DNA of 64,000 nt from Kiritimatiellia bacterium (GTDB taxonomy: Bacteria; Verrucomicrobiota; Kiritimatiellia; CAIVKH01): the NCBI GenBank assembly GCA_035327665.1, contig DAOLCW010000003.1:1216-65215 (forward strand), in the 5' to 3' direction. The translations under genes and the position numbers were made by a program. The notes under the pieces are model-generated. The model saw only the letters and a program-made list of their open reading frames with translations, searched no databases and had not been told where the DNA came from. Of this stretch, positions 1 to 64,000 are shown one piece after another. Numbering within the stretch: the first letter of the stretch is position 1; the number at the start of each line of letters is the position of its first letter.

Positions 1-659
1 AAGGCGGAAAGTTGGGCGATGTCGCGCTGGGGACTTTGAAGGTTCTGGCCGCGGAGCCAGGTGGTGTGGGCGCGGCGGGCGAGTTTGAGGGAGCCGGGGA
101 GGAGGATGTCGGTGCTTTCAAGTCCGGCTTCGACGCTGGCCCGCATGGCGTTCCAGATGGTGTCGAGACGGGGCCAGGGGTCGGTTTCGATTTCGGCGAC
201 GAGGTGCCAAAGGGTGAGGTTGTTTTTTTCGCAGTGGGCGAGGATTTCGGTGATGCCGGAGAAGGGATAGCGGATGGAGGAGATGGAGCCGACGGGGCCG
301 TGGGCGTCTTCGAGGGCGCCGCCGCCGACGCTGTAGACTTCCCAGTCGAGGAGGAGATCGCCGGAGGCGGCGTAGGCGCGGAGGAGGAGGGTGTTGGGAT
401 GGCGGGGGGTGGGGGCTTGGGTGTTCCAGATGACGTGATGGGGAAGGCCAGCGAGTTCGTTGCTGATGGTTTGGTCGGTGAGGTGGCCTTTGCCGGTTTC
501 GGCGAGGCTGCCGCGGAGTTCGACCTCGATGCGATCGGGAGGCTGGGGGAGGCGTTCGCGGAAGATGCGGGCGGCGCGCTGGGGGCCGATGCTGTGGGAG
601 CTGGAGGGGCCCTTGCCGATGCGGTAGATGTCGAAGATGGAGCCGATGGGTCCGTTCAT
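1..659 (-). CDS. sdaA: L-serine ammonia-lyase (iron-sulfur type), N-terminal part; the gene runs off the left edge of the window
   Basis: Missing from the ORF track because it is open at the window edge. The reverse complement of 657-659 is ATG. My translation reads MNGPIGSIFDIYRIGKGPSSSHSIGP..., the canonical IGxGPSSSH N-terminus of Fe-S serine dehydratases. Listed + ORF 12..734 is its antisense shadow. Confidence 0.8.
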   Translation of the reverse strand, partial: MNGPIGSIFDIYRIGKGPSSSHSIGPQRAARIFRERLPQPPDRIEVELRGSLAETGKGHLTDQTISNELAGLPHHVIWNTQAPTPRHPNTLLLRAYAASGDLLLDWEVYSVGGGALEDAHGPVGSISSIRYPFSGITEILAHCEKNNLTLWHLVAEIETDPWPRLDTIWNAMRASVEAGLESTDILLPGSLKLARRAHTTWLRGQNLQSPQRDIAQLSA

Positions 660-927
660 GGTTTTCCTCTGGGGGGAAGTTTGATGGGGTTTCGCGGGGA
701 AACCAAGCCGAAAGGGTATCGGGGTTTTGCTTAGCTTAACATCATGGGAGTTCCCGGCGGGGTTTGCTTTCACGGCGTTGGAATTCGGTTAGATTGATGA
801 GGAGAAAGATAACGCGAATGAGCGTTCAAGCTGGATGCGCATGAATGCCCCGGTGGGGGCAGCAGGGCTTCGGCTTGGGTTGCGGGAGAAGCCCGCAGTC
901 GATACGACGAGTCGTGGGAGATAAGAC

Positions 928-2133
928 ATGAATGAGATTAAAGGTATGAGCAAGGTGGAAGCGAGTCTGGACGCGGTGGCGGCGGGGGCCTCGGAGTTGT
1001 ACGGCAAGGATTTCCTGCTGACGTGGGACAAGTCAGGGGAGGATTTGATCCGGCTGTTGGAGTTGGCGTCGGCGTTGAAGGGGGTGCATGGGAGCAACCG
1101 GTCGCTGCGATGTTTCGATTCGGGGTTGGCGGTTTCGATTTTCCGGGACAACTCGACGCGGACGCGGTTTTCGTTTGCGTCGGCGGCGAACCTGCTGGGG
1201 TTGGCGGTGCAGGATCTGGATGAGGGGAAGTCGCAGATTGCCCACGGGGAGACGGTTCGGGAGACTGCGAATATGGTTTCGTTTCTCGCCGAGGTGATTG
1301 GCATTCGCGATGATATGTATCTGGGGGCGGGCCACACGTATATGAAGGAGGTGGGGGAGGCGCTGGATGACGGTTTTGCGAACGGGGTGCTGCCGTGCCG
1401 TCCGGCGATTGTGAATTTGCAATGCGATGTGGACCATCCGACGCAGGCGATGGCGGATCTGGCGTGGTTGAATGAAACGTACGGGTCGCTGGAGGCGCTG
1501 AAGGGGAAGACGCTGGCGATGACGTGGGCGTATTCACCGAGCTATGGGAAGCCGTTGTCGGTGCCGCAGGGGATCATCGGTTTGATGACGCGTTTCGGGA
1601 TGAATGTGCGACTGGCGTATCCGGAAGGGTACAATTTGATTCCGGAGGTGGAAGCGCTGGCGGCGAAGCAGGGAGCGGCTCACGGGGGGTCGTTCTCGGT
1701 GACGCACTCGATGGATGAGGCGTTTGACCAGGCGGACATCGTATATCCGAAGTCGTGGGCGCCGTTTGAGGTGATGGGACGGCGGACGGAGCTGCTGAAG
1801 CTGGGGGATCAAACGGGATTGAAGGAGTTGGAGCAGCACGCGCTGGCCCGGAATGCGAACCACCGGGATTGGACGTGCACGGAGGACCGGATGGCGAAGA
1901 CACGGAACGGGGACGCGTTGTACATGCATTGTCTGCCTGCGGACATCACCGGGGTTTCGTGCCGGGAGGGGGAAGTGGACGGGTCGGTGTTTGAGCGGTA
2001 CCGCATCCGGACGTACCGGGAGGCGGGCTGGAAGCCGTACATCATCGCGGCGATGATGCTGGCGGCGCGGTTCAAGAATCCGGCGGAGGTGGTGAGGGCG
2101 CGCATCCGGGAAGGCGTGTTGCGGCAACGGTAA
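928..2133 (+). CDS. ygeW: knotted carbamoyltransferase, YgeW family
   Basis: 401 aa, nearly colinear with E. coli YgeW as I recall it. Motifs: FRDNSTRTRFS, DLDEGKSQIAHGETVRETANM, NLQCDVDHPTQ, YMHCLPADI. Confidence 0.9.
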   Translation: MNEIKGMSKVEASLDAVAAGASELYGKDFLLTWDKSGEDLIRLLELASALKGVHGSNRSLRCFDSGLAVSIFRDNSTRTRFSFASAANLLGLAVQDLDEGKSQIAHGETVRETANMVSFLAEVIGIRDDMYLGAGHTYMKEVGEALDDGFANGVLPCRPAIVNLQCDVDHPTQAMADLAWLNETYGSLEALKGKTLAMTWAYSPSYGKPLSVPQGIIGLMTRFGMNVRLAYPEGYNLIPEVEALAAKQGAAHGGSFSVTHSMDEAFDQADIVYPKSWAPFEVMGRRTELLKLGDQTGLKELEQHALARNANHRDWTCTEDRMAKTRNGDALYMHCLPADITGVSCREGEVDGSVFERYRIRTYREAGWKPYIIAAMMLAARFKNPAEVVRARIREGVLRQR

Positions 2134-2152
2134 TTTCAACCCTTCGAGGTGG

Positions 2153-3112
2153 ATGATGAGCGGGGCAAAGCAACAACCGTTGGTGGTTCTGGCGATCGGC
2201 GGGAATTCGCTGATCAAGAACCCGCGGAAGATGACGGTGCTGGACCAGTACCGGTCGGCGGGGGAGACCTGCCACCATATTTCGCATCTGGTGCGACGGG
2301 GGTACCGGGTGGTGATTACGCACGGGAACGGTCCGCAGGTGGGGTTTATCCTGCTGCGGTCGGAGCTGGCAAAGGGCGTGCTTCACCAGGTGCCGCTGGA
2401 AAGTTGTGTGGCGGATACGCAGGGAGCGATTGGCTATCAGATCGCGCAGACGCTGCGGAATGAGCTGCGGCGTCAGCATGTGAGCCGGAAGGTGGCGGCG
2501 GTGGTGACGCAGGTGGTGGTGAACCGCAACGATCCGGCGTTCCGGAATCCGACAAAGCCGATCGGGCCGTTTTATTCGCGGGAGGACGCGGAACGCCACA
2601 TGGCGACGGAGGGTTGGAGCATGAAGGAGGATGCGGGGCGGGGATGGCGGAGGGTGGTGGCGTCGCCACAGCCGAAGGCGATTATCGAGGAGCCGGTGAT
2701 CAAGAGTTTGGTGGACGCAGGGGTGGTGGTGGTGGCGTTGGGAGGGGGCGGGATTCCGGTGACGCGCACCCGCGACGGAATTCTTGAGGGGTGTCCAGCG
2801 GTGATCGACAAGGATTTGGCCTCGTGTTTGCTGGCCCGGCATCTGCGGGCGGATATTTTTATGATCTCGACGGGGGTTCGGAATGTGGTGTTGCATTACG
2901 GAACCCCGAAGGCGAAGGCGTTGAGCCGGGTGTCGGCCGGGGAGATGCGGCGGTACCTCGAGGAGGGGCATTTCGGGGAGGGGAGTATGAAGCCGAAGGT
3001 GGAGGCGGCGCTGGATTTTCTCGAGCACGGGGGAAAACATGTAATCATTACGCGTCCTCAGGATATGGAAAAGGCCTTGAAGGAAAAGGCGGGGACGCAC
3101 ATTTTCCCCTGA
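2153..3112 (+). CDS. yqeA: carbamate kinase (YqeA/ArcC family)
   Basis: 319 aa. Motifs: AIGGNSL, THGNGPQVG, NPTKPIGPFY, RRVVASPQP, GGGGIPV, EGHFGEGSMKPKVEAA. Lies 20 nt after ygeW. Confidence 0.9.
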   Translation: MMSGAKQQPLVVLAIGGNSLIKNPRKMTVLDQYRSAGETCHHISHLVRRGYRVVITHGNGPQVGFILLRSELAKGVLHQVPLESCVADTQGAIGYQIAQTLRNELRRQHVSRKVAAVVTQVVVNRNDPAFRNPTKPIGPFYSREDAERHMATEGWSMKEDAGRGWRRVVASPQPKAIIEEPVIKSLVDAGVVVVALGGGGIPVTRTRDGILEGCPAVIDKDLASCLLARHLRADIFMISTGVRNVVLHYGTPKAKALSRVSAGEMRRYLEEGHFGEGSMKPKVEAALDFLEHGGKHVIITRPQDMEKALKEKAGTHIFP

Positions 3113-3143
3113 GGGGGCGAAGGGGCGAGCCGGGAGCACGACG

Positions 3144-4427
3144 ATGTATATGACTGGTTTTCAGTGTTTGCGGTGCGGCCACGGGTCGGAGAGCCTTGGA
3201 GAGGACATGGCGTGCGGGGTCTGCGGGGGGAATCTGGAGGTGGTGTATGCCTACGACATGCTTCGGGATCTCGCGGAGGCGGGCCGGTTGTGGACATCGG
3301 GTCGACGGGATGTGTTCCGTTATTTGCCTTTGCTTCCGGTGAGGGATGTGTCGCTGGCGTCGCCGTTGCGGGTGGGATGTACGCCACTTTATGAGGCGAA
3401 CCGGCTGGGGGAACGGGCGGGGTTGCGGGGGGTGATGATCAAGGATGACGGGATGAACCCGACGTCGTCGTTCAAGGACCGGGCGGGAGCGATCGCGCTG
3501 GTAAGAGCGCGAGAGACGGGGGCGAGGGTGATTGCGGGGGCATCGACGGGGAATGCGGGGAGTTCGATTGCGGGGCTTTGCGCGAGTGTGGGGCAGGCGT
3601 GCGTGGTGTTTGTTCCGGAGTCGGCCCCGCCGGCGAAGTTGCTTCAGCTCCGGGCGTACGGGGCGGCGGTGATTGCGGTGCGGGGAACCTATGATGATGC
3701 GTACGACTTGTGTACGAAGACCTGCAAGGCGTATGGGTGGTTCAACCGGAACACGGGGGCGAATCCGTTTACGCGGGAAGGGAAGAAGACCTGTAGTTTT
3801 GAGATCTGGGAGCAGTTGGGAGGGGTGGCCCCGGACCGGGTGGTGGTGCCGGTGGGGGATGGAAACATCATCAGCGGAATCTGGAAAGGATTCCGGGATT
3901 TACTGCGGGTGGGATTGATTGACCGGATGCCGAAGATTGACGCGGCGCAGGCGGCAGGAAGCGCGGCGGTGACGCGAACGGTGGAGCGGTTGCGGAGTGA
4001 AGGGGGGGCTTTGACGACAATGGACTGGCGTTCGGTCGAGGTGGAGACGGTGTCGGCGAAGACGCTGGCGGATTCGATTTCCGTGGATGCGCCGCGGGAT
4101 GGCTTGGCGGCGGTAAGGGCGGTGCTGGAGACGGGAGGGGAGGCGGTAGCGGTCGCGGACGAGGCGATTCTGGACGCAGAACGGGAACTGGCCTCGGTGG
4201 CGGGGATTTTTACTGAGCCGGCGTCGGCGACAGCGTGGGCGGGGATCAAGGCGCTTGCGGCATCGGGGAGGTTGGATCCGGACGAACGGATGGTGTGCCT
4301 GTTGACGGGGAACGGTTTGAAGGACGCGGGGAAGATTGCGGGACGGTTGCCCGAGCTTCCGGTGATTGATCCGGAGGTAACGGCGGTGGAGCGGGTGCTT
4401 GAGGGGTCGGGGTTGTTGGAGGGGTAG
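3144..4427 (+). CDS. threonine-synthase-family PLP enzyme (fold type II) with N-terminal zinc ribbon
   Basis: 427 aa. CLRCG...CGVCGG ribbon, PLP-lysine motif NPTSSFKDRAG, glycine loop GASTGNAG. True substrate unknown. Confidence 0.75.
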   Translation: MYMTGFQCLRCGHGSESLGEDMACGVCGGNLEVVYAYDMLRDLAEAGRLWTSGRRDVFRYLPLLPVRDVSLASPLRVGCTPLYEANRLGERAGLRGVMIKDDGMNPTSSFKDRAGAIALVRARETGARVIAGASTGNAGSSIAGLCASVGQACVVFVPESAPPAKLLQLRAYGAAVIAVRGTYDDAYDLCTKTCKAYGWFNRNTGANPFTREGKKTCSFEIWEQLGGVAPDRVVVPVGDGNIISGIWKGFRDLLRVGLIDRMPKIDAAQAAGSAAVTRTVERLRSEGGALTTMDWRSVEVETVSAKTLADSISVDAPRDGLAAVRAVLETGGEAVAVADEAILDAERELASVAGIFTEPASATAWAGIKALAASGRLDPDERMVCLLTGNGLKDAGKIAGRLPELPVIDPEVTAVERVLEGSGLLEG

Positions 4428-4433
4428 GCTGGC

Positions 4434-4844
4434 TCAGGGCGAGTTGACCCAATGGCCTTCCCCGTCGGTATAGACTTCCTTTTTCCAGACGGGAAGTTGT
4501 TCCTTGATGGTGTCGATGAGGAAGCGGCAAAGGTCGAAGGCGGCGGTACGGTGCGGGGTGGCGACGCCGATCCAGACGGCGGTTTCACCGGGGACAAGGA
4601 TGCCTACGCGATGGGCGGCGGCAATGGTGGCGGGGCCATGGCGGCGGATGCCTTCGGCGGCAATGGCTTCGAACACCGGGGCGACGAGAGGTTCAGCGGC
4701 CTCGTAATGGAGATGACGGACGGTGCGGTCGTCGTGACGATCTCTCACCACACCTTCGAAGATGACGATTCCTCCGAGCTGAGTGGAGTCGAGGTGGCGG
4801 CGCAGGGCCAGCGTGTCGATGGGTTTTTCGGTGAGATAAAACAT
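4434..4844 (-). CDS. moaE: molybdopterin synthase catalytic subunit MoaE
   Basis: Start moved to the internal ATG (complement of 4842-4844), giving MFYLTEKPID.... Motifs: FEGVVRD, HRVGILVPGE, LPVWKKE. Confidence 0.85.
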   Translation of the reverse strand: MFYLTEKPIDTLALRRHLDSTQLGGIVIFEGVVRDRHDDRTVRHLHYEAAEPLVAPVFEAIAAEGIRRHGPATIAAAHRVGILVPGETAVWIGVATPHRTAAFDLCRFLIDTIKEQLPVWKKEVYTDGEGHWVNSP

Positions 4845-4947
4845 GAACGGTTTGGTTCCAGGGCGGGGATTGTAAGGGCAATTTTTGCGGATGCAAGGGA
4901 CTTGACGCAAGGGCGAGGGAAAGGAAGTCTTCCCATGAGGAGATGCA

Positions 4948-6096
4948 ATGACAGCTACACCGCCTTTCGATTCGTTGGTTAAAACCGGTCGCCGGTGGGG
5001 ACGTCGAGCCCGTCGGCAGTTGCGGCGGACGCTGGGTTTGTCGAGCCCGACCCGGGCGAAGCCGGTCGGTTTGTCGCCGGGTTCTTTGGTGTATGTGGGG
5101 GAACCGGTAACTGAACCGGCGCGGATGACGGCGATGGTCTATCACGACACCCGATGCGAGGAGAAGGTGGTGGAGCGGGTGGAGGACCTGGACGGTTTGT
5201 TGGCGGAGGGGGGGAAGTTATGGCTGAATGTGGACGGCATCCATGATGTGGGTTTGATGGAGGCGTTGGGGAAACGATTTTCGATTCATCCGCTGGCGGT
5301 GGAGGACATCGTTCATACAAACCAACGGGCGAAGTTGGAGGATTACGGGGACAAACTGTTTGTGGTGCTGCGGATGTTTGTGAGCCGGGAGGTCCGGGGG
5401 ATGGCGAATGAGCAGGTGAGCATGATTCTTGGGCAGGACGTGTTGATTACCTTTCAAGAGAAAGCGGGGGATGTTTTTGAACCGGTTCGGGATCGCTTGC
5501 GCAAGGGGGGGCCGAAGATGCGTCTGGGCGGGGTGGATTATCTTGCCTATGCCTTGATCGATGCGGTGGTCGACCATTACTTTCAGTTGTTGGAAGTGGT
5601 GGGAGAAGAGATCGAGACGATGGAAACCCGGCTGGTGAGCAAACCGCAGGCGGAGGATTTGGCGGCGATTCATCAGCACCGGCGGGATCTGGTGATCCTC
5701 CGCAAGTCGGTTTGGCCTTTGCGGGAAGTTCTGGGGGCACTTCAGCGTAACGAGGCAGGATTGATTCAGGGCTCGACGGGGGTCTATCTCCGGGATGTCT
5801 ACGACCATACGATTCAGGTGATCGATACCATCGAGTCCTACCGAGACGTGATTATGGGGATGTTGGATTTATACCTGTCGAGCATCAGCCTGAAGACGAA
5901 CGAGGTGATGAAGGTTCTGACGATCATTGCCACCATTTTTATTCCGCTGACCTTTTTTGCCGGGGTGTACGGGATGAACTTCGAGCGGTTTCCGGAATTG
6001 GCGTGGAGCTGGATGTATCCGGAAGGGTTCTGGATTTTTGTGGCGACTTGCGTAGCGGGCATGGTGGGGTTGTTCAAGTGGAAGCGGTGGTTGTAA
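4948..6096 (+). CDS. corA: CorA-family magnesium/cobalt transporter
   Basis: 382 aa. C-terminal two-helix membrane domain with the GVYGMNF (GMN) signature. The N-terminal start is uncertain (basic extension). Confidence 0.9.
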   Translation: MTATPPFDSLVKTGRRWGRRARRQLRRTLGLSSPTRAKPVGLSPGSLVYVGEPVTEPARMTAMVYHDTRCEEKVVERVEDLDGLLAEGGKLWLNVDGIHDVGLMEALGKRFSIHPLAVEDIVHTNQRAKLEDYGDKLFVVLRMFVSREVRGMANEQVSMILGQDVLITFQEKAGDVFEPVRDRLRKGGPKMRLGGVDYLAYALIDAVVDHYFQLLEVVGEEIETMETRLVSKPQAEDLAAIHQHRRDLVILRKSVWPLREVLGALQRNEAGLIQGSTGVYLRDVYDHTIQVIDTIESYRDVIMGMLDLYLSSISLKTNEVMKVLTIIATIFIPLTFFAGVYGMNFERFPELAWSWMYPEGFWIFVATCVAGMVGLFKWKRWL

Positions 6097-6109
6097 GCTG
6101 GCGAGGGCT

Positions 6110-6985
6110 TCAGCGGCCAGAGGGCCGGTAGTACCGGTAGGCGTCGGGGAGGAGCCGTTCGATGGCGCGGATGCGGTCGCGGTCGACGGGATGGGTGCGG
6201 AGGAACCAGGGGGTGGCTCCACCGCGGGCCCGGTTGTAGTCGGCGAAGCGCTGCCAGAAGTGGACGGCCTCGCCGGGGTCGTAGCCGGCCTTGGCCATGT
6301 AGATGAGGCCGATATGGTCGGCTTCGAGTTCCTGTTTCCGGCTGTGGGGGAGGGCGACACCAAGGGTGGTGCCGAGGCCATAGGCGGCCATGATGAGGGC
6401 GCGAACGGCGGGATCCTCCTCGCCGGTGGCGACGGCGACGGCGCCAGCTCCGACTTGGAGCATGATGGCCTGACTCATACGTTCCGCGCCGTGGCGGGCG
6501 ACCGCGTGGGCGACTTCGTGGCCGATCACGGTGGCGAGTCCGGCTTCATTCAAGGTGATGGGAAGGATGCCGGTATGGACGCCAATCTTTCCGCCGGGGA
6601 GGCAAAAGGCATTGGGTTCATCGTTGTTGAAAACGACGAACTCCCATTGGGCGCCGGGGAGGTCGGCGACGGCAGCGATTCGTTCACCGACTTGCCGGAC
6701 CATGGCGTTGATTTCGGGATCGTTGTTGATGGAGCCGGATTGTTTGATTTCCTGAAAGGCGGATTGGCCGAGGCTCATTTCCTGACTTTTGGAGAGGAGG
6801 ATCATTTGGCGCCGGCCGGTTTCGGGTACGGTTGCGCATCCGGAGCCGAAGAGGGCGGCGCAGGCGATGAGCAAGAGAACGAGGCGGGTTGCAGGATAAA
6901 AAATAGAATGTGAGATGGGCTTCAAGGAAACGTCCTCCGGGAGCGATCGAAGAACAACTATGTGCACTGGAGATAAAAGGGTCAA
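6110..6985 (-). CDS. M48-family zinc metalloprotease lipoprotein
   Basis: HEVAHAVARH (HExxH) motif, lipobox LFGSGC, downstream glutamate (ELEADHIG). Exact start uncertain. Confidence 0.8.
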   Translation of the reverse strand: MTLLSPVHIVVLRSLPEDVSLKPISHSIFYPATRLVLLLIACAALFGSGCATVPETGRRQMILLSKSQEMSLGQSAFQEIKQSGSINNDPEINAMVRQVGERIAAVADLPGAQWEFVVFNNDEPNAFCLPGGKIGVHTGILPITLNEAGLATVIGHEVAHAVARHGAERMSQAIMLQVGAGAVAVATGEEDPAVRALIMAAYGLGTTLGVALPHSRKQELEADHIGLIYMAKAGYDPGEAVHFWQRFADYNRARGGATPWFLRTHPVDRDRIRAIERLLPDAYRYYRPSGR

Positions 6986-7028
6986 GCCGTGGCGGGAGGA
7001 GTGGTAAATAAGTTTATCAAGTTCGGGG

Positions 7029-7057
7029 TTGCATTCAGGGCAGGAGTTTCATTTAAT
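7029..7057 (+). promoter_or_regulatory. candidate sigma70-like promoter upstream of the adhesin gene
   Basis: TTGCAT (7029-7034), 17-nt spacer, TTTAAT (7052-7057), about 72 nt upstream of the ATG at 7130. Pattern match only. Confidence 0.25.
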
Positions 7058-7129
7058 TCCAACTATGAGGAGTTAGGGATTTAATCCGGGACAAATAGCC
7101 GGGGAATCCCTGATATTTGGAGCAGGACT

Positions 7130-10100
7130 ATGTTTACGCTGTCGCGTTGTTTTCGCTTGGCTTTGATCGCTTTGATTCCATGGGGATTTGGACTGGAGGC
7201 GGGGGCTCAAACCAATCAAGCTCCGGTGATCACCTTCCCGGCGATCGCCATGACGCCGGAAGGAACGCCGTTTGTGTTTTCGGGGCTCAACTCGGTTTCG
7301 GTTGCCGATCCGGATGTCGGGGCGTCCAATATGACGATGCGGATGCGTGTGTTGCCCCCAGCGGCCGGCGTCTTATCGATCGCCACGCCGCTGCCTGCAG
7401 GCGTGACGTTCATCAATGCCACCGTCAACAACTCGAATGAGCTTTGGTTGCAGGGGGGGATCACCAACATCAATCTGGCGATCTCCTCGCTGGTGTACAG
7501 CAATGCGCTGTATACGAATGGAACCTTCTCGGTGGGATTTGCCGCCAACGATCTCGGGCACAATGGTACCGGTGGCCCTCAGGTGACGGTTGAGAGCACG
7601 AGCATGACGGTTACACCCGTCAACAATGCGCCGGTGATTGCCCTGCCGCCGGGGCTCACCAATGTGATTTGGGAAGACACTCTCCTCACCATGCCGATCA
7701 CGGTGACCGACCCGGACCTCTTCGACAACCCCGGGGCCTATGAATTTCAAGTCAGTTTGTCGGCGACCAACGGTCCGATCGTGATCGGTCCAACCAACGG
7801 GTTGACGTTCACCGCGGGTGATCCCCTGGTAACCACGGGCGGGGTGATCGTGGTGACGAACGCGACGTTCCGGGGTCCGTATTCTCTGATGACGAATACC
7901 CTGGCTCAGGTGGTTTACCTTCCCCTGCTCGATTTTAATGGTGTGGATACGATTACCATCCAGGTCAACGACCTTGGCAATTTCGGGACGGGCGGGCCGT
8001 TGTCGACCACGGTGGTGCATGTGGTGACGGTCCTCGCCTCGAACGATGCGCCGACCCTCGACCTTCCGGATTTCGTCAACGGGAATGAAGGCGAAGAGAT
8101 CTTTCTTGGATTGGGTGGCACGGTTGACGATGTGGATGTGGGGGAGGACCCGTTGGGCGAGTTGCTGCTTACCTTATCGGTAACCAATGGCACCCTGACA
8201 TTTTTATCCACGAATGGCTTGACGTTTACGGGAGGGGCAAACGGCACCACCGGAGTTACAGTGACCGCGAGTTTGGAAGATTTGAATGTGGCACTGGGCA
8301 GTTTGGTCTATCAGGGATTTCCGAACTTTTTCGGGTTTGACACCCTTCAGGTGTTTGTAAGCGACCAAGGCTTTACGGGGGCGGGCGGGGTATTCACGGA
8401 TACAGGCACGGTGGCGATCGAGGTGTTTCAGGTCAATGATGCGCCGGAGTTGGACAGTTCGGTGGACATGACGCTGCCGAACATCCTTGAGGATGATTTC
8501 ACCAATACGGGAGCGACGGTGGCGGCGATACTCGCCACAGGTGCGGGGGGCGATCCGATTTTCGATCCCGATCCGGGAGCGGTGGACGGCATTGCGGTGT
8601 TCGAACCGGATAACAACGGGGGTGCGTGGGAGTACTCGATCAATGGCGGGGTGACCTGGACGGGGTTCGGGGACATCTTTGAAACGGGGGCGGTGTTGTT
8701 GAATCCGGCAGCGCGGATCCGGTTCGTGCCCAGTCCTGATTACAACGGGACCAACACCTTTCTGTTCCGGGCGTGGGACCAGACCTCGGGGGCAAACGGG
8801 GATACCGGTGCGGATTCCTCGATCAACGGGGGATCGACGGCGTTCAGCACAAATGTCGCGCTGGCCCGGATTGTGGTGTTGCCGGTCAACGATGCACCGG
8901 TGTTCACCAACCTGACCGGGATCGCGCTCAACAATCAGGATGAGAATGACTTCAACCCGCCGGGAACGACGATCTCCAACATCCTTGAGAACGCGAATCA
9001 ACCGTTGATCGATATCGACGGAGACCCGGTTGGTTTTGCGGTGATTGGCCGAAACAATACGGACGGAGTCTGGGAGTATTCGACGGACGGGGGCGGGAGT
9101 TTTGCCCCGATCGGTGCGGTTGGTCTGGCGAGTTCACTACTCCTCGATGAGGATGCGGTGTTGCGGTTTATTCCGAATCCCGGGTGGTTTGGATTTGCGG
9201 ACATCGTGGTGCGCGGCTGGGATTTGACGGTCGGCACAAGCGGTCAGACCGGGGTCAATGCGGGACCGGGCGGGGGAACAAGTGCGTTCAGTTCGATGTC
9301 GGCGACGGTTACGGTGGAGGTGGTCGACATCAATGATGCACCGGTGCTCGATCCGACCGGCCCGTTCACGTTCACTCCGATTGGGGTCAATGATTTTGAC
9401 AACCCTGGCGATTCGATTTCCAATGTGCTGGCGGGCGCGGGAACTCCGATCACCGATGCGGATGTCAACGATTCACAGGGCATTGCGGTGATCGCGGTGG
9501 ATACCAGCTTTGGACTTTGGCAGTACTCGCTGGACGGGGGCGGACTGTGGAATGTTCTTGGACCGGCGAGCCTTGATGCGGCGGTCTTGCTGCCGGATCA
9601 CGCTTTGGTCCGGTTTGTGCCAAGTCCGAATTTCGGCGGATCGGCAACGCTCGAGTTTCATGCCTGGGACCGTTCAGCGGGCAGCGATGGCGAAGGTGGG
9701 GTGGATGTGTCGGTGAACGGGGGTTCGACGCCGTTCAGCACGAACAGCGCAATCGCCTCGGTGTCGATGATTTCTTCAAACAATGCGCCGGTCCTTGACA
9801 ATTCGGTGACGTTTCTTCTGACCACGATAGCCGAGAACAATGTGAGCAGCCCCGGTGATGAGGTTGTGTTTATCATCGCCAGTCCCGGTGGGGACCGGAT
9901 TACCGATGCCGATGTGGGCGCTCTTGAAGGCCTGGCTGTGGTCGAAGTCGATGATGCCAATGGAGTTTGGCAGTACTCGATCAACGGCGGGGCGACCTGG
10001 CTTCCGTTCGGGGCGGTTACCCCGGCTTCGGCGGTTTTGCTGGATACCTCGGACTTCATCCGGTTCGTGCCCGACCCCGGGTTCTTCGGCCAGGCTACCT

Positions 10101-12193
10101 TTACCTTCCGGGCGTGGGATCAAACCGGGGTTCAGGGACCGGGAAGTACCGGGGTAAGTACGGTGGTCAATGGGGGAACCACGCCGTTCAGTACTGCGGT
10201 GGCTACCGGACAGATCATTGTGGCCCAGGCATTCGTCAATCAAGCTCCGGTGTTAACGGCGAGCGGACTGATGGCGTTGCCCGACATTATTCAGAACAAT
10301 TTCACCAACACCGGAGCTTCGGTGGCGGCGATCCTCGCGAGCTCGGGAGGCAATCCGATCTCGGACTTCGACAATGATCCTCCGGGTTTGGCCGTGGTTG
10401 GGGCAAGCGGCTTGATCGGGACATGGCAGTATTCGACCACCCAAGGGGCGACCTGGAACAGTTTCTTTGCGGTATCCGACAGTTCAGCGACCCTGCTCGA
10501 CACGAATGCGTTGATCCGGTTCGTTCCAAATGCCAATCAGAACGGTCCGGGAGGAACGCTGGTGGTAAGGGCATGGGACGGCTCGGATGGGTATTTATCA
10601 GGCCAGACGGGCATTGATGCTTCGTCCAACGGGGGCAACACGCCGTTCAGTTCGGCGAACGATACGGTCACCGTGGAGGTCTTGCGCATGTCCGATCTGG
10701 GGATTACCCAGCAGATCATGGGCCCGGTGATTGCCGGAGAGGGGATGATCTACCGCATCACCATTACCAACCGGGGGCCCAACGTGGCGACGAATGTTGT
10801 GGTCAGCGCGAGCCTACCTCCAGAGGTCGAGCCGTCAGATCCTTTTGTGACCAACCTCGTTCAGGTGATCGTGGGCGGCTCTCAGTCGTTCCTGCTGCCG
10901 GTCTTTTTGCCATCGACAGCGGAGGGTGCGCTGACGAGCACGGTAACCGCGGCCTCGGATTACCTCGATGCCGTCCCGGCCGACAACACGAGTGTGCTTG
11001 TCTCGCCGGTCACGTTCAGTGCCGACCTTGCGGTTTCGGTGCGGACGCAGCCCGACCAGGCGCTCTCGGGACTTCCGTGGACGTTTGTGGTGACGGTGAG
11101 CAACCGGGGTCCGAGCGCAGCGACTCAGGTCACGGTGACCAATACCTTGCCTGGGGGTGCGACGTTTGTTTCCACCTCGGCGGGCGGGATTCACAGCAAT
11201 GGCACGGTGTCCCATGTCTTTCCCATGCTGGCTGTGAATGTCGCGACCACGTTCCAGTTCCGGGTGACCACTCCCTCGACCCTGGGAGCTGTGGTGACCA
11301 ATCTAACCCAAGCGCTCGGGTCGGAATTTGATCCGAACACCACCAACAACCTGGTGCAACTGATCCGGACGGTTCGCAACAGCAAGGCGGGTCTGGATGT
11401 GGATGGCGATGGTCGCGCGGATGTGGCGATCTTTAACAACGGGGTGTGGAATTTCCTCGCGAGCCTGGCGGGAGCCTACACCGTCAACTTTGGATTCCCC
11501 GGGGTGATTCCGGTTGCCGGGGATTATGATGGCGATGGCCGCTGGGATATTGGGGTGTTCTTCCCGCCGGAAGGAATGTGGTATCTGTTCCGTTCCAGTC
11601 TTGGGTTTACCACCACCCAGTTCGGGTTTCAAGGGACGGTGCCGGTGCAGGCGGATTACGATGGCGATGGGCGCACCGACATCGCGGTGTTCCATGATGT
11701 GAGTGGAACCTGGTACATCTTCCGTTCGCAGCTTGGCTTCACCACGATTCAGTTCGGGTATCCCGGGGTGGTGCCGGTTCCTGCGGACTACGACGGCGAC
11801 GGGCGCGCGGATACCGCCGTGTACGATGCCAGCCAGGGGCTTTGGTACATCTTCCGTTCGTCGCTTGGATTCTTTACCGACCAGTTCGGTTTCCCGGGCA
11901 CGATCCCGGTTCCTGCAGACTATGACGGCGATGGCCGGGCCGACCTCGCGGTGTATCATCCGCCCACCGGCATGTGGTACATCTTCCGCTCCACCCTTGG
12001 CTTTACCACCGTTCAGTTCGGCTTTGCCGGGACGATTCCCGTACCGGCGGACTATGACGGCGACGGCCGGGCGGATCTTGCCTTGTATGATCCGGCGGAG
12101 GGGCGCTGGTATTTATGGAAATCCACCGAAGGGTTCCAAACCTTCCTGCAGGGAATGCCGGGTGGATTGCCGCTGAAATTCCCTGCCCGATAA
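7130..12193 (+). CDS. giant secreted repeat adhesin: cadherin-like NDAP-delimited modules, DUF11-like domains and a C-terminal FG-GAP/VCBS-type calcium-binding repeat block
   Basis: 1687 aa with a signal-like N-terminus (LALIALIPWGFGLEAGAQ). Contains repeated VNDAPV boundaries, ITNRGPxxATxV DUF11-like segments and DYDGDGRAD repeats. Confidence 0.85.
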   Translation: MFTLSRCFRLALIALIPWGFGLEAGAQTNQAPVITFPAIAMTPEGTPFVFSGLNSVSVADPDVGASNMTMRMRVLPPAAGVLSIATPLPAGVTFINATVNNSNELWLQGGITNINLAISSLVYSNALYTNGTFSVGFAANDLGHNGTGGPQVTVESTSMTVTPVNNAPVIALPPGLTNVIWEDTLLTMPITVTDPDLFDNPGAYEFQVSLSATNGPIVIGPTNGLTFTAGDPLVTTGGVIVVTNATFRGPYSLMTNTLAQVVYLPLLDFNGVDTITIQVNDLGNFGTGGPLSTTVVHVVTVLASNDAPTLDLPDFVNGNEGEEIFLGLGGTVDDVDVGEDPLGELLLTLSVTNGTLTFLSTNGLTFTGGANGTTGVTVTASLEDLNVALGSLVYQGFPNFFGFDTLQVFVSDQGFTGAGGVFTDTGTVAIEVFQVNDAPELDSSVDMTLPNILEDDFTNTGATVAAILATGAGGDPIFDPDPGAVDGIAVFEPDNNGGAWEYSINGGVTWTGFGDIFETGAVLLNPAARIRFVPSPDYNGTNTFLFRAWDQTSGANGDTGADSSINGGSTAFSTNVALARIVVLPVNDAPVFTNLTGIALNNQDENDFNPPGTTISNILENANQPLIDIDGDPVGFAVIGRNNTDGVWEYSTDGGGSFAPIGAVGLASSLLLDEDAVLRFIPNPGWFGFADIVVRGWDLTVGTSGQTGVNAGPGGGTSAFSSMSATVTVEVVDINDAPVLDPTGPFTFTPIGVNDFDNPGDSISNVLAGAGTPITDADVNDSQGIAVIAVDTSFGLWQYSLDGGGLWNVLGPASLDAAVLLPDHALVRFVPSPNFGGSATLEFHAWDRSAGSDGEGGVDVSVNGGSTPFSTNSAIASVSMISSNNAPVLDNSVTFLLTTIAENNVSSPGDEVVFIIASPGGDRITDADVGALEGLAVVEVDDANGVWQYSINGGATWLPFGAVTPASAVLLDTSDFIRFVPDPGFFGQATFTFRAWDQTGVQGPGSTGVSTVVNGGTTPFSTAVATGQIIVAQAFVNQAPVLTASGLMALPDIIQNNFTNTGASVAAILASSGGNPISDFDNDPPGLAVVGASGLIGTWQYSTTQGATWNSFFAVSDSSATLLDTNALIRFVPNANQNGPGGTLVVRAWDGSDGYLSGQTGIDASSNGGNTPFSSANDTVTVEVLRMSDLGITQQIMGPVIAGEGMIYRITITNRGPNVATNVVVSASLPPEVEPSDPFVTNLVQVIVGGSQSFLLPVFLPSTAEGALTSTVTAASDYLDAVPADNTSVLVSPVTFSADLAVSVRTQPDQALSGLPWTFVVTVSNRGPSAATQVTVTNTLPGGATFVSTSAGGIHSNGTVSHVFPMLAVNVATTFQFRVTTPSTLGAVVTNLTQALGSEFDPNTTNNLVQLIRTVRNSKAGLDVDGDGRADVAIFNNGVWNFLASLAGAYTVNFGFPGVIPVAGDYDGDGRWDIGVFFPPEGMWYLFRSSLGFTTTQFGFQGTVPVQADYDGDGRTDIAVFHDVSGTWYIFRSQLGFTTIQFGYPGVVPVPADYDGDGRADTAVYDASQGLWYIFRSSLGFFTDQFGFPGTIPVPADYDGDGRADLAVYHPPTGMWYIFRSTLGFTTVQFGFAGTIPVPADYDGDGRADLALYDPAEGRWYLWKSTEGFQTFLQGMPGGLPLKFPAR
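7211..8431 (+). repeat. three ~135-140 aa type-1 modules of the adhesin
   Basis: Module boundaries are N(Q/N/D)AP motifs at about 7211, 7619 and 8039, spaced 408, 420 and 393 nt. Each ends in a ...GxGG...V.V motif. Confidence 0.6.
8432..10690 (+). repeat. five tandem ~150 aa (~450 bp) type-2 modules of the adhesin
   Basis: (V/I/N)N(D/N/Q)APV boundaries at about 8432, 8885, 9329, 9779 and 10235. Each module carries G(V/L/T)W(E/Q)YS..GG..W and (I/V)RFVP.P...G....F.AWD motifs. Confidence 0.8.
11392..12190 (+). repeat. six tandem 44-aa (~132 bp) DxDGDGR...WY(I/L)FRS..GF repeats (FG-GAP/VCBS-like, probable beta-propeller blades)
   Basis: D(V/Y)DGDGR motifs at about 11398, 11521, 11653, 11787, 11919 and 12049. 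Blades 3-5 are also very similar at DNA level. Confidence 0.8.
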
Positions 12194-12214
12194 CGTTTGA
12201 AAAGAGGATTGAAG

Positions 12215-13018
12215 ATGACGATGACGATGGATTGCCGAAAAGCCTTTGCCGGGTTGGTTGTTGCCTTGATGTTGATCCCTTCGGATGGTCAGGCCTGGTT
12301 TGGCCGGAACCGGGAACCGGCGGGGGAGGAAACGACGGGACATGCCGTGCCGGTTAAGGCGGGTCAAGGTCCGGGAGCGATTACGGTTCAGGAAGAGGGG
12401 CAACCCGCGCTTCGCTTCGTGACCCGGGCCCACATGCGGATGGAAAGCGAAGAAGCGGAAGCGGAATTTATGCAGTTTGCAATGGCCCGGAGCCGGGCGA
12501 CCGAGGACCTGACGGTGATTTCCCGGTTGATCGAGGAAAAGCAGCTTGAAGTGGCCCGGTTTAATGCATCACTCCGGGACGAGTTTGCCATCAACCCCGA
12601 TGAGAATTATCAGTTCGACGAAGATTCCGGCACGATCTATCAATTGGTGGCCCGGCAGGCCCTCACCGAAAACACCATGGTGTCAGCGACCCCGGAAGCG
12701 ATCGAGGAGCTTTTCGAGAAGAATGTTTTTATGACGGTGGCGAATCCCGAGGAGCGGGAGCGGTTCATCCGGTTGGTTGCCGCCCGCCAGTTGTCCACCG
12801 AGCAGATCCGGGTGTTGAGCCTGCTTGAGCAGGAAAAGGAAATGGAACTTGCGATTCTCCAGCAGGTGATTTCCGAGCGGTACTCGGTATCCATGGATCG
12901 CGATTATCGCTACGACCCCGATACCCGCACACTTTTTGAACTGATTCCCGTGCCCGCAGGGTTTGACCGTGCAGGTGAAGGAACCACGCCGGGAGCTTCA
13001 CAACCACAAGGACAATAA
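12215..13018 (+). CDS. hypothetical secreted protein with an internal ~60-aa duplication
   Basis: I prefer ATG 12215, preceded by AAGAGGA, over the track start TTG 12197. Signal-like FAGLVVALMLIPSDGQA. Two homologous segments: FMQFAMARSRATEDL...YQFDEDSGTIYQLV and FIRLVAARQLSTEQI...YRYDPDTRTLFELI. Confidence 0.6.
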   Translation: MTMTMDCRKAFAGLVVALMLIPSDGQAWFGRNREPAGEETTGHAVPVKAGQGPGAITVQEEGQPALRFVTRAHMRMESEEAEAEFMQFAMARSRATEDLTVISRLIEEKQLEVARFNASLRDEFAINPDENYQFDEDSGTIYQLVARQALTENTMVSATPEAIEELFEKNVFMTVANPEERERFIRLVAARQLSTEQIRVLSLLEQEKEMELAILQQVISERYSVSMDRDYRYDPDTRTLFELIPVPAGFDRAGEGTTPGASQPQGQ

Positions 13019-13023
13019 CATCC

Positions 13024-14931
13024 ATGGAACGCACGCTTTACAGGAAACGTTTGATCATGCTGGTCCTGGCCGGCTTGATGGTGGTGGGATCTACTCCCCA
13101 AGGGTGGGCGGATGCGGCCAGTACGGCGCGGGGACGGGCTCAGTCTGAACTCCGCCGGGTCGAATCCGATACGGTTGACCGGACGACCTCGACGGTGCCT
13201 CGTCGTTCGCGGCCCGACCGGGATCTTGAGGACGTCTTGCCCGCCGAAGCGAAGCCAATCACGGACGAGGCAACAGATGGCGAACCCAAGCCGGCCCCCC
13301 GGCGTACTCCGGTGAGAGAGCGGGAGATTGTTTCGGTTGATATCTCGGGTGATGCGGCCTTGCTTGAGGAAACCGGGTTGAGGGAAGGGTTGGAGCAGAC
13401 CCTGATTGGCCAGGCGCTAAGCGCGGAGGAAATCGCAGCGGTCATCGCGGGAGTGAACGATGCCCTGGTTGATCGCGGCTTTTATCTTGCTGAACTCACC
13501 GCAGAGGGCCGGATGCCGCCCCGGGACGGAGTGGTTAAACTTCGGGTGGATGGCGGACGTTTTGGAGAGGTGGCGATCTTGCAGCGCGGGACCGAGGATG
13601 GAACGCCCTATCGCGGTCGCTTTTATCGTCCGGAACAGATCCAGCGCAGGCTGGATTCCGTTCAACCCGGGGAGTTTTTCGACTATTCCGCCCTGTATCA
13701 GGGGTTCTACCTGTTGAACGCCCATCCCGACCTTACCGCCGATGTCGACCTCCGCCTTCGCCGGGATGCGGCGACGGGAGGACGGATTGCCGACGTTGAT
13801 GTTTACGTCAAGGACCGCCTTCCGCTGCATGGCGTGGTGGAAATTCGCAACGACGGCACCGACGTGACCGACGAGTGGCAAGGGGCGCTTACCCTTCAAT
13901 ATCTTAATTTGACCAAGCGCGACGACGTCTTGACCTTGAATGTACCGGTCGCGCTGGACTTTGAGTCGATCCGGTCGGTGTCCGCGGGTTATTACTTACC
14001 GCACGATCTAAAAAAAGGCGGGAGTTTTTCTTTGTTCGGCGGTTATTCCGAACTCAGCAATGAGGACATTGTTCCCAGCGTCGGGCTCGAGGGCGATGGC
14101 TGGTTTGTCGGGATCATGTACGCGCAAACGCTGATCGCCAATCCCCGCTACAGCGTGGAGGGATCGATCGGCATCAGTCACAATTCGTTGAAGGATGCCT
14201 TGATCATCAATCAGGTGGCTCAGGAGGAGCGTGAAGTGAAAACCACCCCGGTCACCCTTGGCTTGAATTGGCGGCAGCATCAACCCGATCCGTGGAGCGG
14301 GTTCAACAGCGCCTACATCAGCCTCACCCTTCATTCCTCCAGTTTCCCGGGCGCCTCAGACGATGAGGAGTTTGACTTGCAGCGAGAGAACGCGAAGGCG
14401 GATTATGCCATCGCCCGGGTCGGGGTGAACCGGCTTCAGCCGCTTTCCCCGAACCTTCATCAGCCGGAATCGGAATGGACGGTGTTTGCCAAACTTGAAG
14501 GGCAGATTTCCTCGGAACCGCTTATTCCATCCGAACAGAAGGGGATTGGCGGGGCCAGCACGGTGCGCGGGTATACCGAGCGGGAATTTCTTGGCGACCA
14601 CGGGGTGAATGGAACCCTTGAACTGCGGACGCCGATTTACCGGGGCAATGTCCTGCCCAACCTGTTTTCGCGGGGCGGGGCGGATCCGGAGCGTAGCGGA
14701 ACCTTTGAGGGGATTCAGTTCGTGACCTTCCTCGATGCCGCGTACGTGGCGCTCGAGGACAACCTTGCCGGGGAGAATGCGAGCCACAATCTGATCAGCG
14801 CGGGGCTGGGTTTTCGCATTTCCCTCGGCAGCCATTTTCAAGTGAAAGCCGACTGGGGCTTTCCATTGCGTGAAACCGAAGATTCGGAGTCCAGTGGACG
14901 CGGGCACATCAGCGCCCAGATTTTGTTTTAA
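13024..14931 (+). CDS. two-partner secretion outer-membrane transporter (TpsB; ShlB/FhaC/HecB family)
   Basis: 635 aa with a signal peptide and a low-complexity linker. POTRA-like region (VVKLRVDGGRFGEV), then a beta-barrel ending ...GHISAQILF. Lies immediately upstream of a TPS-domain exoprotein. Confidence 0.85.
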   Translation: MERTLYRKRLIMLVLAGLMVVGSTPQGWADAASTARGRAQSELRRVESDTVDRTTSTVPRRSRPDRDLEDVLPAEAKPITDEATDGEPKPAPRRTPVREREIVSVDISGDAALLEETGLREGLEQTLIGQALSAEEIAAVIAGVNDALVDRGFYLAELTAEGRMPPRDGVVKLRVDGGRFGEVAILQRGTEDGTPYRGRFYRPEQIQRRLDSVQPGEFFDYSALYQGFYLLNAHPDLTADVDLRLRRDAATGGRIADVDVYVKDRLPLHGVVEIRNDGTDVTDEWQGALTLQYLNLTKRDDVLTLNVPVALDFESIRSVSAGYYLPHDLKKGGSFSLFGGYSELSNEDIVPSVGLEGDGWFVGIMYAQTLIANPRYSVEGSIGISHNSLKDALIINQVAQEEREVKTTPVTLGLNWRQHQPDPWSGFNSAYISLTLHSSSFPGASDDEEFDLQRENAKADYAIARVGVNRLQPLSPNLHQPESEWTVFAKLEGQISSEPLIPSEQKGIGGASTVRGYTEREFLGDHGVNGTLELRTPIYRGNVLPNLFSRGGADPERSGTFEGIQFVTFLDAAYVALEDNLAGENASHNLISAGLGFRISLGSHFQVKADWGFPLRETEDSESSGRGHISAQILF

Positions 14932-14945
14932 AGGGAAGAGGAGCG

Positions 14946-17900
14946 ATGGTTATGACAGCTAGGATACAACGTAGATGGTCGAGGGTGACCCATGCCCTCA
15001 CCCCGTTTCTGTGCGCCGGGATGCTGCTTTTGCAGGTGTTGCCCGCGCTCGCTCTGCCTCAGGGCGGAAATGTCACTCACGGTCAAGCCACGATCCGGCA
15101 ATTCGGGGACCGGATGGTGGTGATCCAGCGCACCCCCAATGCGGTCATCAATTACAACAGCTTCAACATCGGTGGACATGAGACGGTTCGATTCATCCAG
15201 CCCGGCCCCAACGCGGCGGTGCTCAACCGGGTCACCGGGGGCGGGCGAAGCACGATTGCGGGAAGCCTCCTTGCCAACGGGCATGTTTACCTCATCAATC
15301 CGAATGGCATTCTGTTCAGTTCCTCGGCCCGGGTGAATGTCGGCGGTCTGGTTGCTTCCGGTCTCGGGATGTCCGACCGTGACTTTCTCTCCCGGAACAT
15401 GCGTTTTTCCGGGGGCGGGGGCGAAGTCATCAATCACGGGTCGATCAATGCCGGTGGCATGGCCTACCTGGTTGGGCGGAACGTGGAGAATCATGGGTCG
15501 ATCCGGGCGCGTGATGTGGTTCTGGCGGCAGGTGCGGAGTCGGTGGTGATCGACCGGGCCTTCGACGGCAAAATCCGGATCACGGTGGATGGCGTCGAAC
15601 AGCCGGAGGACGGCAATTTCAATTTCGATGTCGAATGGAAGGAAGGGGCTCCCATTTCATCCATTGAAAACCGGTTACACCCGGAATGGAACCTCGTGGA
15701 TGATGAAGACGAGGAGTTCAATGCCGGGGAGGAGCTGGTGCTGGTTCCGATTTTTACCAACGGGCTGGTGTTTAATTTTGGCCACATTACGGTGCCCGGG
15801 GACGACAAGGGCCAGATCAACTTGCGGGGGGTGCGGGTGGCCCAACTGGGTACGGTCCAGGCGGACGGAGAGTTTTTCGGGGGAGGGGATGTCGGGGTCT
15901 TCGGAAACGAATTGGTGATCATCGGACGGGGCAGCCATACCAGCGCCAACGCGGGGTTGAACGGGGACGGCGGCGAGATGCTGCTGATTGCCCGGGGGTT
16001 CCTGGGCATTGAAGAAGAGGCCTACATGGGGGTGCGTGGCGGTTCACTCAGCGGGAACGGTGGCTTTGTGGAAACCAGCGGCCACGAGGGTATCCTCCTG
16101 CTTTCCAATCCTGATGCCCACGCGCCGCATGGCGTCAACGGCCACTGGCTGATCGATCCACCGAACTTCGTGATCGACAACAAGGGCGACCGGCGCAAGT
16201 GCAACTTTCTCGGCTTCAACTGCAAACTTCCGATCAAGTGGGATGAAGACCTCATGGCGGTGGTGCCCACCCAGAGCACCGGCTACATGGATGTGAGCGA
16301 TCTGCGGAAATACCTTGGCGAATATGGGGCGATGTCGATCCGGACCAGCGGATTGTCCGGCAGCAACCGGGGGGATATCTCCCTGCGCAACAACTTGAAT
16401 TACAACTCGCTTGGCAACAGTCATGGTTTGCTGGTGTTCAACGCAGGCGGGGTGATTTTCCTTAATGGGTCCATTACCAGCAGCGATGCCAATTCGTCGT
16501 TGTCGGTCATCATGTTGGCAGGGATGCAGATTCAGGTGAATAGCACCCTCAACACCCAGGGTGGAGATGTCTTGTTCGTTTCCGGGACCAACAGTTCCTC
16601 CGGTACGATTTTTGTGGATGCGCCGATCAGCACGGGCGGTGGCCATGTCACCATGCTCAGCCAAAGCGCCTCGATTTTAATTAACAGCAGCTTGAACGCA
16701 GGGAATGGACAGGTGTTTCTGAGCGCCCCCGGCACGGTTCGGATTGGCTCGACGTTTAATGCGGGCCGGCTCTCTGCGATCGGGAGCAATGTGGAAATCA
16801 CCGGCACCGGAAATGCCACCATTAACAATGACGCCATGCTCATTGCCCAGGCCGGCCAGTTCCGGGTGAATTCGGGTGGACGCTTGACCTCTACCGGCGG
16901 AGACATCCTCATCAGCGCCTCCGGAGATGCCAACATTACCGGGATTTCCGCCCCGGTTGGGAATGTGATCATCGCGGCCCGCAACATCCGGGACAGCGGG
17001 GATGTGCATACCGATCTTCGTGCAACGTATGCCATGCTGATTGCCACCAATGGCATCATCGGAGGAAGCAACCCCCTTGAGACCGACATCGCCTTTCTTT
17101 CCGGCTATGCGGGTGGCGGCCAGTTTTCCGTGCGCCAGGTTGCCTCGACCCAACTCCAGGTCCAGCGAGCCACCACGACCTTTATCAATCCCGCCGGCAG
17201 TATCGATGGGTTTGATAGCAATTACCGGGCGACCTTGAGCCCGATCAGCACAAATATCCCCGGGGTAATTACCGGTGTTCTGGCCGCGGGAACCGGCTAC
17301 ATCGACCTTAACAACACCATCGGTGGAATTAACGTGTCCGATCCGGTCATCCATACCGGTAACGGTGCGGTTCTCCTCACCGCGCTTAATGCGGGAGCCA
17401 ACATTGCCATCGCCGACACGGTGGCATCCCAGAACAGCTATGTAAGCATCCGGGCGGGCGGCAACGTATCCCAGTCCTCGGCCATTGCCGCCTTGAATAG
17501 CTACGTGAATGTGGATGCCGGCGGAAACATCATCATGGCCAATATCACCAATGCCCTTACCGCCTCAGGTTTTGGAAACATCCGGTACCGGGCGGGAAAT
17601 AATGCCACGCTTCAAACCCTGATTACCAGCAACGGCAGCATTTACGTGAACAGTGGCAACAACGTGATTCAAAACGGGATTTTGTACACCATGGCCGGTG
17701 GTTCGGTGTTTGTGGAGTCCGGCGGCTCGATTACTATGGATGCGGAGGCCCTGGCCATCGTCGGAGCCAACCGCAACATCCGCTATGACGCAGGGGGCAA
17801 CGTAACGATCGGCAGTTTGATCGCGACCCAGGGCATCGTCGAGGTGTTTTCCGGCAGCGGCTCGATCCTGAGCGGTGGAACCAATTATCCGGAAGTCATC

Positions 17901-20900
17901 GCGCAACAAGCTAAATTCGTGGCCCCCGGGGGAGGCGTGGGTACGCTGGGACCCGGCGCGACCCCGTTGATCGTTTCCGCCACCAATGTCGCCGCCCTCG
18001 GCGGTTCAGGGGGGATCAACCTCATTGTTGGTGGTCCGGTCTCGATTGGCAGCGTCGGACCCGCGAATGTGAACCGGGTCAATGCCTCCGGTTCGGCTCT
18101 GGTCACGTCCTGGGGAACCCTCGCCGGTTATACCACCATCAACAACGGTTCCATCGTCCATATCGGCGATGGCACGACCCGGGTCCGCGAGCAGGTGGTT
18201 GCCGTGGGCACCGGCAACATCGCGATCCTCGGCGCTCCCACCAACAACAACGACTTGATTATCATGAACCGGATCAACTCGGATCTGGGCTCCACCGCCT
18301 TGATTGCGGGCCGGAACCTCACCCAAATCGCGGGTACGCTGGTCGAATCGACGGGCGGCCACATCACCATGGGAGCACCCAACGGAATTCTGGTGCAAGC
18401 CAACACCGCCCGGACGATCAGCCGGGGTGGAGACATCGTGATGTTTGCCCAGACGAATATCTTTCTGTCCAGCGCCAGTTCCGGCACCGGCACGATTACC
18501 ATGCTGTCGCTAACCGGAAGCATCTTCGATTTTGGCGATGCTCACCTTGATGCCCAGGGCGCGGCGATTCAGTTCCTCGCTCCCAACGGCACGGCGGGGA
18601 CGTCGATCAATCCCTTCGAGACCGGGGTGGACCGGGTTGCCGCCTTTACCGGAGACGGCGGATTGTACCTCCAAAACAATGGGAACCTCGCGGTGGGCCC
18701 GGTTGGACCGGTGCCCTTGCGCATCGTCGATGGTGAAGGGGCCTTGGTGGTGGCGACCAACATCGCCCAGGTTCCCGGGGTCATCGTGTCCAATGGCGCC
18801 GTCAATGTCAGCACCATCAACGGACGGATCAATGTTGACGGACCGATCTACAACCTCGAGCAGGGAAACATCACCCTCACCGCCGGAGGCTTCCTCGGCG
18901 ACATCAATGTCAGCAATAACATTCTTGCCGTGGACGGCAACGTAAGGTTGACCGCCCTCTACAACATCACCCAGGTTTCCAACATTTTCGCAGCGGGCGA
19001 CGGGTACATCGTGGTCGATGCATTAAACGGGTCCATCACCATGAGTCCGGCCACCACCGCCCTTACCTTCACTGCGAACGGCAACATCCTCTACAAGGCC
19101 GACCAGAATGCCTCGATTGCCAACCTGATCAGTTCGAACGGGAATATCACCGTGCAAGCGCGCCAGCAAATCACCCTTCATTCCAATATCTTCAACCTGG
19201 TTGAAGGGACCATTGACATCCTTTCCACGCTTGGATCGGTGAGCATGGCCGATGGTGCCCTTGCGTTCGCCAACGACGGCAACATCCGGGTTCAGGCCCG
19301 CAACAACGTCACCGTGGGCAGTCTGATCTCCACCCAGGGCAATGTGGCGGTCATCGCTCAATTCGGGTCGATCCTCGATGGCGGGGAATCGTTGCCGGAC
19401 ATCATCGCCCAGCAGGCCCTGCTCAGCGCGGTCCAGGGAGGGATCGGAACGCTTGGGCCCGGGGCCAATGCGCTTGAAATTTCCGTGACCAATCTCGCCG
19501 CGGTTGCCGGAGGCGGTGGCATGCACATCGTGAATGTGGGGCATGTCGTCATTACCGATGTCGGACCGGTTCCCGTGGAGCGCGTGGCGACCACCGGGCT
19601 TTCCAGTCCGGTCGGGGGGAGTCCCAGCCTATCCGGTCTTACCACCTCGTCGGATGGCACGATTTCATTGACCTCGCTGGGTTCGATCACCGTGGACCGT
19701 CCCGTCGATGCCGATGGTACCGGCGGAATTTTCCTCGCCACCGTGACCGGTGAGGTCAGCGGGGTGACCTATGACATCGTGCCCATACTTATCAACACCA
19801 ATGTCCAATCCGGCTCCGGGGACATTTCGATTGTGTCCGGCGGCGACATCGAGCAACGCCGGCACGGCAATGTCCTCACCGGGGGCGGGGATATCGCTGC
19901 GGTTGCGCTGCAGGGCGCCATCCTCCAGACCGACGGTGTGCGGACCGAAACCACCGGGGGAACCATTGCCAATGTCGCCCGCGATAACGTCGTCCTCTCC
20001 AGCCTCCATGCCCATTCCGGGGATGTTGTCGCGATTTCCCTCGAGGCGGACCTCATCGATGGTGGAGATCTCCTCACCGACATTATTGGAAGCCAACTTT
20101 TTGTCGCCACCCTCGACGGGCGGGTCGGCTCCGCCACCAACCGGATTGAAACCGATATCGACGCCCTGGCCGGCTATGCGGCAAATGGCGGCATCTTTAT
20201 CCTCGAAGACGATGACCTTGTGATTGGCATGGCCAATCCCCTCGACATCGACATCATCCTTAATGACGCCGGAGTTCTTGCCACCAACATCCCGATTGTC
20301 GACGGCCTGTTCAGCACCAATGGCAGCATCCTTGTTGACACGATTGTCGGGTCCATCGATGTGCAAGGCACGGTGGGGGTTCTCACCGAGGAAAGCCTCC
20401 GCCTCAGCGCCAACGGCGGGGGCAGCGACTTGTCGATCAACGGGATTGTTTATGCGGCAGGGGGTCCGGTTTCCCTCCTCGGAGCGAACCATGTCCTCAT
20501 CAATACCGTGGTGGTCAGCGAGGTCAACGGCACCATCGATGTCGAGGCGTTTGCCGGTTCCATTCTAATGAGCGATGATGCCATCGTCATTTCCGGGGAA
20601 CGAGATGTGCGGATGACCGCGTTGGGCGATGTCGTTCTTGGTTCGGTCATCGCAACCCAGGGTGCAGTCCGCATTGAGGCCACCCTCGGCTCCATCCTCG
20701 ATGGCGGCGACACCTATCCCGAGATCCTCGCCGCCGAGGCCCAGTTGGTCGCGACGAATGCGGGAATCGGCGTGTTGGGGGCCGGGGTGGCTGATGGCCT
20801 CGAAACCGGCATCGGACGTCTTGCCGCGCTTGCCGGCGCCGGCGGGATCAACCTTGCCAACGGCGGCAATCTCGAAATCGGAACAGTCAACCAAGTCGCG

Positions 20901-23900
20901 GTGGACCGGGTTGACTACGACGCTGGCACCACGCCGATCGTCAGCGACTCCCTCAGCGGCCTCGTAACCACCAACGAGGGGTCGATCGTCCTCATCGGCC
21001 TTGGCAATGTAACCGCGAACGACCGGGTCGCCGCCGACGGGGTGGGGGATATCCTGCTCTTGACCGTCACCGGTACCCTTGCCTCCGTCGATTACACCGC
21101 TGACATTGACCTCAATGCCCCCGTATCCTCCGGCTCCGGCAACATTTCCATTCTCGCCGGCAACCACTTGATCCAGCGTCCGGATGGCGATGTGACCACC
21201 CAGGGCGGCGACATCACCGGCTTCGCCACCGATGGCTCCATCACCATGGAAGACGGCGCTCTGTCGGCGACGGAAAACGGAAACATCATCTATCTCGCCA
21301 GTTCCAATATCTTTCTCGGGGGGCTTGATGCGGGGACCGGCGATGTCAACCTCGTGTCCTTTGGAGGAGACATCCTGGACGGTGGCGACACTCATACCGA
21401 CGTTGTCGCGCGCGCCCTTCAGATTTTCGCCCTTGAAGGCGGAGTGGGCCTCACCAACAACGCCCTTGATGTCACGGTGGACCTGCTCGGCGCGCTTGCC
21501 CTTGATGGCGGCATCCGGATCACCGAAAGCGACGATCTGGTCATCGGGAATGTGCAGCCCATCATTAACAACCTGGTCCTTCCCGACGGAACCCTCACCC
21601 AAACCAACTTGCCGGGAATGGCTGGTTTGGTGGTGTCCAATGGACACATCCTCGTGGACACGCTCGCCGGCTCCATCGTGGTCAGCAATGTCATCGCCAA
21701 TGCCGATGAAGGGAATATCCTCCTCCGCGCCGCCGGTCCCGATAGCGATATCGTGGTGCTCGATCTCATCTATGCCGAACATGGCAACCTTTCCATGATT
21801 GCCGCCCGCGATGTCCTTCAGGACGCCGATGTGTTGAGTGTGGGCTCCGGAAGTATCGATGTTTATGCGGAGGCCGGATCCATTACCATGATCGACAGCA
21901 ATGTGACCTTCGCGGCCAATGGTGCCGTTCGCTACCATGCCCGCGATGACATCACGGTCAGCTCCCTCATCTCCGCCAGCAACACTGTGAGTCTCATCGC
22001 GGAAACCGGGAATATCTACGATGGTGGCGATGACCTGCTCGACATCATCGCGCCCAATCTGCGTATCCAAGCTGCCCGGGGGGCGGGCACGGAAAGCAAC
22101 GCCATGGACACCCTGATCGGTTTTCTGTCCGCCCGGGTTGGTGAGGACGGCCTCTTCCTTGAAAACCAAGGTATCCTTCTCATCGACACCATTGCCGATG
22201 TCACCACCGACCGGGTCCTCTTGGATGGTTCCACCCTGGCCGTGATCGATGAAGCCCAAAGCGATCTCATTGCCACCAATGGCGGCAGTATCCGCCTGAG
22301 TACCGTTGATGGCAGCATCATCGTGCTCGACGGTGAAGCGCCAGAAGATGGCCGCGCCATTGCCGCGTTCGGAGGAGGCACCATCTCCCTCAATGCCAAC
22401 GGGAGCAACTCCCTTGTCTACATCGATGCCGACATTTTCAGTGAATCCGGCGACATCTGCATCAAAGCCGACAGCCATGTCGTTATCACCACCAACAACG
22501 TGTTGATTTCCGCCGGAGGCCGCGGAGCCATCGCCCTGTGGGCCGACAACGACGGAGACGGATCTGGCGATATCCTTCAACTAGGTGGCACCGTCCGCAG
22601 CCAAAGCGGAAACATATACTATGCCGGTGAAAACATCCGGCTCCTGGGTCGCAGCCGGGTCCAGTCGACTTTTGGTTCGATATCCATGCGCGCCGCAGAT
22701 CAGTTCACGATGAGCGGGCAGAGCCGGATCACCACGTTGTTCGGGGCCATCGCGATGCAAGGCCGTGACATCAATATCAACGGTCAGGTCCGGGGTGGTA
22801 CGGTGGGCCTCACCGCCCAGCGCGACATCAAGGGCCGGGGCAAGGTCATCGGCAACAGCATCAGCCTTCGTGCCGGCCGGCACATCGGCACGGCCCGGAC
22901 CGCCTTCAATGTGGACGCCGGGGTTCTCGCCGCCCAGACTTCGCGGGGCAACATCTGGTTGATCGAAGACAACAACGTGACCATGGGCGCCGTCCCCCGG
23001 ATCAATCTCCGTTTCGGCATCCCCGAATGCGCGGCTCTCATTCCCACCGCGTCTGCACGACCCCTCTCCGGCATGCTTTCCGCCGGGTTTATTGAATTGG
23101 ACGTCGGCGGCAACCTCAACGGAAACTTTGTTCAGGCTGCCGGCAACATCGATCTGAATGTTCGCGGCAGTGTCAACGGACTGGATACCCTGCGCGCGGG
23201 CGGCAACATCCGCGCCACGGTGGGTGGGGACTACACCGGCCGCGAAATCTTCGCCGGAGGCGACCTTAACGCGGTCATTGGCGGCGACCTTCGTTTCGAT
23301 ACCATGGAAGCCGGCCGCATCTTCGTTCAGGCCCGCAACATCTACATGAGCCGGGTCGTGGCGCGGCGGTTCGCCGAATTCCGGGCCCGCCAGAACATTT
23401 TCGACGCCCGTTCCCTCGTCACCACCCCCGACATCATCATGATTGCCGGAACTACCATCGGTGAAAATGCCGCCATCCAACTGAATGCCCAGCGCATCGA
23501 CACCATTCAGGGGGGAGGAAATGTTCGCATCGTCCAGATCAAAGCCGGCGATACCCCCTTCAACCTTCTTCAGGCCGGGGGCACTCTCAACGTCAGCGTG
23601 CCCAATGGAGGCTTGAGTGACCGGCGCAACAACAACCAGGTCAACATCGTGGCTTCCCAAGGCATCATTAGCGCCCACTACATGGGAACCCTGGAGAATC
23701 CCCTCGATGTGCGGATTGGGCCTGGAAACCTCCTCGTGGATGGCGGGACCCTTTCCGGTCGCGACACCCCCGACGGTTACATCTTCATTCACATGAACGG
23801 TGAGATTGGCAAGGTGGGTGGCCGCACCTTCGACTTTATCGGGGCCAAACAAATCCCCGGGCTGATTATTTACAACAGCCGGATCATGGGCGGGAAAGAC

Positions 23901-24191
23901 GACATCCTCCGCCGGTTCAAGCGCGCCTATGGGTGGCTGGGCGAGGCCGAACGAATTGCCGGGCCGGAAGGACAGTGGAGCGATAACCTGTACTTCCGCA
24001 CGCTACTTCAACCCACCGGCGATTCGTGGGAAACCTTCATACACTACATTATCCGTGATCAGGCGGAAATTTCCGGAGAAGACGGCCTTCTTCCCGCTAC
24101 CGCCGACAAGGAGAAACCCGGCACGTCGGAGCCTCCCAAAGCCAAGACTACCGAGGAGGCCAAGGGTACACCCCTCGCCGTTCTCCGGTAA
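14946..24191 (+). CDS. two-partner secretion exoprotein (TpsA; filamentous-hemagglutinin-type beta-helix), 3081 aa
   Basis: N-terminal TPS domain: LPQGGNVTHGQATI, INYNSFNIG, VLNRVTGG, VYLINPNGILF. Long G/N/I/V-rich beta-helical repeats follow. SD-like GGAGGAG lies upstream of the ATG at 14946. Confidence 0.9.
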   Translation: MVMTARIQRRWSRVTHALTPFLCAGMLLLQVLPALALPQGGNVTHGQATIRQFGDRMVVIQRTPNAVINYNSFNIGGHETVRFIQPGPNAAVLNRVTGGGRSTIAGSLLANGHVYLINPNGILFSSSARVNVGGLVASGLGMSDRDFLSRNMRFSGGGGEVINHGSINAGGMAYLVGRNVENHGSIRARDVVLAAGAESVVIDRAFDGKIRITVDGVEQPEDGNFNFDVEWKEGAPISSIENRLHPEWNLVDDEDEEFNAGEELVLVPIFTNGLVFNFGHITVPGDDKGQINLRGVRVAQLGTVQADGEFFGGGDVGVFGNELVIIGRGSHTSANAGLNGDGGEMLLIARGFLGIEEEAYMGVRGGSLSGNGGFVETSGHEGILLLSNPDAHAPHGVNGHWLIDPPNFVIDNKGDRRKCNFLGFNCKLPIKWDEDLMAVVPTQSTGYMDVSDLRKYLGEYGAMSIRTSGLSGSNRGDISLRNNLNYNSLGNSHGLLVFNAGGVIFLNGSITSSDANSSLSVIMLAGMQIQVNSTLNTQGGDVLFVSGTNSSSGTIFVDAPISTGGGHVTMLSQSASILINSSLNAGNGQVFLSAPGTVRIGSTFNAGRLSAIGSNVEITGTGNATINNDAMLIAQAGQFRVNSGGRLTSTGGDILISASGDANITGISAPVGNVIIAARNIRDSGDVHTDLRATYAMLIATNGIIGGSNPLETDIAFLSGYAGGGQFSVRQVASTQLQVQRATTTFINPAGSIDGFDSNYRATLSPISTNIPGVITGVLAAGTGYIDLNNTIGGINVSDPVIHTGNGAVLLTALNAGANIAIADTVASQNSYVSIRAGGNVSQSSAIAALNSYVNVDAGGNIIMANITNALTASGFGNIRYRAGNNATLQTLITSNGSIYVNSGNNVIQNGILYTMAGGSVFVESGGSITMDAEALAIVGANRNIRYDAGGNVTIGSLIATQGIVEVFSGSGSILSGGTNYPEVIAQQAKFVAPGGGVGTLGPGATPLIVSATNVAALGGSGGINLIVGGPVSIGSVGPANVNRVNASGSALVTSWGTLAGYTTINNGSIVHIGDGTTRVREQVVAVGTGNIAILGAPTNNNDLIIMNRINSDLGSTALIAGRNLTQIAGTLVESTGGHITMGAPNGILVQANTARTISRGGDIVMFAQTNIFLSSASSGTGTITMLSLTGSIFDFGDAHLDAQGAAIQFLAPNGTAGTSINPFETGVDRVAAFTGDGGLYLQNNGNLAVGPVGPVPLRIVDGEGALVVATNIAQVPGVIVSNGAVNVSTINGRINVDGPIYNLEQGNITLTAGGFLGDINVSNNILAVDGNVRLTALYNITQVSNIFAAGDGYIVVDALNGSITMSPATTALTFTANGNILYKADQNASIANLISSNGNITVQARQQITLHSNIFNLVEGTIDILSTLGSVSMADGALAFANDGNIRVQARNNVTVGSLISTQGNVAVIAQFGSILDGGESLPDIIAQQALLSAVQGGIGTLGPGANALEISVTNLAAVAGGGGMHIVNVGHVVITDVGPVPVERVATTGLSSPVGGSPSLSGLTTSSDGTISLTSLGSITVDRPVDADGTGGIFLATVTGEVSGVTYDIVPILINTNVQSGSGDISIVSGGDIEQRRHGNVLTGGGDIAAVALQGAILQTDGVRTETTGGTIANVARDNVVLSSLHAHSGDVVAISLEADLIDGGDLLTDIIGSQLFVATLDGRVGSATNRIETDIDALAGYAANGGIFILEDDDLVIGMANPLDIDIILNDAGVLATNIPIVDGLFSTNGSILVDTIVGSIDVQGTVGVLTEESLRLSANGGGSDLSINGIVYAAGGPVSLLGANHVLINTVVVSEVNGTIDVEAFAGSILMSDDAIVISGERDVRMTALGDVVLGSVIATQGAVRIEATLGSILDGGDTYPEILAAEAQLVATNAGIGVLGAGVADGLETGIGRLAALAGAGGINLANGGNLEIGTVNQVAVDRVDYDAGTTPIVSDSLSGLVTTNEGSIVLIGLGNVTANDRVAADGVGDILLLTVTGTLASVDYTADIDLNAPVSSGSGNISILAGNHLIQRPDGDVTTQGGDITGFATDGSITMEDGALSATENGNIIYLASSNIFLGGLDAGTGDVNLVSFGGDILDGGDTHTDVVARALQIFALEGGVGLTNNALDVTVDLLGALALDGGIRITESDDLVIGNVQPIINNLVLPDGTLTQTNLPGMAGLVVSNGHILVDTLAGSIVVSNVIANADEGNILLRAAGPDSDIVVLDLIYAEHGNLSMIAARDVLQDADVLSVGSGSIDVYAEAGSITMIDSNVTFAANGAVRYHARDDITVSSLISASNTVSLIAETGNIYDGGDDLLDIIAPNLRIQAARGAGTESNAMDTLIGFLSARVGEDGLFLENQGILLIDTIADVTTDRVLLDGSTLAVIDEAQSDLIATNGGSIRLSTVDGSIIVLDGEAPEDGRAIAAFGGGTISLNANGSNSLVYIDADIFSESGDICIKADSHVVITTNNVLISAGGRGAIALWADNDGDGSGDILQLGGTVRSQSGNIYYAGENIRLLGRSRVQSTFGSISMRAADQFTMSGQSRITTLFGAIAMQGRDININGQVRGGTVGLTAQRDIKGRGKVIGNSISLRAGRHIGTARTAFNVDAGVLAAQTSRGNIWLIEDNNVTMGAVPRINLRFGIPECAALIPTASARPLSGMLSAGFIELDVGGNLNGNFVQAAGNIDLNVRGSVNGLDTLRAGGNIRATVGGDYTGREIFAGGDLNAVIGGDLRFDTMEAGRIFVQARNIYMSRVVARRFAEFRARQNIFDARSLVTTPDIIMIAGTTIGENAAIQLNAQRIDTIQGGGNVRIVQIKAGDTPFNLLQAGGTLNVSVPNGGLSDRRNNNQVNIVASQGIISAHYMGTLENPLDVRIGPGNLLVDGGTLSGRDTPDGYIFIHMNGEIGKVGGRTFDFIGAKQIPGLIIYNSRIMGGKDDILRRFKRAYGWLGEAERIAGPEGQWSDNLYFRTLLQPTGDSWETFIHYIIRDQAEISGEDGLLPATADKEKPGTSEPPKAKTTEEAKGTPLAVLR
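17200..22600 (+). repeat. about 4 copies of a ~1.3-1.5 kb (440-500 aa) super-repeat inside tpsA
   Basis: GS(I/L)(L/Y)(S/D)GG(D/E/T)..P(D/E)(I/V)IA motifs at about 17860, 19367, 20690 and 22010. These alternate with G(D/S)I(L/F/I)D(G/F)GD.(H/L).D motifs at about 18515, 20047 and 21366. Confidence 0.75.
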
Positions 24192-24416
24192 ACGATACTC
24201 GATAAAAACCAGAAAACGCCGCGTTGTGTTGATTGGGTTGGATTCAAGCGACATCCGGTACCGATCAGGTCCTTTCGGGGCAGTGGGGGAGAGCGGTTAG
24301 GACTCGGTAGGGATTCGACAAGAACCCGGTAAAGACCCGGTTTTTGGCTTGCCTTACGTGACTGCATCGGGGAATGTCTTCCGTTGTCCTAGGCAATCTT
24401 AAGCAGGAGCTGGTAT

Positions 24417-24752
24417 ATGAAATTCATCAAGTTGATCCTTATCTCGATCGTGGCAATCGGTTTCGTCGGCTGCAGTTCACCCGGGAAGAAAGTCAAACGT
24501 CTTGAGCTGGGCATGACCCCCGCCGACGTCCGTGACGAAATCGGAGCCCCCAACCGGATTCGCGGAGCGAAAATCTACGAAGACGGCCAATCGACCGAAA
24601 TCTGGCAATACAGTACCACGTGGGGCTTCAGTCCCGAGACGTATTGGGTCTACTTCGAGAACGGAAAACTTGTGCAGTGGGGCCATCCCGGCGACTTTAC
24701 CGGCAATGCCAACCTGATCCAGGAATACCGTGCGTTCAAGCGGGGCAATTGA
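24417..24752 (+). CDS. small lipoprotein, BamE/SmpA-OmlA-like
   Basis: 111 aa. Lipobox IGFVGCSS, LELGMTPADVRDEIGAP segment typical of SmpA/OmlA-type domains. SD GCAGGAG upstream. Confidence 0.65.
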   Translation: MKFIKLILISIVAIGFVGCSSPGKKVKRLELGMTPADVRDEIGAPNRIRGAKIYEDGQSTEIWQYSTTWGFSPETYWVYFENGKLVQWGHPGDFTGNANLIQEYRAFKRGN

Positions 24753-24791
24753 CGCCGGGTTGACGTTCGGTCCAAGTCTCGTTATTCGACG

Positions 24792-26171
24792 TTGCGAACC
24801 AGCATGAGATGTCATTATTATCGAGAGTCCGTGTTCTGGACGGGGAGAATTCGGTTTCTTGATTGGCCCGGCATCAAGCTGGGCCTCTTGCTGTTGATCG
24901 TTGCGACACCGATTGCCCGAGGTCAGTTTCTTCGCCTTGGCCCTTTTGACTTTGATGCCGTGACCGGGGTGGAGTTGATTTATACAACCAATGTCGAACA
25001 GGAGCGCCCCTCGGAATCAACGGAAGAGCGTGAAGATTATTACGGGGTCTGGTCATTTGACTTGAGGTCTACAGCCGATTTTAATCCCCGAACCAAGGTT
25101 CAAATCGATACTGGCGTGGCCATTGAAAAGCATGTCAATCGACCTGACCTTGATAATTCCGAGAGGCCCTTCGGGCGGGTCAATGCTCGTTTTGATACAG
25201 ATTTCACCCCTCTGATGTTGTATGGCGCTTATCGATTTGAACGGACCTCCGAGTCTACCGATGATGTTTTTGTCCCGGGTGGCGGAAGGCGTAGGGAAGT
25301 GGGGACGACTAGAGACTGGATTTTAGGTCTTGATATTGTGTTTAGGTATCTTCGAGCTGGCATCAGTTATGGCTTTGTCGAGGACCGATTTGATGATGTC
25401 AGGCTTGCGTTCGCTGAAACCGACGAAGCAACCTTAACCTATTATGCTGAGCTTATTCCGAGCCGGTATTTTTCGGTGTTCTACAAAATGGAGCGCAGAA
25501 AAACAGATTTTATTAATGTTCCCGATGGGGAAGGCGACTGGTTGGAGACGGAGGAGTTAAAATTACGAATCAACATCAACGAACTTTTCGAACTATGGCC
25601 GCGCCCACAGATCACTTATTCGATTGGAATTGAGCGGGAGGAAGAGCAGCTCGACGAGAATGCCGAAAGTCGGGGGTGGGAGTTGACTCATACCCTTCGA
25701 GTTTTTGATGATTACGATGCAAGTCCAACCTTGAGGTGGGGGTACTTTTTTCAGTATGAATATAAGCAGAATCGCGCTTCGGACGAGGTCGCTTTTCAGT
25801 ACGGGATCAAGGTCACGCATGAAATTTCTCCCCGCGCCACTCATTCCTTTAGCGCGAGCCGGGAACCGATTCGTACGCTGGGCTCAACCCAGGACACAGA
25901 CGAAACGAAATATAACTATACGTTATCGTTGAGGGATGTAGTTTTCCCAGAGGTTAGTATGGGGGTGGCGATTGGCTACTCCATCAGCGACCCGGTCCAA
26001 GGACCGACAGAAAAAATATGGGATTATGCCTTTCGACTTGGGCACGCCCGTGCCCTCAATTCACGGCTAACCAGAAGGCTGACCTACACGTTCACCCGGG
26101 AGGATTCCAATCTTCAGGATGAATTACTGGATGTACATGAGGTTTCCCTCGCGTTTATCTATTCATTTTAG
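24792..26171 (+). CDS. probable outer-membrane beta-barrel protein at the head of the polysaccharide locus
   Basis: 459 aa. Hydrophobic signal-like LLLLIVATPIARGQ, alternating strand-like pattern rich in Y/F/R/D/T, C-terminal ...SLAFIYSF. Start uncertain. Confidence 0.55.
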   Translation: MRTSMRCHYYRESVFWTGRIRFLDWPGIKLGLLLLIVATPIARGQFLRLGPFDFDAVTGVELIYTTNVEQERPSESTEEREDYYGVWSFDLRSTADFNPRTKVQIDTGVAIEKHVNRPDLDNSERPFGRVNARFDTDFTPLMLYGAYRFERTSESTDDVFVPGGGRRREVGTTRDWILGLDIVFRYLRAGISYGFVEDRFDDVRLAFAETDEATLTYYAELIPSRYFSVFYKMERRKTDFINVPDGEGDWLETEELKLRININELFELWPRPQITYSIGIEREEEQLDENAESRGWELTHTLRVFDDYDASPTLRWGYFFQYEYKQNRASDEVAFQYGIKVTHEISPRATHSFSASREPIRTLGSTQDTDETKYNYTLSLRDVVFPEVSMGVAIGYSISDPVQGPTEKIWDYAFRLGHARALNSRLTRRLTYTFTREDSNLQDELLDVHEVSLAFIYSF

Positions 26172-26183
26172 AGAACTGGCCCG

Positions 26184-27347
26184 ATGCTCTACTCTCCACA
26201 TAAATTGATCGCATGGGCCCTGTTGTTGATTGCAACCGGATTGAATCCTCTGGAAGGATACGCGGCAGATGACCCACATCGAGCCATTATGGCCAATGAC
26301 CGGTTGAGAATCTCCATTTCAGAAGCGCCATCGTTGGACGGGATCTACCCGGTAGCCGGTGATGGAACTATGGATATACCTGCAGTGGGCCGGGTCTTGG
26401 TCGAGGGACTTTCTCTTGAGGATGCTGCGCGAGAAATTGCCACCCTGCTTGAGGCACGGCATTTTCGTCGGGCCACGGTGTCCCTTGAAATTTCCGAATA
26501 TGTTGAAGGGGCTCTCATGGTGCTTGGGGCGGTCCGTAATCCTGGATTGGTGCCGATACGGGGCGATCAATTGATTACTCTGATGGAAGCGATAACTATT
26601 GTTGGCGGATTGTCTGACCGGGCCGCATCAGATCAGGTTCGAATTTTAAGGTGGAAGCCGGGTGGGCGGATGGAACGGGAGACGATCCTGGTCAACATGA
26701 AAGAAATGTTTGACCGGTTGGATTTTTCTCGCGATCAATACTTGCGTCCGCGCGACATTATTTATGTTCCACGGCGTTCCGGGCAGGATGGATCGGATGA
26801 GTTTCTCGCCCTCGGTGAAGTGGGAAATCCAGGATTTCATCCCTATAGCGAAGGGATGAACATTGTTCGGGCGGTCGTCGCAGCGGGTGGATTGTCGAGG
26901 GAGGCTAGAATGGATGCAGCGAGGATCTTACGGCCATCACGTGATGGTGACTATGATCTGTTAACCATTGATCTCGGAAGGATCTTTGGCGAGGCCGATA
27001 TGCGGGCAAATATACCCGTGTTTCCCGGTGATATCCTTTTTGTGCCGTCTTCAGGGGCCGTGTTGGGCGGCCGTGTTTACTTTATGGGTCAAGTCGAACG
27101 ACCGGGAGCCTTGACGCTTCCGAGCTCTGGCGAAGCAACCCTTGCCCGCACGATTTTTACCCAAGTGGGATTTACCCGCTTTGCCAATCGGGGCAACGTC
27201 AAACTCATCCGGCGAGGACCTGATGGTTCCCGGCAAGAGTTGACGTTCGATGTCGGCCGGATACTTGATTCCGGGGATTTTTCCGGAGACATCCCTCTTC
27301 AGGATGAGGATGTGATTATGGTTTCGGAGCGACTGTTTGGTTTCTAG
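26184..27347 (+). CDS. polysaccharide export protein (Wza/GumB/EpsA family, repeated SLBB-type segments)
   Basis: 387 aa with a signal peptide. Motifs: LRISISEAPSLDGIYPVAGDGTMDIPAVGRV, VLGAVRNPG, repeated PGDI(L/I)(F/Y)VP. Confidence 0.8.
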   Translation: MLYSPHKLIAWALLLIATGLNPLEGYAADDPHRAIMANDRLRISISEAPSLDGIYPVAGDGTMDIPAVGRVLVEGLSLEDAAREIATLLEARHFRRATVSLEISEYVEGALMVLGAVRNPGLVPIRGDQLITLMEAITIVGGLSDRAASDQVRILRWKPGGRMERETILVNMKEMFDRLDFSRDQYLRPRDIIYVPRRSGQDGSDEFLALGEVGNPGFHPYSEGMNIVRAVVAAGGLSREARMDAARILRPSRDGDYDLLTIDLGRIFGEADMRANIPVFPGDILFVPSSGAVLGGRVYFMGQVERPGALTLPSSGEATLARTIFTQVGFTRFANRGNVKLIRRGPDGSRQELTFDVGRILDSGDFSGDIPLQDEDVIMVSERLFGF

Positions 27348-27351
27348 CCTC

Positions 27352-29634
27352 ATGAAAGAAATGATCCAACCTCCCCAGCGTCCGGGTATCGATGGTCCTG
27401 AGTCAGCTGGTGTATTACATTCGACAACAGACCTTAAGCCTGGCTTTGATTTAACCATGATCAAGCACTATGTGCATGTGATCATCAAGCGAATCTGGCT
27501 GGTTGCTGTTTGTTTTGTTATCGCGCTCGTCGTGTCGGTTATCAATCTATCCAGAGAAGTTCCGGTGTTTTCCGCCTCAGCTACAATCATGTTGAGTCAT
27601 GGACTTCGTCTTCCTCAACAAATGGTTCAACAGGACGTGGCTCACCTGGGCGACCGAATGGACACGGAGTTGCAATTGATGCGATCCCGTCAGGTGCGGG
27701 ACATGGCCAGAGATCGTATGGGACTTCCGGCTGGCGAAGTGGAGCGCAAAGTCCAAAATGTTCGGATAGGTCCGGTTGGGCGAACCGCCATGGTCTCGGT
27801 TCAGGTGACCGGGTATGATCGTCATGTAATCGCCGAATTTGCCAACGCGCTTATTGATGCTTACATCGCTTTTAAGGCGGAAAGCCGGTTGGACACATCG
27901 CAGGCAACGGTCATTAGTTTAACCCAGCAAGCGGCAAGGATTCAGGAGGAACTTCGCCGGGCTGAAGATCGTGTTCTCGCTTTTAAACGGGAGAACAGCG
28001 TGATTGCAATCGATGAGAGGGGGAATATCGCGGCGAGAACGCTGGCTCGTCTGTCCGCTCAAGCCGCAGCCTACCGAACCGAGAGAATGATTTTGGAGGC
28101 TCAACAACCGATGTTGCGCGAAGCTTCGGAAGATATTGTACTTGAGGCCTTGTCCTATATGGGAACGGATCGAATGCTTGCTCTTGCTACACCTCAAACC
28201 ATTCGCATTGCCGATGGAGGAGATCCCGATGGATCATTTACCTCCGAGCGGAGCCCTGAGGCTTTAATTGATCGTGGAATCCTCCAGCAACCTCAGTGGC
28301 ATGATCTACGCAAGCAGAAAGCCATTTTGGAGGATGATATTCAACAAATGCGCACAATGTTCAGGGACTCCTGGCCCCCGCTTCGCGAAAAGCTCCAAAG
28401 GTTGCGCGAATTGGACCGAGAGGTTGAACGGGAGGTTCAACATGCTTTGCGGAGATACTATGCGAGTTTGGAAGCTCTTCACCTCAAGGAACGTGCGGTG
28501 CGCCGGGCGGAAATGGAATGGGAGGAAGATGCCCTTGCGGTCTCGCGGAAAGCCGATGAATTCCAGATCCTCAACCGCGAGGTCTCTCGACTCAGGTCGC
28601 TTTATGATTTGGTCTATAACCGTCTTCGGGAAGTAGATATTTCGATTGGAGTTGAGCCGGAAACCGTGCGTATTGTGGATCGAGCCCGTCCGCCTGGAAG
28701 TCCAAATGCTCCACGAAGAGTGCAAGGATTGTTCCTTGCTGGTTTGATTGGAATTGGGATAGGGATAGGGTTGATATTGGGTCTGGAACTGATTGACGAT
28801 TCCATACGCTATCCGGAAGATGTCAAGCGCTACACCGGGCTTAATTTCATGGGTATCATACCCTCTGCCAAGTGGGATCCTGGCGACCTTCGATCGCATA
28901 TCCTCTCCAATATGGATCAAAAAAGTGGATTGGCCGAAGCCTACCGCAATGTTCGATCATCTTATCTTTACTCAACCGCCAATCTAAAGCATAAGACGTT
29001 GGCCCTGATTTCATCTGTGCCGCGTGAGGGCAAGACGACGACTTCCTTAAACCTTTCGGTGAGCTTATCTCAAGCAGGAATGCGGGTTCTTCTGGTTGAT
29101 GCCGACATGCGCCGGGGAGAGCTCCACAAATTTTTCGGACTGGAAGGAGGTCGCGGCTTGTCGGATGTGCTGGGGGGATCGGCCAAGCCGGACTCGGTGA
29201 TTCAGAGGACGGGACTTGAAAACCTCGACTTAATGGCGACCGGGCCTTTCCCCGCGACACCCACGGAGTTACTAATGCGAGCGGAGTTCCGGTCTTTTAT
29301 TGAATATGCCTCACGGTCCTATGACAAGATTATCTTTGATTGTCCACCCGTGATGGCTGTTTCCGAGGCAGCCATTCTCGGTGCTGCGGTCGATGGTGCC
29401 ATCATGGTGGTGTGGGCCGGCCATACTTCTCGCAAGGTTTGTCAATTGGCCATCCAAACGTTGCGTCAGCGCGGGGCCAACCTGATTGGCTGCATCTTAA
29501 ACAATCTGGAGTTTGGGAGGGTTGGCTACTACTATTACTCCACATATTACGGCTATTATAATTACGACAACTATTATGAGCGCTCGTATCGAACTTCGCC
29601 TGCGGCGTCCAAGGTGGCCAAGGACTCCGTGTAG
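27352..29634 (+). CDS. chain-length determinant / tyrosine autokinase (Wzc, BY-kinase)
   Basis: I chose the ATG at 27352, just after the Wza stop. Wzz-like N-terminal part with coiled coil, Walker A SSVPREGKTTTSLNLS, LLVDADMRRG, and a C-terminal Tyr cluster YYYYSTYYGYYNYDNYYERSY. Confidence 0.9.
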   Translation: MKEMIQPPQRPGIDGPESAGVLHSTTDLKPGFDLTMIKHYVHVIIKRIWLVAVCFVIALVVSVINLSREVPVFSASATIMLSHGLRLPQQMVQQDVAHLGDRMDTELQLMRSRQVRDMARDRMGLPAGEVERKVQNVRIGPVGRTAMVSVQVTGYDRHVIAEFANALIDAYIAFKAESRLDTSQATVISLTQQAARIQEELRRAEDRVLAFKRENSVIAIDERGNIAARTLARLSAQAAAYRTERMILEAQQPMLREASEDIVLEALSYMGTDRMLALATPQTIRIADGGDPDGSFTSERSPEALIDRGILQQPQWHDLRKQKAILEDDIQQMRTMFRDSWPPLREKLQRLRELDREVEREVQHALRRYYASLEALHLKERAVRRAEMEWEEDALAVSRKADEFQILNREVSRLRSLYDLVYNRLREVDISIGVEPETVRIVDRARPPGSPNAPRRVQGLFLAGLIGIGIGIGLILGLELIDDSIRYPEDVKRYTGLNFMGIIPSAKWDPGDLRSHILSNMDQKSGLAEAYRNVRSSYLYSTANLKHKTLALISSVPREGKTTTSLNLSVSLSQAGMRVLLVDADMRRGELHKFFGLEGGRGLSDVLGGSAKPDSVIQRTGLENLDLMATGPFPATPTELLMRAEFRSFIEYASRSYDKIIFDCPPVMAVSEAAILGAAVDGAIMVVWAGHTSRKVCQLAIQTLRQRGANLIGCILNNLEFGRVGYYYYSTYYGYYNYDNYYERSYRTSPAASKVAKDSV

Positions 29635-29688
29635 ACTCGTCGCCCGGGATCCTATGCACGGAAAGAGGCAAACTGTGGGGGGGCAACG

Positions 29689-31155
29689 ATGATCTTTCAT
29701 CCGGGGCGGGATATTTCCTTGCGGCGTGTTTCCCTGTTGAGTGGGGATCTTGTCGCCATTGCCGGTTCGATCTGGTTGTCGGCGATCTTGAGGTTGGGAC
29801 TGGAGGAGGGTAGCGAATACATTCAGAAGCATGTTCCCTCCCTCGTCGGTTCTGCCGGTCTGATCCTTCTTTGTTTCTACGCCGGTGGTATGTACGAGCG
29901 CCAGGCTTTAACCCGCAAAAGCCAAAGTTATCGATTGCCCTTGGTTACGGTGGTTCTCTCCATGATGTTGATTGTCGTGGCGTTTTATGCCAAGGCCGAC
30001 TATCAAATCGGTCGGGGAATTTTGCTGCTTGCGGGAGTGTTTGTATTTCTGGCCTCTTGGTTGATGCGGCACATGTACAGCCTCGCGGTGGGTCAGGGAT
30101 TGCTTTCCAAAAACACCTTGGTGGTCGGTGAAGGCCGCCCGGCTCATGAAGTGGTCCGGTTGATATCCGCCACTCCAGATGCCGGCTTCAAGGTTCTTGG
30201 TGTAGTCTCTAGCAAACGGGTACCTCCGGGAACCTTTGTCGGACCGGTTCCGGTGGTTGGGACCACGGATAGTTTGCGTGAATTGGTGGACGCGTTTGAA
30301 GCAGAAACCGTGGTGGTGGCTTCTTCCATGGCCCGGGAGCCTGCGTTGCTTCGGCTGCTTCGCCCCTTGCGATGCAGTGGCACCGAGGTGTTGGATTACA
30401 TTGCCATTCACGAACTGCTTTCGCAGGAGATCCCCCTGGATCATGTGAATGATGAATGGTTGATGAATGCGGCCATGAACGGTTCGGTCATCCACATCCG
30501 GAAGATCAAACGGATTATGGATGTCGCGGCGGCGGTGGTGGGGCTGATCCTTACCGCTCCGATTCTGCTTGTGGCCGCCGCTTTGGTGCGGGTGGATTCC
30601 CCGGGACCGATTTTGTACCGCCAGCGACGCTCGGGCCTGGACGGACGGGTGTTCACCTTGATCAAGTTCCGGACGATGCGAGAGGATGCGGAATCGGGAA
30701 CAGGGGCGGTCTGGGCGGATGCGCGGGACTCCCGGGTTACTCGAACCGGGCACTTCTTTCGCAAATGGAGAATTGATGAGCTACCGCAACTGTGGAATGT
30801 ATTGAACGGGGACATGAGTCTGGTCGGGCCGCGTCCGGAACGCCCGGAATTTGTGGAAACCCTTTCCTCCGCAATCCCCTTTTACAAGGAGCGTTTGCAT
30901 GTTCCGCCGGGTATTACCGGGTGGGCTCAAGTGAAGTATCCCTACGCAGCGAGTATCGATGCCGCCCGTCGCAAACTTCAGTTTGACCTGTATTACATCA
31001 AGCACATGGGATTTTTTCTGGACACAATGATCGTCCTGCGCACCGTGAAATCCATTCTTGTCGGGCTTCGCCATCATGCCGATGAAGATGCTGGGGGGGG
31101 CTCTACCCGGACGACCTCCCCGGAATCGACGACGGTGTCCAAAGCCCGTGCGTGA
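29689..31155 (+). CDS. exopolysaccharide-initiating polyprenyl-phosphate glycosylphosphotransferase (WbaP/EpsB-type bacterial sugar transferase)
   Basis: 488 aa with N-terminal TM helices. Motifs: KRIMDVAAAVVGLILTAPI, LIKFRTM, DELPQLWNVLNGDMSLVGPRPERPEF. Confidence 0.9.
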   Translation: MIFHPGRDISLRRVSLLSGDLVAIAGSIWLSAILRLGLEEGSEYIQKHVPSLVGSAGLILLCFYAGGMYERQALTRKSQSYRLPLVTVVLSMMLIVVAFYAKADYQIGRGILLLAGVFVFLASWLMRHMYSLAVGQGLLSKNTLVVGEGRPAHEVVRLISATPDAGFKVLGVVSSKRVPPGTFVGPVPVVGTTDSLRELVDAFEAETVVVASSMAREPALLRLLRPLRCSGTEVLDYIAIHELLSQEIPLDHVNDEWLMNAAMNGSVIHIRKIKRIMDVAAAVVGLILTAPILLVAAALVRVDSPGPILYRQRRSGLDGRVFTLIKFRTMREDAESGTGAVWADARDSRVTRTGHFFRKWRIDELPQLWNVLNGDMSLVGPRPERPEFVETLSSAIPFYKERLHVPPGITGWAQVKYPYAASIDAARRKLQFDLYYIKHMGFFLDTMIVLRTVKSILVGLRHHADEDAGGGSTRTTSPESTTVSKARA

Positions 31156-31691
31156 ACATGAGGGAAGAAGACCGGATAGAATCTGTCCTCCCCGTGCCAT
31201 TTGGGGGCCGGGCATGGTGGGTCCTGCATGTGCGACCGCGCTGTGAGAAGAAGGTTGCGGATGCGGTCACGCGTCGGGGTGGACTTTCCTACCTTCCCTT
31301 GCTGACCCGTAAACATCGCTATGGAACCCGTAAACGTATCTATCATGTCCCCCTGTTCCGGGGCTATGTCTTTGCCTTGTTGGACCCAATAAACACCTCG
31401 TGGTGTCGTCAAAACGACCAGGTCGCCAACGTCCTCGAGGTTGCCGATCAACAACCCTTGGTCGATCAGCTTCGCCAGCTTTATCAGGCCTTGGCCGTGG
31501 GGGAAGTCGTTGAGGTTCTGCCCTTCCTTCAAGTGGGTAAACGTGTGCGGATCACGTATGGACCCTTTAAGGATCTGGAAGGACTCGTTGTCCGGGTCAA
31601 GAATTCCACCCGGGTCGTTTTGCAGGTGGAGATGATTCAGCAATCGGTGGTGTTTGAGGCGGATAGCGAGTTGTTGGAGCCGGGGAGTTAA
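31152..31691 (+). CDS. NusG-paralogue transcription antiterminator (UpxY/RfaH-like)
   Basis: 179 aa. NGN-like WWVLHVRPRCEKKV...PLFRGYVF and KOW-like GKRVRITYGPFKDLEGLVVRV. The start (GTG 31152 or ATG 31158) overlaps the upstream stop. Confidence 0.8.
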   Translation: MNMREEDRIESVLPVPFGGRAWWVLHVRPRCEKKVADAVTRRGGLSYLPLLTRKHRYGTRKRIYHVPLFRGYVFALLDPINTSWCRQNDQVANVLEVADQQPLVDQLRQLYQALAVGEVVEVLPFLQVGKRVRITYGPFKDLEGLVVRVKNSTRVVLQVEMIQQSVVFEADSELLEPGS

Positions 31692-31851
31692 ACCCGAAAA
31701 CCGGAATTGGAACCGCAGAAGACTCAGAAGAACACAGAAATAATTCAATAGGGCAACGATTGCTAAGTAACAAATAGTTCCGTGCCCTGTTGCTCCAACC
31801 TCTTTATTTTTTTGGTTATCCACGTAATCTGCGGTTACGCAGGAGGGGTCA

Positions 31852-31959
31852 TCTCAAAACCCGGCTCACCTGGAAGGTTCGCCCTACCTCCCTTCGGTAT
31901 TTGCTCAGCACTTGCTGGTAGGGCGAGGTGTCTCGCCGAGCCGAAAACAGGTTTTGAGA
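31852..31959 (+). other. nested inverted repeat (long imperfect hairpin) in the 758-780 nt ORF-free leader
   Basis: TCTCAAAACC (31852-31861) pairs with GGTTTTGAGA (31950-31959). CGCCCTACC (31880-31888) pairs with GGTAGGGCG (31917-31925). There is also a GGCGAG-GTGT-CTCGCC hairpin at 31922-31937. Confidence 0.45.
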
Positions 31960-32470
31960 CAGCTTCAGGAGCGTGACCCCTCAGAACTGGTACGTCATCG
32001 CGATTGGCCTCCATGCTCGGTGTTTTCTCGAAATTGCAGTGAAGGATGGCTCGAAGCTAAAGGAGCCTCCCTCGCCGATGCCCTCCGGTTGGGCCGCCCT
32101 CTTATGCCTCTACAATCTCCGGTGATTCTGAATCCCTCAGCCCTCAATCGTCCTCCTTTCCGTGTTTTCCGCGACTTCTGTAGTTTAATTTCTTCCTCTT
32201 CCCTGTATTCACTGCTTGCCCTGCATACCTGCGGCGCTGCGCTTCGCTTATCGCTGCCTGACAAAGCGGTGTCGCTCCGGTTGGGGCCGGATTGCCTCCG
32301 CGTTCCAGACTGTCGTAAACCGAAGCGCAAAGCACGAAGCACCAAGGACGCGGCGAAGCCGCACCAAGCACTCAACGTGACATTTCCCCCTTTCGTATAG
32401 TTCGTTTCTTTCGTAGTGTAACCACCGTCCTCTTCATCCGTGTGTATCTGTGTCCATCCGTGGTTCCATC

Positions 32471-33253
32471 ATGCCTTTTTCCTTGAAGCAACTCGCCCTC
32501 AAGCTCGCCCCGTGGCTGCCGGGTTCTCTCCGCCGCGCCCTTCGCCAGCGCTATTACCTTCGTATCGTCAAAGACTACGCCGAATCCGACTGGGAGTGGA
32601 CCCCGTTCGTTAAGCCGCTGGTTCCCTCGGGCAGCCTTATTCTCGATGTCGGGGCCAATGTCGGCTACCTCTCCGGTCTTTTCGCCCGCTGGGTGGGCCC
32701 ATCCGGCAGGGTGGTATCCGTGGAACCTATCCCCGCCACCTACGACGCCTTGTCCTACAGCATGAAGAAGCTCTTCCCGAAGACAGTCACCGCGATACAG
32801 GCATGTGTGTCCGACCAGCCTGGTGAGGTGACCATGGCTGTCCCCGCCTACGAGGGTGGGGGCGCCAATTACTATGAGTCACATATCGTCGAAGCAGATT
32901 CCCATGAATCTGGGCAATCCTTCACCGTCGAAGCCACCACCCTCGATCTCCTGCTCCCTCCCTCTCCTAATAATCCTAATCGAAATCCCCCCCCTCCCTC
33001 CCTGATTAAAATCGACGTCGAGGGCCATGAGTTAGCGGTCATCCGGGGCGGCACCGGCTTCTTTGCACGTCATCAGCCTCCACTCCTCATCGAAGTGGCC
33101 GGAGATCCTGACCAACCTGAATCCTCTGCCGCCTGGCTCTTCTCAACCCTGGCTGATTGGGGATATCAGCCCTATTTGATTAAGGAAGGACAGCTTCTGG
33201 CCCGTCAGGCAGGGGACCAATCGGTCGACTATTTATTTTTGTCTCACCCCTAG
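32471..33253 (+). CDS. FkbM-family SAM-dependent methyltransferase
   Basis: LDVGANVGYLSGLFARWVGPSGRVVSVEP motif, IKIDVEGHELAV. I prefer ATG 32471 (MPFSLKQ) over the track start GTG 32450. It has the same CATCATG context as other genes in the locus. Confidence 0.8.
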   Translation: MPFSLKQLALKLAPWLPGSLRRALRQRYYLRIVKDYAESDWEWTPFVKPLVPSGSLILDVGANVGYLSGLFARWVGPSGRVVSVEPIPATYDALSYSMKKLFPKTVTAIQACVSDQPGEVTMAVPAYEGGGANYYESHIVEADSHESGQSFTVEATTLDLLLPPSPNNPNRNPPPPSLIKIDVEGHELAVIRGGTGFFARHQPPLLIEVAGDPDQPESSAAWLFSTLADWGYQPYLIKEGQLLARQAGDQSVDYLFLSHP

Positions 33254-33475
33254 CGTGCAACCGAACCCAGCACCCCGAACCCATAACGCTGAGGCTGGCC
33301 CTGAACCTATATTCCCATTACCGACAATTTTCCGGCATGGAGGATCGACAAAGCTCACGACAAAGCTCGCGACAAAGACATGAATACTGACTACGACCAA
33401 TGAAACATCACACGCCGACCCCCTAACCAATAACCCAAAACCTCCTACCTGCTGAACCCTTGCCCCCCTTTCTCC

Positions 33476-33504
33476 TTGACGACGAACGCGACTGTGTTTA
33501 TTTT
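33476..33504 (+). promoter_or_regulatory. candidate sigma70-like promoter giving a near-leaderless regulator mRNA
   Basis: TTGACG (33476-33481), 17-nt spacer, TATTTT (33499-33504). The ATG at 33515 is only 10 nt after the -10 element. Pattern match only. Confidence 0.3.
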
Positions 33505-33514
33505 GTTCTGAACG

Positions 33515-34006
33515 ATGAAAACAGGTGATCAGGCTGTTTCCGACGCCCTCTGGCAAATGATCGAAGCCGGGGGTAGAACCTCGCAAACGTTCGGGCTAAG
33601 TCGTTTGCTCGGACAGATCTACACATTGCTTTATTTGAAGTCAGACCCTCTCTCTCTCGACGAAATCGTCAACGAGCTGGAAGTGAGCAAGGCCAGTGTA
33701 AGCGTGGCCTGCCGCCAACTTCAATCGTTTGGTGCGGTCAAGCGGTCGACTCGAAAAGGGGACCGGCGGGATTTTTACGAAGCGGTTCAAGATGTGCGGG
33801 GTCTGATTCAAAATGGGCTGTTGCCGGCCATTGAGAAGAAACTCGACTCGGCCCGGATTCAGATCGAACAGTGTTTGGCCATGCTGGAAGCTGCGGATGG
33901 TAACCCCCGGGCGGAACAGCTTCGAACTCGACTTCATGAAGCGGAAAAACGCCGGGCCAAGATGGATAAGTTGCTGCGCAATCCATTGGTCCGCAGTATG
34001 TTGTGA
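33515..34006 (+). CDS. GbsR/MarR-family winged-helix transcriptional regulator
   Basis: 163 aa. SRLLGQIYTLLYLKSDPLSLDEIVNELEVSKASVSVACRQLQSFGAVKR is a typical wHTH of the GbsR/MarR type. Confidence 0.75.
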   Translation: MKTGDQAVSDALWQMIEAGGRTSQTFGLSRLLGQIYTLLYLKSDPLSLDEIVNELEVSKASVSVACRQLQSFGAVKRSTRKGDRRDFYEAVQDVRGLIQNGLLPAIEKKLDSARIQIEQCLAMLEAADGNPRAEQLRTRLHEAEKRRAKMDKLLRNPLVRSML

Positions 34007-34138
34007 CCTGTTATGTAGGTTGCCTTCACGATGTGGGCAAGCCTGACAAGTGAGCAAGGCCGGGTTGGGCTCGATCCCGCGAAAGCGGTTCGGGACGCGA
34101 CGGGGACGAAGTCTGCCGCCGCCTATGGCGGCGGAAGA

Positions 34139-34212
34139 GTGACAAGGTGGCAAGGGCAAAGGGTAACAAGGGGGCAGGGGAGCAAGGTATCAAGGGGACA
34201 GAGTGGCAAGAG
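34139..34212 (+). repeat. purine-rich degenerate octamer array (GGCAAGGG / GTAACAAGG / GAGCAAGG words)
   Basis: Read directly from the sequence. A CCGCCGCC-TAT-GGCGGCGG hairpin precedes it at 34116-34134. Segment 34160-34171 is the exact complement of 35484-35495. Confidence 0.85.
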
Positions 34213-34234
34213 AGCAATGTAATGGGCGAGTCCG

Positions 34235-34783
34235 GTGACGTTTCTTGAAATGTTGCAGGTTGCTTCGGATGCCTTCGAAACGGAAGGCGTTCAGTGCTTG
34301 CTGATCGGGGGATTGGCGGTCAATTACCATGGGTATAGCCGCAATACGCAGGATATTGATTTCATGGTGGCAGCGGTTGAACTTGATCGCGCCGATCGCG
34401 CGTTGAGAGATGCTGGATTTTCCAATGTGGAGCGAAGGCCCAACGTCGTTTTTTTCAGAAGGCCCGATGATGACCTGCGGCTGGATGTTCTGCATGTAGA
34501 GGAGGAGACATTCAAACAACTTTGGTCATCTTCTTTAACGATACATCCATCAGGCCATGCCCTTCGAATTCCGTGCCTTGAACATTTACTGGCCATGAAA
34601 CTATTTGCCTTGAAGACCAGTTGGGACCGGCGAGTTGCCAAGGATCTTCCCGACATCGCCAATCTCATCGTGATCAATGGGTTGGATATGAACGCCGTCT
34701 TGCGTCCATTATGTCATCGTTTTGCCGATGAGCAGATCTACGGTCGAATTGCTGATGAAGTGAAAAAGCTTGGCGGGTGCTGA
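34235..34783 (+). CDS. minimal nucleotidyltransferase-fold protein (MNT / DUF6036-like), cassette copy 1
   Basis: 182 aa. NTase signature LIGGLAVNYHGYSRNTQDIDF (GG...DxD). Alternative start at ATG 34250. Confidence 0.6.
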   Translation: MTFLEMLQVASDAFETEGVQCLLIGGLAVNYHGYSRNTQDIDFMVAAVELDRADRALRDAGFSNVERRPNVVFFRRPDDDLRLDVLHVEEETFKQLWSSSLTIHPSGHALRIPCLEHLLAMKLFALKTSWDRRVAKDLPDIANLIVINGLDMNAVLRPLCHRFADEQIYGRIADEVKKLGGC

Positions 34784-34975
34784 ATGAAGTTTGCCACACT
34801 GGATCATCAGGAATCCCCCCCGACAAGGGTGGACTTTATGCGCTGTCTCGAGTTTTGCGATTTCATGCGAACGCTCACGGATACGGAAAAGTTACGCAAG
34901 CAAAAGACGATGGAGAAGCAGATCGAAAAGGCGTTTACGATAAAAGGATGGAACGGGGGCAAGGGAACAAGGTAA
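34784..34975 (+). CDS. small ORF coupled (TGAATG) to NTase copy 1; hypothetical
   Basis: 63 aa. The start directly follows the NTase stop. Its 3' end is encoded by the octamer array, so the coding status is doubtful. Confidence 0.3.
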   Translation: MKFATLDHQESPPTRVDFMRCLEFCDFMRTLTDTEKLRKQKTMEKQIEKAFTIKGWNGGKGTR

Positions 34976-34994
34976 CAATGGAACAGGGGACAAG
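34946..34994 (+). repeat. purine-rich octamer array, second copy
   Basis: GGATGGAACGGGGGCAAGGGAACAAGGTAACAATGGAACAGGGGACAAG. Segment 34958-34972 is the exact complement of 35557-35571. Confidence 0.85.
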
Positions 34995-35022
34995 AAATAC
35001 ATAAATTGAACAAGGAGTGGTC

Positions 35023-35448
35023 ATGGTACAGAAGTTTGAGGAGTTGGATTGCTGGCAGGTAGCTCGGGAGTTGACCCGGGAAGTTTATTCCCTCACCGCA
35101 GGTGATGCTTGTCGAAGAGACTTCGGGTTTGTGGATCAGTTCCGTCGCGCCTCGGTTTCCATCATGAACAATGTCGCGGAAGGTTTTGAGCGGGGATCGG
35201 ATAAAGATTTTGTGAAATTTCTGTATATCGCCCGGGCTTCGGCAGGAGAAGTCCGCAGCATGACCTATGTGGGATTAGACCAAAACTATTTAAGCGAATC
35301 AGACTTCCAGAAATTACAGGATCTCTGCCGTCGTAGTAGCGCCCTGTGCTGGGGTCTCATCAAGAGCAAGAAATCCAATCTTGGCCTTGCCTCCAAACTC
35401 TCCCTGCTTCTCTTCACCGCCCTCATCCCCTTGCTGTATCGGACCTGA
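35023..35448 (+). CDS. four-helix-bundle protein (23S rRNA intervening-sequence protein family; Avd-like fold)
   Basis: Start ATG 35023, preceded by AAGGAG. Family hallmarks: FEELDCWQVARELTREVY, QFRRASVSIMNNVAEGFERGSDKDFVKFLYIARASAGEV. Confidence 0.85.
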   Translation: MVQKFEELDCWQVARELTREVYSLTAGDACRRDFGFVDQFRRASVSIMNNVAEGFERGSDKDFVKFLYIARASAGEVRSMTYVGLDQNYLSESDFQKLQDLCRRSSALCWGLIKSKKSNLGLASKLSLLLFTALIPLLYRT

Positions 35449-35457
35449 CTCTGAGAC

Positions 35458-35600
35458 TCCCTTGCTACCTTTCCCCTTTGCCACCTTGTTACCCTGCTCC
35501 CCCTGCCACCTTGCTACCCTTCTCCCTTGCCACCCTGCACCCTTGCAACCTTGTCCCCTTGTTCCCTTGCCACCTTTCCCCCTTGTAACCCTGTTCCCTT
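35458..35600 (+). repeat. 143-nt pyrimidine-rich octamer array (about 17 NNNCCYTG words), complement of the arrays at 34139-34212 and 34946-34994
   Basis: Reads CCACCTTG TTACCCTG ... CCACCCTG CACCCTTG CAACCTTG TCCCCTTG TTCCCTTG .... It ends 11 nt before the ATG at 35612. Confidence 0.9.
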
Positions 35601-35611
35601 CCTAATCTCCC

Positions 35612-36886
35612 ATGTCCCTCTGGGCCTTCAGATTTGTTTTGTTTTACCTGACCATCCTGCTGGTTCAGCCCCAGAATCGTTTTGTCATTCTGTGGCCGTT
35701 CCGAATTGCCTTGGTGTGTATGGCGTTGGCGTTCATCCTCCATGTTCTGTCTGCCAGTCAGGAAGGCCGCCCGATCATCCGTTTTGGACCGGCCACGATC
35801 ACCGCCTTGATTCTCATGGCGGTGTCCTGGCTTTCCAATCAGTTTGGGGTGTTTCAAGCCAGTAGTGGATGGAATGCCAATATCGACATCATTTGGAAGA
35901 ATGCTATTTGCTTAATTATGATTGAAGCGATGGCCACCACGGTGGAACGGGTGTGGGCGGTCTTCGGAACCATGTTGATGGCAACCCTGTGGTGGATCAA
36001 GGGGGGATTAAGGCTTTCGTCTGCGGGAGCGGTGTATGCGGGGGACCGTTTGATGGGTCCTGCGGTGGGGCTTGTCGAAAATCCGAATAGCTTTGCTTTT
36101 ATGATGACGCTGATGATTCCTATTTATCTCTACTTTTACCAAAACTCTCATATCAAGTGGATCAAGGGGGCCTATCTATTCTGCGCCCTTTCGGCGGTAT
36201 TTATCGCCCTGCAGACCGGGAGCCGAACCGGTCTTTTATGTTTGATTGCCGTGGGTGTGTTCATCCTTCCCAAATACGGAGCTAAATACAAAGGAACGCT
36301 GATTGCTGTGGGGCTTGCTGTTCCGATATTGCTGGGCTCGGTGGGCGCGATGAATCTCGAGCGTTACAAAACCATAGGTGACTCCATCTCTAATTTTTTC
36401 TCAGGCGCGCATGAGCAGATGGATCCATCCGAAATGAACGCGGATCAACACAGTGCTTGGGAGCGCAAGATGAAGAACAAGCATTCATGGGCGTTAATCT
36501 TAAGGTATCCGGTTTTTGGCGTCGGGGTAAATAAAAGTGATTCGATGCTTCCCGGTGAATTCGCGTTTGCGTTTGGTCAAGTACATAACGATTGGTTGTA
36601 TATAGGGGTCCAAATGGGGTTTATCGGCATGGGGCTGTATGCTTCGCTTATGATTTGTGTCTTCCTGTTCAGTTCGCGTATTCAGCGCGAAGCGAAAATG
36701 AACTGGCCAGCTTTATCAGACTTGGGGTGGACGATCAAATTGATGGGTGTGGTGTTTGTGGTTGGAGGGTTCTTTTCACCAATCGGCTGGAATCCACTAT
36801 TCATGGCCACGGCGGGGGCCTCCTCGGCGCTATGGCTCAATTACCAAAACAAGTCGTGGAACAAGGCGACGGAAAAATTCTATTGA
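35612..36886 (+). CDS. O-antigen ligase / Wzy-like polymerase family membrane protein
   Basis: 424 aa, polytopic. LQTGSRTGLLCLIAV motif and a large loop typical of the Wzy_C/O-antigen ligase family. Confidence 0.8.
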   Translation: MSLWAFRFVLFYLTILLVQPQNRFVILWPFRIALVCMALAFILHVLSASQEGRPIIRFGPATITALILMAVSWLSNQFGVFQASSGWNANIDIIWKNAICLIMIEAMATTVERVWAVFGTMLMATLWWIKGGLRLSSAGAVYAGDRLMGPAVGLVENPNSFAFMMTLMIPIYLYFYQNSHIKWIKGAYLFCALSAVFIALQTGSRTGLLCLIAVGVFILPKYGAKYKGTLIAVGLAVPILLGSVGAMNLERYKTIGDSISNFFSGAHEQMDPSEMNADQHSAWERKMKNKHSWALILRYPVFGVGVNKSDSMLPGEFAFAFGQVHNDWLYIGVQMGFIGMGLYASLMICVFLFSSRIQREAKMNWPALSDLGWTIKLMGVVFVVGGFFSPIGWNPLFMATAGASSALWLNYQNKSWNKATEKFY

Positions 36887-38160
36887 TGAGAAGTCGTTCC
36901 TTCAAGAATGGGGCAATGCCGGTTCTCCGCAATCGTGGCGCGGTGCTTGCGCTTCTCATTCTGGTCATCGGCTATGCTACACTTGTTGGCTACGACTGGT
37001 ATGCGCGTTTTGCCCGGTATCGATTTGAGATGCAGCTTTTTCATCTCCCCGAGCGTGCGATGTCGGGGATTGTTCGTGCTGCCGGAGTATACCAAACCAA
37101 TCAGATGGCCATACGGCGTGGCGGCGATTTGTCCTCGCTGATCGGGATCGCCAAGGCGGCTGAGCCGTATGTGGAGTTACGGTCTGCGGGGGTTCGCATT
37201 CGCGATCCTTGGGGATACTTCAATCCGGAGCCCGTTGGGGGAGAAGGGTCCCCATGTGTCGTGGTGGCCGGAGACAGTTTTATGGCGGTCGGCACCCATG
37301 CCGACATGCTTTCCACCGTTTTGCAGGAACGTATTCAGGGTCACGTTTATAATCATGCCTTGATTGGACATGGGCCTTTTTTAAGCGTGGAACGGTTTCT
37401 GCGGGACGAGCGATGGCTCGAGACTCCTCCGCGCTATTTGATCTGGGGTTTTGTCGAACGGGAAATTAGCGGTTCCTTTTTTGAGCGGTTTCGACACAGC
37501 ATCAGGACGATTCAGGAGAAAACGTCGCGTGAATCCAGCTCCGAAGGTGACCCCTCGGCCCCGATGATGGTTGAATCCAAGGCACTGATCGTGCATTGGC
37601 CTAATTTTAGACCCGAACGTTTGTCGGACTCTCTTCCAGCTTCCTCCTACTTGGCTCAAAGTTCGCAATGGGCATGGAATCGACTCCGGTATCTCGCGTT
37701 TGGGCGGATCCATCCGGATTTGGTGCCGGTTCATATCGATGAACTAGGAAAAGATCTTTTGTTTTACCGCTATCATATCGAGAATCTTCAGTTGGATGCG
37801 GACGCACGGCAGCTTCCTCTCGTGGTAGAGGCCATCCTAAGTCTGGATGACCTATGTCGCTCGCGAGGAATGACCCTGCTGGTATTGCTTGTTCCGGAAA
37901 AAGAGCAGGTGTACCGGGATTGGCTTTCCTCGGTTCTCGGTCGCGATCCAAACAGCTTCCCTCCGTCTTCGCTGAATGTTTTGACCACCGAATTGACCCG
38001 GCAAGGTATGGGCGAGCGCGTCATTAACCTATTGCCGGACTTTCGAGCGGCGGCCTTGGAGGATGGGCTCTTGTATTGGCGGGATGACACGCATTGGAAT
38101 CCACAAGGCATGGCACTGGCGGCAGATCGCTTGGCCTTGCTGATTCAAGACTGTGACTAA
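36886..38160 (+). CDS. AlgX/AlgJ-like SGNH-fold polysaccharide O-acyltransferase/esterase (membrane anchored)
   Basis: Start moved to ATG 36886 (overlaps the Wzy stop as TGATG, in frame with track ORF 36592). TM anchor AVLALLILVIGYA, VVAGDSFMAVG block and C-terminal RDDTHWNPQG block. Confidence 0.7.
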   Translation: MRSRSFKNGAMPVLRNRGAVLALLILVIGYATLVGYDWYARFARYRFEMQLFHLPERAMSGIVRAAGVYQTNQMAIRRGGDLSSLIGIAKAAEPYVELRSAGVRIRDPWGYFNPEPVGGEGSPCVVVAGDSFMAVGTHADMLSTVLQERIQGHVYNHALIGHGPFLSVERFLRDERWLETPPRYLIWGFVEREISGSFFERFRHSIRTIQEKTSRESSSEGDPSAPMMVESKALIVHWPNFRPERLSDSLPASSYLAQSSQWAWNRLRYLAFGRIHPDLVPVHIDELGKDLLFYRYHIENLQLDADARQLPLVVEAILSLDDLCRSRGMTLLVLLVPEKEQVYRDWLSSVLGRDPNSFPPSSLNVLTTELTRQGMGERVINLLPDFRAAALEDGLLYWRDDTHWNPQGMALAADRLALLIQDCD

Positions 38161-38190
38161 TCACGATTCATCATCGCGACGGATAAAACT

Positions 38191-39054
38191 ATGATCTTCA
38201 GCAAATTGTTTTCCACTTCAGAGTCCGCTTCCGAGACCCTGACGATTATTGAAGCTCCCAAGGGACTCGTGCCTCTCAATGTCACTGAGTTATGGCGATA
38301 TCGCGAGCTGTTGTATTTCATGTTGTTGCGTGATCTCAAGGCCCGATACAAGCAGTCTGCTTTGGGTCCGTTGTGGATCATCATCAACCCTTTGCTGCAA
38401 ATGGTGGTGTTGACGATTATCTTCGGGACAGTTGCCCAGCTCCCTATGGCGGACATCCCCGCTCCGTTGTTTATTTACTCGGCCATTCTGGCTTGGACGT
38501 TTTTTGAGACCGGCCTCATGCGCACCGCGACCAGCCTGCGGACGACGAAAGATTTGATGTCTAAAGTGTATTTTCCCCGGTTAATTATTCCGATCGTTGG
38601 TTTTATCAGTTCCGCCATCGATTTTTTGATATCCTTTGTCATCCTGATCGGCATGTGTTTCTATTACGGATATATTCCAGGATGGGCCATCTTGACGATC
38701 CCGGGGTTTCTTCTCATGGCCATGGTTCTCGGTCTGGCGATTGGGTTGGCCTTTGCCCCGCCCATCGCCCATTTCTGGGACGTCGGCAATGTGCTTCAGT
38801 ACGTGGTGAAGCTTTTAATGTACTCTTCACCAGTGGTCTACATGGCTACGGAAATTGTCCCCGAGCAATGGCAGACCCTCTACTGGAGCAATCCTCTCGC
38901 CAACATTATTCAAGGGTGCCGGTGGGCCATTCTCGGAACGGAACCCCCGAATTGGTTGATGCTCTTTGCCTCCTTTGCTTTCGTCATTCCCGCATTTTTT
39001 GCCGCAGCCCTTTATTACCGCCGGGCGGAACGCAGCATTGTGGATATAGCGTAG
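38191..39054 (+). CDS. wzm: ABC-2 type polysaccharide export permease
   Basis: 287 aa. LWRYRELLYFMLLRDLKARYKQSALGPLWIIINP signature and six predicted TM segments. Confidence 0.9.
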   Translation: MIFSKLFSTSESASETLTIIEAPKGLVPLNVTELWRYRELLYFMLLRDLKARYKQSALGPLWIIINPLLQMVVLTIIFGTVAQLPMADIPAPLFIYSAILAWTFFETGLMRTATSLRTTKDLMSKVYFPRLIIPIVGFISSAIDFLISFVILIGMCFYYGYIPGWAILTIPGFLLMAMVLGLAIGLAFAPPIAHFWDVGNVLQYVVKLLMYSSPVVYMATEIVPEQWQTLYWSNPLANIIQGCRWAILGTEPPNWLMLFASFAFVIPAFFAAALYYRRAERSIVDIA

Positions 39055-39125
39055 GACGGGATACGAGATACGGGATACGGGATAAGACAAAGACGATGGA
39101 CAATAGGCCATCGACAAAAGACACC
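39055..39125 (+). repeat. purine-rich heptamer array (GGGATAC / GAGATAC words) followed by GACAAAGAC / GATGGAC words
   Basis: Starts at the first base after the wzm stop. Segment 39058-39074 (GGGATACGAGATACGGG) is the exact complement of 40074-40090. Confidence 0.9.
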
Positions 39126-39249
39126 CATGGCCCGCTGACTGTCGACCATTGCCTGTTACCTCTCTTTCCTCGTAAGACGCAACTCGCATCTCTCATTCCA
39201 AATCTCCGGTCCCGTATTCTGAAGCACAAACCACAAATCATGTTTCCCG

Positions 39250-39756
39250 ATGCGTAATCACATCAAAGAAATATTATTCGCGCTTTCTGATGGCGGAGTT
39301 GAATACATTGTCGGGGGAGGGGTTGCCGCAGTGCTTCACGGAGTAGAGCGGGTAACGCTGGATATTGACATCGCCTTGAATCTGACGAAGGAAAACTTGG
39401 GTCGTTTCATTTCCGTTGTCAGTGGATTGGGCATGACGCCTCGGGTTCCTGTACCTCTCCCATCACTCGGAAATCCTGATGTCATTCGCATGATGGTACA
39501 TGAAAAGCATGCGCTGGTATTTTCGCTAATTGATGTGAATGAACCGCTTCGCTATCTTGATGTATTCTTGACCGAAGATTTAGCCTATCCGAATCTGCTC
39601 CCGCATTCCGACGTCGTTGCTATTGATGGTCGCGCTATTCGCATCATCGGGTGCGCGAAATTATTGGCCATAAAAAAGGCAATTCAGCCACCCCGCGACA
39701 AGGATGAATTGGACATTCGGTATTTGGAGAAATTACTTGCAGACAAGGGACTATGA
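39250..39756 (+). CDS. minimal nucleotidyltransferase-fold protein, cassette copy 2
   Basis: 168 aa. IVGGGVAAVLHGVERVTLDIDIA (GG...DxD). Related in layout to 34235..34783 and 58408..59136. Confidence 0.6.
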   Translation: MRNHIKEILFALSDGGVEYIVGGGVAAVLHGVERVTLDIDIALNLTKENLGRFISVVSGLGMTPRVPVPLPSLGNPDVIRMMVHEKHALVFSLIDVNEPLRYLDVFLTEDLAYPNLLPHSDVVAIDGRAIRIIGCAKLLAIKKAIQPPRDKDELDIRYLEKLLADKGL

Positions 39757-39946
39757 TTTCGGCCAAGCCGATGAGTGCGAACAGCTTCGTGCGCTGTTAA
39801 AGTCCTACTCCTCAGCAGACTTTGATGGCCATACCGATTTTGCCCAATTATCACCGTCACAGCGTCTAGACGCCTTGGCCAGTCTCGCGATCTTTATCAA
39901 GGAATGCAAAGGGAAGGCGGCAAAGACGAAAGACAATATGCAATAG
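39704..39946 (+). CDS. small ORF overlapping the 3' end of NTase copy 2; hypothetical partner
   Basis: 80 aa. Contains QLSPSQRLDAL, resembling ELTPEQRWRE in the small ORF next to NTase copy 3. Coding status uncertain. Confidence 0.3.
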   Translation: MNWTFGIWRNYLQTRDYDFGQADECEQLRALLKSYSSADFDGHTDFAQLSPSQRLDALASLAIFIKECKGKAAKTKDNMQ

Positions 39947-40026
39947 ACGAATGATCATAAGCAAAAGACGAAAAACTCTTGTTGCCAATTGCCCATCATC
40001 CATTGCCAATGAACTCTCTGACTACA

Positions 40027-40058
40027 GCACCAAAAACAACCTTCGGTTGTCACGGTGC
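40027..40058 (+). other. conserved leader hairpin, copy 1 (GCACC...GGTGC outer stem)
   Basis: GCACC (40027-40031) AAAAA CAACC-TTC-GGTTG (40037-40049) TCAC GGTGC (40054-40058), followed by GGGGCAAACCC. Confidence 0.55.
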
Positions 40059-40066
40059 GGGGCAAA

Positions 40067-40110
40067 CCCATAACCCGTATCTCGTATCCCGCATCCCGTA
40101 ACCCGGAACC
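40067..40110 (+). repeat. pyrimidine-rich heptamer array (CCCGTAT / CTCGTAT / CCCGCAT words) ahead of wzt
   Basis: Complement of 39055-39085. It ends 13 nt before the wzt ATG. Confidence 0.9.
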
Positions 40111-40123
40111 CGACACACGCCTT

Positions 40124-41368
40124 ATGACTACTGCCATTACTGTCGAAAACTTGAGCAAACGTTACCGGCTGGGCCATGCCGTCAAACGCGCCGGATCGGC
40201 TCGCGAGGCGGTGCGAAATGCCCTTCATGCTCCTTTTCGATATCTCAAATACCGGATGTCAGAAGCGACGGATGAAGATACCTTGTGGGCATGTCGGGAT
40301 ATTTCGTTTGAGGTGAACCAGGGCGAGGTACTTGGGATCATTGGCGCGAATGGCGCGGGAAAGTCCACGCTTTTGAAGATCTTGTCCCGCATTACCGACC
40401 CTACCAAGGGCCGAGCGGTTATCCGCGGGCGAGTCAATGCATTGCTTGAAGTCGGGGTTGGCTTTCATCCCGAGCTGACTGGACGTGAGAACATCTATCT
40501 AAATGCGGCGCTGCACGGATTGAGCGCTCGGGAAACCCGGAGCAAGCTGGACGAAATCGTTGAATTTTCGGGGATCAATCGCTTCCTCGACACGCCGGTC
40601 AAGCGATATTCAAGTGGAATGCGGGTAAGGCTCGGCTTTGCGGTAGCAGCACACTTGGAACCGGAAATTCTCATTGTAGATGAAGTATTGGCCGTCGGGG
40701 ATGTGGCATTCCAAAACAAGTGTTTAGGAAAAATGCAGGATGTCACACAATCCGGTCGAACGGTCATTTTTGTCAGTCACAACATGGCGGCGGTGCAAAA
40801 TTTATGCTCACGAGGAATTCTGTTGCGCCATGGCGGGGTCGCTCTTGCCGGAGCCATTCATGATGTGGTGGAGGAGTACCTCAAAGTTACCACGCCTTCA
40901 GTTGGTATCGCGCCGGTTCAATCCGGATTTGCTTCGCTTAAGTTAACCTTGACGCATCCTGAAGGTCATGAGCAGCATGTCTTTCTTATGGGGGATGGAG
41001 TGGTGTTTCGCCTCGAGTTAAGTGTGGATCGTCCTATTCAGAATGCAGACGTCGGGTTGGTCCTGGTGAACACGCAAGGGGTGAGAATTCTCACTTTTCA
41101 TACGAAATACCAAGCCTCGGCCAAGTTCGCGGTGGACCAGACCGCAACCCTCGTCATGACGTGGCCGGAAATTTCGCTCAATGCAGGTGTGTATAACATT
41201 TATGCCGCCTTGGATGAGCATGGTAAACCCGTTGCGACCTGGCCTTCGATCGGCAGGCTGGAGGTCGCCGGAGCAGATTATTATGGGACCGGCAAGTTGC
41301 CGGACCCTCATTCACACGGAGTTATGCTTGCTCGATCAGAGTGGACGGTAGCATCAGACCGAACCTAA
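40124..41368 (+). CDS. wzt: polysaccharide export ABC transporter ATP-binding protein with C-terminal glycan-binding-type extension
   Basis: Start moved to ATG 40124 (MTTAITVENLSKRY). Walker A GANGAGKST, signature YSSGMRVRLGFA, Walker B ILIVDEVLAVGD, plus a ~170-aa C-terminal domain. Confidence 0.9.
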   Translation: MTTAITVENLSKRYRLGHAVKRAGSAREAVRNALHAPFRYLKYRMSEATDEDTLWACRDISFEVNQGEVLGIIGANGAGKSTLLKILSRITDPTKGRAVIRGRVNALLEVGVGFHPELTGRENIYLNAALHGLSARETRSKLDEIVEFSGINRFLDTPVKRYSSGMRVRLGFAVAAHLEPEILIVDEVLAVGDVAFQNKCLGKMQDVTQSGRTVIFVSHNMAAVQNLCSRGILLRHGGVALAGAIHDVVEEYLKVTTPSVGIAPVQSGFASLKLTLTHPEGHEQHVFLMGDGVVFRLELSVDRPIQNADVGLVLVNTQGVRILTFHTKYQASAKFAVDQTATLVMTWPEISLNAGVYNIYAALDEHGKPVATWPSIGRLEVAGADYYGTGKLPDPHSHGVMLARSEWTVASDRT

Positions 41369-41394
41369 AGCCGAGGGATAGCGGAGTAGATACG

Positions 41395-42159
41395 ATGATC
41401 AATCAACTCAAAAAACAGATAAAGAAAATCGAGTGGTTAAAGCCCCTTTACAGCAAAAATGCCAGACTTCTTTTAAAGCTGAAGTGGATGGGCGTTGGCA
41501 AGGATGTTGACACGGTGGAAGGCGCCGAGTCGGACGGTTTGCGTCAGCGGCGATATGAGAGCTACTCCGCCTACCTTGAGCACCAAAAATCCAAATTAAC
41601 CATGCTGAAGTCTGGAGATGTTCATGGCGTGGATAAGATGGATCTTGAAAGTTATGATCGAAGTTATAGAGAAGACCTTCGCGCGAGGCTGCAAGGTTCG
41701 CCCGAATTACGGCCAGGCATAGGGGTGCTCTGTCTCGCCGCTCGAATTGGCACGGAAGTTAAAGCGTTCCTTGATTTGGGGTGCTTTTCCGTGGGCATTG
41801 ATTTGAATCCCGGACCTGACAATTCCTATGTATTGCCTGGGGACTTTCACCACCTGGTATTTTCGGATGCCTCGGTGGGGGCCGTTTTCTGCAACTCCCT
41901 AGATCATGCCTATGACCTTGGGACCTTAATGAGCGAAATCCGTCGGGTGTTGGTTCCTGCAGGTGTGTTTATTGCAGAAATTCCCCTCGGTTCGGAGGAG
42001 GCCAAGAAGGCCAACATGGGATTTTGGGAGGCTACGGACTGGGCATCTGTCAACGACGTGATCAAGGTGATCAAGAGCCATGGCTTTGAGGTGAGGCGGA
42101 CGGTGGATGATCCGTCCGGGAAGGAGAGAAAAACCTTGATATTCCAAAAGGGAGCATGA
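41395..42159 (+). CDS. probable class I SAM-dependent methyltransferase
   Basis: Start ATG 41395 (MINQLKK). Motifs: VLCLAARIGTEVKAFLDLGCFSVGIDLNP and DASVGAVFCNSLDH, compatible with a Methyltransf_11-type fold. Confidence 0.6.
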   Translation: MINQLKKQIKKIEWLKPLYSKNARLLLKLKWMGVGKDVDTVEGAESDGLRQRRYESYSAYLEHQKSKLTMLKSGDVHGVDKMDLESYDRSYREDLRARLQGSPELRPGIGVLCLAARIGTEVKAFLDLGCFSVGIDLNPGPDNSYVLPGDFHHLVFSDASVGAVFCNSLDHAYDLGTLMSEIRRVLVPAGVFIAEIPLGSEEAKKANMGFWEATDWASVNDVIKVIKSHGFEVRRTVDDPSGKERKTLIFQKGA

Positions 42160-42228
42160 GCTATTTAGCTTTGCTCCCGATCTATCTTTCCCTACTCGAT
42201 GAACACGCTCGCTCTCTGGTAAATCAGT

Positions 42229-43839
42229 ATGCCATTTTCGCTCAAGGCCCGAATCGCCTCAAGTCTGGGTCATGACCTGAAGGTGACTCCGATCTTGTTG
42301 ACGTGTGCCAGTCCTCGGCAGGTTGCCGGGGTTTGCGGACTTTTGGCCTCGATTGAAGCCTCTCTCTCATGGACGCCCTATCTGATCTGTTGGGTATTTG
42401 AAATGGGACTGAGCACCTCTGACCGGTGTCGTATTCGCCGCTCTGTGTCCAGCCATCGTTTTGGTGTCCGCTTTAGGAAGGTGGCAGGGTGCCACAAAGA
42501 CACGACGGAGCCTGAGGCCGGGGCAATTTCCTCGTGGAGAGGTCATGACATCATTTCGCGACTGCCCATCTCGGTACATGGGATAATCTGCATCGCTCCG
42601 GATCGAGTCGTGGAGCGAGATATCGGAGAGATGTGGGAACGTCTTCCTACAGAGATTCCATTTGTGCTTGTGCAACCCAACTCAAGGGATGACAGCAATG
42701 GACGAGATTCAAATGATCAGGGGCTTTTTCTTGTCGATGTGGACCGTTGCCGTTCGCAGTCTGCAAAGTTGTTCTTTGAACCTCCTGCCAAGCCGGGTGA
42801 CATGTGGCGAATCGAGCCAGCGGGTGGATGTACCGAGATCTATGGGGATCCTCGATGGGGGGTTCCTTGTCAGCTTTCATCTGGAGCGCATCGTTTGATC
42901 GCGCAGCGATTCGGACACTACCGGCGGAACGTTTACGAGCGGGCTTGGTTATTGGCGATCAATTTGAGGCAACGATTTGCACATCCTTCGCCTCTTCCTG
43001 CAGCCCCTTTCCCCGGGGGGCGTTCCCTGAGGCGTTTAGAAGAGTGTCCCGTGATAGGGAGAGATAATGGATCGATGGTACTTACCACCTATTTTTCATC
43101 CAAACAGGATCCTCAACGCCACCATTCTGTATCCCAGGACTCCCTTGATTACATTGCGCCCTTGTACCATAGCCTTGTCCAATTGGGTTTGGCGGGGAGA
43201 ATCTTTTGCGATCATCTTTCGGATGTCTTTATCGCGGCTCATGAGACGGATCGCATACGGTTTGTACGATGCCGCCTGGGCGAGCATTCCTTGAATGACG
43301 AGCGCTTCTTTGTTTATCGTGAATATCTTGCCGCGAATCCCGGGGTTTCCTCGGTTTTCATGGTTGATGCCAACGATGTTGTCATCACCAGAAATCCATT
43401 CGAGTCTCTCCGCGAAAACACCCTTTACGTCGGTCGGGATAAATGCGTGGTCGTCGGTCAGTCCGCCTACATGAGAGCAAAACTCCATACTCTTGAGGTG
43501 CTTTCGGGCTTAACGATTCCTGCTCCGATGTACTCAATGCCTCATTACAATGCCGGCATTATCGGAGGACGGCGTCAGGTCATGATTGATCTTTTGGATC
43601 GAATGATTGATTTGTTCAACCGTTGTGAGGGTGAGGGCAATGTCAACATGGCCGCGCTGAATTATCTCCTGTATCAAGAGTACGATGCCCGGGTCCTGAC
43701 AAGCAGGTATTTGCCTGAGGCAGTTGATCCCTCGCAAGACGGTTTCAGTCGCACACGATGGATCGTATCCGGCTACCCCCTCAACAGCGCTTACAAGCGA
43801 TACGAAACAGACTCTGATGCGATCTTTATCCACAAATAA
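42229..43839 (+). CDS. two-domain hypothetical protein, possibly a glycosyltransferase
   Basis: 536 aa and a clean ORF. The C-terminal half (TTYFSSKQDPQR...MVDANDVVI...HYNAGIIGG) looks like a nucleotide-diphospho-sugar transferase. I cannot assign a family. Confidence 0.45.
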   Translation: MPFSLKARIASSLGHDLKVTPILLTCASPRQVAGVCGLLASIEASLSWTPYLICWVFEMGLSTSDRCRIRRSVSSHRFGVRFRKVAGCHKDTTEPEAGAISSWRGHDIISRLPISVHGIICIAPDRVVERDIGEMWERLPTEIPFVLVQPNSRDDSNGRDSNDQGLFLVDVDRCRSQSAKLFFEPPAKPGDMWRIEPAGGCTEIYGDPRWGVPCQLSSGAHRLIAQRFGHYRRNVYERAWLLAINLRQRFAHPSPLPAAPFPGGRSLRRLEECPVIGRDNGSMVLTTYFSSKQDPQRHHSVSQDSLDYIAPLYHSLVQLGLAGRIFCDHLSDVFIAAHETDRIRFVRCRLGEHSLNDERFFVYREYLAANPGVSSVFMVDANDVVITRNPFESLRENTLYVGRDKCVVVGQSAYMRAKLHTLEVLSGLTIPAPMYSMPHYNAGIIGGRRQVMIDLLDRMIDLFNRCEGEGNVNMAALNYLLYQEYDARVLTSRYLPEAVDPSQDGFSRTRWIVSGYPLNSAYKRYETDSDAIFIHK

Positions 43840-43854
43840 TCGCCTCGTTTTCAA

Positions 43855-44928
43855 GTGCTGGCCATGAGCTCCCTGCATATTGTCATTCGCTCAGCAGGTG
43901 AGCGCACGGCATCGGCTTGTCATCAGGAGGTCACAAGACAAGCCACAGGATGTTGCGTGGAGCGGGTCGAGGAAACCCCGTTTTGGGAAACGTTGTGCAA
44001 AGGACTTCGCAGCGGGATGGCATCCGGACAGGATTGGATGCTTTCCCTTGATGCGGATGTTCTGCCTTCTCCGGACTTAATGGAGGTGGTCGATCGCTGG
44101 ATTCGCGAGGCGGAGCGCTGGGACGGAGTGATTACCGGCATGGTTCAGGACAAGTTAATTGCGGGAATCCGGTCTGGCGGGGTTCGATTGTTCCGGGCAG
44201 AGGTTCTTCCCTTGATTCTGGAGGTGATGCCAACACGGGAGGAAACCGTTCGGCCCGAGTCAGCAGCGATCGTGCGGCTGGCCGGTCGAGGCTGGAGGCA
44301 CAAGCTCACCCGTGACCTGGTCGGTCTCCATGACTATGAGCAATCGTATGCAGACATCTACCGCAAGGCCTTTCTTCATATGCGAAAACATGATTATGCG
44401 GCGGGTCGCTTTTTGCCCAACTGGCGGAAGCTGGCGACTCATGATCCCGATTATCAGGTTGCCTTGGCAGGAGCAGGCAATGCCTTGCAAGATCAGGTCG
44501 ATGTGGATTGCGATGCCGCGCATCCCGTGTTCCGGGCCGGGCCGACCTTGGAGCGGCTCGGTCTTCATGAAAAAGGCGCGTATGTGCATGATCCTTTCCA
44601 GGTTCCTCGCGAGGTTCGTTCCCTTCAGGAAGCCATGGAGGGAGGAGTACTCGTTCCTTTTTCGCCTCAGGATCAACAGGCGTATAATCAGGCGGTGAGC
44701 GGGCCGGAACTGTTCGCTCGTATATCCCGGATCGGGGACTGTCTGAAGGATTGTCTTGCTGCTTCTCCGGAAGCCGAGTCGGCGGTGCTTCATCAAGTAC
44801 GCCGGATCCTTCGTGATCACGCGCTCCTTGATACCTTTAGTCCTATGGAAATCCTTGGCTATGCAAGGTCGAGAGTTTTTTCCTCGGGCCCTAGACGAAA
44901 GAAATCCGATCCTACAACGACTCGATAA
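43855..44928 (+). CDS. hypothetical protein, GT-A-like fold suspected
   Basis: 357 aa. LHIVIRSAGERT and LSLDADVLP (DxD-like) motifs. Alternative start at ATG 43864. Confidence 0.45.
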   Translation: MLAMSSLHIVIRSAGERTASACHQEVTRQATGCCVERVEETPFWETLCKGLRSGMASGQDWMLSLDADVLPSPDLMEVVDRWIREAERWDGVITGMVQDKLIAGIRSGGVRLFRAEVLPLILEVMPTREETVRPESAAIVRLAGRGWRHKLTRDLVGLHDYEQSYADIYRKAFLHMRKHDYAAGRFLPNWRKLATHDPDYQVALAGAGNALQDQVDVDCDAAHPVFRAGPTLERLGLHEKGAYVHDPFQVPREVRSLQEAMEGGVLVPFSPQDQQAYNQAVSGPELFARISRIGDCLKDCLAASPEAESAVLHQVRRILRDHALLDTFSPMEILGYARSRVFSSGPRRKKSDPTTTR

Positions 44929-44955
44929 CCGTGGAATCAGAACTGCGCATTGACG

Positions 44956-45777
44956 ATGAAGAAGGGTCGAACATCTTTCGTGAGAACGAAGCAAGCAGCC
45001 TTGCTTTTCGGTTTCTTGTTGGCTGTGATGGTGAGCCTCGGTTGGCGCTTCATGGGGGGACCACCGACGATTTTGTTTCTCGGTGACAGCAATACCGAAT
45101 CACGTTGGTTCGCGGAAGAGCTTCATGCGATCTTTACCGAGCGGGTCGGCGAGGCTTCGCCGAGACTCATTCTTCGTGGCCGGGGCGGGGAAACCTTGTC
45201 CGGATTGAGTGAAGCTCAATTTCCCGGCGATCGTCCTGATGTTTTTCAGCGATTGAGCCGTGAACTTCGCCGATGGCGTCCGACGTGGGTTGTCGGCTGG
45301 TACGGGATGAACGACGGGCTTTTTCAACCGTTCGATCAGGAACGCTTTTTAATGTTTCAAGATGGTTTGAATCGATTTGCCGATACAATTCTCGCCTCCG
45401 GGGCTCAATTGATTCTGCTGACCCCTCCGTTGTTTGCCCGCCCCGGCCGCGACATGCCCAATGACCCTCAGTCCCGGCGACGTCAGGTTGAAACGGACCA
45501 CTCCCACGCCCGAACCAAGCTTGCGGCCGAGCCTGCCCGGTATGGATATTTTTCTCCCTACATGTATTATGATGATGTCCTCACAATCTATGCCGACTGG
45601 ATGAAGGAAATGGGTGAGCGTGAGAAGGTGTGGGTGCTCGATATCCGGACTCCATTGATGGAGAATCTGGACAAAGCCTACGATCTGGAAGATCGCGTTC
45701 ATCCCAATCGCGTCGGCCATCGTATCATCGCTGAGACATTTCTGAACGCATGGAAAGAAATAAGCGATGGGCGATAG
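44956..45777 (+). CDS. SGNH/GDSL-family hydrolase
   Basis: Start ATG 44956. Block I ILFLGDSNTE, block III YGMNDG, block V DRVHPN. N-terminal TM or signal segment. Confidence 0.8.
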   Translation: MKKGRTSFVRTKQAALLFGFLLAVMVSLGWRFMGGPPTILFLGDSNTESRWFAEELHAIFTERVGEASPRLILRGRGGETLSGLSEAQFPGDRPDVFQRLSRELRRWRPTWVVGWYGMNDGLFQPFDQERFLMFQDGLNRFADTILASGAQLILLTPPLFARPGRDMPNDPQSRRRQVETDHSHARTKLAAEPARYGYFSPYMYYDDVLTIYADWMKEMGEREKVWVLDIRTPLMENLDKAYDLEDRVHPNRVGHRIIAETFLNAWKEISDGR

Positions 45778-45779
45778 AC

Positions 45780-46014
45780 GATCGACGATGGACAAAAGAC
45801 ACAAAGCGAACGAAGACTGACGACGACGAGCGAAAGACGATGGGCTGTTCGACCTCGGACTTCTGACGACTGACTTCAGGCTTCCCATTTCCGGCTTGAT
45901 TCCTCAACCCGCATCCCCTGCACCAGAGACGGCCTGCGGCCACGGTGCAGAGCAAGCCCCGGCACCCGAATCCCATCGCGTATCCCGCATTGCGTTTCCC
46001 ACATCCCGTACATC
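45780..46014 (+). repeat. composite word-repeat spacer (GACAAAAGAC-type words, leader hairpin copy 2 at 45918-45950, CCCGTAT-type heptamers to the ATG)
   Basis: CTGCACC (45918-45924) AGAGAC GGCC-TGC-GGCC (45931-45941) AC GGTGCAG (45944-45950). The heptamer run 45964-46010 ends ...GTACATC ATG. Confidence 0.8.
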
Positions 46015-47253
46015 ATGAAAATCGGTCTTCTCACTCAGGAATATCAAAGCGCGGAACAGCGATATGGCGGGGTGGGGCGGGCATTTGAGAAGATGGCAGC
46101 CTGGCTAGCGGATCGCGGTCATCATGTGACGGTTTACCTTCAGGGCCGCGTCAGCTCTGAAACCCGGGAGAGCAATGGCGTGGTCGTGGTCCGAGTGGCG
46201 CCGGTTTCCCGTTTGCACTGGCGGCTGCAACCTTGGATACGTCGCCTTCCGCCCTTTCTGCGAGGGATGCTTTGGCACGCGGATCTCAATCGAGCGATGG
46301 TGAGCCGAATTCTTGCTGATGCCCAACGGGGAAGGATGGATGTAGTTCTTGCCAATCGGGGGGTTACTGCTCCCAGCTTGTTTCATCGTCGGCTTCTTCC
46401 GTCTGTGATCCGGGTTCAGCATTCCATGCCGAAGGCGTTGAGGGTGGAGAAACAGAGCGTGCGCCTGCTTGATCGATGGCTTCACTTGGCCGAGCAACGC
46501 TCGCAGCGCGCGGCGGATGCCTTGTTTTGTCCGTCTCATGCAGTCGCCTCCTATGTTGCTGCCCAGTTGGGGCGTGAGGTTCCGGTTATTCCGACACCGA
46601 TGTTCATTCCTTCACGAGCTGCCGTTTCGTGGGATGACCTACAAGAGCGTTTTCAGCTTCCTCCGCAGTATCTGATGTATTGGGGGAGCTTTCTTTTTTG
46701 CAAGGGGGTAGATATTCTTGTGGATGCGCTTCCCGCATTTTTGGAAGTCTGCCCGGATCATGGGGTTGTTCTGGTCGGAGGTCAAAAGTATGACGATCCG
46801 CTTCATGACCGGCTGGTTCAGCGCATTCATGCGCTCCGGGAGGAGCATCAAGGCCGGATTCGGGTTCTTGAAGGGCTCGATCACGATCAGCTGTTTCCCA
46901 TGATCGAGCATGCGGTAGCTGCGGTGCTTCCTTCCGTGTTCGACAACCTACCGAATACACTGCTGGAAGCGATGTGGCTGGGATGTCCGGTTATCGGCAC
47001 CCGGGGAGCCAGTCACGACGAAATCGTGGAGGATGGTGTCGATGGATTGCTTGTTGAGATGGGGGATCACAAGGGATTGAGCCGGGCCATGATTAAACTG
47101 GCTTCCCTGTCCGCAGAGGAGCGGGAAACGCTGGGTCGGGCTGGCGCCGCCAAGGTGCGACAGTATTGCGACCCGGACTCGGTGATGACGAGGATCGTTG
47201 AGCAATGTGAAACGGCAATCCGGCGTTACCGGAGATCCCATGGAGGAGGTTAA
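46015..47253 (+). CDS. glycosyltransferase family 4 (GT-B)
   Basis: 412 aa. LPSVFDNLPNTLLEAMWLGCPVIGT (E-x7-E region). Confidence 0.85.
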   Translation: MKIGLLTQEYQSAEQRYGGVGRAFEKMAAWLADRGHHVTVYLQGRVSSETRESNGVVVVRVAPVSRLHWRLQPWIRRLPPFLRGMLWHADLNRAMVSRILADAQRGRMDVVLANRGVTAPSLFHRRLLPSVIRVQHSMPKALRVEKQSVRLLDRWLHLAEQRSQRAADALFCPSHAVASYVAAQLGREVPVIPTPMFIPSRAAVSWDDLQERFQLPPQYLMYWGSFLFCKGVDILVDALPAFLEVCPDHGVVLVGGQKYDDPLHDRLVQRIHALREEHQGRIRVLEGLDHDQLFPMIEHAVAAVLPSVFDNLPNTLLEAMWLGCPVIGTRGASHDEIVEDGVDGLLVEMGDHKGLSRAMIKLASLSAEERETLGRAGAAKVRQYCDPDSVMTRIVEQCETAIRRYRRSHGGG

Positions 47254-47257
47254 ACCG

Positions 47258-49054
47258 ATGGCAACGCTTGCTATGATTGCGGTGATTACCCGAGAACATG
47301 AGGGACACCAGGTTCGGGCCCGTCTTCACGAGATGGCTGACGGCTTCAACGAGTTGATTCTGGTAGATGACGGAGTTGGGGCCTCTCTTGATCCTTTGAT
47401 CAAGGATCTAACGGAATGTTATGCATGTTTACGGGTCGTGCGCTACAGGAAACCGGCATTTTACCTTGGCTCCTGGAAGCCTCTCGTCGATGAACTCACA
47501 TCCGAGTTGGTCACCTTTTTGTCGCCATGCCTGATCCTTCGTCCGGATTATTACCGCCGAACGCTTGCCGCGTTCGAGCAACATCCAGCCTGCCGTTTGG
47601 CGTTTGGTGGAATCACGAATGGGGTGTATTCGGATGAAGTTTCCCAATTCGCTGAATCGGATGTTCACCGAATCAACCGCGAAAATTTCATCGACATGAT
47701 ACTTGCAACCACGGGCGCGCAAGGTTCCACGCCCGCGACTGCTGTTTTTCGTCGGGCAGACTTCATTGAATCGGGAGGTTTCCGATGGGAACTCGCAGGA
47801 GGGCATGGTTGGCCTCCCTTTTTAATCATCGGTTTGGGCGACGGAGCCATCTATCTCGGGGATGAATGCGGGATACGCCTTGGGGAGGATTGGTTCCCGG
47901 CGGTGTATGGCGAGACGCGTCCCCTTCGCGTATTGGATGATCTGGCCCGGATGCATCATGTGGTCAATGGTTACCATGCTACGGATGCCGTCGGCAAATG
48001 GCATCAGCGGATGAAAGACGCCTATATACATCATGTCTGCGAGCAGATTCACGCTCCCGCGATTCGCGTCAATAAAACCATGGATGCACTGTATGGGCCT
48101 GGTGGGCCCCGTCGTGGTCTTCTGGTGGCGATGGCCCAGCGCATGGTGGGATTATGTCGCAGGATCTTGGCAGGACGGATGTCGGTGACCCTGTGCGGGT
48201 ACAAGCCGGATGTGGAATGTTATGGGTGGATCAAGCCATCCTTTTCGTTCGGGGTTAATTGGCGCAACTTTATCCGGTCGAAGTACAATGAAGACCGGGT
48301 CGTGATCGCTCAACAAGATCTTCTGGATTTTCTGGAGGTCAAGAATTTTTCGGGAATGCGAGTGATGGATATCGGCTGTGGCAGTGGGATTCATTCGTTG
48401 GCAGCTTTACGCGCGGGCGCTGACGAATTGGTTTCGTTTGATTATGACTCGGCTTCCGTTGAGGCGACCCGGCGGCTTTTTGAGGATGAGGGTTCCCCTT
48501 CGCGATGGACCGTTTCGCAGGGCTCCGTACTCGATCCGGAGTTTATGGGGCGTCTTGCTCCCGCAGATCTCGTGTACTCCTGGGGTGTTCTTCACCATAC
48601 CGGACAGATGTGGGAGGCGGTGAAGGCTGCTGCACAACGAATGAAGCCCGATGGACTATTGTTTATTGCGTTGTACACCAAATGGCCGGGATCGGATGAT
48701 GCGGTACGTTTGAAGATCCGCTACAATCGGGCCGGATGGTTCCGGAAGCGCTGGATGGAGATGGTTCTGATGCGGGCCGGGGTGCCGGGAATATCTTATT
48801 TGTTTAAGGACCCCGGATTTTTCCTGGATCGACTGAAAGATAAGCTGACCTTGATTCGAACCTACCGCAAATTCCGCGGAATGAGTTTCTATCATGATAT
48901 TGTGGATTGGTTGGGGGGATATCCCTACGAAGATGCGACGGTGGAAGAAGTGGTATGGTTTTGTAAAACATTCTGTGCATTGACTCCGGTCAAGGTGCGA
49001 GATCGCGGTGGAAATCTGTGCTCCTACTATCTTTTCCGGAAGGGCAAGACGTGA
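47258..49054 (+). CDS. fusion protein: N-terminal GT2-like glycosyltransferase domain and C-terminal class I SAM methyltransferase domain
   Basis: Start ATG 47258, preceded by GGAGGAGG. N-terminal IAVITREHEG...LILVDDG, C-terminal MRVMDIGCGSGIHSLAALRAGADELVSFDYD. Confidence 0.7.
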   Translation: MATLAMIAVITREHEGHQVRARLHEMADGFNELILVDDGVGASLDPLIKDLTECYACLRVVRYRKPAFYLGSWKPLVDELTSELVTFLSPCLILRPDYYRRTLAAFEQHPACRLAFGGITNGVYSDEVSQFAESDVHRINRENFIDMILATTGAQGSTPATAVFRRADFIESGGFRWELAGGHGWPPFLIIGLGDGAIYLGDECGIRLGEDWFPAVYGETRPLRVLDDLARMHHVVNGYHATDAVGKWHQRMKDAYIHHVCEQIHAPAIRVNKTMDALYGPGGPRRGLLVAMAQRMVGLCRRILAGRMSVTLCGYKPDVECYGWIKPSFSFGVNWRNFIRSKYNEDRVVIAQQDLLDFLEVKNFSGMRVMDIGCGSGIHSLAALRAGADELVSFDYDSASVEATRRLFEDEGSPSRWTVSQGSVLDPEFMGRLAPADLVYSWGVLHHTGQMWEAVKAAAQRMKPDGLLFIALYTKWPGSDDAVRLKIRYNRAGWFRKRWMEMVLMRAGVPGISYLFKDPGFFLDRLKDKLTLIRTYRKFRGMSFYHDIVDWLGGYPYEDATVEEVVWFCKTFCALTPVKVRDRGGNLCSYYLFRKGKT

Positions 49055-49164
49055 CGCAACGCGGTGTTTCACCGCGTTGCGAACGTGGCAGCCCCGTTTG
49101 GATGCGGCTCCGCCGCATCCATCACGGCCGCGAAGCGGCGGATTATTCACGTTCGTGAATAATC
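49055..49164 (+). other. three consecutive perfect palindromic hairpins directly after the stop codon
   Basis: 12-bp stem at 49055-49081 (CGCAACGCGGTG TTT CACCGCGTTGCG). 10-bp stem at 49099-49121 (TGGATGCGGC TCC GCCGCATCCA). 24-nt palindrome at 49141-49164 (GATTATTCACGTTCGTGAATAATC). None has a U-tract. Confidence 0.85.
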
Positions 49165-49222
49165 AGGGCTAACCTTCTGATCTTGTCGTGTCCTGACCCC
49201 ATAACCCTCCTTTTTCCTGATT

Positions 49223-51013
49223 ATGTGCGGATATTTGTTTTATGCCTCGGCGGCCGATGTGATCTCACGGGAGGTTTTCGACGGTTGCCGGGACTTGCTG
49301 GCCCATCGGGGGCCGGATGCCGCGCAAACCGTGTCGCTCCGGGACGGTCGGGTTCACATGGGACATCGACGGCTTTCGATTCTTGATTTATCGGATTCTG
49401 CCAACCAACCCATGCGGTTAGGGGGTCTTTGGGTTGTGTACAATGGAGAAGTCTATAACTATCCGGATTTGAAGCGGGAGCTGGAATCCCGGGGCAGTAT
49501 TTTCCATACCCACTGTGATACCGAGGTTCTGCTGCATGGCTATCAAGCATGGGGAGAAGACCTGCCGAATCACCTTGTCGGAATGTTTTCGTTTTGCATC
49601 TGGGACGATGCGAAAGGACGTCTTTTCGGCGCCCGCGATCACGCGGGCCAAAAACCGTTTTTCTACCGGTGTGACCGCCGTCGGCTCATGATTGCTTCGG
49701 AGGTCAAAGCCATTCTTCCGCTGCTTTCCACGCGACCCAAGATCAGGCGTGAATCGATCAAGGATTTCTTTGTCTTCGACGAAGTGCCCGATCCGTACAC
49801 TTGGTATGACGGGATTATGAGTCTGCCACCCGGCCACAGCCTGTCGGTGTCGGTGGGAGATGGAGTGGGGCAACCCAATCGCCGTGCCTATTGGACGTTC
49901 CGTCCGCCGGAAAAGCCGCTGCAGATCCGGTCGCGTGAAGCTATGGAACACGCGGGGGACTTGCTGGAGCGTTCGGTGAAGTTGCACCAACTGGCCGATG
50001 TCGAGGTCGGGGCGTTTCTCAGTGGTGGACTGGATAGCGCGGGAGTGGTTGCACTTGAGGCAAGCCAGCGGCAGGATCCTGTACGCACGTTCACGGTGGG
50101 GTATGTCGATGATGCGGGGGAAATTCCGCTTGCCCGTCAGGTCGCCGAACGCTGGAGGTGCCGCCATACCGAGGCCTTGTTTGACCGCCATGGGATGGAT
50201 GCCGCCTTCGACCGTTCCTTCGACCTCTTTGACAGTCCCTTTGGCGATGCATCTCAGTTTCCAACTTACGAGGTTTCGCGCCTCGCCGCCAAGGGTGTTA
50301 AAGTTGTTTTGACCGGCGATGGTGGCGACGAGGTCTTCGGGGGGTATTGGAATCTAGGGAAGTACATGGGCGGTCCTCCGTTGCGATCCTGGCGTCCGTC
50401 GGATGTGGTGAACCACATCCGACATCACGCACAGTTGCGAGCCGAATGGCAGGCAACGCTCAACTTCGGACATTCGCCGGAGCGAAGCGAGGTCGTGGAC
50501 ATGTGGCTGGGACCGGAATTAGCCGATCTGAAGGATTATGATCCGATGCCGTACTACATGGAACATTGGCTACCGGAACTCGATCCGTTCCGCCGCGCCC
50601 AGTGGTTGGATTTCAAGACCTATCTTCCCGAGGTTCTCAAAAAGGTGGACCGCTGCGCGATGGCGCACTCACTCGAGGCGCGCTGCCCGATGTTGCTACC
50701 CGAACTGGTCGAATTCGCGTTCTCGCTTCCAGTCGAAGTCAAGAATCCCGGCGGCCGCTTCAAGCACCTTTACAAAGAGTGGCTCAAGAGTCGGCGGCTG
50801 GTGCCCCTTCCGCTTTTCAAAGCCCCGAAAAAGGGCTTCGCAGTGTCCTATACCGCAGCTCGCCATATCCGCAGCGACGAAAGTAAGCTTCGCCTATTTC
50901 AGGAGGTCTGTGATGCCGGATGGTTTAACGGTAATGCGAAGCAGTCCGTAAACGAACACTGGGGACGCCTCTGGCGCTTCGCCCTGATCAGCCGGGCGTT
51001 GATGGAGAGCTGA
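49223..51013 (+). CDS. asnB: asparagine synthase (glutamine-hydrolysing) family amidotransferase
   Basis: 596 aa. N-terminal MCG nucleophile, HRRLSILD, YNGEVYNY, and SGGLDS PP-loop. Confidence 0.9.
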   Translation: MCGYLFYASAADVISREVFDGCRDLLAHRGPDAAQTVSLRDGRVHMGHRRLSILDLSDSANQPMRLGGLWVVYNGEVYNYPDLKRELESRGSIFHTHCDTEVLLHGYQAWGEDLPNHLVGMFSFCIWDDAKGRLFGARDHAGQKPFFYRCDRRRLMIASEVKAILPLLSTRPKIRRESIKDFFVFDEVPDPYTWYDGIMSLPPGHSLSVSVGDGVGQPNRRAYWTFRPPEKPLQIRSREAMEHAGDLLERSVKLHQLADVEVGAFLSGGLDSAGVVALEASQRQDPVRTFTVGYVDDAGEIPLARQVAERWRCRHTEALFDRHGMDAAFDRSFDLFDSPFGDASQFPTYEVSRLAAKGVKVVLTGDGGDEVFGGYWNLGKYMGGPPLRSWRPSDVVNHIRHHAQLRAEWQATLNFGHSPERSEVVDMWLGPELADLKDYDPMPYYMEHWLPELDPFRRAQWLDFKTYLPEVLKKVDRCAMAHSLEARCPMLLPELVEFAFSLPVEVKNPGGRFKHLYKEWLKSRRLVPLPLFKAPKKGFAVSYTAARHIRSDESKLRLFQEVCDAGWFNGNAKQSVNEHWGRLWRFALISRALMES

Positions 51014-51513
51014 AGACGGAGGAGCGCAGACGAAAGAAAGACTGAAGACGGAGGATGGTTGTCGATAAAGTTTACGACAAAGCTTCCGACAAAGATGGGA
51101 AATGGGGAACAAGGTAGCAAGGTTGCAAGGGTTCAGGGGAAGTGATTCAGTATCCCAAACTTTGTGTTGAACTTAATCCTGTTGCGGTATGGGGGACAAA
51201 GTATGACCGAATACGAGTAGACGACGTGTGACCACGTTGCCACCTTGCACCCTTGTTACCCTGCACCCTTTTCACCTATGCTTCGCTCCGAAGACGGAGC
51301 TTCCACCGTTGACCTCCGGGCTATGGCGGACAAGACGCAGGGCAAGCCAAGAACCAAGCACCAAACACTCGTATCCCCAGCACCAGAGACTCCCTTCGGT
51401 CGTCGCGGTGCGGGGCAGGCCCGAATCCCGTATCCCGCAACCCGCATCCCGTATCTCGTAACCCGAATCCCGTATCCCGCATCTCGTATCCCGTATCTCG
51501 CATCCCGCCCCCC
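51014..51513 (+). repeat. dispersed composite intergenic element, copy 1 (full length)
   Basis: Order along the element: CGACAAAG words, purine octamer arm (51095-51140), unique core (51141-51235), pyrimidine arm (51236-51272). Then GCTCCG-AAGA-CGGAGC hairpin, 24-mer 51321-51344, leader hairpin 51380-51411, and 12 heptamers (51427-51510) up to the ATG. Confidence 0.85.
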
Positions 51514-52929
51514 ATGCTGTTTAATTCCATCGATTTTGTTTTGTTTTTTGCCGTCGTGTACGGCCTGTACCTGGTCTTGCGGCATCGGGCACAAAACTGG
51601 CTGCTGCTGGGGGCCAGCTATTTCTTCTACGGATGCTGGGACTGGCGGTTTCTTTCCCTTATCCTGATTTCCACCCTGGTGGACTACGTTTGCGGGTTAA
51701 AGATCCATGAAGCGACGCGCCCGGGAACACGGCGAGGATTTCTGGTCCTCAGCATGGTCAGCAACCTGGGGTTGCTGTTCTTTTTTAAATATTTCGGTTT
51801 TTTCGCGGAAAGCGCCCAGGTTTTGTTCCAGCGCCTGGGTATGGAGTTGGACTGGGTAACCCTGCACTTTGTGCTGCCCGTCGGCATCTCGTTTTATACG
51901 TTTCAGACCATGAGCTACACGATCGATATCTATCGCCGTGAGCTCAAGCCGACCCGCGACCTGCTCGACTTTGCCGTTTTTGTCGCGTTTTTCCCTCAAT
52001 TGGTGGCGGGGCCGATTGAGCGGGCCCGGCACTTGCTTCCTCAGGTTCAACTGCGGAGGGTTCTCACCTATCCCATGATTCGCGAAGGTTGCTGGCTGAT
52101 CCTGTTGGGATACTTCAAAAAAGTGGTGATCGCGGACAACATGGCCCCCCTGGTGGCCACGGTGTTCGATCATCCCGACCAGGCCTACGGGTTGTCCATT
52201 CTTGCTGCAACGGTGGCGTTTGCCTTTCAGATTTACGGGGATTTTTCCGGGTACACCGATATTGCCCGGGGAATCAGCAAGTTGATGGGTTTCGACATCA
52301 TGCTCAATTTCCGCATGCCGTACTTTGCCTTGAATCCCCAGGACTTTTGGAAGCGGTGGCATATCAGCCTGTCCACCTGGCTGCGCGATTATTTGTACAT
52401 CCCGTTGGGGGGCAACCGGGGCGGGACCGTCTTCACCTATCGTAATTTAACCTTAACCATGTTGTTGGGGGGACTGTGGCATGGCGCGGCCTGGCATTTT
52501 GTCGCGTGGGGGGCCTACCATGGGCTGTTGTTGGTCGGCCATCGTCTCCTCCTGCCCATCTTGTCCCTGATCCAGCCCACATCGCTGATCGGGCAGCGTG
52601 TCTGGCATTGGGTTCGTCTTACCGGTTTCTTCGGGTTGACCTGTTTCGGGTGGATGTTGTTCCGGGTTGAGTCGTTGGCCGATGTCCCGGTTTTGCTTTC
52701 CAACATCGTTCAGCCCTTTGCCTGGAATGGAAAGGTTGCCATGTTGACCATGGCGTGTCTTTTGCCACCGCTGCTGATTCTGGATTATTGGCAGGAAAAG
52801 ACCGGGGATTTGCTGGTGGTGAAGCGCTGGCCCGCGCCGGTGCGCCTAGCCACCTATGCTACCTTGTTCGCGTTCATTGTGATGACAGGCTGGGTGGAGC
52901 GTATTGAGTTCATCTATTTCCAGTTCTGA
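51514..52929 (+). CDS. MBOAT-family membrane O-acyltransferase (AlgI/DltB-like)
   Basis: 471 aa. WHISLSTWLRDYLYIPLGGNR with the catalytic His, plus GGLWHGA. Confidence 0.9.
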   Translation: MLFNSIDFVLFFAVVYGLYLVLRHRAQNWLLLGASYFFYGCWDWRFLSLILISTLVDYVCGLKIHEATRPGTRRGFLVLSMVSNLGLLFFFKYFGFFAESAQVLFQRLGMELDWVTLHFVLPVGISFYTFQTMSYTIDIYRRELKPTRDLLDFAVFVAFFPQLVAGPIERARHLLPQVQLRRVLTYPMIREGCWLILLGYFKKVVIADNMAPLVATVFDHPDQAYGLSILAATVAFAFQIYGDFSGYTDIARGISKLMGFDIMLNFRMPYFALNPQDFWKRWHISLSTWLRDYLYIPLGGNRGGTVFTYRNLTLTMLLGGLWHGAAWHFVAWGAYHGLLLVGHRLLLPILSLIQPTSLIGQRVWHWVRLTGFFGLTCFGWMLFRVESLADVPVLLSNIVQPFAWNGKVAMLTMACLLPPLLILDYWQEKTGDLLVVKRWPAPVRLATYATLFAFIVMTGWVERIEFIYFQF

Positions 52930-52984
52930 TGTGAAGGGATAAAGACGGAATCTCGCGCGGTAACCGCGAAACAAACGTCCTATT

Positions 52985-53500
52985 TTCAACACGGAGTGCA
53001 CGGAGGACACGGAGAAAGACAGAATGAAATCCTCTCCGTGGTCTCTGTGTTCTTCAGCGAAGCGGATGGTAGAATAAAGTTCAGATACGAAGACTTCCGA
53101 AGATCCGCATTGAAACAATGTTTTTCACCACGGAGTGCACGAAGGACGCGGAGAAAAAACAGAATGAAATCCTCTCCGTGGTCTCTGTGTTCTCCAGCGA
53201 AGCGGGTGGTAGAATCAAATTCCGATACGAAGACTTCCGAAGATCCGTATTGAAAAGATATTCTCCACCACGGAGTGCAAGGGGGACACGGAGAAAAAAC
53301 AGAATAAAATCCTCTCCGTGGGCTCTGTGTTCTCCAGCGAAGCGGGTGGTAGAATAAAGTTCCGATACGAAGACTTCCGAAGATCCGTATTGAAAAGATA
53401 TTATTTACCACGGAGTGCAAGGGGGACACGGAGAAAAAGCAGAATAAAATCCTCTTCGTGGTCTCTGTGCCCTCCAGCGAAGCGGGTGGTAGAATTAAGA
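52985..53500 (+). repeat. tandem array of about 3.7 units of a 139-140 bp repeat, each unit containing a long hairpin
   Basis: ACGGAGTGCA anchors at 52991, 53130, 53270 and 53410. In unit 1, CACGGAGA (53008-53015) pairs with TCTCCGTG (53033-53040), extendable with G-U pairs. Confidence 0.9.
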
Positions 53501-53541
53501 TGTCTTCCAAAGGTACTGAAACCTGGCGTTAAACCTCTCTC

Positions 53542-54618
53542 ATGATCACCCTCGATTTGTATAAAGCCTACACCGGCCTGCCCCTGCGAACCCATGTATG
53601 GCATGGCCTTCTCGTGTTTACCGGTTTGTGCATCCTGGTTGGGGGTTCGTATGTGCTCCGGCGCTCCGGTGGTTCTGAATCCATTGTTGGACCTCCTTAC
53701 ATGTCTTTGGTGGACGACCAACTCGAAGTCATCTATGCCGGAACCTCCCATATCGGGTATGGGATTGATCCGAGAATCTACAGCCTGCGGGGAATGAACG
53801 TCTCCGCCGGTGCACTGAATTATGAATTAATGGAAAAGGTGATTGCCAGGTATCTCAACCGGGCGCCCAACCTCCGGCTTTTGGTTCTGGAGGCGGGCAT
53901 TGTCCCGCTTCGGGTCGATACCATGGCACGATTGGACGGCGATTACCAAAGTTTGTACCGTCTCGGTCTTGATTTGTCTGATCTCCCCCTGCCTTTTTAC
54001 CGGAAAGCGATGCAAGGCCTCAAGGAGTCATGGATCTTGTACCCGATTTACTTCATGGACCGTTGGTCACCCTCGATATGGGTCTGGGGTCGAAGACGAC
54101 TGGGCAGTGAAGGGGAAGGTCGCGTGGACACCCGGGGACACACGACTCTGGACCGGGTAATTTCGTCTCGAAACGATGGACGGGTGGTGGTTGCGCACCA
54201 TCAGGCTGACCATCTTGCTATGGATCATTCACCGGTTAATCTTCCCGCGCTGATCCGGATGCTGGACATGGCTGAACAGCGCCGACTACCGGTGCTGTTT
54301 TTGCGTATGCCTCACCATGCCAGCTATGTCGAACATCGGCCTGCCGAATGGGAGGCTCATGTGCAGGCTATGCTGACCGAGGTGTTGACAACCGTTAGGC
54401 CAGGAAGCGTCACCTATTTGGATTGGGAGCAGGGAATGATCTATATGGATGCCCATTTTGCCGATGGGGATCATCTAAACCGGGAGGGGGTTATAGCCCT
54501 TCGGGATGCACTTGATCCCGTTCTTCTCAGCATGGTCTCTTCGGCTCATCCAGAGGATTCGCCCTACCCGATTCACGGCGCACCGGTTGATCGTGAAAAA
54601 GCGATGGCTTTGCCGTGA
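53542..54618 (+). CDS. membrane-anchored hypothetical protein, possible SGNH/DUF1574-like partner of the MBOAT enzyme
   Basis: 358 aa. N-terminal TM, YAGTSHIGYG and FADGDHLNREG blocks reminiscent of SGNH blocks I and V. Assignment is weak. Confidence 0.5.
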   Translation: MITLDLYKAYTGLPLRTHVWHGLLVFTGLCILVGGSYVLRRSGGSESIVGPPYMSLVDDQLEVIYAGTSHIGYGIDPRIYSLRGMNVSAGALNYELMEKVIARYLNRAPNLRLLVLEAGIVPLRVDTMARLDGDYQSLYRLGLDLSDLPLPFYRKAMQGLKESWILYPIYFMDRWSPSIWVWGRRRLGSEGEGRVDTRGHTTLDRVISSRNDGRVVVAHHQADHLAMDHSPVNLPALIRMLDMAEQRRLPVLFLRMPHHASYVEHRPAEWEAHVQAMLTEVLTTVRPGSVTYLDWEQGMIYMDAHFADGDHLNREGVIALRDALDPVLLSMVSSAHPEDSPYPIHGAPVDREKAMALP

Positions 54619-54730
54619 GGCACTCTTTGGAAATGGATGGTCCGGGTGTACGAGGATGGAACATGGAGGGTGCGACCTCGCTCACCTACGCCTACACCCC
54701 AATCTCTCTGGTTGCGGATGAACGAGACGT

Positions 54731-55345
54731 TTGGTTGTGATTAAATCTCTACAAGCTTTCCGGGGATCATGGGGGCGCACCCTTTTATTTTCTTTGGGTT
54801 TACGCACGCGCCGGGTTCGCTTATATCCCGGGGTCCACGCCTCATGGTCACGCAACGCCTCGGTCATCGGGGATGGCAGGCTCGATCTGGGGATCCCATG
54901 GCCGGGACTTCCTTGCCGAACCGGGGAAATCCGGTTGGGGGAGCAATCCACGCTGGAGCTTCAAGGGGGAATGACCCTGTATACCGATTTCCATCTTTCG
55001 ATTTCACCGGGGGCACGGGTCTTCCTGGGCAGCGGATACATCAATAGCGGACTGCGATTGGATTGCTACGAGTCCATCCGTATCGGTTTCAGTGTCGCCA
55101 TTGGCCCCGAAGTAATCATCCGGGACAGTGACAATCATTCCCTGGATGACAAACCGTTGACCGCGCCGGTGGTGATCGGAGATCATGTGTGGATCGGGGC
55201 CAGAGCGATGATTCTGAAAGGGGTAACCATCGGTGATGGCGCGGTGATCGCCGCCGGTGCGGTGGTGACCCGGAATATTCCCCCCGGTGCCCTCGCCACC
55301 GGTGTCCCCGCCCGGGTTATTCGCGAAGACGTCCACTGGAGCTGA
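54731..55345 (+). CDS. hexapeptide-repeat (left-handed beta-helix) sugar O-acetyltransferase
   Basis: IGDHVWIGARAMILKGVTIGDGAVIAAGAVVTRNIPPGALATGVPARVI. Only non-ATG starts are available (TTG 54731 or GTG 54737) after an in-frame TGA at 54719. Confidence 0.75.
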   Translation: MVVIKSLQAFRGSWGRTLLFSLGLRTRRVRLYPGVHASWSRNASVIGDGRLDLGIPWPGLPCRTGEIRLGEQSTLELQGGMTLYTDFHLSISPGARVFLGSGYINSGLRLDCYESIRIGFSVAIGPEVIIRDSDNHSLDDKPLTAPVVIGDHVWIGARAMILKGVTIGDGAVIAAGAVVTRNIPPGALATGVPARVIREDVHWS

Positions 55346-55355
55346 ATCTCCCGTC

Positions 55356-55390
55356 AAGCACGAAGCACGAAGCACAAAACACGAAGCACC
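55356..55390 (+). repeat. CACGAAG heptamer run abutting the next start codon
   Basis: AAGCACGAAGCACGAAGCACAAAACACGAAGCACCATC then the ATG at 55394. Confidence 0.85.
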
Positions 55391-55393
55391 ATC

Positions 55394-56752
55394 ATGCATA
55401 TCGTCCTCGCCACCCTTGAATATCCTACCGAGTCCTACCGGGCGGGCGGTATGGGGTGGGCCTTCTTCAAGATCGCCCAGGGACTCAGGCAGCGCGGGCA
55501 CGCAGTGAGTGTGCTGGTGCGATCCGATCGGAAGGAGACCTTCACCGATGCGCTGGGCATCGTGGTCCGGCGTTATCCCGTACGGGCCTATTTGCCCAAG
55601 CGTCTGCAAACTGCCCTGGCCTGGCGGTTTCCTCTGGGCGCCATGGCGTACGATGAAGCCAGATCCCTGTATGACGCACTCGACGAGGTCGCGCGGGAAA
55701 CCTCGTTCGATGTCGTATTGGCCGCCGCTGCCCCCGACTCCTATTTTGCCGCCGGGTCCGGACGCTGGCCGTACGTCTGCCGGATTTCCTCCCATCGACT
55801 GTTGATTGTCATCAGTAACCTCTTCCCGGTTGGCCCGGGGTTTCTGTTCGAGGAATGGATGAAGGTCGCCGCATGCCGCCATGCCCATGGACGATTTGCG
55901 CCCTCCAACTTGCTCGCCGGCATTTTTGCTTCCCTGGGCTGTGGAGCGACCCGCCGCATTCTGACGCCCATGGAGTTGACGGAGCCGGTAGCTCAGTTGG
56001 AGGACGCCCCCACCCGCTACCTGCTTTTTTACGGGAGCCTTCAAGGCACCAAAGGCGCCCACCTACTGGCGGATGCGCTAGTCAGGGTGCTTGAGCATTA
56101 TTCAGACGTGCACATGGTCTGGATTGGCCGCGATCTCGTCGCCCCGGATTTTGGGAGCATTACGGAGTATGTTCGTCATTGTCTTGCTCCCTTCGCGGAG
56201 CGGGTGCGAATCCTCGGTGTACTTGAGCAGCCTGAGGCGCTTCGATGGGTGATGAACGCGGATTGGGTGCTATTTCCCTCTATCATGGACAATCTGCCCA
56301 ATGCGCTTCTTGAGGCGATGTGGTTCTCACGACCGGTGATAGTTACACGAGAATCGGGGGTGGACGAGTTGATCGAAGACCAACGGAATGGATTGGTTAT
56401 TGATCGAAATGATGTGACTGCCTTGATCGAGGGTTTGGAGCGTGCCCTGACAATGGGTCCGGAGGCGCGTGAGCGGCTCGGGCGGGAGGCGCGTCGTACG
56501 GTACTGGAAAAATGCAATCCAAGCCGTTCGGCAGAGGGGGTCGAATCGCTTCTCGTGGAGGTTGTGGAGCGCCACGGGCGAATTCGCCGCGCTGACATCC
56601 GTACAGCGGCCCGTATGTTTTGGCTCAAGGCCCAGTGGGGTGGGCGGGTGGCACGGATTCTACGCATCCCGGTGTCCGCAGCGGATCGGCGGAAGGTTCG
56701 CGAGCTGGGCCGCCGGTATCTACCCGGAGTTCCGCTACGATTTGCAAAATGA
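55394..56752 (+). CDS. glycosyltransferase family 4 (GT-B)
   Basis: 452 aa. FPSIMDNLPNALLEAMWFSRPVIVT. Confidence 0.85.
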   Translation: MHIVLATLEYPTESYRAGGMGWAFFKIAQGLRQRGHAVSVLVRSDRKETFTDALGIVVRRYPVRAYLPKRLQTALAWRFPLGAMAYDEARSLYDALDEVARETSFDVVLAAAAPDSYFAAGSGRWPYVCRISSHRLLIVISNLFPVGPGFLFEEWMKVAACRHAHGRFAPSNLLAGIFASLGCGATRRILTPMELTEPVAQLEDAPTRYLLFYGSLQGTKGAHLLADALVRVLEHYSDVHMVWIGRDLVAPDFGSITEYVRHCLAPFAERVRILGVLEQPEALRWVMNADWVLFPSIMDNLPNALLEAMWFSRPVIVTRESGVDELIEDQRNGLVIDRNDVTALIEGLERALTMGPEARERLGREARRTVLEKCNPSRSAEGVESLLVEVVERHGRIRRADIRTAARMFWLKAQWGGRVARILRIPVSAADRRKVRELGRRYLPGVPLRFAK

Positions 56753-57807
56753 TGAGTTTCGGGCAAACCGAGCAAATGCCAAGCATTTCAGTGGTAATGG
56801 CCACGCACAACGGCGAGCGATACCTGTCGCAGGCATTAGACAGCATGGCGGCCCAAACCTACACGAACTGGGAGTGGGTGCTGGTGGATGATGGCTCCAC
56901 TGACAACTCGCCAGAGATCCTCACCCTGTTTCGAAAACGATTTCCAGGACGCGTACACGTTCTTCGCAATGAGCAGAACCGGGGGTTGACCGCGTCGTTG
57001 AACCGGGGACTCTCCGTTGCCCGGGGACAGTTTATTGCCCGGATGGATGATGATGACCTTGCTCACCCCGAGCGTTTGGCCCGACAAGTCGAGGCGATGA
57101 TCAAGGATCCGGATGTATTGCTTCTTGGTACAGCTGCTAACCGGCTAGACGAGAAAACCGGCTCAACATCGCCGTTCATGGCATGCTTCGATTCCGTCCG
57201 ACTCCGGATCAATTTGTGCTGGTTTAATCCAATCATGCATGCCTCGGTGATGTTCCGGCGTCTCGCTCCCGACGGATCGCCCTTCCGGTACAATGAAGGG
57301 TTTACCACCGCCCAGGATTATGAGTTATGGACCCGGATGAGCGGGATGGGGAAGCTCGCCGTTTTGGACATCCCGCTCATGACCCATCGTTTGCGAGCCA
57401 AAAGTATCACCGGCTCTCGCCGCCAACATCAATTGGACATGACCCGCGAGGTCAGCGAAGCCTACACCTCCCGCTTGCTGGGGGACGGTCCACTTGCCGC
57501 CAGTTCCCCGGGCGATTTGCGAGAGTGGATCGATGACCGTTCTCTTCCTGATATCCTGCGGCTAAAACGGGTGCGCGACCTGTTTCGTGTCGTGTCGGAT
57601 GTACCCTGGTTGGGCCGGTCGGCTGGCCAGCAGGCTTTTGCATGTTGGGCCGAGGCGTTGCTGGAGGGTCAACGGTGGACCGATTTGTGGATGGGGGATG
57701 CCGGTCGGCTCCTTCGGGCTTGCGGATGGGCGGGAGCGGGCTATCTGGTCCGCCGGGCGGGGAGGAGGGCGATGGTCGATGGACAAAAGACAATGGCCGA
57801 TGGGTGA
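56749..57807 (+). CDS. glycosyltransferase family 2
   Basis: Start ATG 56749 (ATGATGA overlap with the upstream stop). ISVVMATHNGERYLSQALDSMAAQTYTNWEWVLVDDGSTD, ARMDDDD. Confidence 0.85.
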   Translation: MMSFGQTEQMPSISVVMATHNGERYLSQALDSMAAQTYTNWEWVLVDDGSTDNSPEILTLFRKRFPGRVHVLRNEQNRGLTASLNRGLSVARGQFIARMDDDDLAHPERLARQVEAMIKDPDVLLLGTAANRLDEKTGSTSPFMACFDSVRLRINLCWFNPIMHASVMFRRLAPDGSPFRYNEGFTTAQDYELWTRMSGMGKLAVLDIPLMTHRLRAKSITGSRRQHQLDMTREVSEAYTSRLLGDGPLAASSPGDLREWIDDRSLPDILRLKRVRDLFRVVSDVPWLGRSAGQQAFACWAEALLEGQRWTDLWMGDAGRLLRACGWAGAGYLVRRAGRRAMVDGQKTMADG

Positions 57808-57859
57808 TGGACAGATTAGTTCGGGCGAACCCTCTGGGTGAGCCGCTAGGCAATCGTCG

Positions 57860-58230
57860 ATAGGCGATAGGCTATAGACGGATCAGGGATGTCGACAAGG
57901 CTTGCGACAAAGCTACCGACAAAGATGGGAATGGGGGGACAAGGTAGCAAGGTCGCAGGGGTACAGGGGGAGTGACTGCGTTTCCCAAACGTTGTGTTGA
58001 ATGTAGTCCTGAACAGTGTAGGCGACTACGTGTGACCAGCGTGTTCCCTTGCCACCTTGCTCCCTTGTTACCCTTCCCCCTTTTCACCCATGCTTCGCTC
58101 CGCGGACGGAGCTTCCGCCGTCGTCCGGCGGATGCCGGACTATGGCGGACAAGACGCAGGGCAGGCAAAGCACGAAGCACTCTTATCCCGTATCCCGCAT
58201 CTCGGATCTCGTATCCCGTCGCCGCACAAA
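57860..58230 (+). repeat. dispersed composite intergenic element, copy 2
   Basis: Colinear with 51061-51440. Shared anchors include CCGACAAAGATGGGA, CCCAAAC(T/G)TTGTGTTGAA, ATGCTTCGCTCCG. The 24-mer CTATGGCGGACAAGACGCAGGGCA is identical at 58140-58163 and 51321-51344. Confidence 0.85.
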
Positions 58231-58407
58231 CGACCCTCGCTTCTTTCTGATTGAGCCTTGCCGCTTCGCGAAGTACAGTTTCGTGCGTGAAATTTCCATG
58301 GATTGAAAGTGATGAGTGGCGGAGCTGGTACGAGTTAACGCCTGAGCAGCGCTGGCGTGAAAGTGAAAAACTGCGCGCATATTTTTTAGCTGCGGGAGGT
58401 TCCCTGA

Positions 58408-59136
58408 ATGCCGAACCCGATACTCAAAGTCCTTTCCACGTTAAACGACCACGAGGTAAAGTATTTGCTCATGGGGGGGCAGGCGTGCGTCTATTACGGC
58501 GCGGCGGAGTTTAGCCGCGATACCGATGTGGCGCTTTTATAAAGCCGGGAAAATGTTGAGCGCCTGAAGGATGCGCTCCGTGTGTTGCAGGCGAAAGTCA
58601 TTGCGGTTCCCCCCATGGACGTGTCTCTGCTGGAAAAAGGGCATGCTATCCATTTCCGATGCAACCATCCTGATGCGGAGGGCATGCGTTTGGATGTCAT
58701 GTCGGTGATGCGAAACCTGCCCGGGTTCGACACGTTATGGCGGCGAAGAACGACTGCGGAAGTCGAGGGCCATACCATCGAATTGTTGTCGCTTCCGGAT
58801 TTGATCACCGCGAAAAAAACCCAGCGCGACAAGGATTTGCCCATGATCAGGAGACTCGTGGAAGCCCATTATGTGAATTTTGCCGCGGAGCCCACGGTTG
58901 AGCGGGAGGACTTTTGGTTGCGTGAATGCCGTACGCCGGACTTATTGCGTGATCTGGTAAGGTTATTTCCTGGATCGATTCATCGGGTCGAAAAGGCGAG
59001 GCCTTTTCTTGCATCGATTGCATCCATGACCGAGGAAGACATCGAAAAGGCTTTGTTTGAGGAAGAAGCGCACGAGCGGGCAAGCGATAAAGCCTATTGG
59101 AAGCCCTTGCGGGACGAATTGGAGCAGATTCGGTAA
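58408..59136 (+). pseudogene. minimal nucleotidyltransferase-fold gene, cassette copy 3, interrupted by one in-frame TAA (58540-58542)
   Basis: ATG 58408 gives MPNPILKVLSTLNDHEVKYLLMGGQACVYYGAAEFSRDTDVALL, then TAA. The same frame continues SRENVERLKDAL... into track ORF 58582..59136. Overlapping upstream ORF 58251/58287..58514 encodes WYELTPEQRWRESEKL. Confidence 0.6.
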
Positions 59137-59149
59137 GGTTGGTAGGTGT

Positions 59150-59470
59150 TGGGTGAAAGACAGAAGACGAAAGACAATAGACGGATCAGGGATGTCGACA
59201 AAGCTTGCGACAAAGCTCCCGACAAAGATGGGAAATGGGGGACAAGACGCAGGGCAAGCCCTTCGACAAGCTTCCTCCTTCGTCCGGCAGTTGCCGGACT
59301 ACGGCGGACTGATCGCAGGGTAAACCAAGCACGAAGCACCCACCTTCGCCGAGGCTACGGCGGGCAGGCCAAGCACGCGGCGAAGTCGCATCCCGAATCT
59401 CGCACCTGTCCTGCGAAGCCTCGGCGAAGCAGGATCCCGCATCCCGTAACCCGCCACACCCGATCTACTT
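59150..59470 (+). repeat. dispersed composite intergenic element, copy 3 (internally deleted), plus a 13-bp inverted repeat
   Basis: TAGACGGATCAGGGATGTCGACAA is shared with copy 2. GGGGGACAAG is joined directly to ACGCAGGGCAAGCC (59237-59260). CTTCGCCGAGGCT (59344-59356) pairs with AGCCTCGGCGAAG (59417-59429). Confidence 0.8.
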
Positions 59471-59502
59471 GACAACTTGTCACGATACCGTAGCGTGCAC
59501 CT

Positions 59503-59736
59503 ATGAAAACGCTATCCGTAGGGAAGTTTAAATCTGAATTTTCCAAGATCCTGGAAAGTGTGGCCAAGGGTAATCCGGTGGCCATTTCGTACGGTCGAAA
59601 GCATGCGCCGGTGGCCATGATGATCCCGTATCCGCAAAAGGCCGGAGAACGCAAGCTGGGTGTCATGGAGGGGCGCGCAGGTTATGCATGGAAAGAGGAT
59701 GGGAAAATCAGCGATGAAGAACTTCTCCGATCATGA
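59503..59736 (+). CDS. type II antitoxin (Phd/YefM-like)
   Basis: 77 aa. MKTLSVGKFKSEFSKILESVAKGNPVAISYGRK.... Its stop overlaps the toxin ATG as ATGA. Confidence 0.7.
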   Translation: MKTLSVGKFKSEFSKILESVAKGNPVAISYGRKHAPVAMMIPYPQKAGERKLGVMEGRAGYAWKEDGKISDEELLRS

Positions 59737-60137
59737 ATCTCCTGCTCGATAGCCATTCCTTGATCTGGGCCGTGTGTGATGCGAAATAATTTCCGCGGGA
59801 CGTGTTCGCCGAACTGAAAAAGCCATCGAATGCGGTGTTCATCAGCGCGGTATGCTTGTGGGAAATTTCCCTGAAGTTTGCCCTTGGCAAGCTGAGCCTC
59901 GATCAAATTACCCCCGATGCCTTGCGCCTCTCCGCGGTTGACATGGGTTTTGCGTTGATGCCTTTGCTGCCGGAAGAAGCCTCCGGTTTCGACAACTTAC
60001 CTCGATCCGGTCACAAGGATTCGTTTGACCGGATGCTGGTGTGGCAGGCCATTCACAACAAGCATCAGTTCGTGTCCTGCGATGCCGCGCTGGATGTTTA
60101 CAAGGTACAAGGCCTGAAGCGCTTTTGGCCGGAGTAA
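59733..60137 (+). pseudogene. vapC: PIN-domain VapC toxin gene interrupted by one in-frame TAA (59787-59789)
   Basis: ATG 59733 gives MNLLLDSHSLIWAVCDAK, then TAA. The same frame continues FPRDVFAELKK...SAVCLWEISLKFALGKL...HKDSFDRMLVWQA...SCD, so all PIN acidic positions are present. Confidence 0.75.
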
Positions 60138-60283
60138 GTGCGATGGGCGAAGGACGGATGACAATAGACGATAGACCATGGCCGATGGACGAGAGGCCGA
60201 ATAATGGGTCAATCGTTCTGATGAATCTCGTTTGCCCAACAACCAGTCGTTGACGATAGCAAGAAAAGCTGCTCTACCGGCCA

Positions 60284-60365
60284 TTCCCGTAACCCGTATC
60301 CCCCATATCCCGAATCCAGAATCCCGCATCCCGTATCTCGCATCTCGTAACCCGTATCCCGCATC
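60284..60365 (+). repeat. pyrimidine-rich CCCGTAT-type heptamer array running to the start codon
   Basis: ...AACCCGT ATCCCCC .. ATCCCGA ATCCAGA ATCCCGC ATCCCGT ATCTCGC ATCTCGT AACCCGT ATCCCGC ATC, then the ATG at 60366. Confidence 0.9.
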
Positions 60366-61607
60366 ATGACCCCCTTCACCACCACCTTTATTTTTCCTAT
60401 CGGGCGCACGCTGGGTGGGGCCAACATCTGGTCGGCCCGGATGTGCGGGCACCTGGAGCGCCGGGGGGTGGCTACGGCAGCGGTTTTGCACACCAATCCG
60501 GGCTGGCATCCCGATGGTGATTTGCCGATACCGGAGGCGACACGGACGCTGATTTGCGGGGGTCGGCCGGTTGCGGAGGCCAATCGACGCGATGTCCAAC
60601 GGTACGCGAAAGTTTATGCCGAGGCCCTGCCTGCGGTTATTGTCCCCAACTGGAATGATGCCACCTACGCGGCCTGCGCCGAGCTGGCCCGGTCCCGGCC
60701 GGATGCTGTCCGGGTGGTCGGCGTCGCCCATGGAAACAACGAGAGCTACTTTGGTACGCTTGAGCGTTACGAGCCGATCCTCCACGGAATGATCGCGGTC
60801 AGCGACGAGATTGCGGAAGAACTTCGGCGTCGCTTTCCCCATCGGGTCGAGGATATCCAGACCCGGGCGTGCCCGGTGGATGTTGCCACCAAGGTTGAGC
60901 GGGAGCCGCCCGGTGCGGGACAGCCGATGGTTGTTACCTATGCGGGCCGCATTACCAACCATGAAAAGCGGGTTTCGGATCTGATGCCCCTGGTGCGGGA
61001 GTTGGGTCGGCGGGGCGTGGATTTCCGGTTCCGGGTGATCGGGGAGGGCGGTTATTTGCCCACGCTTCGGGGGGAGTGGGCTGAATTGCCCGGCGAGCTG
61101 AGGGCGCGGGTTTCGCTCGAGGGGCTGCTTCCTCCTGACCGGCTCCCCGAGGTTTGGAGCCAATCACAGATATCCGTGCTGGTCTCCGACTCGGAGGGAA
61201 CATCGATCTCTATGCTGGAGTCGATGGCGGCGGGCTGCGTGCCGGTGGTGACCCGGGTGAGTGGAACGGCAGCGGTGATTCGGGATGGACTCAACGGGTT
61301 TACCGTGCCGGTCGGCGACGTGGGGGAGATGGCCGGGCATATTTCAAGGTTGGCGGATAATCCGGAGGAGTGGGCAAGAATCAGCGGCAACGCGGTCCGC
61401 ACGGTTCGCGAACGGTATGCCTATCCGGATTATGTTGATTGGTTTGTCGACCAGGCCGCATGCTGGCAGGCTGCACCACCGAGGCCATGGCCGAAGGATC
61501 GGCAGGTTCTTTCACGTCCGTATGTCTGGCCGGCATGGATCCGGAGAGTTGGCGACCGTATGAACGGAGTGAAACGCAGGCTTCACAGGAGAAGGAAATC
61601 ATCATGA
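60366..61607 (+). CDS. glycosyltransferase family 4 (GT-B)
   Basis: 413 aa. LVSDSEGTSISMLESMAAGCVPVVTRVSG. Confidence 0.85.
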   Translation: MTPFTTTFIFPIGRTLGGANIWSARMCGHLERRGVATAAVLHTNPGWHPDGDLPIPEATRTLICGGRPVAEANRRDVQRYAKVYAEALPAVIVPNWNDATYAACAELARSRPDAVRVVGVAHGNNESYFGTLERYEPILHGMIAVSDEIAEELRRRFPHRVEDIQTRACPVDVATKVEREPPGAGQPMVVTYAGRITNHEKRVSDLMPLVRELGRRGVDFRFRVIGEGGYLPTLRGEWAELPGELRARVSLEGLLPPDRLPEVWSQSQISVLVSDSEGTSISMLESMAAGCVPVVTRVSGTAAVIRDGLNGFTVPVGDVGEMAGHISRLADNPEEWARISGNAVRTVRERYAYPDYVDWFVDQAACWQAAPPRPWPKDRQVLSRPYVWPAWIRRVGDRMNGVKRRLHRRRKSS

Positions 61608-63208
61608 AGGGGAAAAAGTTTTGGGTTCTTGCCGGATGGGTGGTGGTGATCGCGCTTTCCCTCTGGATCCGGGTAGAGGGGGCGAGGCTCTCCTATCCTG
61701 CCCAGGGAGATGCCTCCCACTTTGTTCAACACGGAGTCTCTTGGGCAGTTACCGGTAAACCGGTCTCCGGCTATTGGTCATTAGGTCCGCAATATCTGGC
61801 GGGCTGGGCTTATTCCCGGGGCTGGGATCCTTCATTGACGCTGCAATGGACAACGGTAGGCTTTGGGGTTTTGGTGGTCATGGGGACGATGGCGCTTGGG
61901 CATTGTCTCTCGTTAAGCGCGGGGATGATGCTTGCCGCCGGATTGGTGGTTGCGGTGAATCCTGCCCTGTTGAAATCGGCGACCGGAGGCCTCTCGGAAA
62001 CCCCGTTGATGGCTTGCTTGTTGTTAGGTTACGCGGGGCTTGAGTGGAGTCAGCGCAAGAAGAGCTGGATGGCGGCCGGGGCGGGGGGGCTGTTTTTCGC
62101 CTTGGCCATGTATTATCGTCCGTTTGAGGCGATGGTCGGATTGGGGGCGTATGGATTGTATACCATGATCCTTGGGGTCACGAAGTCCCGTCCGGTACAC
62201 CTTGGGCCATTGGTTCTGGCAGGGGTGGTGTTTGTCGGAGGGGCCTTGCCATTCTGGAAGATCAGCGCGGAGTTGAACACCCTTTCCGCCTCCCAGAGCA
62301 AATTGGTCAATCTTGCGTACCGGGATGACGGACTAAATTCCAAGGCGATGCGAAGTCTTTACGGGCCCGAGCAGGAGCAAAGCGCCCTTGCCGCGGAAAT
62401 CCAACGGTTGGAGGAACAGGGGGCGGTGGGGTACCTATGGGCAAACCGGGGGGTGATCCTGAGAAAGATTCCGGTGAATATTCTGCAAGCGGTCCGATGG
62501 ATCAATCAGCTTACCTTTGGCGGCGCCTTCGCCATGGGGTTGATGGTCTTTCTCCTTTTCACAGGATGGATGATTCATGCCGTGATCACCCGGGGGAACC
62601 CGGTCAAGCTTCTGCTTCCGGCGCTTTATGGAGGGCTGATCGTCGCGGCGCTTAGCTTGTCGTTTGTCCATCCCCGATGGATGTTTCAACTTCTTCCGTT
62701 TTACGCGCTTATTCTTGGGACAGGGGCCCAGGCATGGGCAGGTTCGGGGTGGTGGCGCCGGGTGGGGGTAGCCGGGGTGGTTCTCTTGTTTTCCTTCAAA
62801 ACGGGGGTATTGGCGCTTGAACAGCGGAACGACCGATGGGTGGAGCGAAATGTGATCGAGGTTGGGCAGTGGTTGCGGGATCAGCTTGCCGAAGGGGACC
62901 GGATCATGGGGTTCGGGCCGGAATTGGCAGTTCAAGCCCAGCCGGATCGCCCCTGGGATTACATTGAAATGCCCTTCGGGGAGGTCCACGACGTGGATGC
63001 TTATGCCGGGAAGCGCGGGGTGACCTGGGTCGTCCTTTCCACCCGGAATCATGCCCATTATCCGGTACACGAGGTTTATCGAAACCCGGAGGTAAAACCC
63101 GTCCGGTGGACATTGGTCCGGGAAACGACCTTGACTCAAGCCACACGATGGGGTCAGGAAACAGAAACCTTTTATATCTACCGGCTGGATGCCGGAACCG
63201 AGGAATAA
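61604..63208 (+). CDS. polytopic membrane protein, GT-C fold candidate (ArnT/PMT-like glycosyltransferase)
   Basis: Start ATG 61604 (ATGA overlap with the upstream stop; in frame with track ORF 61439). More than 10 predicted TM segments plus a ~130-aa soluble C-terminal domain. The family call is by architecture and context only. Confidence 0.55.
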   Translation: MKGKKFWVLAGWVVVIALSLWIRVEGARLSYPAQGDASHFVQHGVSWAVTGKPVSGYWSLGPQYLAGWAYSRGWDPSLTLQWTTVGFGVLVVMGTMALGHCLSLSAGMMLAAGLVVAVNPALLKSATGGLSETPLMACLLLGYAGLEWSQRKKSWMAAGAGGLFFALAMYYRPFEAMVGLGAYGLYTMILGVTKSRPVHLGPLVLAGVVFVGGALPFWKISAELNTLSASQSKLVNLAYRDDGLNSKAMRSLYGPEQEQSALAAEIQRLEEQGAVGYLWANRGVILRKIPVNILQAVRWINQLTFGGAFAMGLMVFLLFTGWMIHAVITRGNPVKLLLPALYGGLIVAALSLSFVHPRWMFQLLPFYALILGTGAQAWAGSGWWRRVGVAGVVLLFSFKTGVLALEQRNDRWVERNVIEVGQWLRDQLAEGDRIMGFGPELAVQAQPDRPWDYIEMPFGEVHDVDAYAGKRGVTWVVLSTRNHAHYPVHEVYRNPEVKPVRWTLVRETTLTQATRWGQETETFYIYRLDAGTEE

Positions 63209-63213
63209 CCATT

Positions 63214-64000
63214 ATGTCTTCCCCGCCCAAAGTCGGAATTTTCATTATCGCGTTTAATGCCGCATCGCATATTCAGAAAACCTTGTCCCGGATTGCTCCA
63301 GAGACCTGGGATCTGGTGGAGGAGGCGTTTATTGTCGACGATTGCAGCACGGATGAGACGGTCAATCTCGCCCTTGAGGTCAGCGCGGCCTATCCCAAGC
63401 TCCGGGTGATGCGCAACCGCACCAACCGGAGGTACGGGGGAAATCAAAAGTTTGGATATCAATATGCCATTGACCGGGGTTTGGATGTGGTGGTGATGCT
63501 GCATGCGGATGGTCAATACGCGCCGGAGGAGCTTCCCCGGATGATCGATCCACTGATCGAGGGCCGGGCCGATGTGGTGATCGGATCCCGGATGATCGAA
63601 CGGGAGAATGCGCTAAAGGGAGGAATGCCCCGGTACAAGTATCACGGGAACATCATTCTGACCTGGATCGAAAACCGGTGTTCGGGGATGAACCTTTCGG
63701 AGTTTCATTCCGGATACCGGGCCTACTCCACCGCGTTTCTCCGGCGGATTCCGTTCTGGCAAAACAGCGACGAGTGGCATTTCGATACCCAGATCCTGCT
63801 ACAGGCCCATGCGGTTGAGGCCCGCATCCATGAATTCCCGATCCCCACCTACTACGGGGATGAAATTTGCCATGTCAATGGCATCGCCTATGCCGCCAAT
63901 TGCATCGCCGAGGTGGGAAAGTTCTGGCTGCACCGCAAGGGATTGATGTATGGCCGGAATTATGATCTCAAGCGGGATCCGACCTCTCATTACACGGAAA
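63214..64000 (+). CDS. glycosyltransferase family 2 (polyprenyl-phosphate sugar synthase, DPM1/GtrB/ArnC-like); 3' end beyond the window
   Basis: Missing from the ORF track because it is open at the window edge. ATG 63214 gives MSSPPKVGIFIIAFNAASHIQKTL...IVDDCSTDET...VVMLHADGQY...GSR. Confidence 0.85.
   Translation, partial: MSSPPKVGIFIIAFNAASHIQKTLSRIAPETWDLVEEAFIVDDCSTDETVNLALEVSAAYPKLRVMRNRTNRRYGGNQKFGYQYAIDRGLDVVVMLHADGQYAPEELPRMIDPLIEGRADVVIGSRMIERENALKGGMPRYKYHGNIILTWIENRCSGMNLSEFHSGYRAYSTAFLRRIPFWQNSDEWHFDTQILLQAHAVEARIHEFPIPTYYGDEICHVNGIAYAANCIAEVGKFWLHRKGLMYGRNYDLKRDPTSHYTE

Follow-up and report, generated by a model that had tools for sequence, protein, structure and literature searches.

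A tandem array of a dispersed between-gene hairpin repeat in the spacer between a DltB-like acyltransferase gene and its putative partner in a Kiritimatiellia bacterium

The window (the whole 64-kb stretch of DNA analysed here) carries a tandem array in the spacer that separates a DltB-like MBOAT gene from a DltD-like SGNH partner gene. The array lies on the same strand as its flanking genes, all of which are on the + strand. The features of the locus, with the units delimited by alignment and folding, are as follows.

51514..52929, + strand: MBOAT / DltB-like O-acyltransferase, 471 aa, upstream gene (Pfam PF03062, E 8e-27)
52956..52968, + strand: small GC hairpin CGCGG-TAA-CCGCG, past the MBOAT stop codon and ahead of the array
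52983..53499, + strand: tandem array, 3.7 units of 140 bp (Tandem Repeats Finder and unit alignment)
52983..53122, + strand: unit 1, hairpin and linker
52990..53015, + strand: unit 1, purine-rich 5' arm, three CACGGAG-type 9-mers (Tandem Repeats Finder, 9-mer ACACGGAGG x2.9)
53030..53055, + strand: unit 1, pyrimidine-rich 3' arm
53056..53075, + strand: unit 1, conserved core AGCGAAGCGGATGGTAGAAT, GCGAAGC mini-hairpin and 3' strand of the outer stem
53084..53115, + strand: linker 1, small hairpin GATACG..CGCATTG
53123..53262, + strand: unit 2, hairpin and linker, nearest to the array consensus
53129..53154, + strand: unit 2, purine-rich 5' arm
53170..53195, + strand: unit 2, pyrimidine-rich 3' arm
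53196..53215, + strand: unit 2, conserved core AGCGAAGCGGGTGGTAGAAT
53224..53255, + strand: linker 2, small hairpin
53263..53402, + strand: unit 3, hairpin and linker
53269..53294, + strand: unit 3, purine-rich 5' arm
53310..53335, + strand: unit 3, pyrimidine-rich 3' arm
53336..53355, + strand: unit 3, conserved core
53364..53395, + strand: linker 3, small hairpin
53403..53499, + strand: unit 4, hairpin without linker
53409..53434, + strand: unit 4, purine-rich 5' arm
53450..53475, + strand: unit 4, pyrimidine-rich 3' arm
53476..53495, + strand: unit 4, conserved core
53500..53541, + strand: diverged linker counterpart (GTCTTCCAAAGG vs GACTTCCGAAGA; alignment columns 100-142)
53542..54618, + strand: DltD-like membrane-anchored SGNH-fold protein, 358 aa, downstream gene (motifs, predicted structure)

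The MBOAT gene scored 148.7 bits against TIGR04091 (LTA_dltB), under the cut-off of 375. The downstream protein had no match in Pfam or NCBIfam; its GTSH and DGDH motifs are invariant, its AlphaFold model has a pLDDT of 76.9, and its best Foldseek matches in the PDB are DltD structures (3bma, 6pfx and 6o93; E 2.5e-4 to 9e-4). That this gene is the partner of the MBOAT gene, as the first-pass annotation of the sequence had supposed, is plausible given the predicted membrane-anchored SGNH fold and the matches to DltD. The flanking genes are cell-envelope acylation genes and the locus is a polysaccharide operon. Operons of the dltABCD type also contain DltB-like and DltD-like genes, but there the carrier-protein gene dltC lies between dltB and dltD, whereas the spacer here has none; a hidden dltC-like gene was excluded, as the spacer ORFs have no Pfam match.

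Tandem Repeats Finder placed the array at 52983-53499 (period 140, 3.7 copies, 91% matches, score 824). The sequence ACGGAGTGCA occurs exactly at 52991, 53130, 53270 and 53410 and is absent from the rest of the window (chance expectation 0.12), confirming the ~140-bp array with four anchors first described. The last unit had been called truncated near 53500; indeed the array ends at 53499 and unit 4 is a hairpin only. Mean column identity across the four units is 89% in a MAFFT alignment, the whole 140-bp unit, linker included, being repeated at 89-94% identity, and unit 4 departs from the others after about column 98. What follows (53500..53541) is probably the ancestral downstream flank and reaches the start codon of the partner gene; AAACCTCTC, ahead of that start codon, is common to the window and to its relative L029. 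Since the linker repeats along with the hairpin and there are no unique spacers, a CRISPR array is excluded, as had been argued from the start. We took the array as non-coding because 140 is not a multiple of 3 and the frame shifts from unit to unit. The four overlapping ORFs of the spacer have no Pfam match at E<=1, and the loop ATG, from which a mini-ORF of 17 codons starts in unit 1, reads ATA in units 3 and 4, so the earlier view that these ORFs do not code holds. No further copies were found within the 64-kb window by blastn-short or by a motif search allowing 3 mismatches. Rfam returned nothing relevant for the whole window at gathering threshold or for the array region in a permissive scan (the best E-value matches to the array were noise, 16-18 bits), and a gathering-threshold scan of 8 related loci gave no match.

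A unit opens at its 5' end with TTTCACCAC; three CACGGAG-type 9-mers then make up the purine-rich arm, 17-18 nt of A-rich sequence form the loop, and a pyrimidine-rich arm complements the first. Next come the GCGAAGC mini-hairpin, GGTGGTAGAA and a linker with a small hairpin; GGTGGTAGAA and the 5' end of the unit together close an outer stem. In unit 4, a TT to CC change in the 3' arm gives stronger pairing with the GGGGG of the 5' arm. Between units, the hairpin has diverged about as much as the linker (counted by eye), so that the stem gives no sign of stronger constraint than the linker.

The perfect 8-bp stem reported for unit 1, CACGGAGA (53008-53015) with TCTCCGTG (53033-53040) around a loop of 17 nt, is present in the sequence. 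An inverted-repeat search extended it to arms of 17 nt with 82% Watson-Crick complementarity, and RNAfold, allowing G-U pairs, paired 20 positions; the hand-drawn extension had reached about 17 of 18. The accompanying claim that G-U pairs work only on the + strand was overstated: there are 3 G-U pairs per unit on either strand and the minus strand also folds well, the whole spacer reaching -209.4 kcal/mol on the + strand and -199.1 kcal/mol on the minus strand (z -6.5 vs -6.4). Single units fold at -32 to -36 and -27 to -31 kcal/mol, respectively. The + strand is better by 4.4-6.1 kcal/mol in every unit, a common preference that counts as one observation because the four units share ancestry. 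Across the repeat family described below, just 9 of 14 hairpins fold better on the sense strand. The idea that spacers of this genome generally favour folding on the + strand was rejected, as 7 of the 12 window spacers fold better on the minus strand. The consensus fold of the four units and two homologues has 30 pairs with 94.4% of cells paired, against 39-61% when the partners are slid by 1-3 columns. Covariation of the half-sites, which had been put forward as a check, is weak and statistically unremarkable: compensatory changes are present at 2 of the 30 pairs, yet 42-69 of 500 shuffles do equally well, and the RNAalifold covariation term is unfavourable (+0.31). One pair runs through the series A-U, G-U and G-C (unit 1, unit 2 and L013).

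Both the 3' core of the hairpin, CAGCGAAGCGGGTGGTAGAA, and its 5' end, TTTCACCAC, recur beside unrelated genes in MAGs of the PVC group. The 20-mer CAGCGAAGCGGRTGGTAGAA matched 11 genome loci, 8 of them in PVC-group MAGs (Kiritimatiellae, Pontiellaceae, Opitutales, Verrucomicrobiota and 'PVC group'), and the others include contigs of Desulfosudis (280 kb) and Acidobacteriota (128 kb). Three of the 11 matches lie at contig ends, as repeats would give. The core closes a pyrimidine-rich run of CTCCGTG-type words at all 8 loci with upstream sequence, and in most of these the run is the 3' arm of a hairpin made of a purine arm, a loop and a pyrimidine arm. The neighbouring genes are as different as pheT, radical SAM, DHDPS, beta-helix protein and methyltransferase genes. 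In an all-against-all blast, similarity among the loci stops at ~95 nt, with no larger conserved element around the hairpin; the element of one Verrucomicrobiota MAG (L013) is 80.6% identical to an array unit over 93 nt. At an Opitutales locus (L009) there is a second unit at the contig end together with a similar linker, so the tandem arrangement recurs. In the source metagenome, the word depth over 53175-53210 summed to ~1100-1230 compared with ~45-50 for single-copy sequence, the 3' half amounting to ~20 further copy-equivalents on contigs at this organism's depth; the 3' arm of unit 2 plus the core forms a ~42-nt module dispersed in the sample. A metagenome scan with the 20-mer gave two real members and four coding chance matches of a GGATGG variant. 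This is thus not a structured-RNA array specific to one locus, and because the hairpin family is shared between genomes the array is better seen as an amplified repeat element than as a unique RNA gene. The first-pass guess of a miniature version of elements elsewhere in the locus came close.

These comparisons place the ~95-nt hairpin in a dispersed family whose members take three interconvertible forms. Form 1 has the GCGAAGC / GCTTCGC segment at both ends, form 2 has GCGAAGC at the 3' end only and includes the array units of the window, and form 3 has the segment at neither end (AACCACGGATGAAC...GTTCATCCGTGGTT). Terminal inverted repeats of ~22 nt, TTT(T)CACCACCCGCTTCGCTrGAG ... CTCCAGCGAAGCGGGTGGT(A)GAAA, are found in L011, L014, L015 and L026, and the 5' copy in the window units is without CCGCTTCGCT. 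Inspection of the flanks recognised no target-site duplication. A transposase enclosed by a pair of family ends was not found in ~240 kb of loci, and there was no transposase or RAYT gene among 34 window ORFs (those outside 2153-24191) or among 10 flanking ORFs scanned at family loci. A literature search left the core and arm sequences unmatched, apart from one unrelated match. The family and its architecture appear to be new, while the kind is known (REP/BIME-, ERIC- or MIRU-like).

Orthologous spacers were compared in relatives whose partner proteins are 62-69% identical to that of the window. They share the gene order methyltransferase - AsnB - MBOAT - partner - GT4 - GT2, and their MBOAT/partner spacers measure 0-170 bp. 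Three of them (L029, L030 and L031) carry a single hairpin of form 3, L023-25 a decayed hairpin and L026 a single hairpin of form 1 in flipped orientation, whereas L027 and L028 have no hairpin; L026 and L027 differ in this way though their partner proteins are 75% identical. With one relative flipped and two without it, the element is not indispensable at this spacer. The 3' end of the window element equals that of the relatives plus an inserted AGCGAAGCGG.

In contigs of a viral collection, the purine-rich arm also occurs alone, in sense, exactly in the gap that separates a stop codon from the start codon after it. In 18 of 23 viral single arms the purine strand is abutted by the end or start of an ORF on the same strand, compared with 6 of 23 for the opposite strand and 14.5% of random positions, and ORF end and start both abut in 8 of the 23 (1% at random). 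Most single arms begin at the stop codon of the co-directional upstream gene, and their placement follows the direction of transcription. Complete hairpins are present as well: in the phage fragment L058 they flank a protease/capsid-like gene and also precede the gene after the tail terminator, and the related fragment L035 has the same hairpins at conserved between-gene positions. They are 26-31 bp long, nearly perfect, and end 20-30 nt before the next start codon. A scan of the viral collection with the core gave 0 matches.

The family resembles the GTAG-tagged REP/BIME/REPIN repeats (Di Nocera et al. 2013, PMC3733652), which are likewise short extragenic palindromic repeats present in tens of dispersed copies, often between co-directional genes, and occur as singlets, as inverted doublets folding into a longer hairpin and as clusters. 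Those repeats are thought to affect mRNA stability once transcribed, and two of the three forms described here have a GTAG at one of their ends. However, REP/BIME units are palindromes of 20-40 bp whose stems measure 6-13 bp, whereas the hairpin here is ~75-95 nt; a REP singlet is palindromic, whereas the singlet here is a run of 9-10-nt direct repeats; and GTAG (or a close variant) lies 5' of the stem in >90% of REP members, whereas GGTGGTAGAA lies 3' of it. BIME clusters alternate in orientation and the cluster here is a direct tandem, and the RAYT gene of REP-carrying genomes had no counterpart among the scanned ORFs of this 64 kb. The tag is also inconsistent, L026 ending in GGTGGTGAAA and the form without the GCGAAGC segment in CCGTGGTT. 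Membership of the GTAG-REP class was rejected on unit size, tag position and tag inconsistency.

MIRU elements (mycobacterial interspersed repetitive units) and other between-gene VNTRs share with the array the direct tandem arrangement of 40-140-bp units within the spacer of an operon and in the orientation of its genes, and like them the family members lie directly against a stop codon on one side and the following start codon on the other. A MIRU unit differs in having an ORF that overlaps the neighbouring stop and start codons and a length that is a multiple of 3, whereas the units here measure 140 bp, have no conserved coupling ORF and are hairpins; the array is a putative VNTR. ERIC/IRU and Correia (NEMIS) elements are 100-155-bp imperfect palindromic MITEs of transcribed intergenic regions; they have terminal inverted repeats, and their long RNA hairpins are possible RNase III/E substrates that could change the stability of flanking mRNA. 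The family is of a similar size class, has terminal inverted repeats in four loci, as MITEs do, lies within operons and could form long RNA hairpins of the same kind. It differs in having no sequence similarity to them and no recognised target-site duplication, in its arms of short tandem repeats, in its direct tandem amplification and in being common to phage contigs. The hairpins of L035 and L058 are long and lie between structural genes, like the between-gene RNase III hairpins in the late and early operons of T7-type phages, but the T7 sites are not a repeated family with conserved ends, and the family here is also found in bacterial chromosomes. Integron attC sites (R''/R' RYYYAAC ... GTTRRRY, extrahelical bases, a cassette ORF before the site) were rejected, as only AAC...GTT is shared, pyrimidines predominate past GTT, the stems are nearly perfect and 23 of 35 sites are single arms. 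An intrinsic terminator was rejected too: there is no + strand terminator-like site in 52800-53700 and no U-tract, the hairpin being followed 3' by AGAAT or A-rich sequence.

Judged by its sequence, the array does not code and consists of ~4 x 140 bp, a tandem amplification of one between-gene repeat together with ~45 bp of downstream flank. We consider it somewhat more probable than otherwise that a resident family member was amplified with its flank and that the hairpins serve as an RNA-level barrier or processing site between cistrons. The array would be co-transcribed with the operon, the RNA of each unit would form its hairpin of -32 to -36 kcal/mol, and these would behave like other between-gene palindromes, as a barrier or processing site in the mRNA. 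With the copy number of units setting its strength, such a barrier would alter how stable and how well translated the upstream part of the mRNA (MBOAT) is relative to the downstream part (SGNH). The amplification itself may most simply have come about by replication slippage or unequal recombination between repeats. This role in mRNA stability or processing between two cistrons is one that we infer by analogy. If this reading holds, the 140-bp array is the visible tip of a family missing from Rfam (release 15) and from the papers searched, one that populates within-operon spacers of Verrucomicrobia-/Kiritimatiellae-like bacteria and is also encountered in phage structural operons. The strictly sense-oriented single arms between stop and start codons hint at a function at the level of translation or mRNA, in a superphylum that has been little studied. 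The array alone reveals no new mechanism, repeats of the REP/BIME-, ERIC- and MIRU-like kind being well known; for annotation, such repeat regions break assemblies and spawn spurious ORFs, and for typing the array is a candidate VNTR marker.

Alternatively, the repeat could be selfish or neutral at the DNA level, a mobile palindrome of REP or MITE type whose transposase would recognise the conserved ends or a single-stranded DNA hairpin, with the array a neutral VNTR formed by slippage and the RNA structure a by-product. This we hold to be possible, if on the whole unlikely. The unrelated neighbour genes in several phyla (PVC, Desulfosudis and Acidobacteriota contigs), the ~22-nt terminal inverted repeats of the form with the segment at both ends, the contig breaks at the element, and the presence or absence and the flipped copy in close relatives (L026 vs L027) all speak for mobility, as does GCGAAGC itself, which forms an unusually stable DNA mini-hairpin. 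The equal divergence of stem and linker, the weak covariation and the inconsistent strand preference of the family point the same way. Nevertheless, no transposase or RAYT was among the scanned ORFs and, in a weak test by inspection, no target-site duplication was recognised. The hairpins keep conserved between-gene positions in L035 and L058, and the single arms are strongly sense-biased and lie exactly between stop and start codons, a pattern that random insertion would not give unless selection acted on transcription or translation.

Rather more doubtful is a bolder version of the RNA-level reading, in which hairpin and single arm would constitute a new class of between-gene RNA element, used by the PVC group and copied by phages. 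A host factor, perhaps a ribonuclease, an RNA-binding protein or the ribosome itself, would read the SD-like purine repeats along with the conserved ends (UUUCACCAC / AACCAC ... GUGGU) and would control, within operons, the re-initiation of translation and the stability of mRNA segments; tandem arrays would then be a copy-number dial on the ratio of neighbouring gene products.

An array of DNA-binding or promoter modules, which would place four sites for regulation or initiation before the SGNH gene, seems improbable. The 9-10-bp direct repeats (CACGGAGNA; CACGGATGAA in relatives) would be regulator sites one helical turn apart or, alternatively, TGGTAGAAT, carried by all four units, would be an extended -10 element or an ops-like pause. 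The arms do contain short-period direct repeats, and single arms lie directly upstream of start codons; they are, however, usually inside operons and not at operon heads, and family members lie beside unrelated genes. Promoter and terminator sites were not enriched in a scan of the array region, a consensus scan yielding only two weak sigma-70-like sites (GGGACA-16-TAAAAT), neither with TAGAAT, whose last position is A or C in other family members. The ops / RfaH-type pause, with the consensus GGCGGTAGnnT, acts on the non-template strand at the head of long operons through a NusG paralogue, and signals of NusG paralogues are known at polysaccharide operons of other phyla, a context that the locus shares. 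In the four units GGTGGTAGAAT matches 8 of the 9 specified positions of that consensus, with a T that varies across the family; no NusG-like ORF was among the 34 window ORFs scanned (outside 2153-24191).

The sponge or sRNA-array role suggested at first pass, here a Csr/Rsm-like array whose repeated GGA words titrate an RNA-binding protein, is very improbable: ACGGAG words number three per unit and twelve per array, and ACACGGAUGA of the relatives resembles the CsrA SELEX consensus, but the GGA words are base-paired within stems and not loop-exposed, no Rfam family matches, promoter- or terminator-like sites do not delimit the units, and the same words also serve as single between-gene linkers.

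Equally hard to credit is mis-assembly of a dispersed repeat as the source of the array or its copy number, which derives from a short-read assembly. The locus is contained in no RNA run and in only two DNA runs (X1 and X2), both of one activated-sludge sample, in which Logan unitigs break inside the array; the unit junction 53214-53264 has no unitig in X1, and X2 carries a junction variant absent from the window. The summed word depth of the array-specific 5' arm gave 3.6 (X1) and 5.5 (X2) single-copy equivalents, so that the exact copy number is uncertain. Against an artefact, the 5' arm and the linker are array-specific, not dispersed, yet have several-fold depth, and unit-specific variants lie on separate unitigs at about single-copy depth. 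Moreover, unitigs join unit 1 and unit 2 through the linker, and the flanks on either side, each single copy, are collinear with the relatives.

The array is genuine: a non-coding element from a dispersed repeat family has been amplified in tandem. With Tandem Repeats Finder a single array is detected at 52983-53499 (period 140, 3.7 copies, 91% matches, score 824), and the anchor ACGGAGTGCA is exact at 52991, 53130, 53270 and 53410, with no further site in the window (chance expectation 0.12), which confirms the four tandem units of about 140 bp proposed in the first-pass annotation. Mean identity among the four aligned units is 89%; unit 4 retains the hairpin, and its second half has diverged. 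The perfect 8-bp stem noticed earlier in unit 1 (53008-53015 with 53033-53040, loop 17 nt) is present and grows to 17-nt arms, 82% Watson-Crick complementary, and extends further if G-U pairs are allowed, as had been paired by hand. The overlapping ORFs, already read as non-coding, switch reading frame with every unit, since the 140-bp period is not divisible by 3, and none has a Pfam match. In the unit 1 loop a Shine-Dalgarno-like GGAGA-N9-ATG starts a 17-codon ORF, but units 3 and 4 carry ATA in place of this start codon. A consensus fold of the four units and two homologues has 30 pairs, and the hairpin and its flank are made up as follows:

Outer stem (consensus fold): TTTCACCAC paired with GTGGTAGAA
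Long stem in three parts (consensus fold): purine-rich arm (three CACGGAG-type 9-mers) paired with the pyrimidine-rich arm, enclosing the A-rich loop
GCGAAGC mini-hairpin of two pairs (consensus fold): inside the 3' bulge
Linker of about 45 nt with a small hairpin: 3' of the main hairpin

The folding energy of a single unit is -40 to -43 kcal/mol over 140 nt (z -2.3 to -3.0). The sequence 3' of unit 4, beginning GTCTTCCAAAGG, corresponds to the linker (GACTTCCGAAGA and onward) in diverged form, so the duplicated block comprised the hairpin together with its own downstream flank.

The window lies on a 154-kb contig assembled from an activated-sludge metagenome, and Logan unitigs from the source sample terminate within the array. 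In one of the two sequencing runs (X1) no unitig spans the unit 2 linker (53214-53264), while the other (X2) carries a unit-junction variant over 53183-53298 (53216 C>A, 53219 A>G) not found in the window. The depth of the 5' arm amounts to 3.6 copies in X1 versus 5.5 in X2, and the array may be polymorphic or extend further than assembled.

Every gene between 24 and 64 kb is on the + strand, and together they form a polysaccharide locus:

24-64 kb, +: Wza-like exporter, Wzc-like kinase, priming transferase
24-64 kb, +: Wzy_C-domain protein, Wzt-like ABC ATPase
24-64 kb, +: several GT4 and GT2 glycosyltransferases, AsnB, methyltransferases, AlgX- and GDSL-type proteins
51514-52929, +: gene upstream of the array, MBOAT, DltB-like by similarity
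53542-54618, +: gene downstream of the array, 358-aa ORF, DltD-like SGNH protein by fold

Pfam and NCBIfam give no match for the 358-aa ORF. Its predicted structure (pLDDT 76.9) shows an N-terminal helix and an SGNH-like fold, the closest PDB structures are DltD (E 2.5e-4 to 9e-4, TM 0.37-0.40), and it has invariant GTSH and DGDH motifs, on which grounds its earlier designation as the probable MBOAT partner is reasonable. None of the 15 homologues found (57-65% identical) has a Pfam domain on record, and the ORF could represent a new family of MBOAT partners in polysaccharide acylation. The same locus contains a type IV toxin-antitoxin-like pair, a MarR-like regulator gene (33515-34006) and an AbiEii-type nucleotidyltransferase gene (34235-34783), with repeat-rich spacers on either side. 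At the other end of the window, positions 1-7000 have a very strong + strand GC skew (0.27-0.39), which is about 0 beyond 17 kb.

Beyond the array the window holds no other copy of the hairpin. Other contigs of the source sample match 53169-53210 with different flanks and, at 80% likeness, the 3' arm and core reach a summed word depth of about 1100-1230 in that sample versus about 45-50 for single copy, while depth over the 5' arm and loop equals that of the array itself. A scan of one genome per species found CAGCGAAGCGGRTGGTAGAA at 11 loci, eight of them in PVC-group MAGs; three of the 11 hits lie at contig ends. At all eight loci with upstream sequence the motif is preceded by a pyrimidine-rich run of CTCCGTG-type words, which at most of them is the 3' arm of a purine-arm/loop/pyrimidine-arm hairpin. 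The genes beside family members are unrelated to one another and likeness between loci never extends beyond about 95 nt; the element of a Verrucomicrobiota MAG (L013) is 80.6% identical to the array unit across 93 nt. Three forms can be told apart. Form A (L011, L014, L015, L026) is palindromic throughout, with inverted ends of 22 nt, TTTTCACCACCCGCTTCGCTGGAG and CTCCAGCGAAGCGGGTGGTAGAAA; form B (the window units, L006, L013 and the Opitutales locus L009) has a 5' end without CCGCTTCGCT; form C has CCGCTTCGCT at neither end (AACCACGGATGAACAC...GTGTTCATCCGTGGTT). The 3' end in the window, GTGTTCTCC-AGCGAAGCGG-GTGGTA, equals that of form C, GTGTTCATCC-GTGGTT, plus a 10-nt insert. The Opitutales contig stops on a second unit with a similar linker, so the tandem arrangement recurs in the family. 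The repeat family, located between genes in PVC-group bacteria and phages, is apparently undescribed so far. The structure given in the earlier reading holds, while the uniqueness and RNA-gene flavour of that reading are not supported.

Homologues of the partner with 57-65% identity sit in syntenic loci, where the MBOAT-partner spacer measures 0-174 bp against 612 bp in the window. One form-C hairpin is found in the spacers of L029, L030 and L031, a decayed hairpin in those of L023-25, and one form-A element in opposite orientation in that of L026; the spacers of L027 and L028 have no hairpin, and L026 and L027 are mutual closest relatives (partner proteins 75% identical). A hairpin in this spacer is thus common, yet neither universal nor fixed in orientation, and the tandem array occurs only in the window among the orthologous spacers compared. 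In one related lineage (L023 and L025, 2362-3498 in both) a DDE_Tnp_1 insertion sequence splits the MBOAT gene.

In the viral collection, the 18-mer form-C arm CCGTGTTCATCCGTGGTT has 35 sites on 27 contigs. Twelve of the sites come from reading the strands of palindromic hairpins; the remaining 23 are single arms.

Table. Single arms (n = 23) near same-strand ORF boundaries, with the purine strand taken as sense and simple ORF calls, not curated genes.
Placement; purine strand; opposite strand; random positions
ORF end within -12..+28 nt; 14/23; 3/23; 5.2%
ORF start within -22..+64 nt; 12/23; 4/23; 10.3%
Either; 18/23; 6/23; 14.5%
Both; 8/23; 1/23; 1%

For these arms the upstream stop codon is often the TAA of TAACCAC, and the next ATG is often supplied, or closely preceded, by the last CACGGATG. 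The three-CACGGAG-repeat pattern matched 37 viral contigs; about 25 are non-coding, with the 5' end ATTTnACCAC of the window units, and several are followed by GGAGG(G)-N5-10-ATG. Nearly perfect form-C hairpins of 26-31 bp occupy the same between-gene positions in two related phage structural-module fragments, L035 (1958-2031, 3918-3988) and L058, flanking a large protease/capsid-like gene. L058 codes for a head protease/capsid-like protein, a neck protein and a tail terminator; its hairpins (470-543, 2494-2567, 4458-4530) lie on both sides of the 596-aa gene and ahead of the gene after the tail terminator, stopping 20-30 nt short of the next ATG. What merits following is the pattern across the family: single arms that connect stop and start codons in sense orientation, and occurrence in both hosts and phages.

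The array would most likely either modulate the operon mRNA or simply be tolerated and do nothing more. Constraint at the RNA level is suggested by the sense bias of single arms, by the better fold of the + strand in every unit (4.4-6.1 kcal/mol) and of the same strand in L013 and L006 (10-15 kcal/mol), by one pair that runs A-U, G-U and G-C across sequences and by a TT>CC substitution in unit 4 that converts G-U pairs into G-C. Compensatory change, however, affects just 2 of 30 pairs and does not beat shuffles, the RNAalifold covariation term is unfavourable (+0.31), and divergence is about equal in stem and linker. Moreover, the minus strand of form A folds as well or better, sense folds better in only 9 of 14 hairpins in gene orientation, and other spacers of the window prefer the minus strand. 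Given this mixed evidence, an RNA mechanism is inferred from the analogous REP, ERIC and phage between-gene hairpins.

Among known systems the array is most like REP/BIME, ERIC/Correia or MIRU elements in its working, although it lacks defining features of each. Its unit is too long for a short palindrome of the REP kind, GTAG is an inconsistent tag placed on the 'wrong' side, the copies run head to tail instead of alternating, and the period is not divisible by 3. The flanks inspected showed no recognisable target-site duplication, and no transposase gene turned up among the 34 window ORFs and the 10 ORFs beside family members that were scanned. The elements described in a GTAG-REP survey that included Opitutus and Rhodopirellula are much shorter (PMC3733652). 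The array fits no Rfam family, and its core and arm sequences are absent from the literature searched. An attC site and an intrinsic terminator were rejected, as was a CRISPR array, in agreement with the first reading.

The window contains other repeats. The methyltransferase-AsnB spacer (49046-49180, +; dG -85.6 kcal/mol, z -7.1) contains a row of four perfect palindromic hairpins, including GCCGC-GAA-GCGGC; they look like a REP-like cluster rather than the Aggregatibacter sRNA AaHKsRNA22, to which the Rfam match is borderline (41.4 vs 39.8 bits). Elements of about 400 bp with an 'arm-loop-arm' layout are also dispersed in the window, at 51014-51513 and 57808-58230 and near 33254-33514 and 59137-60365. 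They contain CGACAAAGCTnn 12-mers, CAAGG/CCTTG arms and (CCCGTAT)n heptamer arrays, and in several of these spacers the minus strand gives the better fold. Two of the elements include TTCACCnnnGCTTCGC (at 51271 and 58083), a sequence similar to the form A 5' end. In the viral collection, L038 (~100-260) and L043 (~7700-7860) present a nested hairpin with outer arms (GGATACG)n/(CGTATCC)n, heptamers resembling those of the window, and an inner arm of the CCGTGTTCATCCGTGGTT decamer type; since heptamer and decamer arms are joined in one hairpin, the short-period arm families co-occur.
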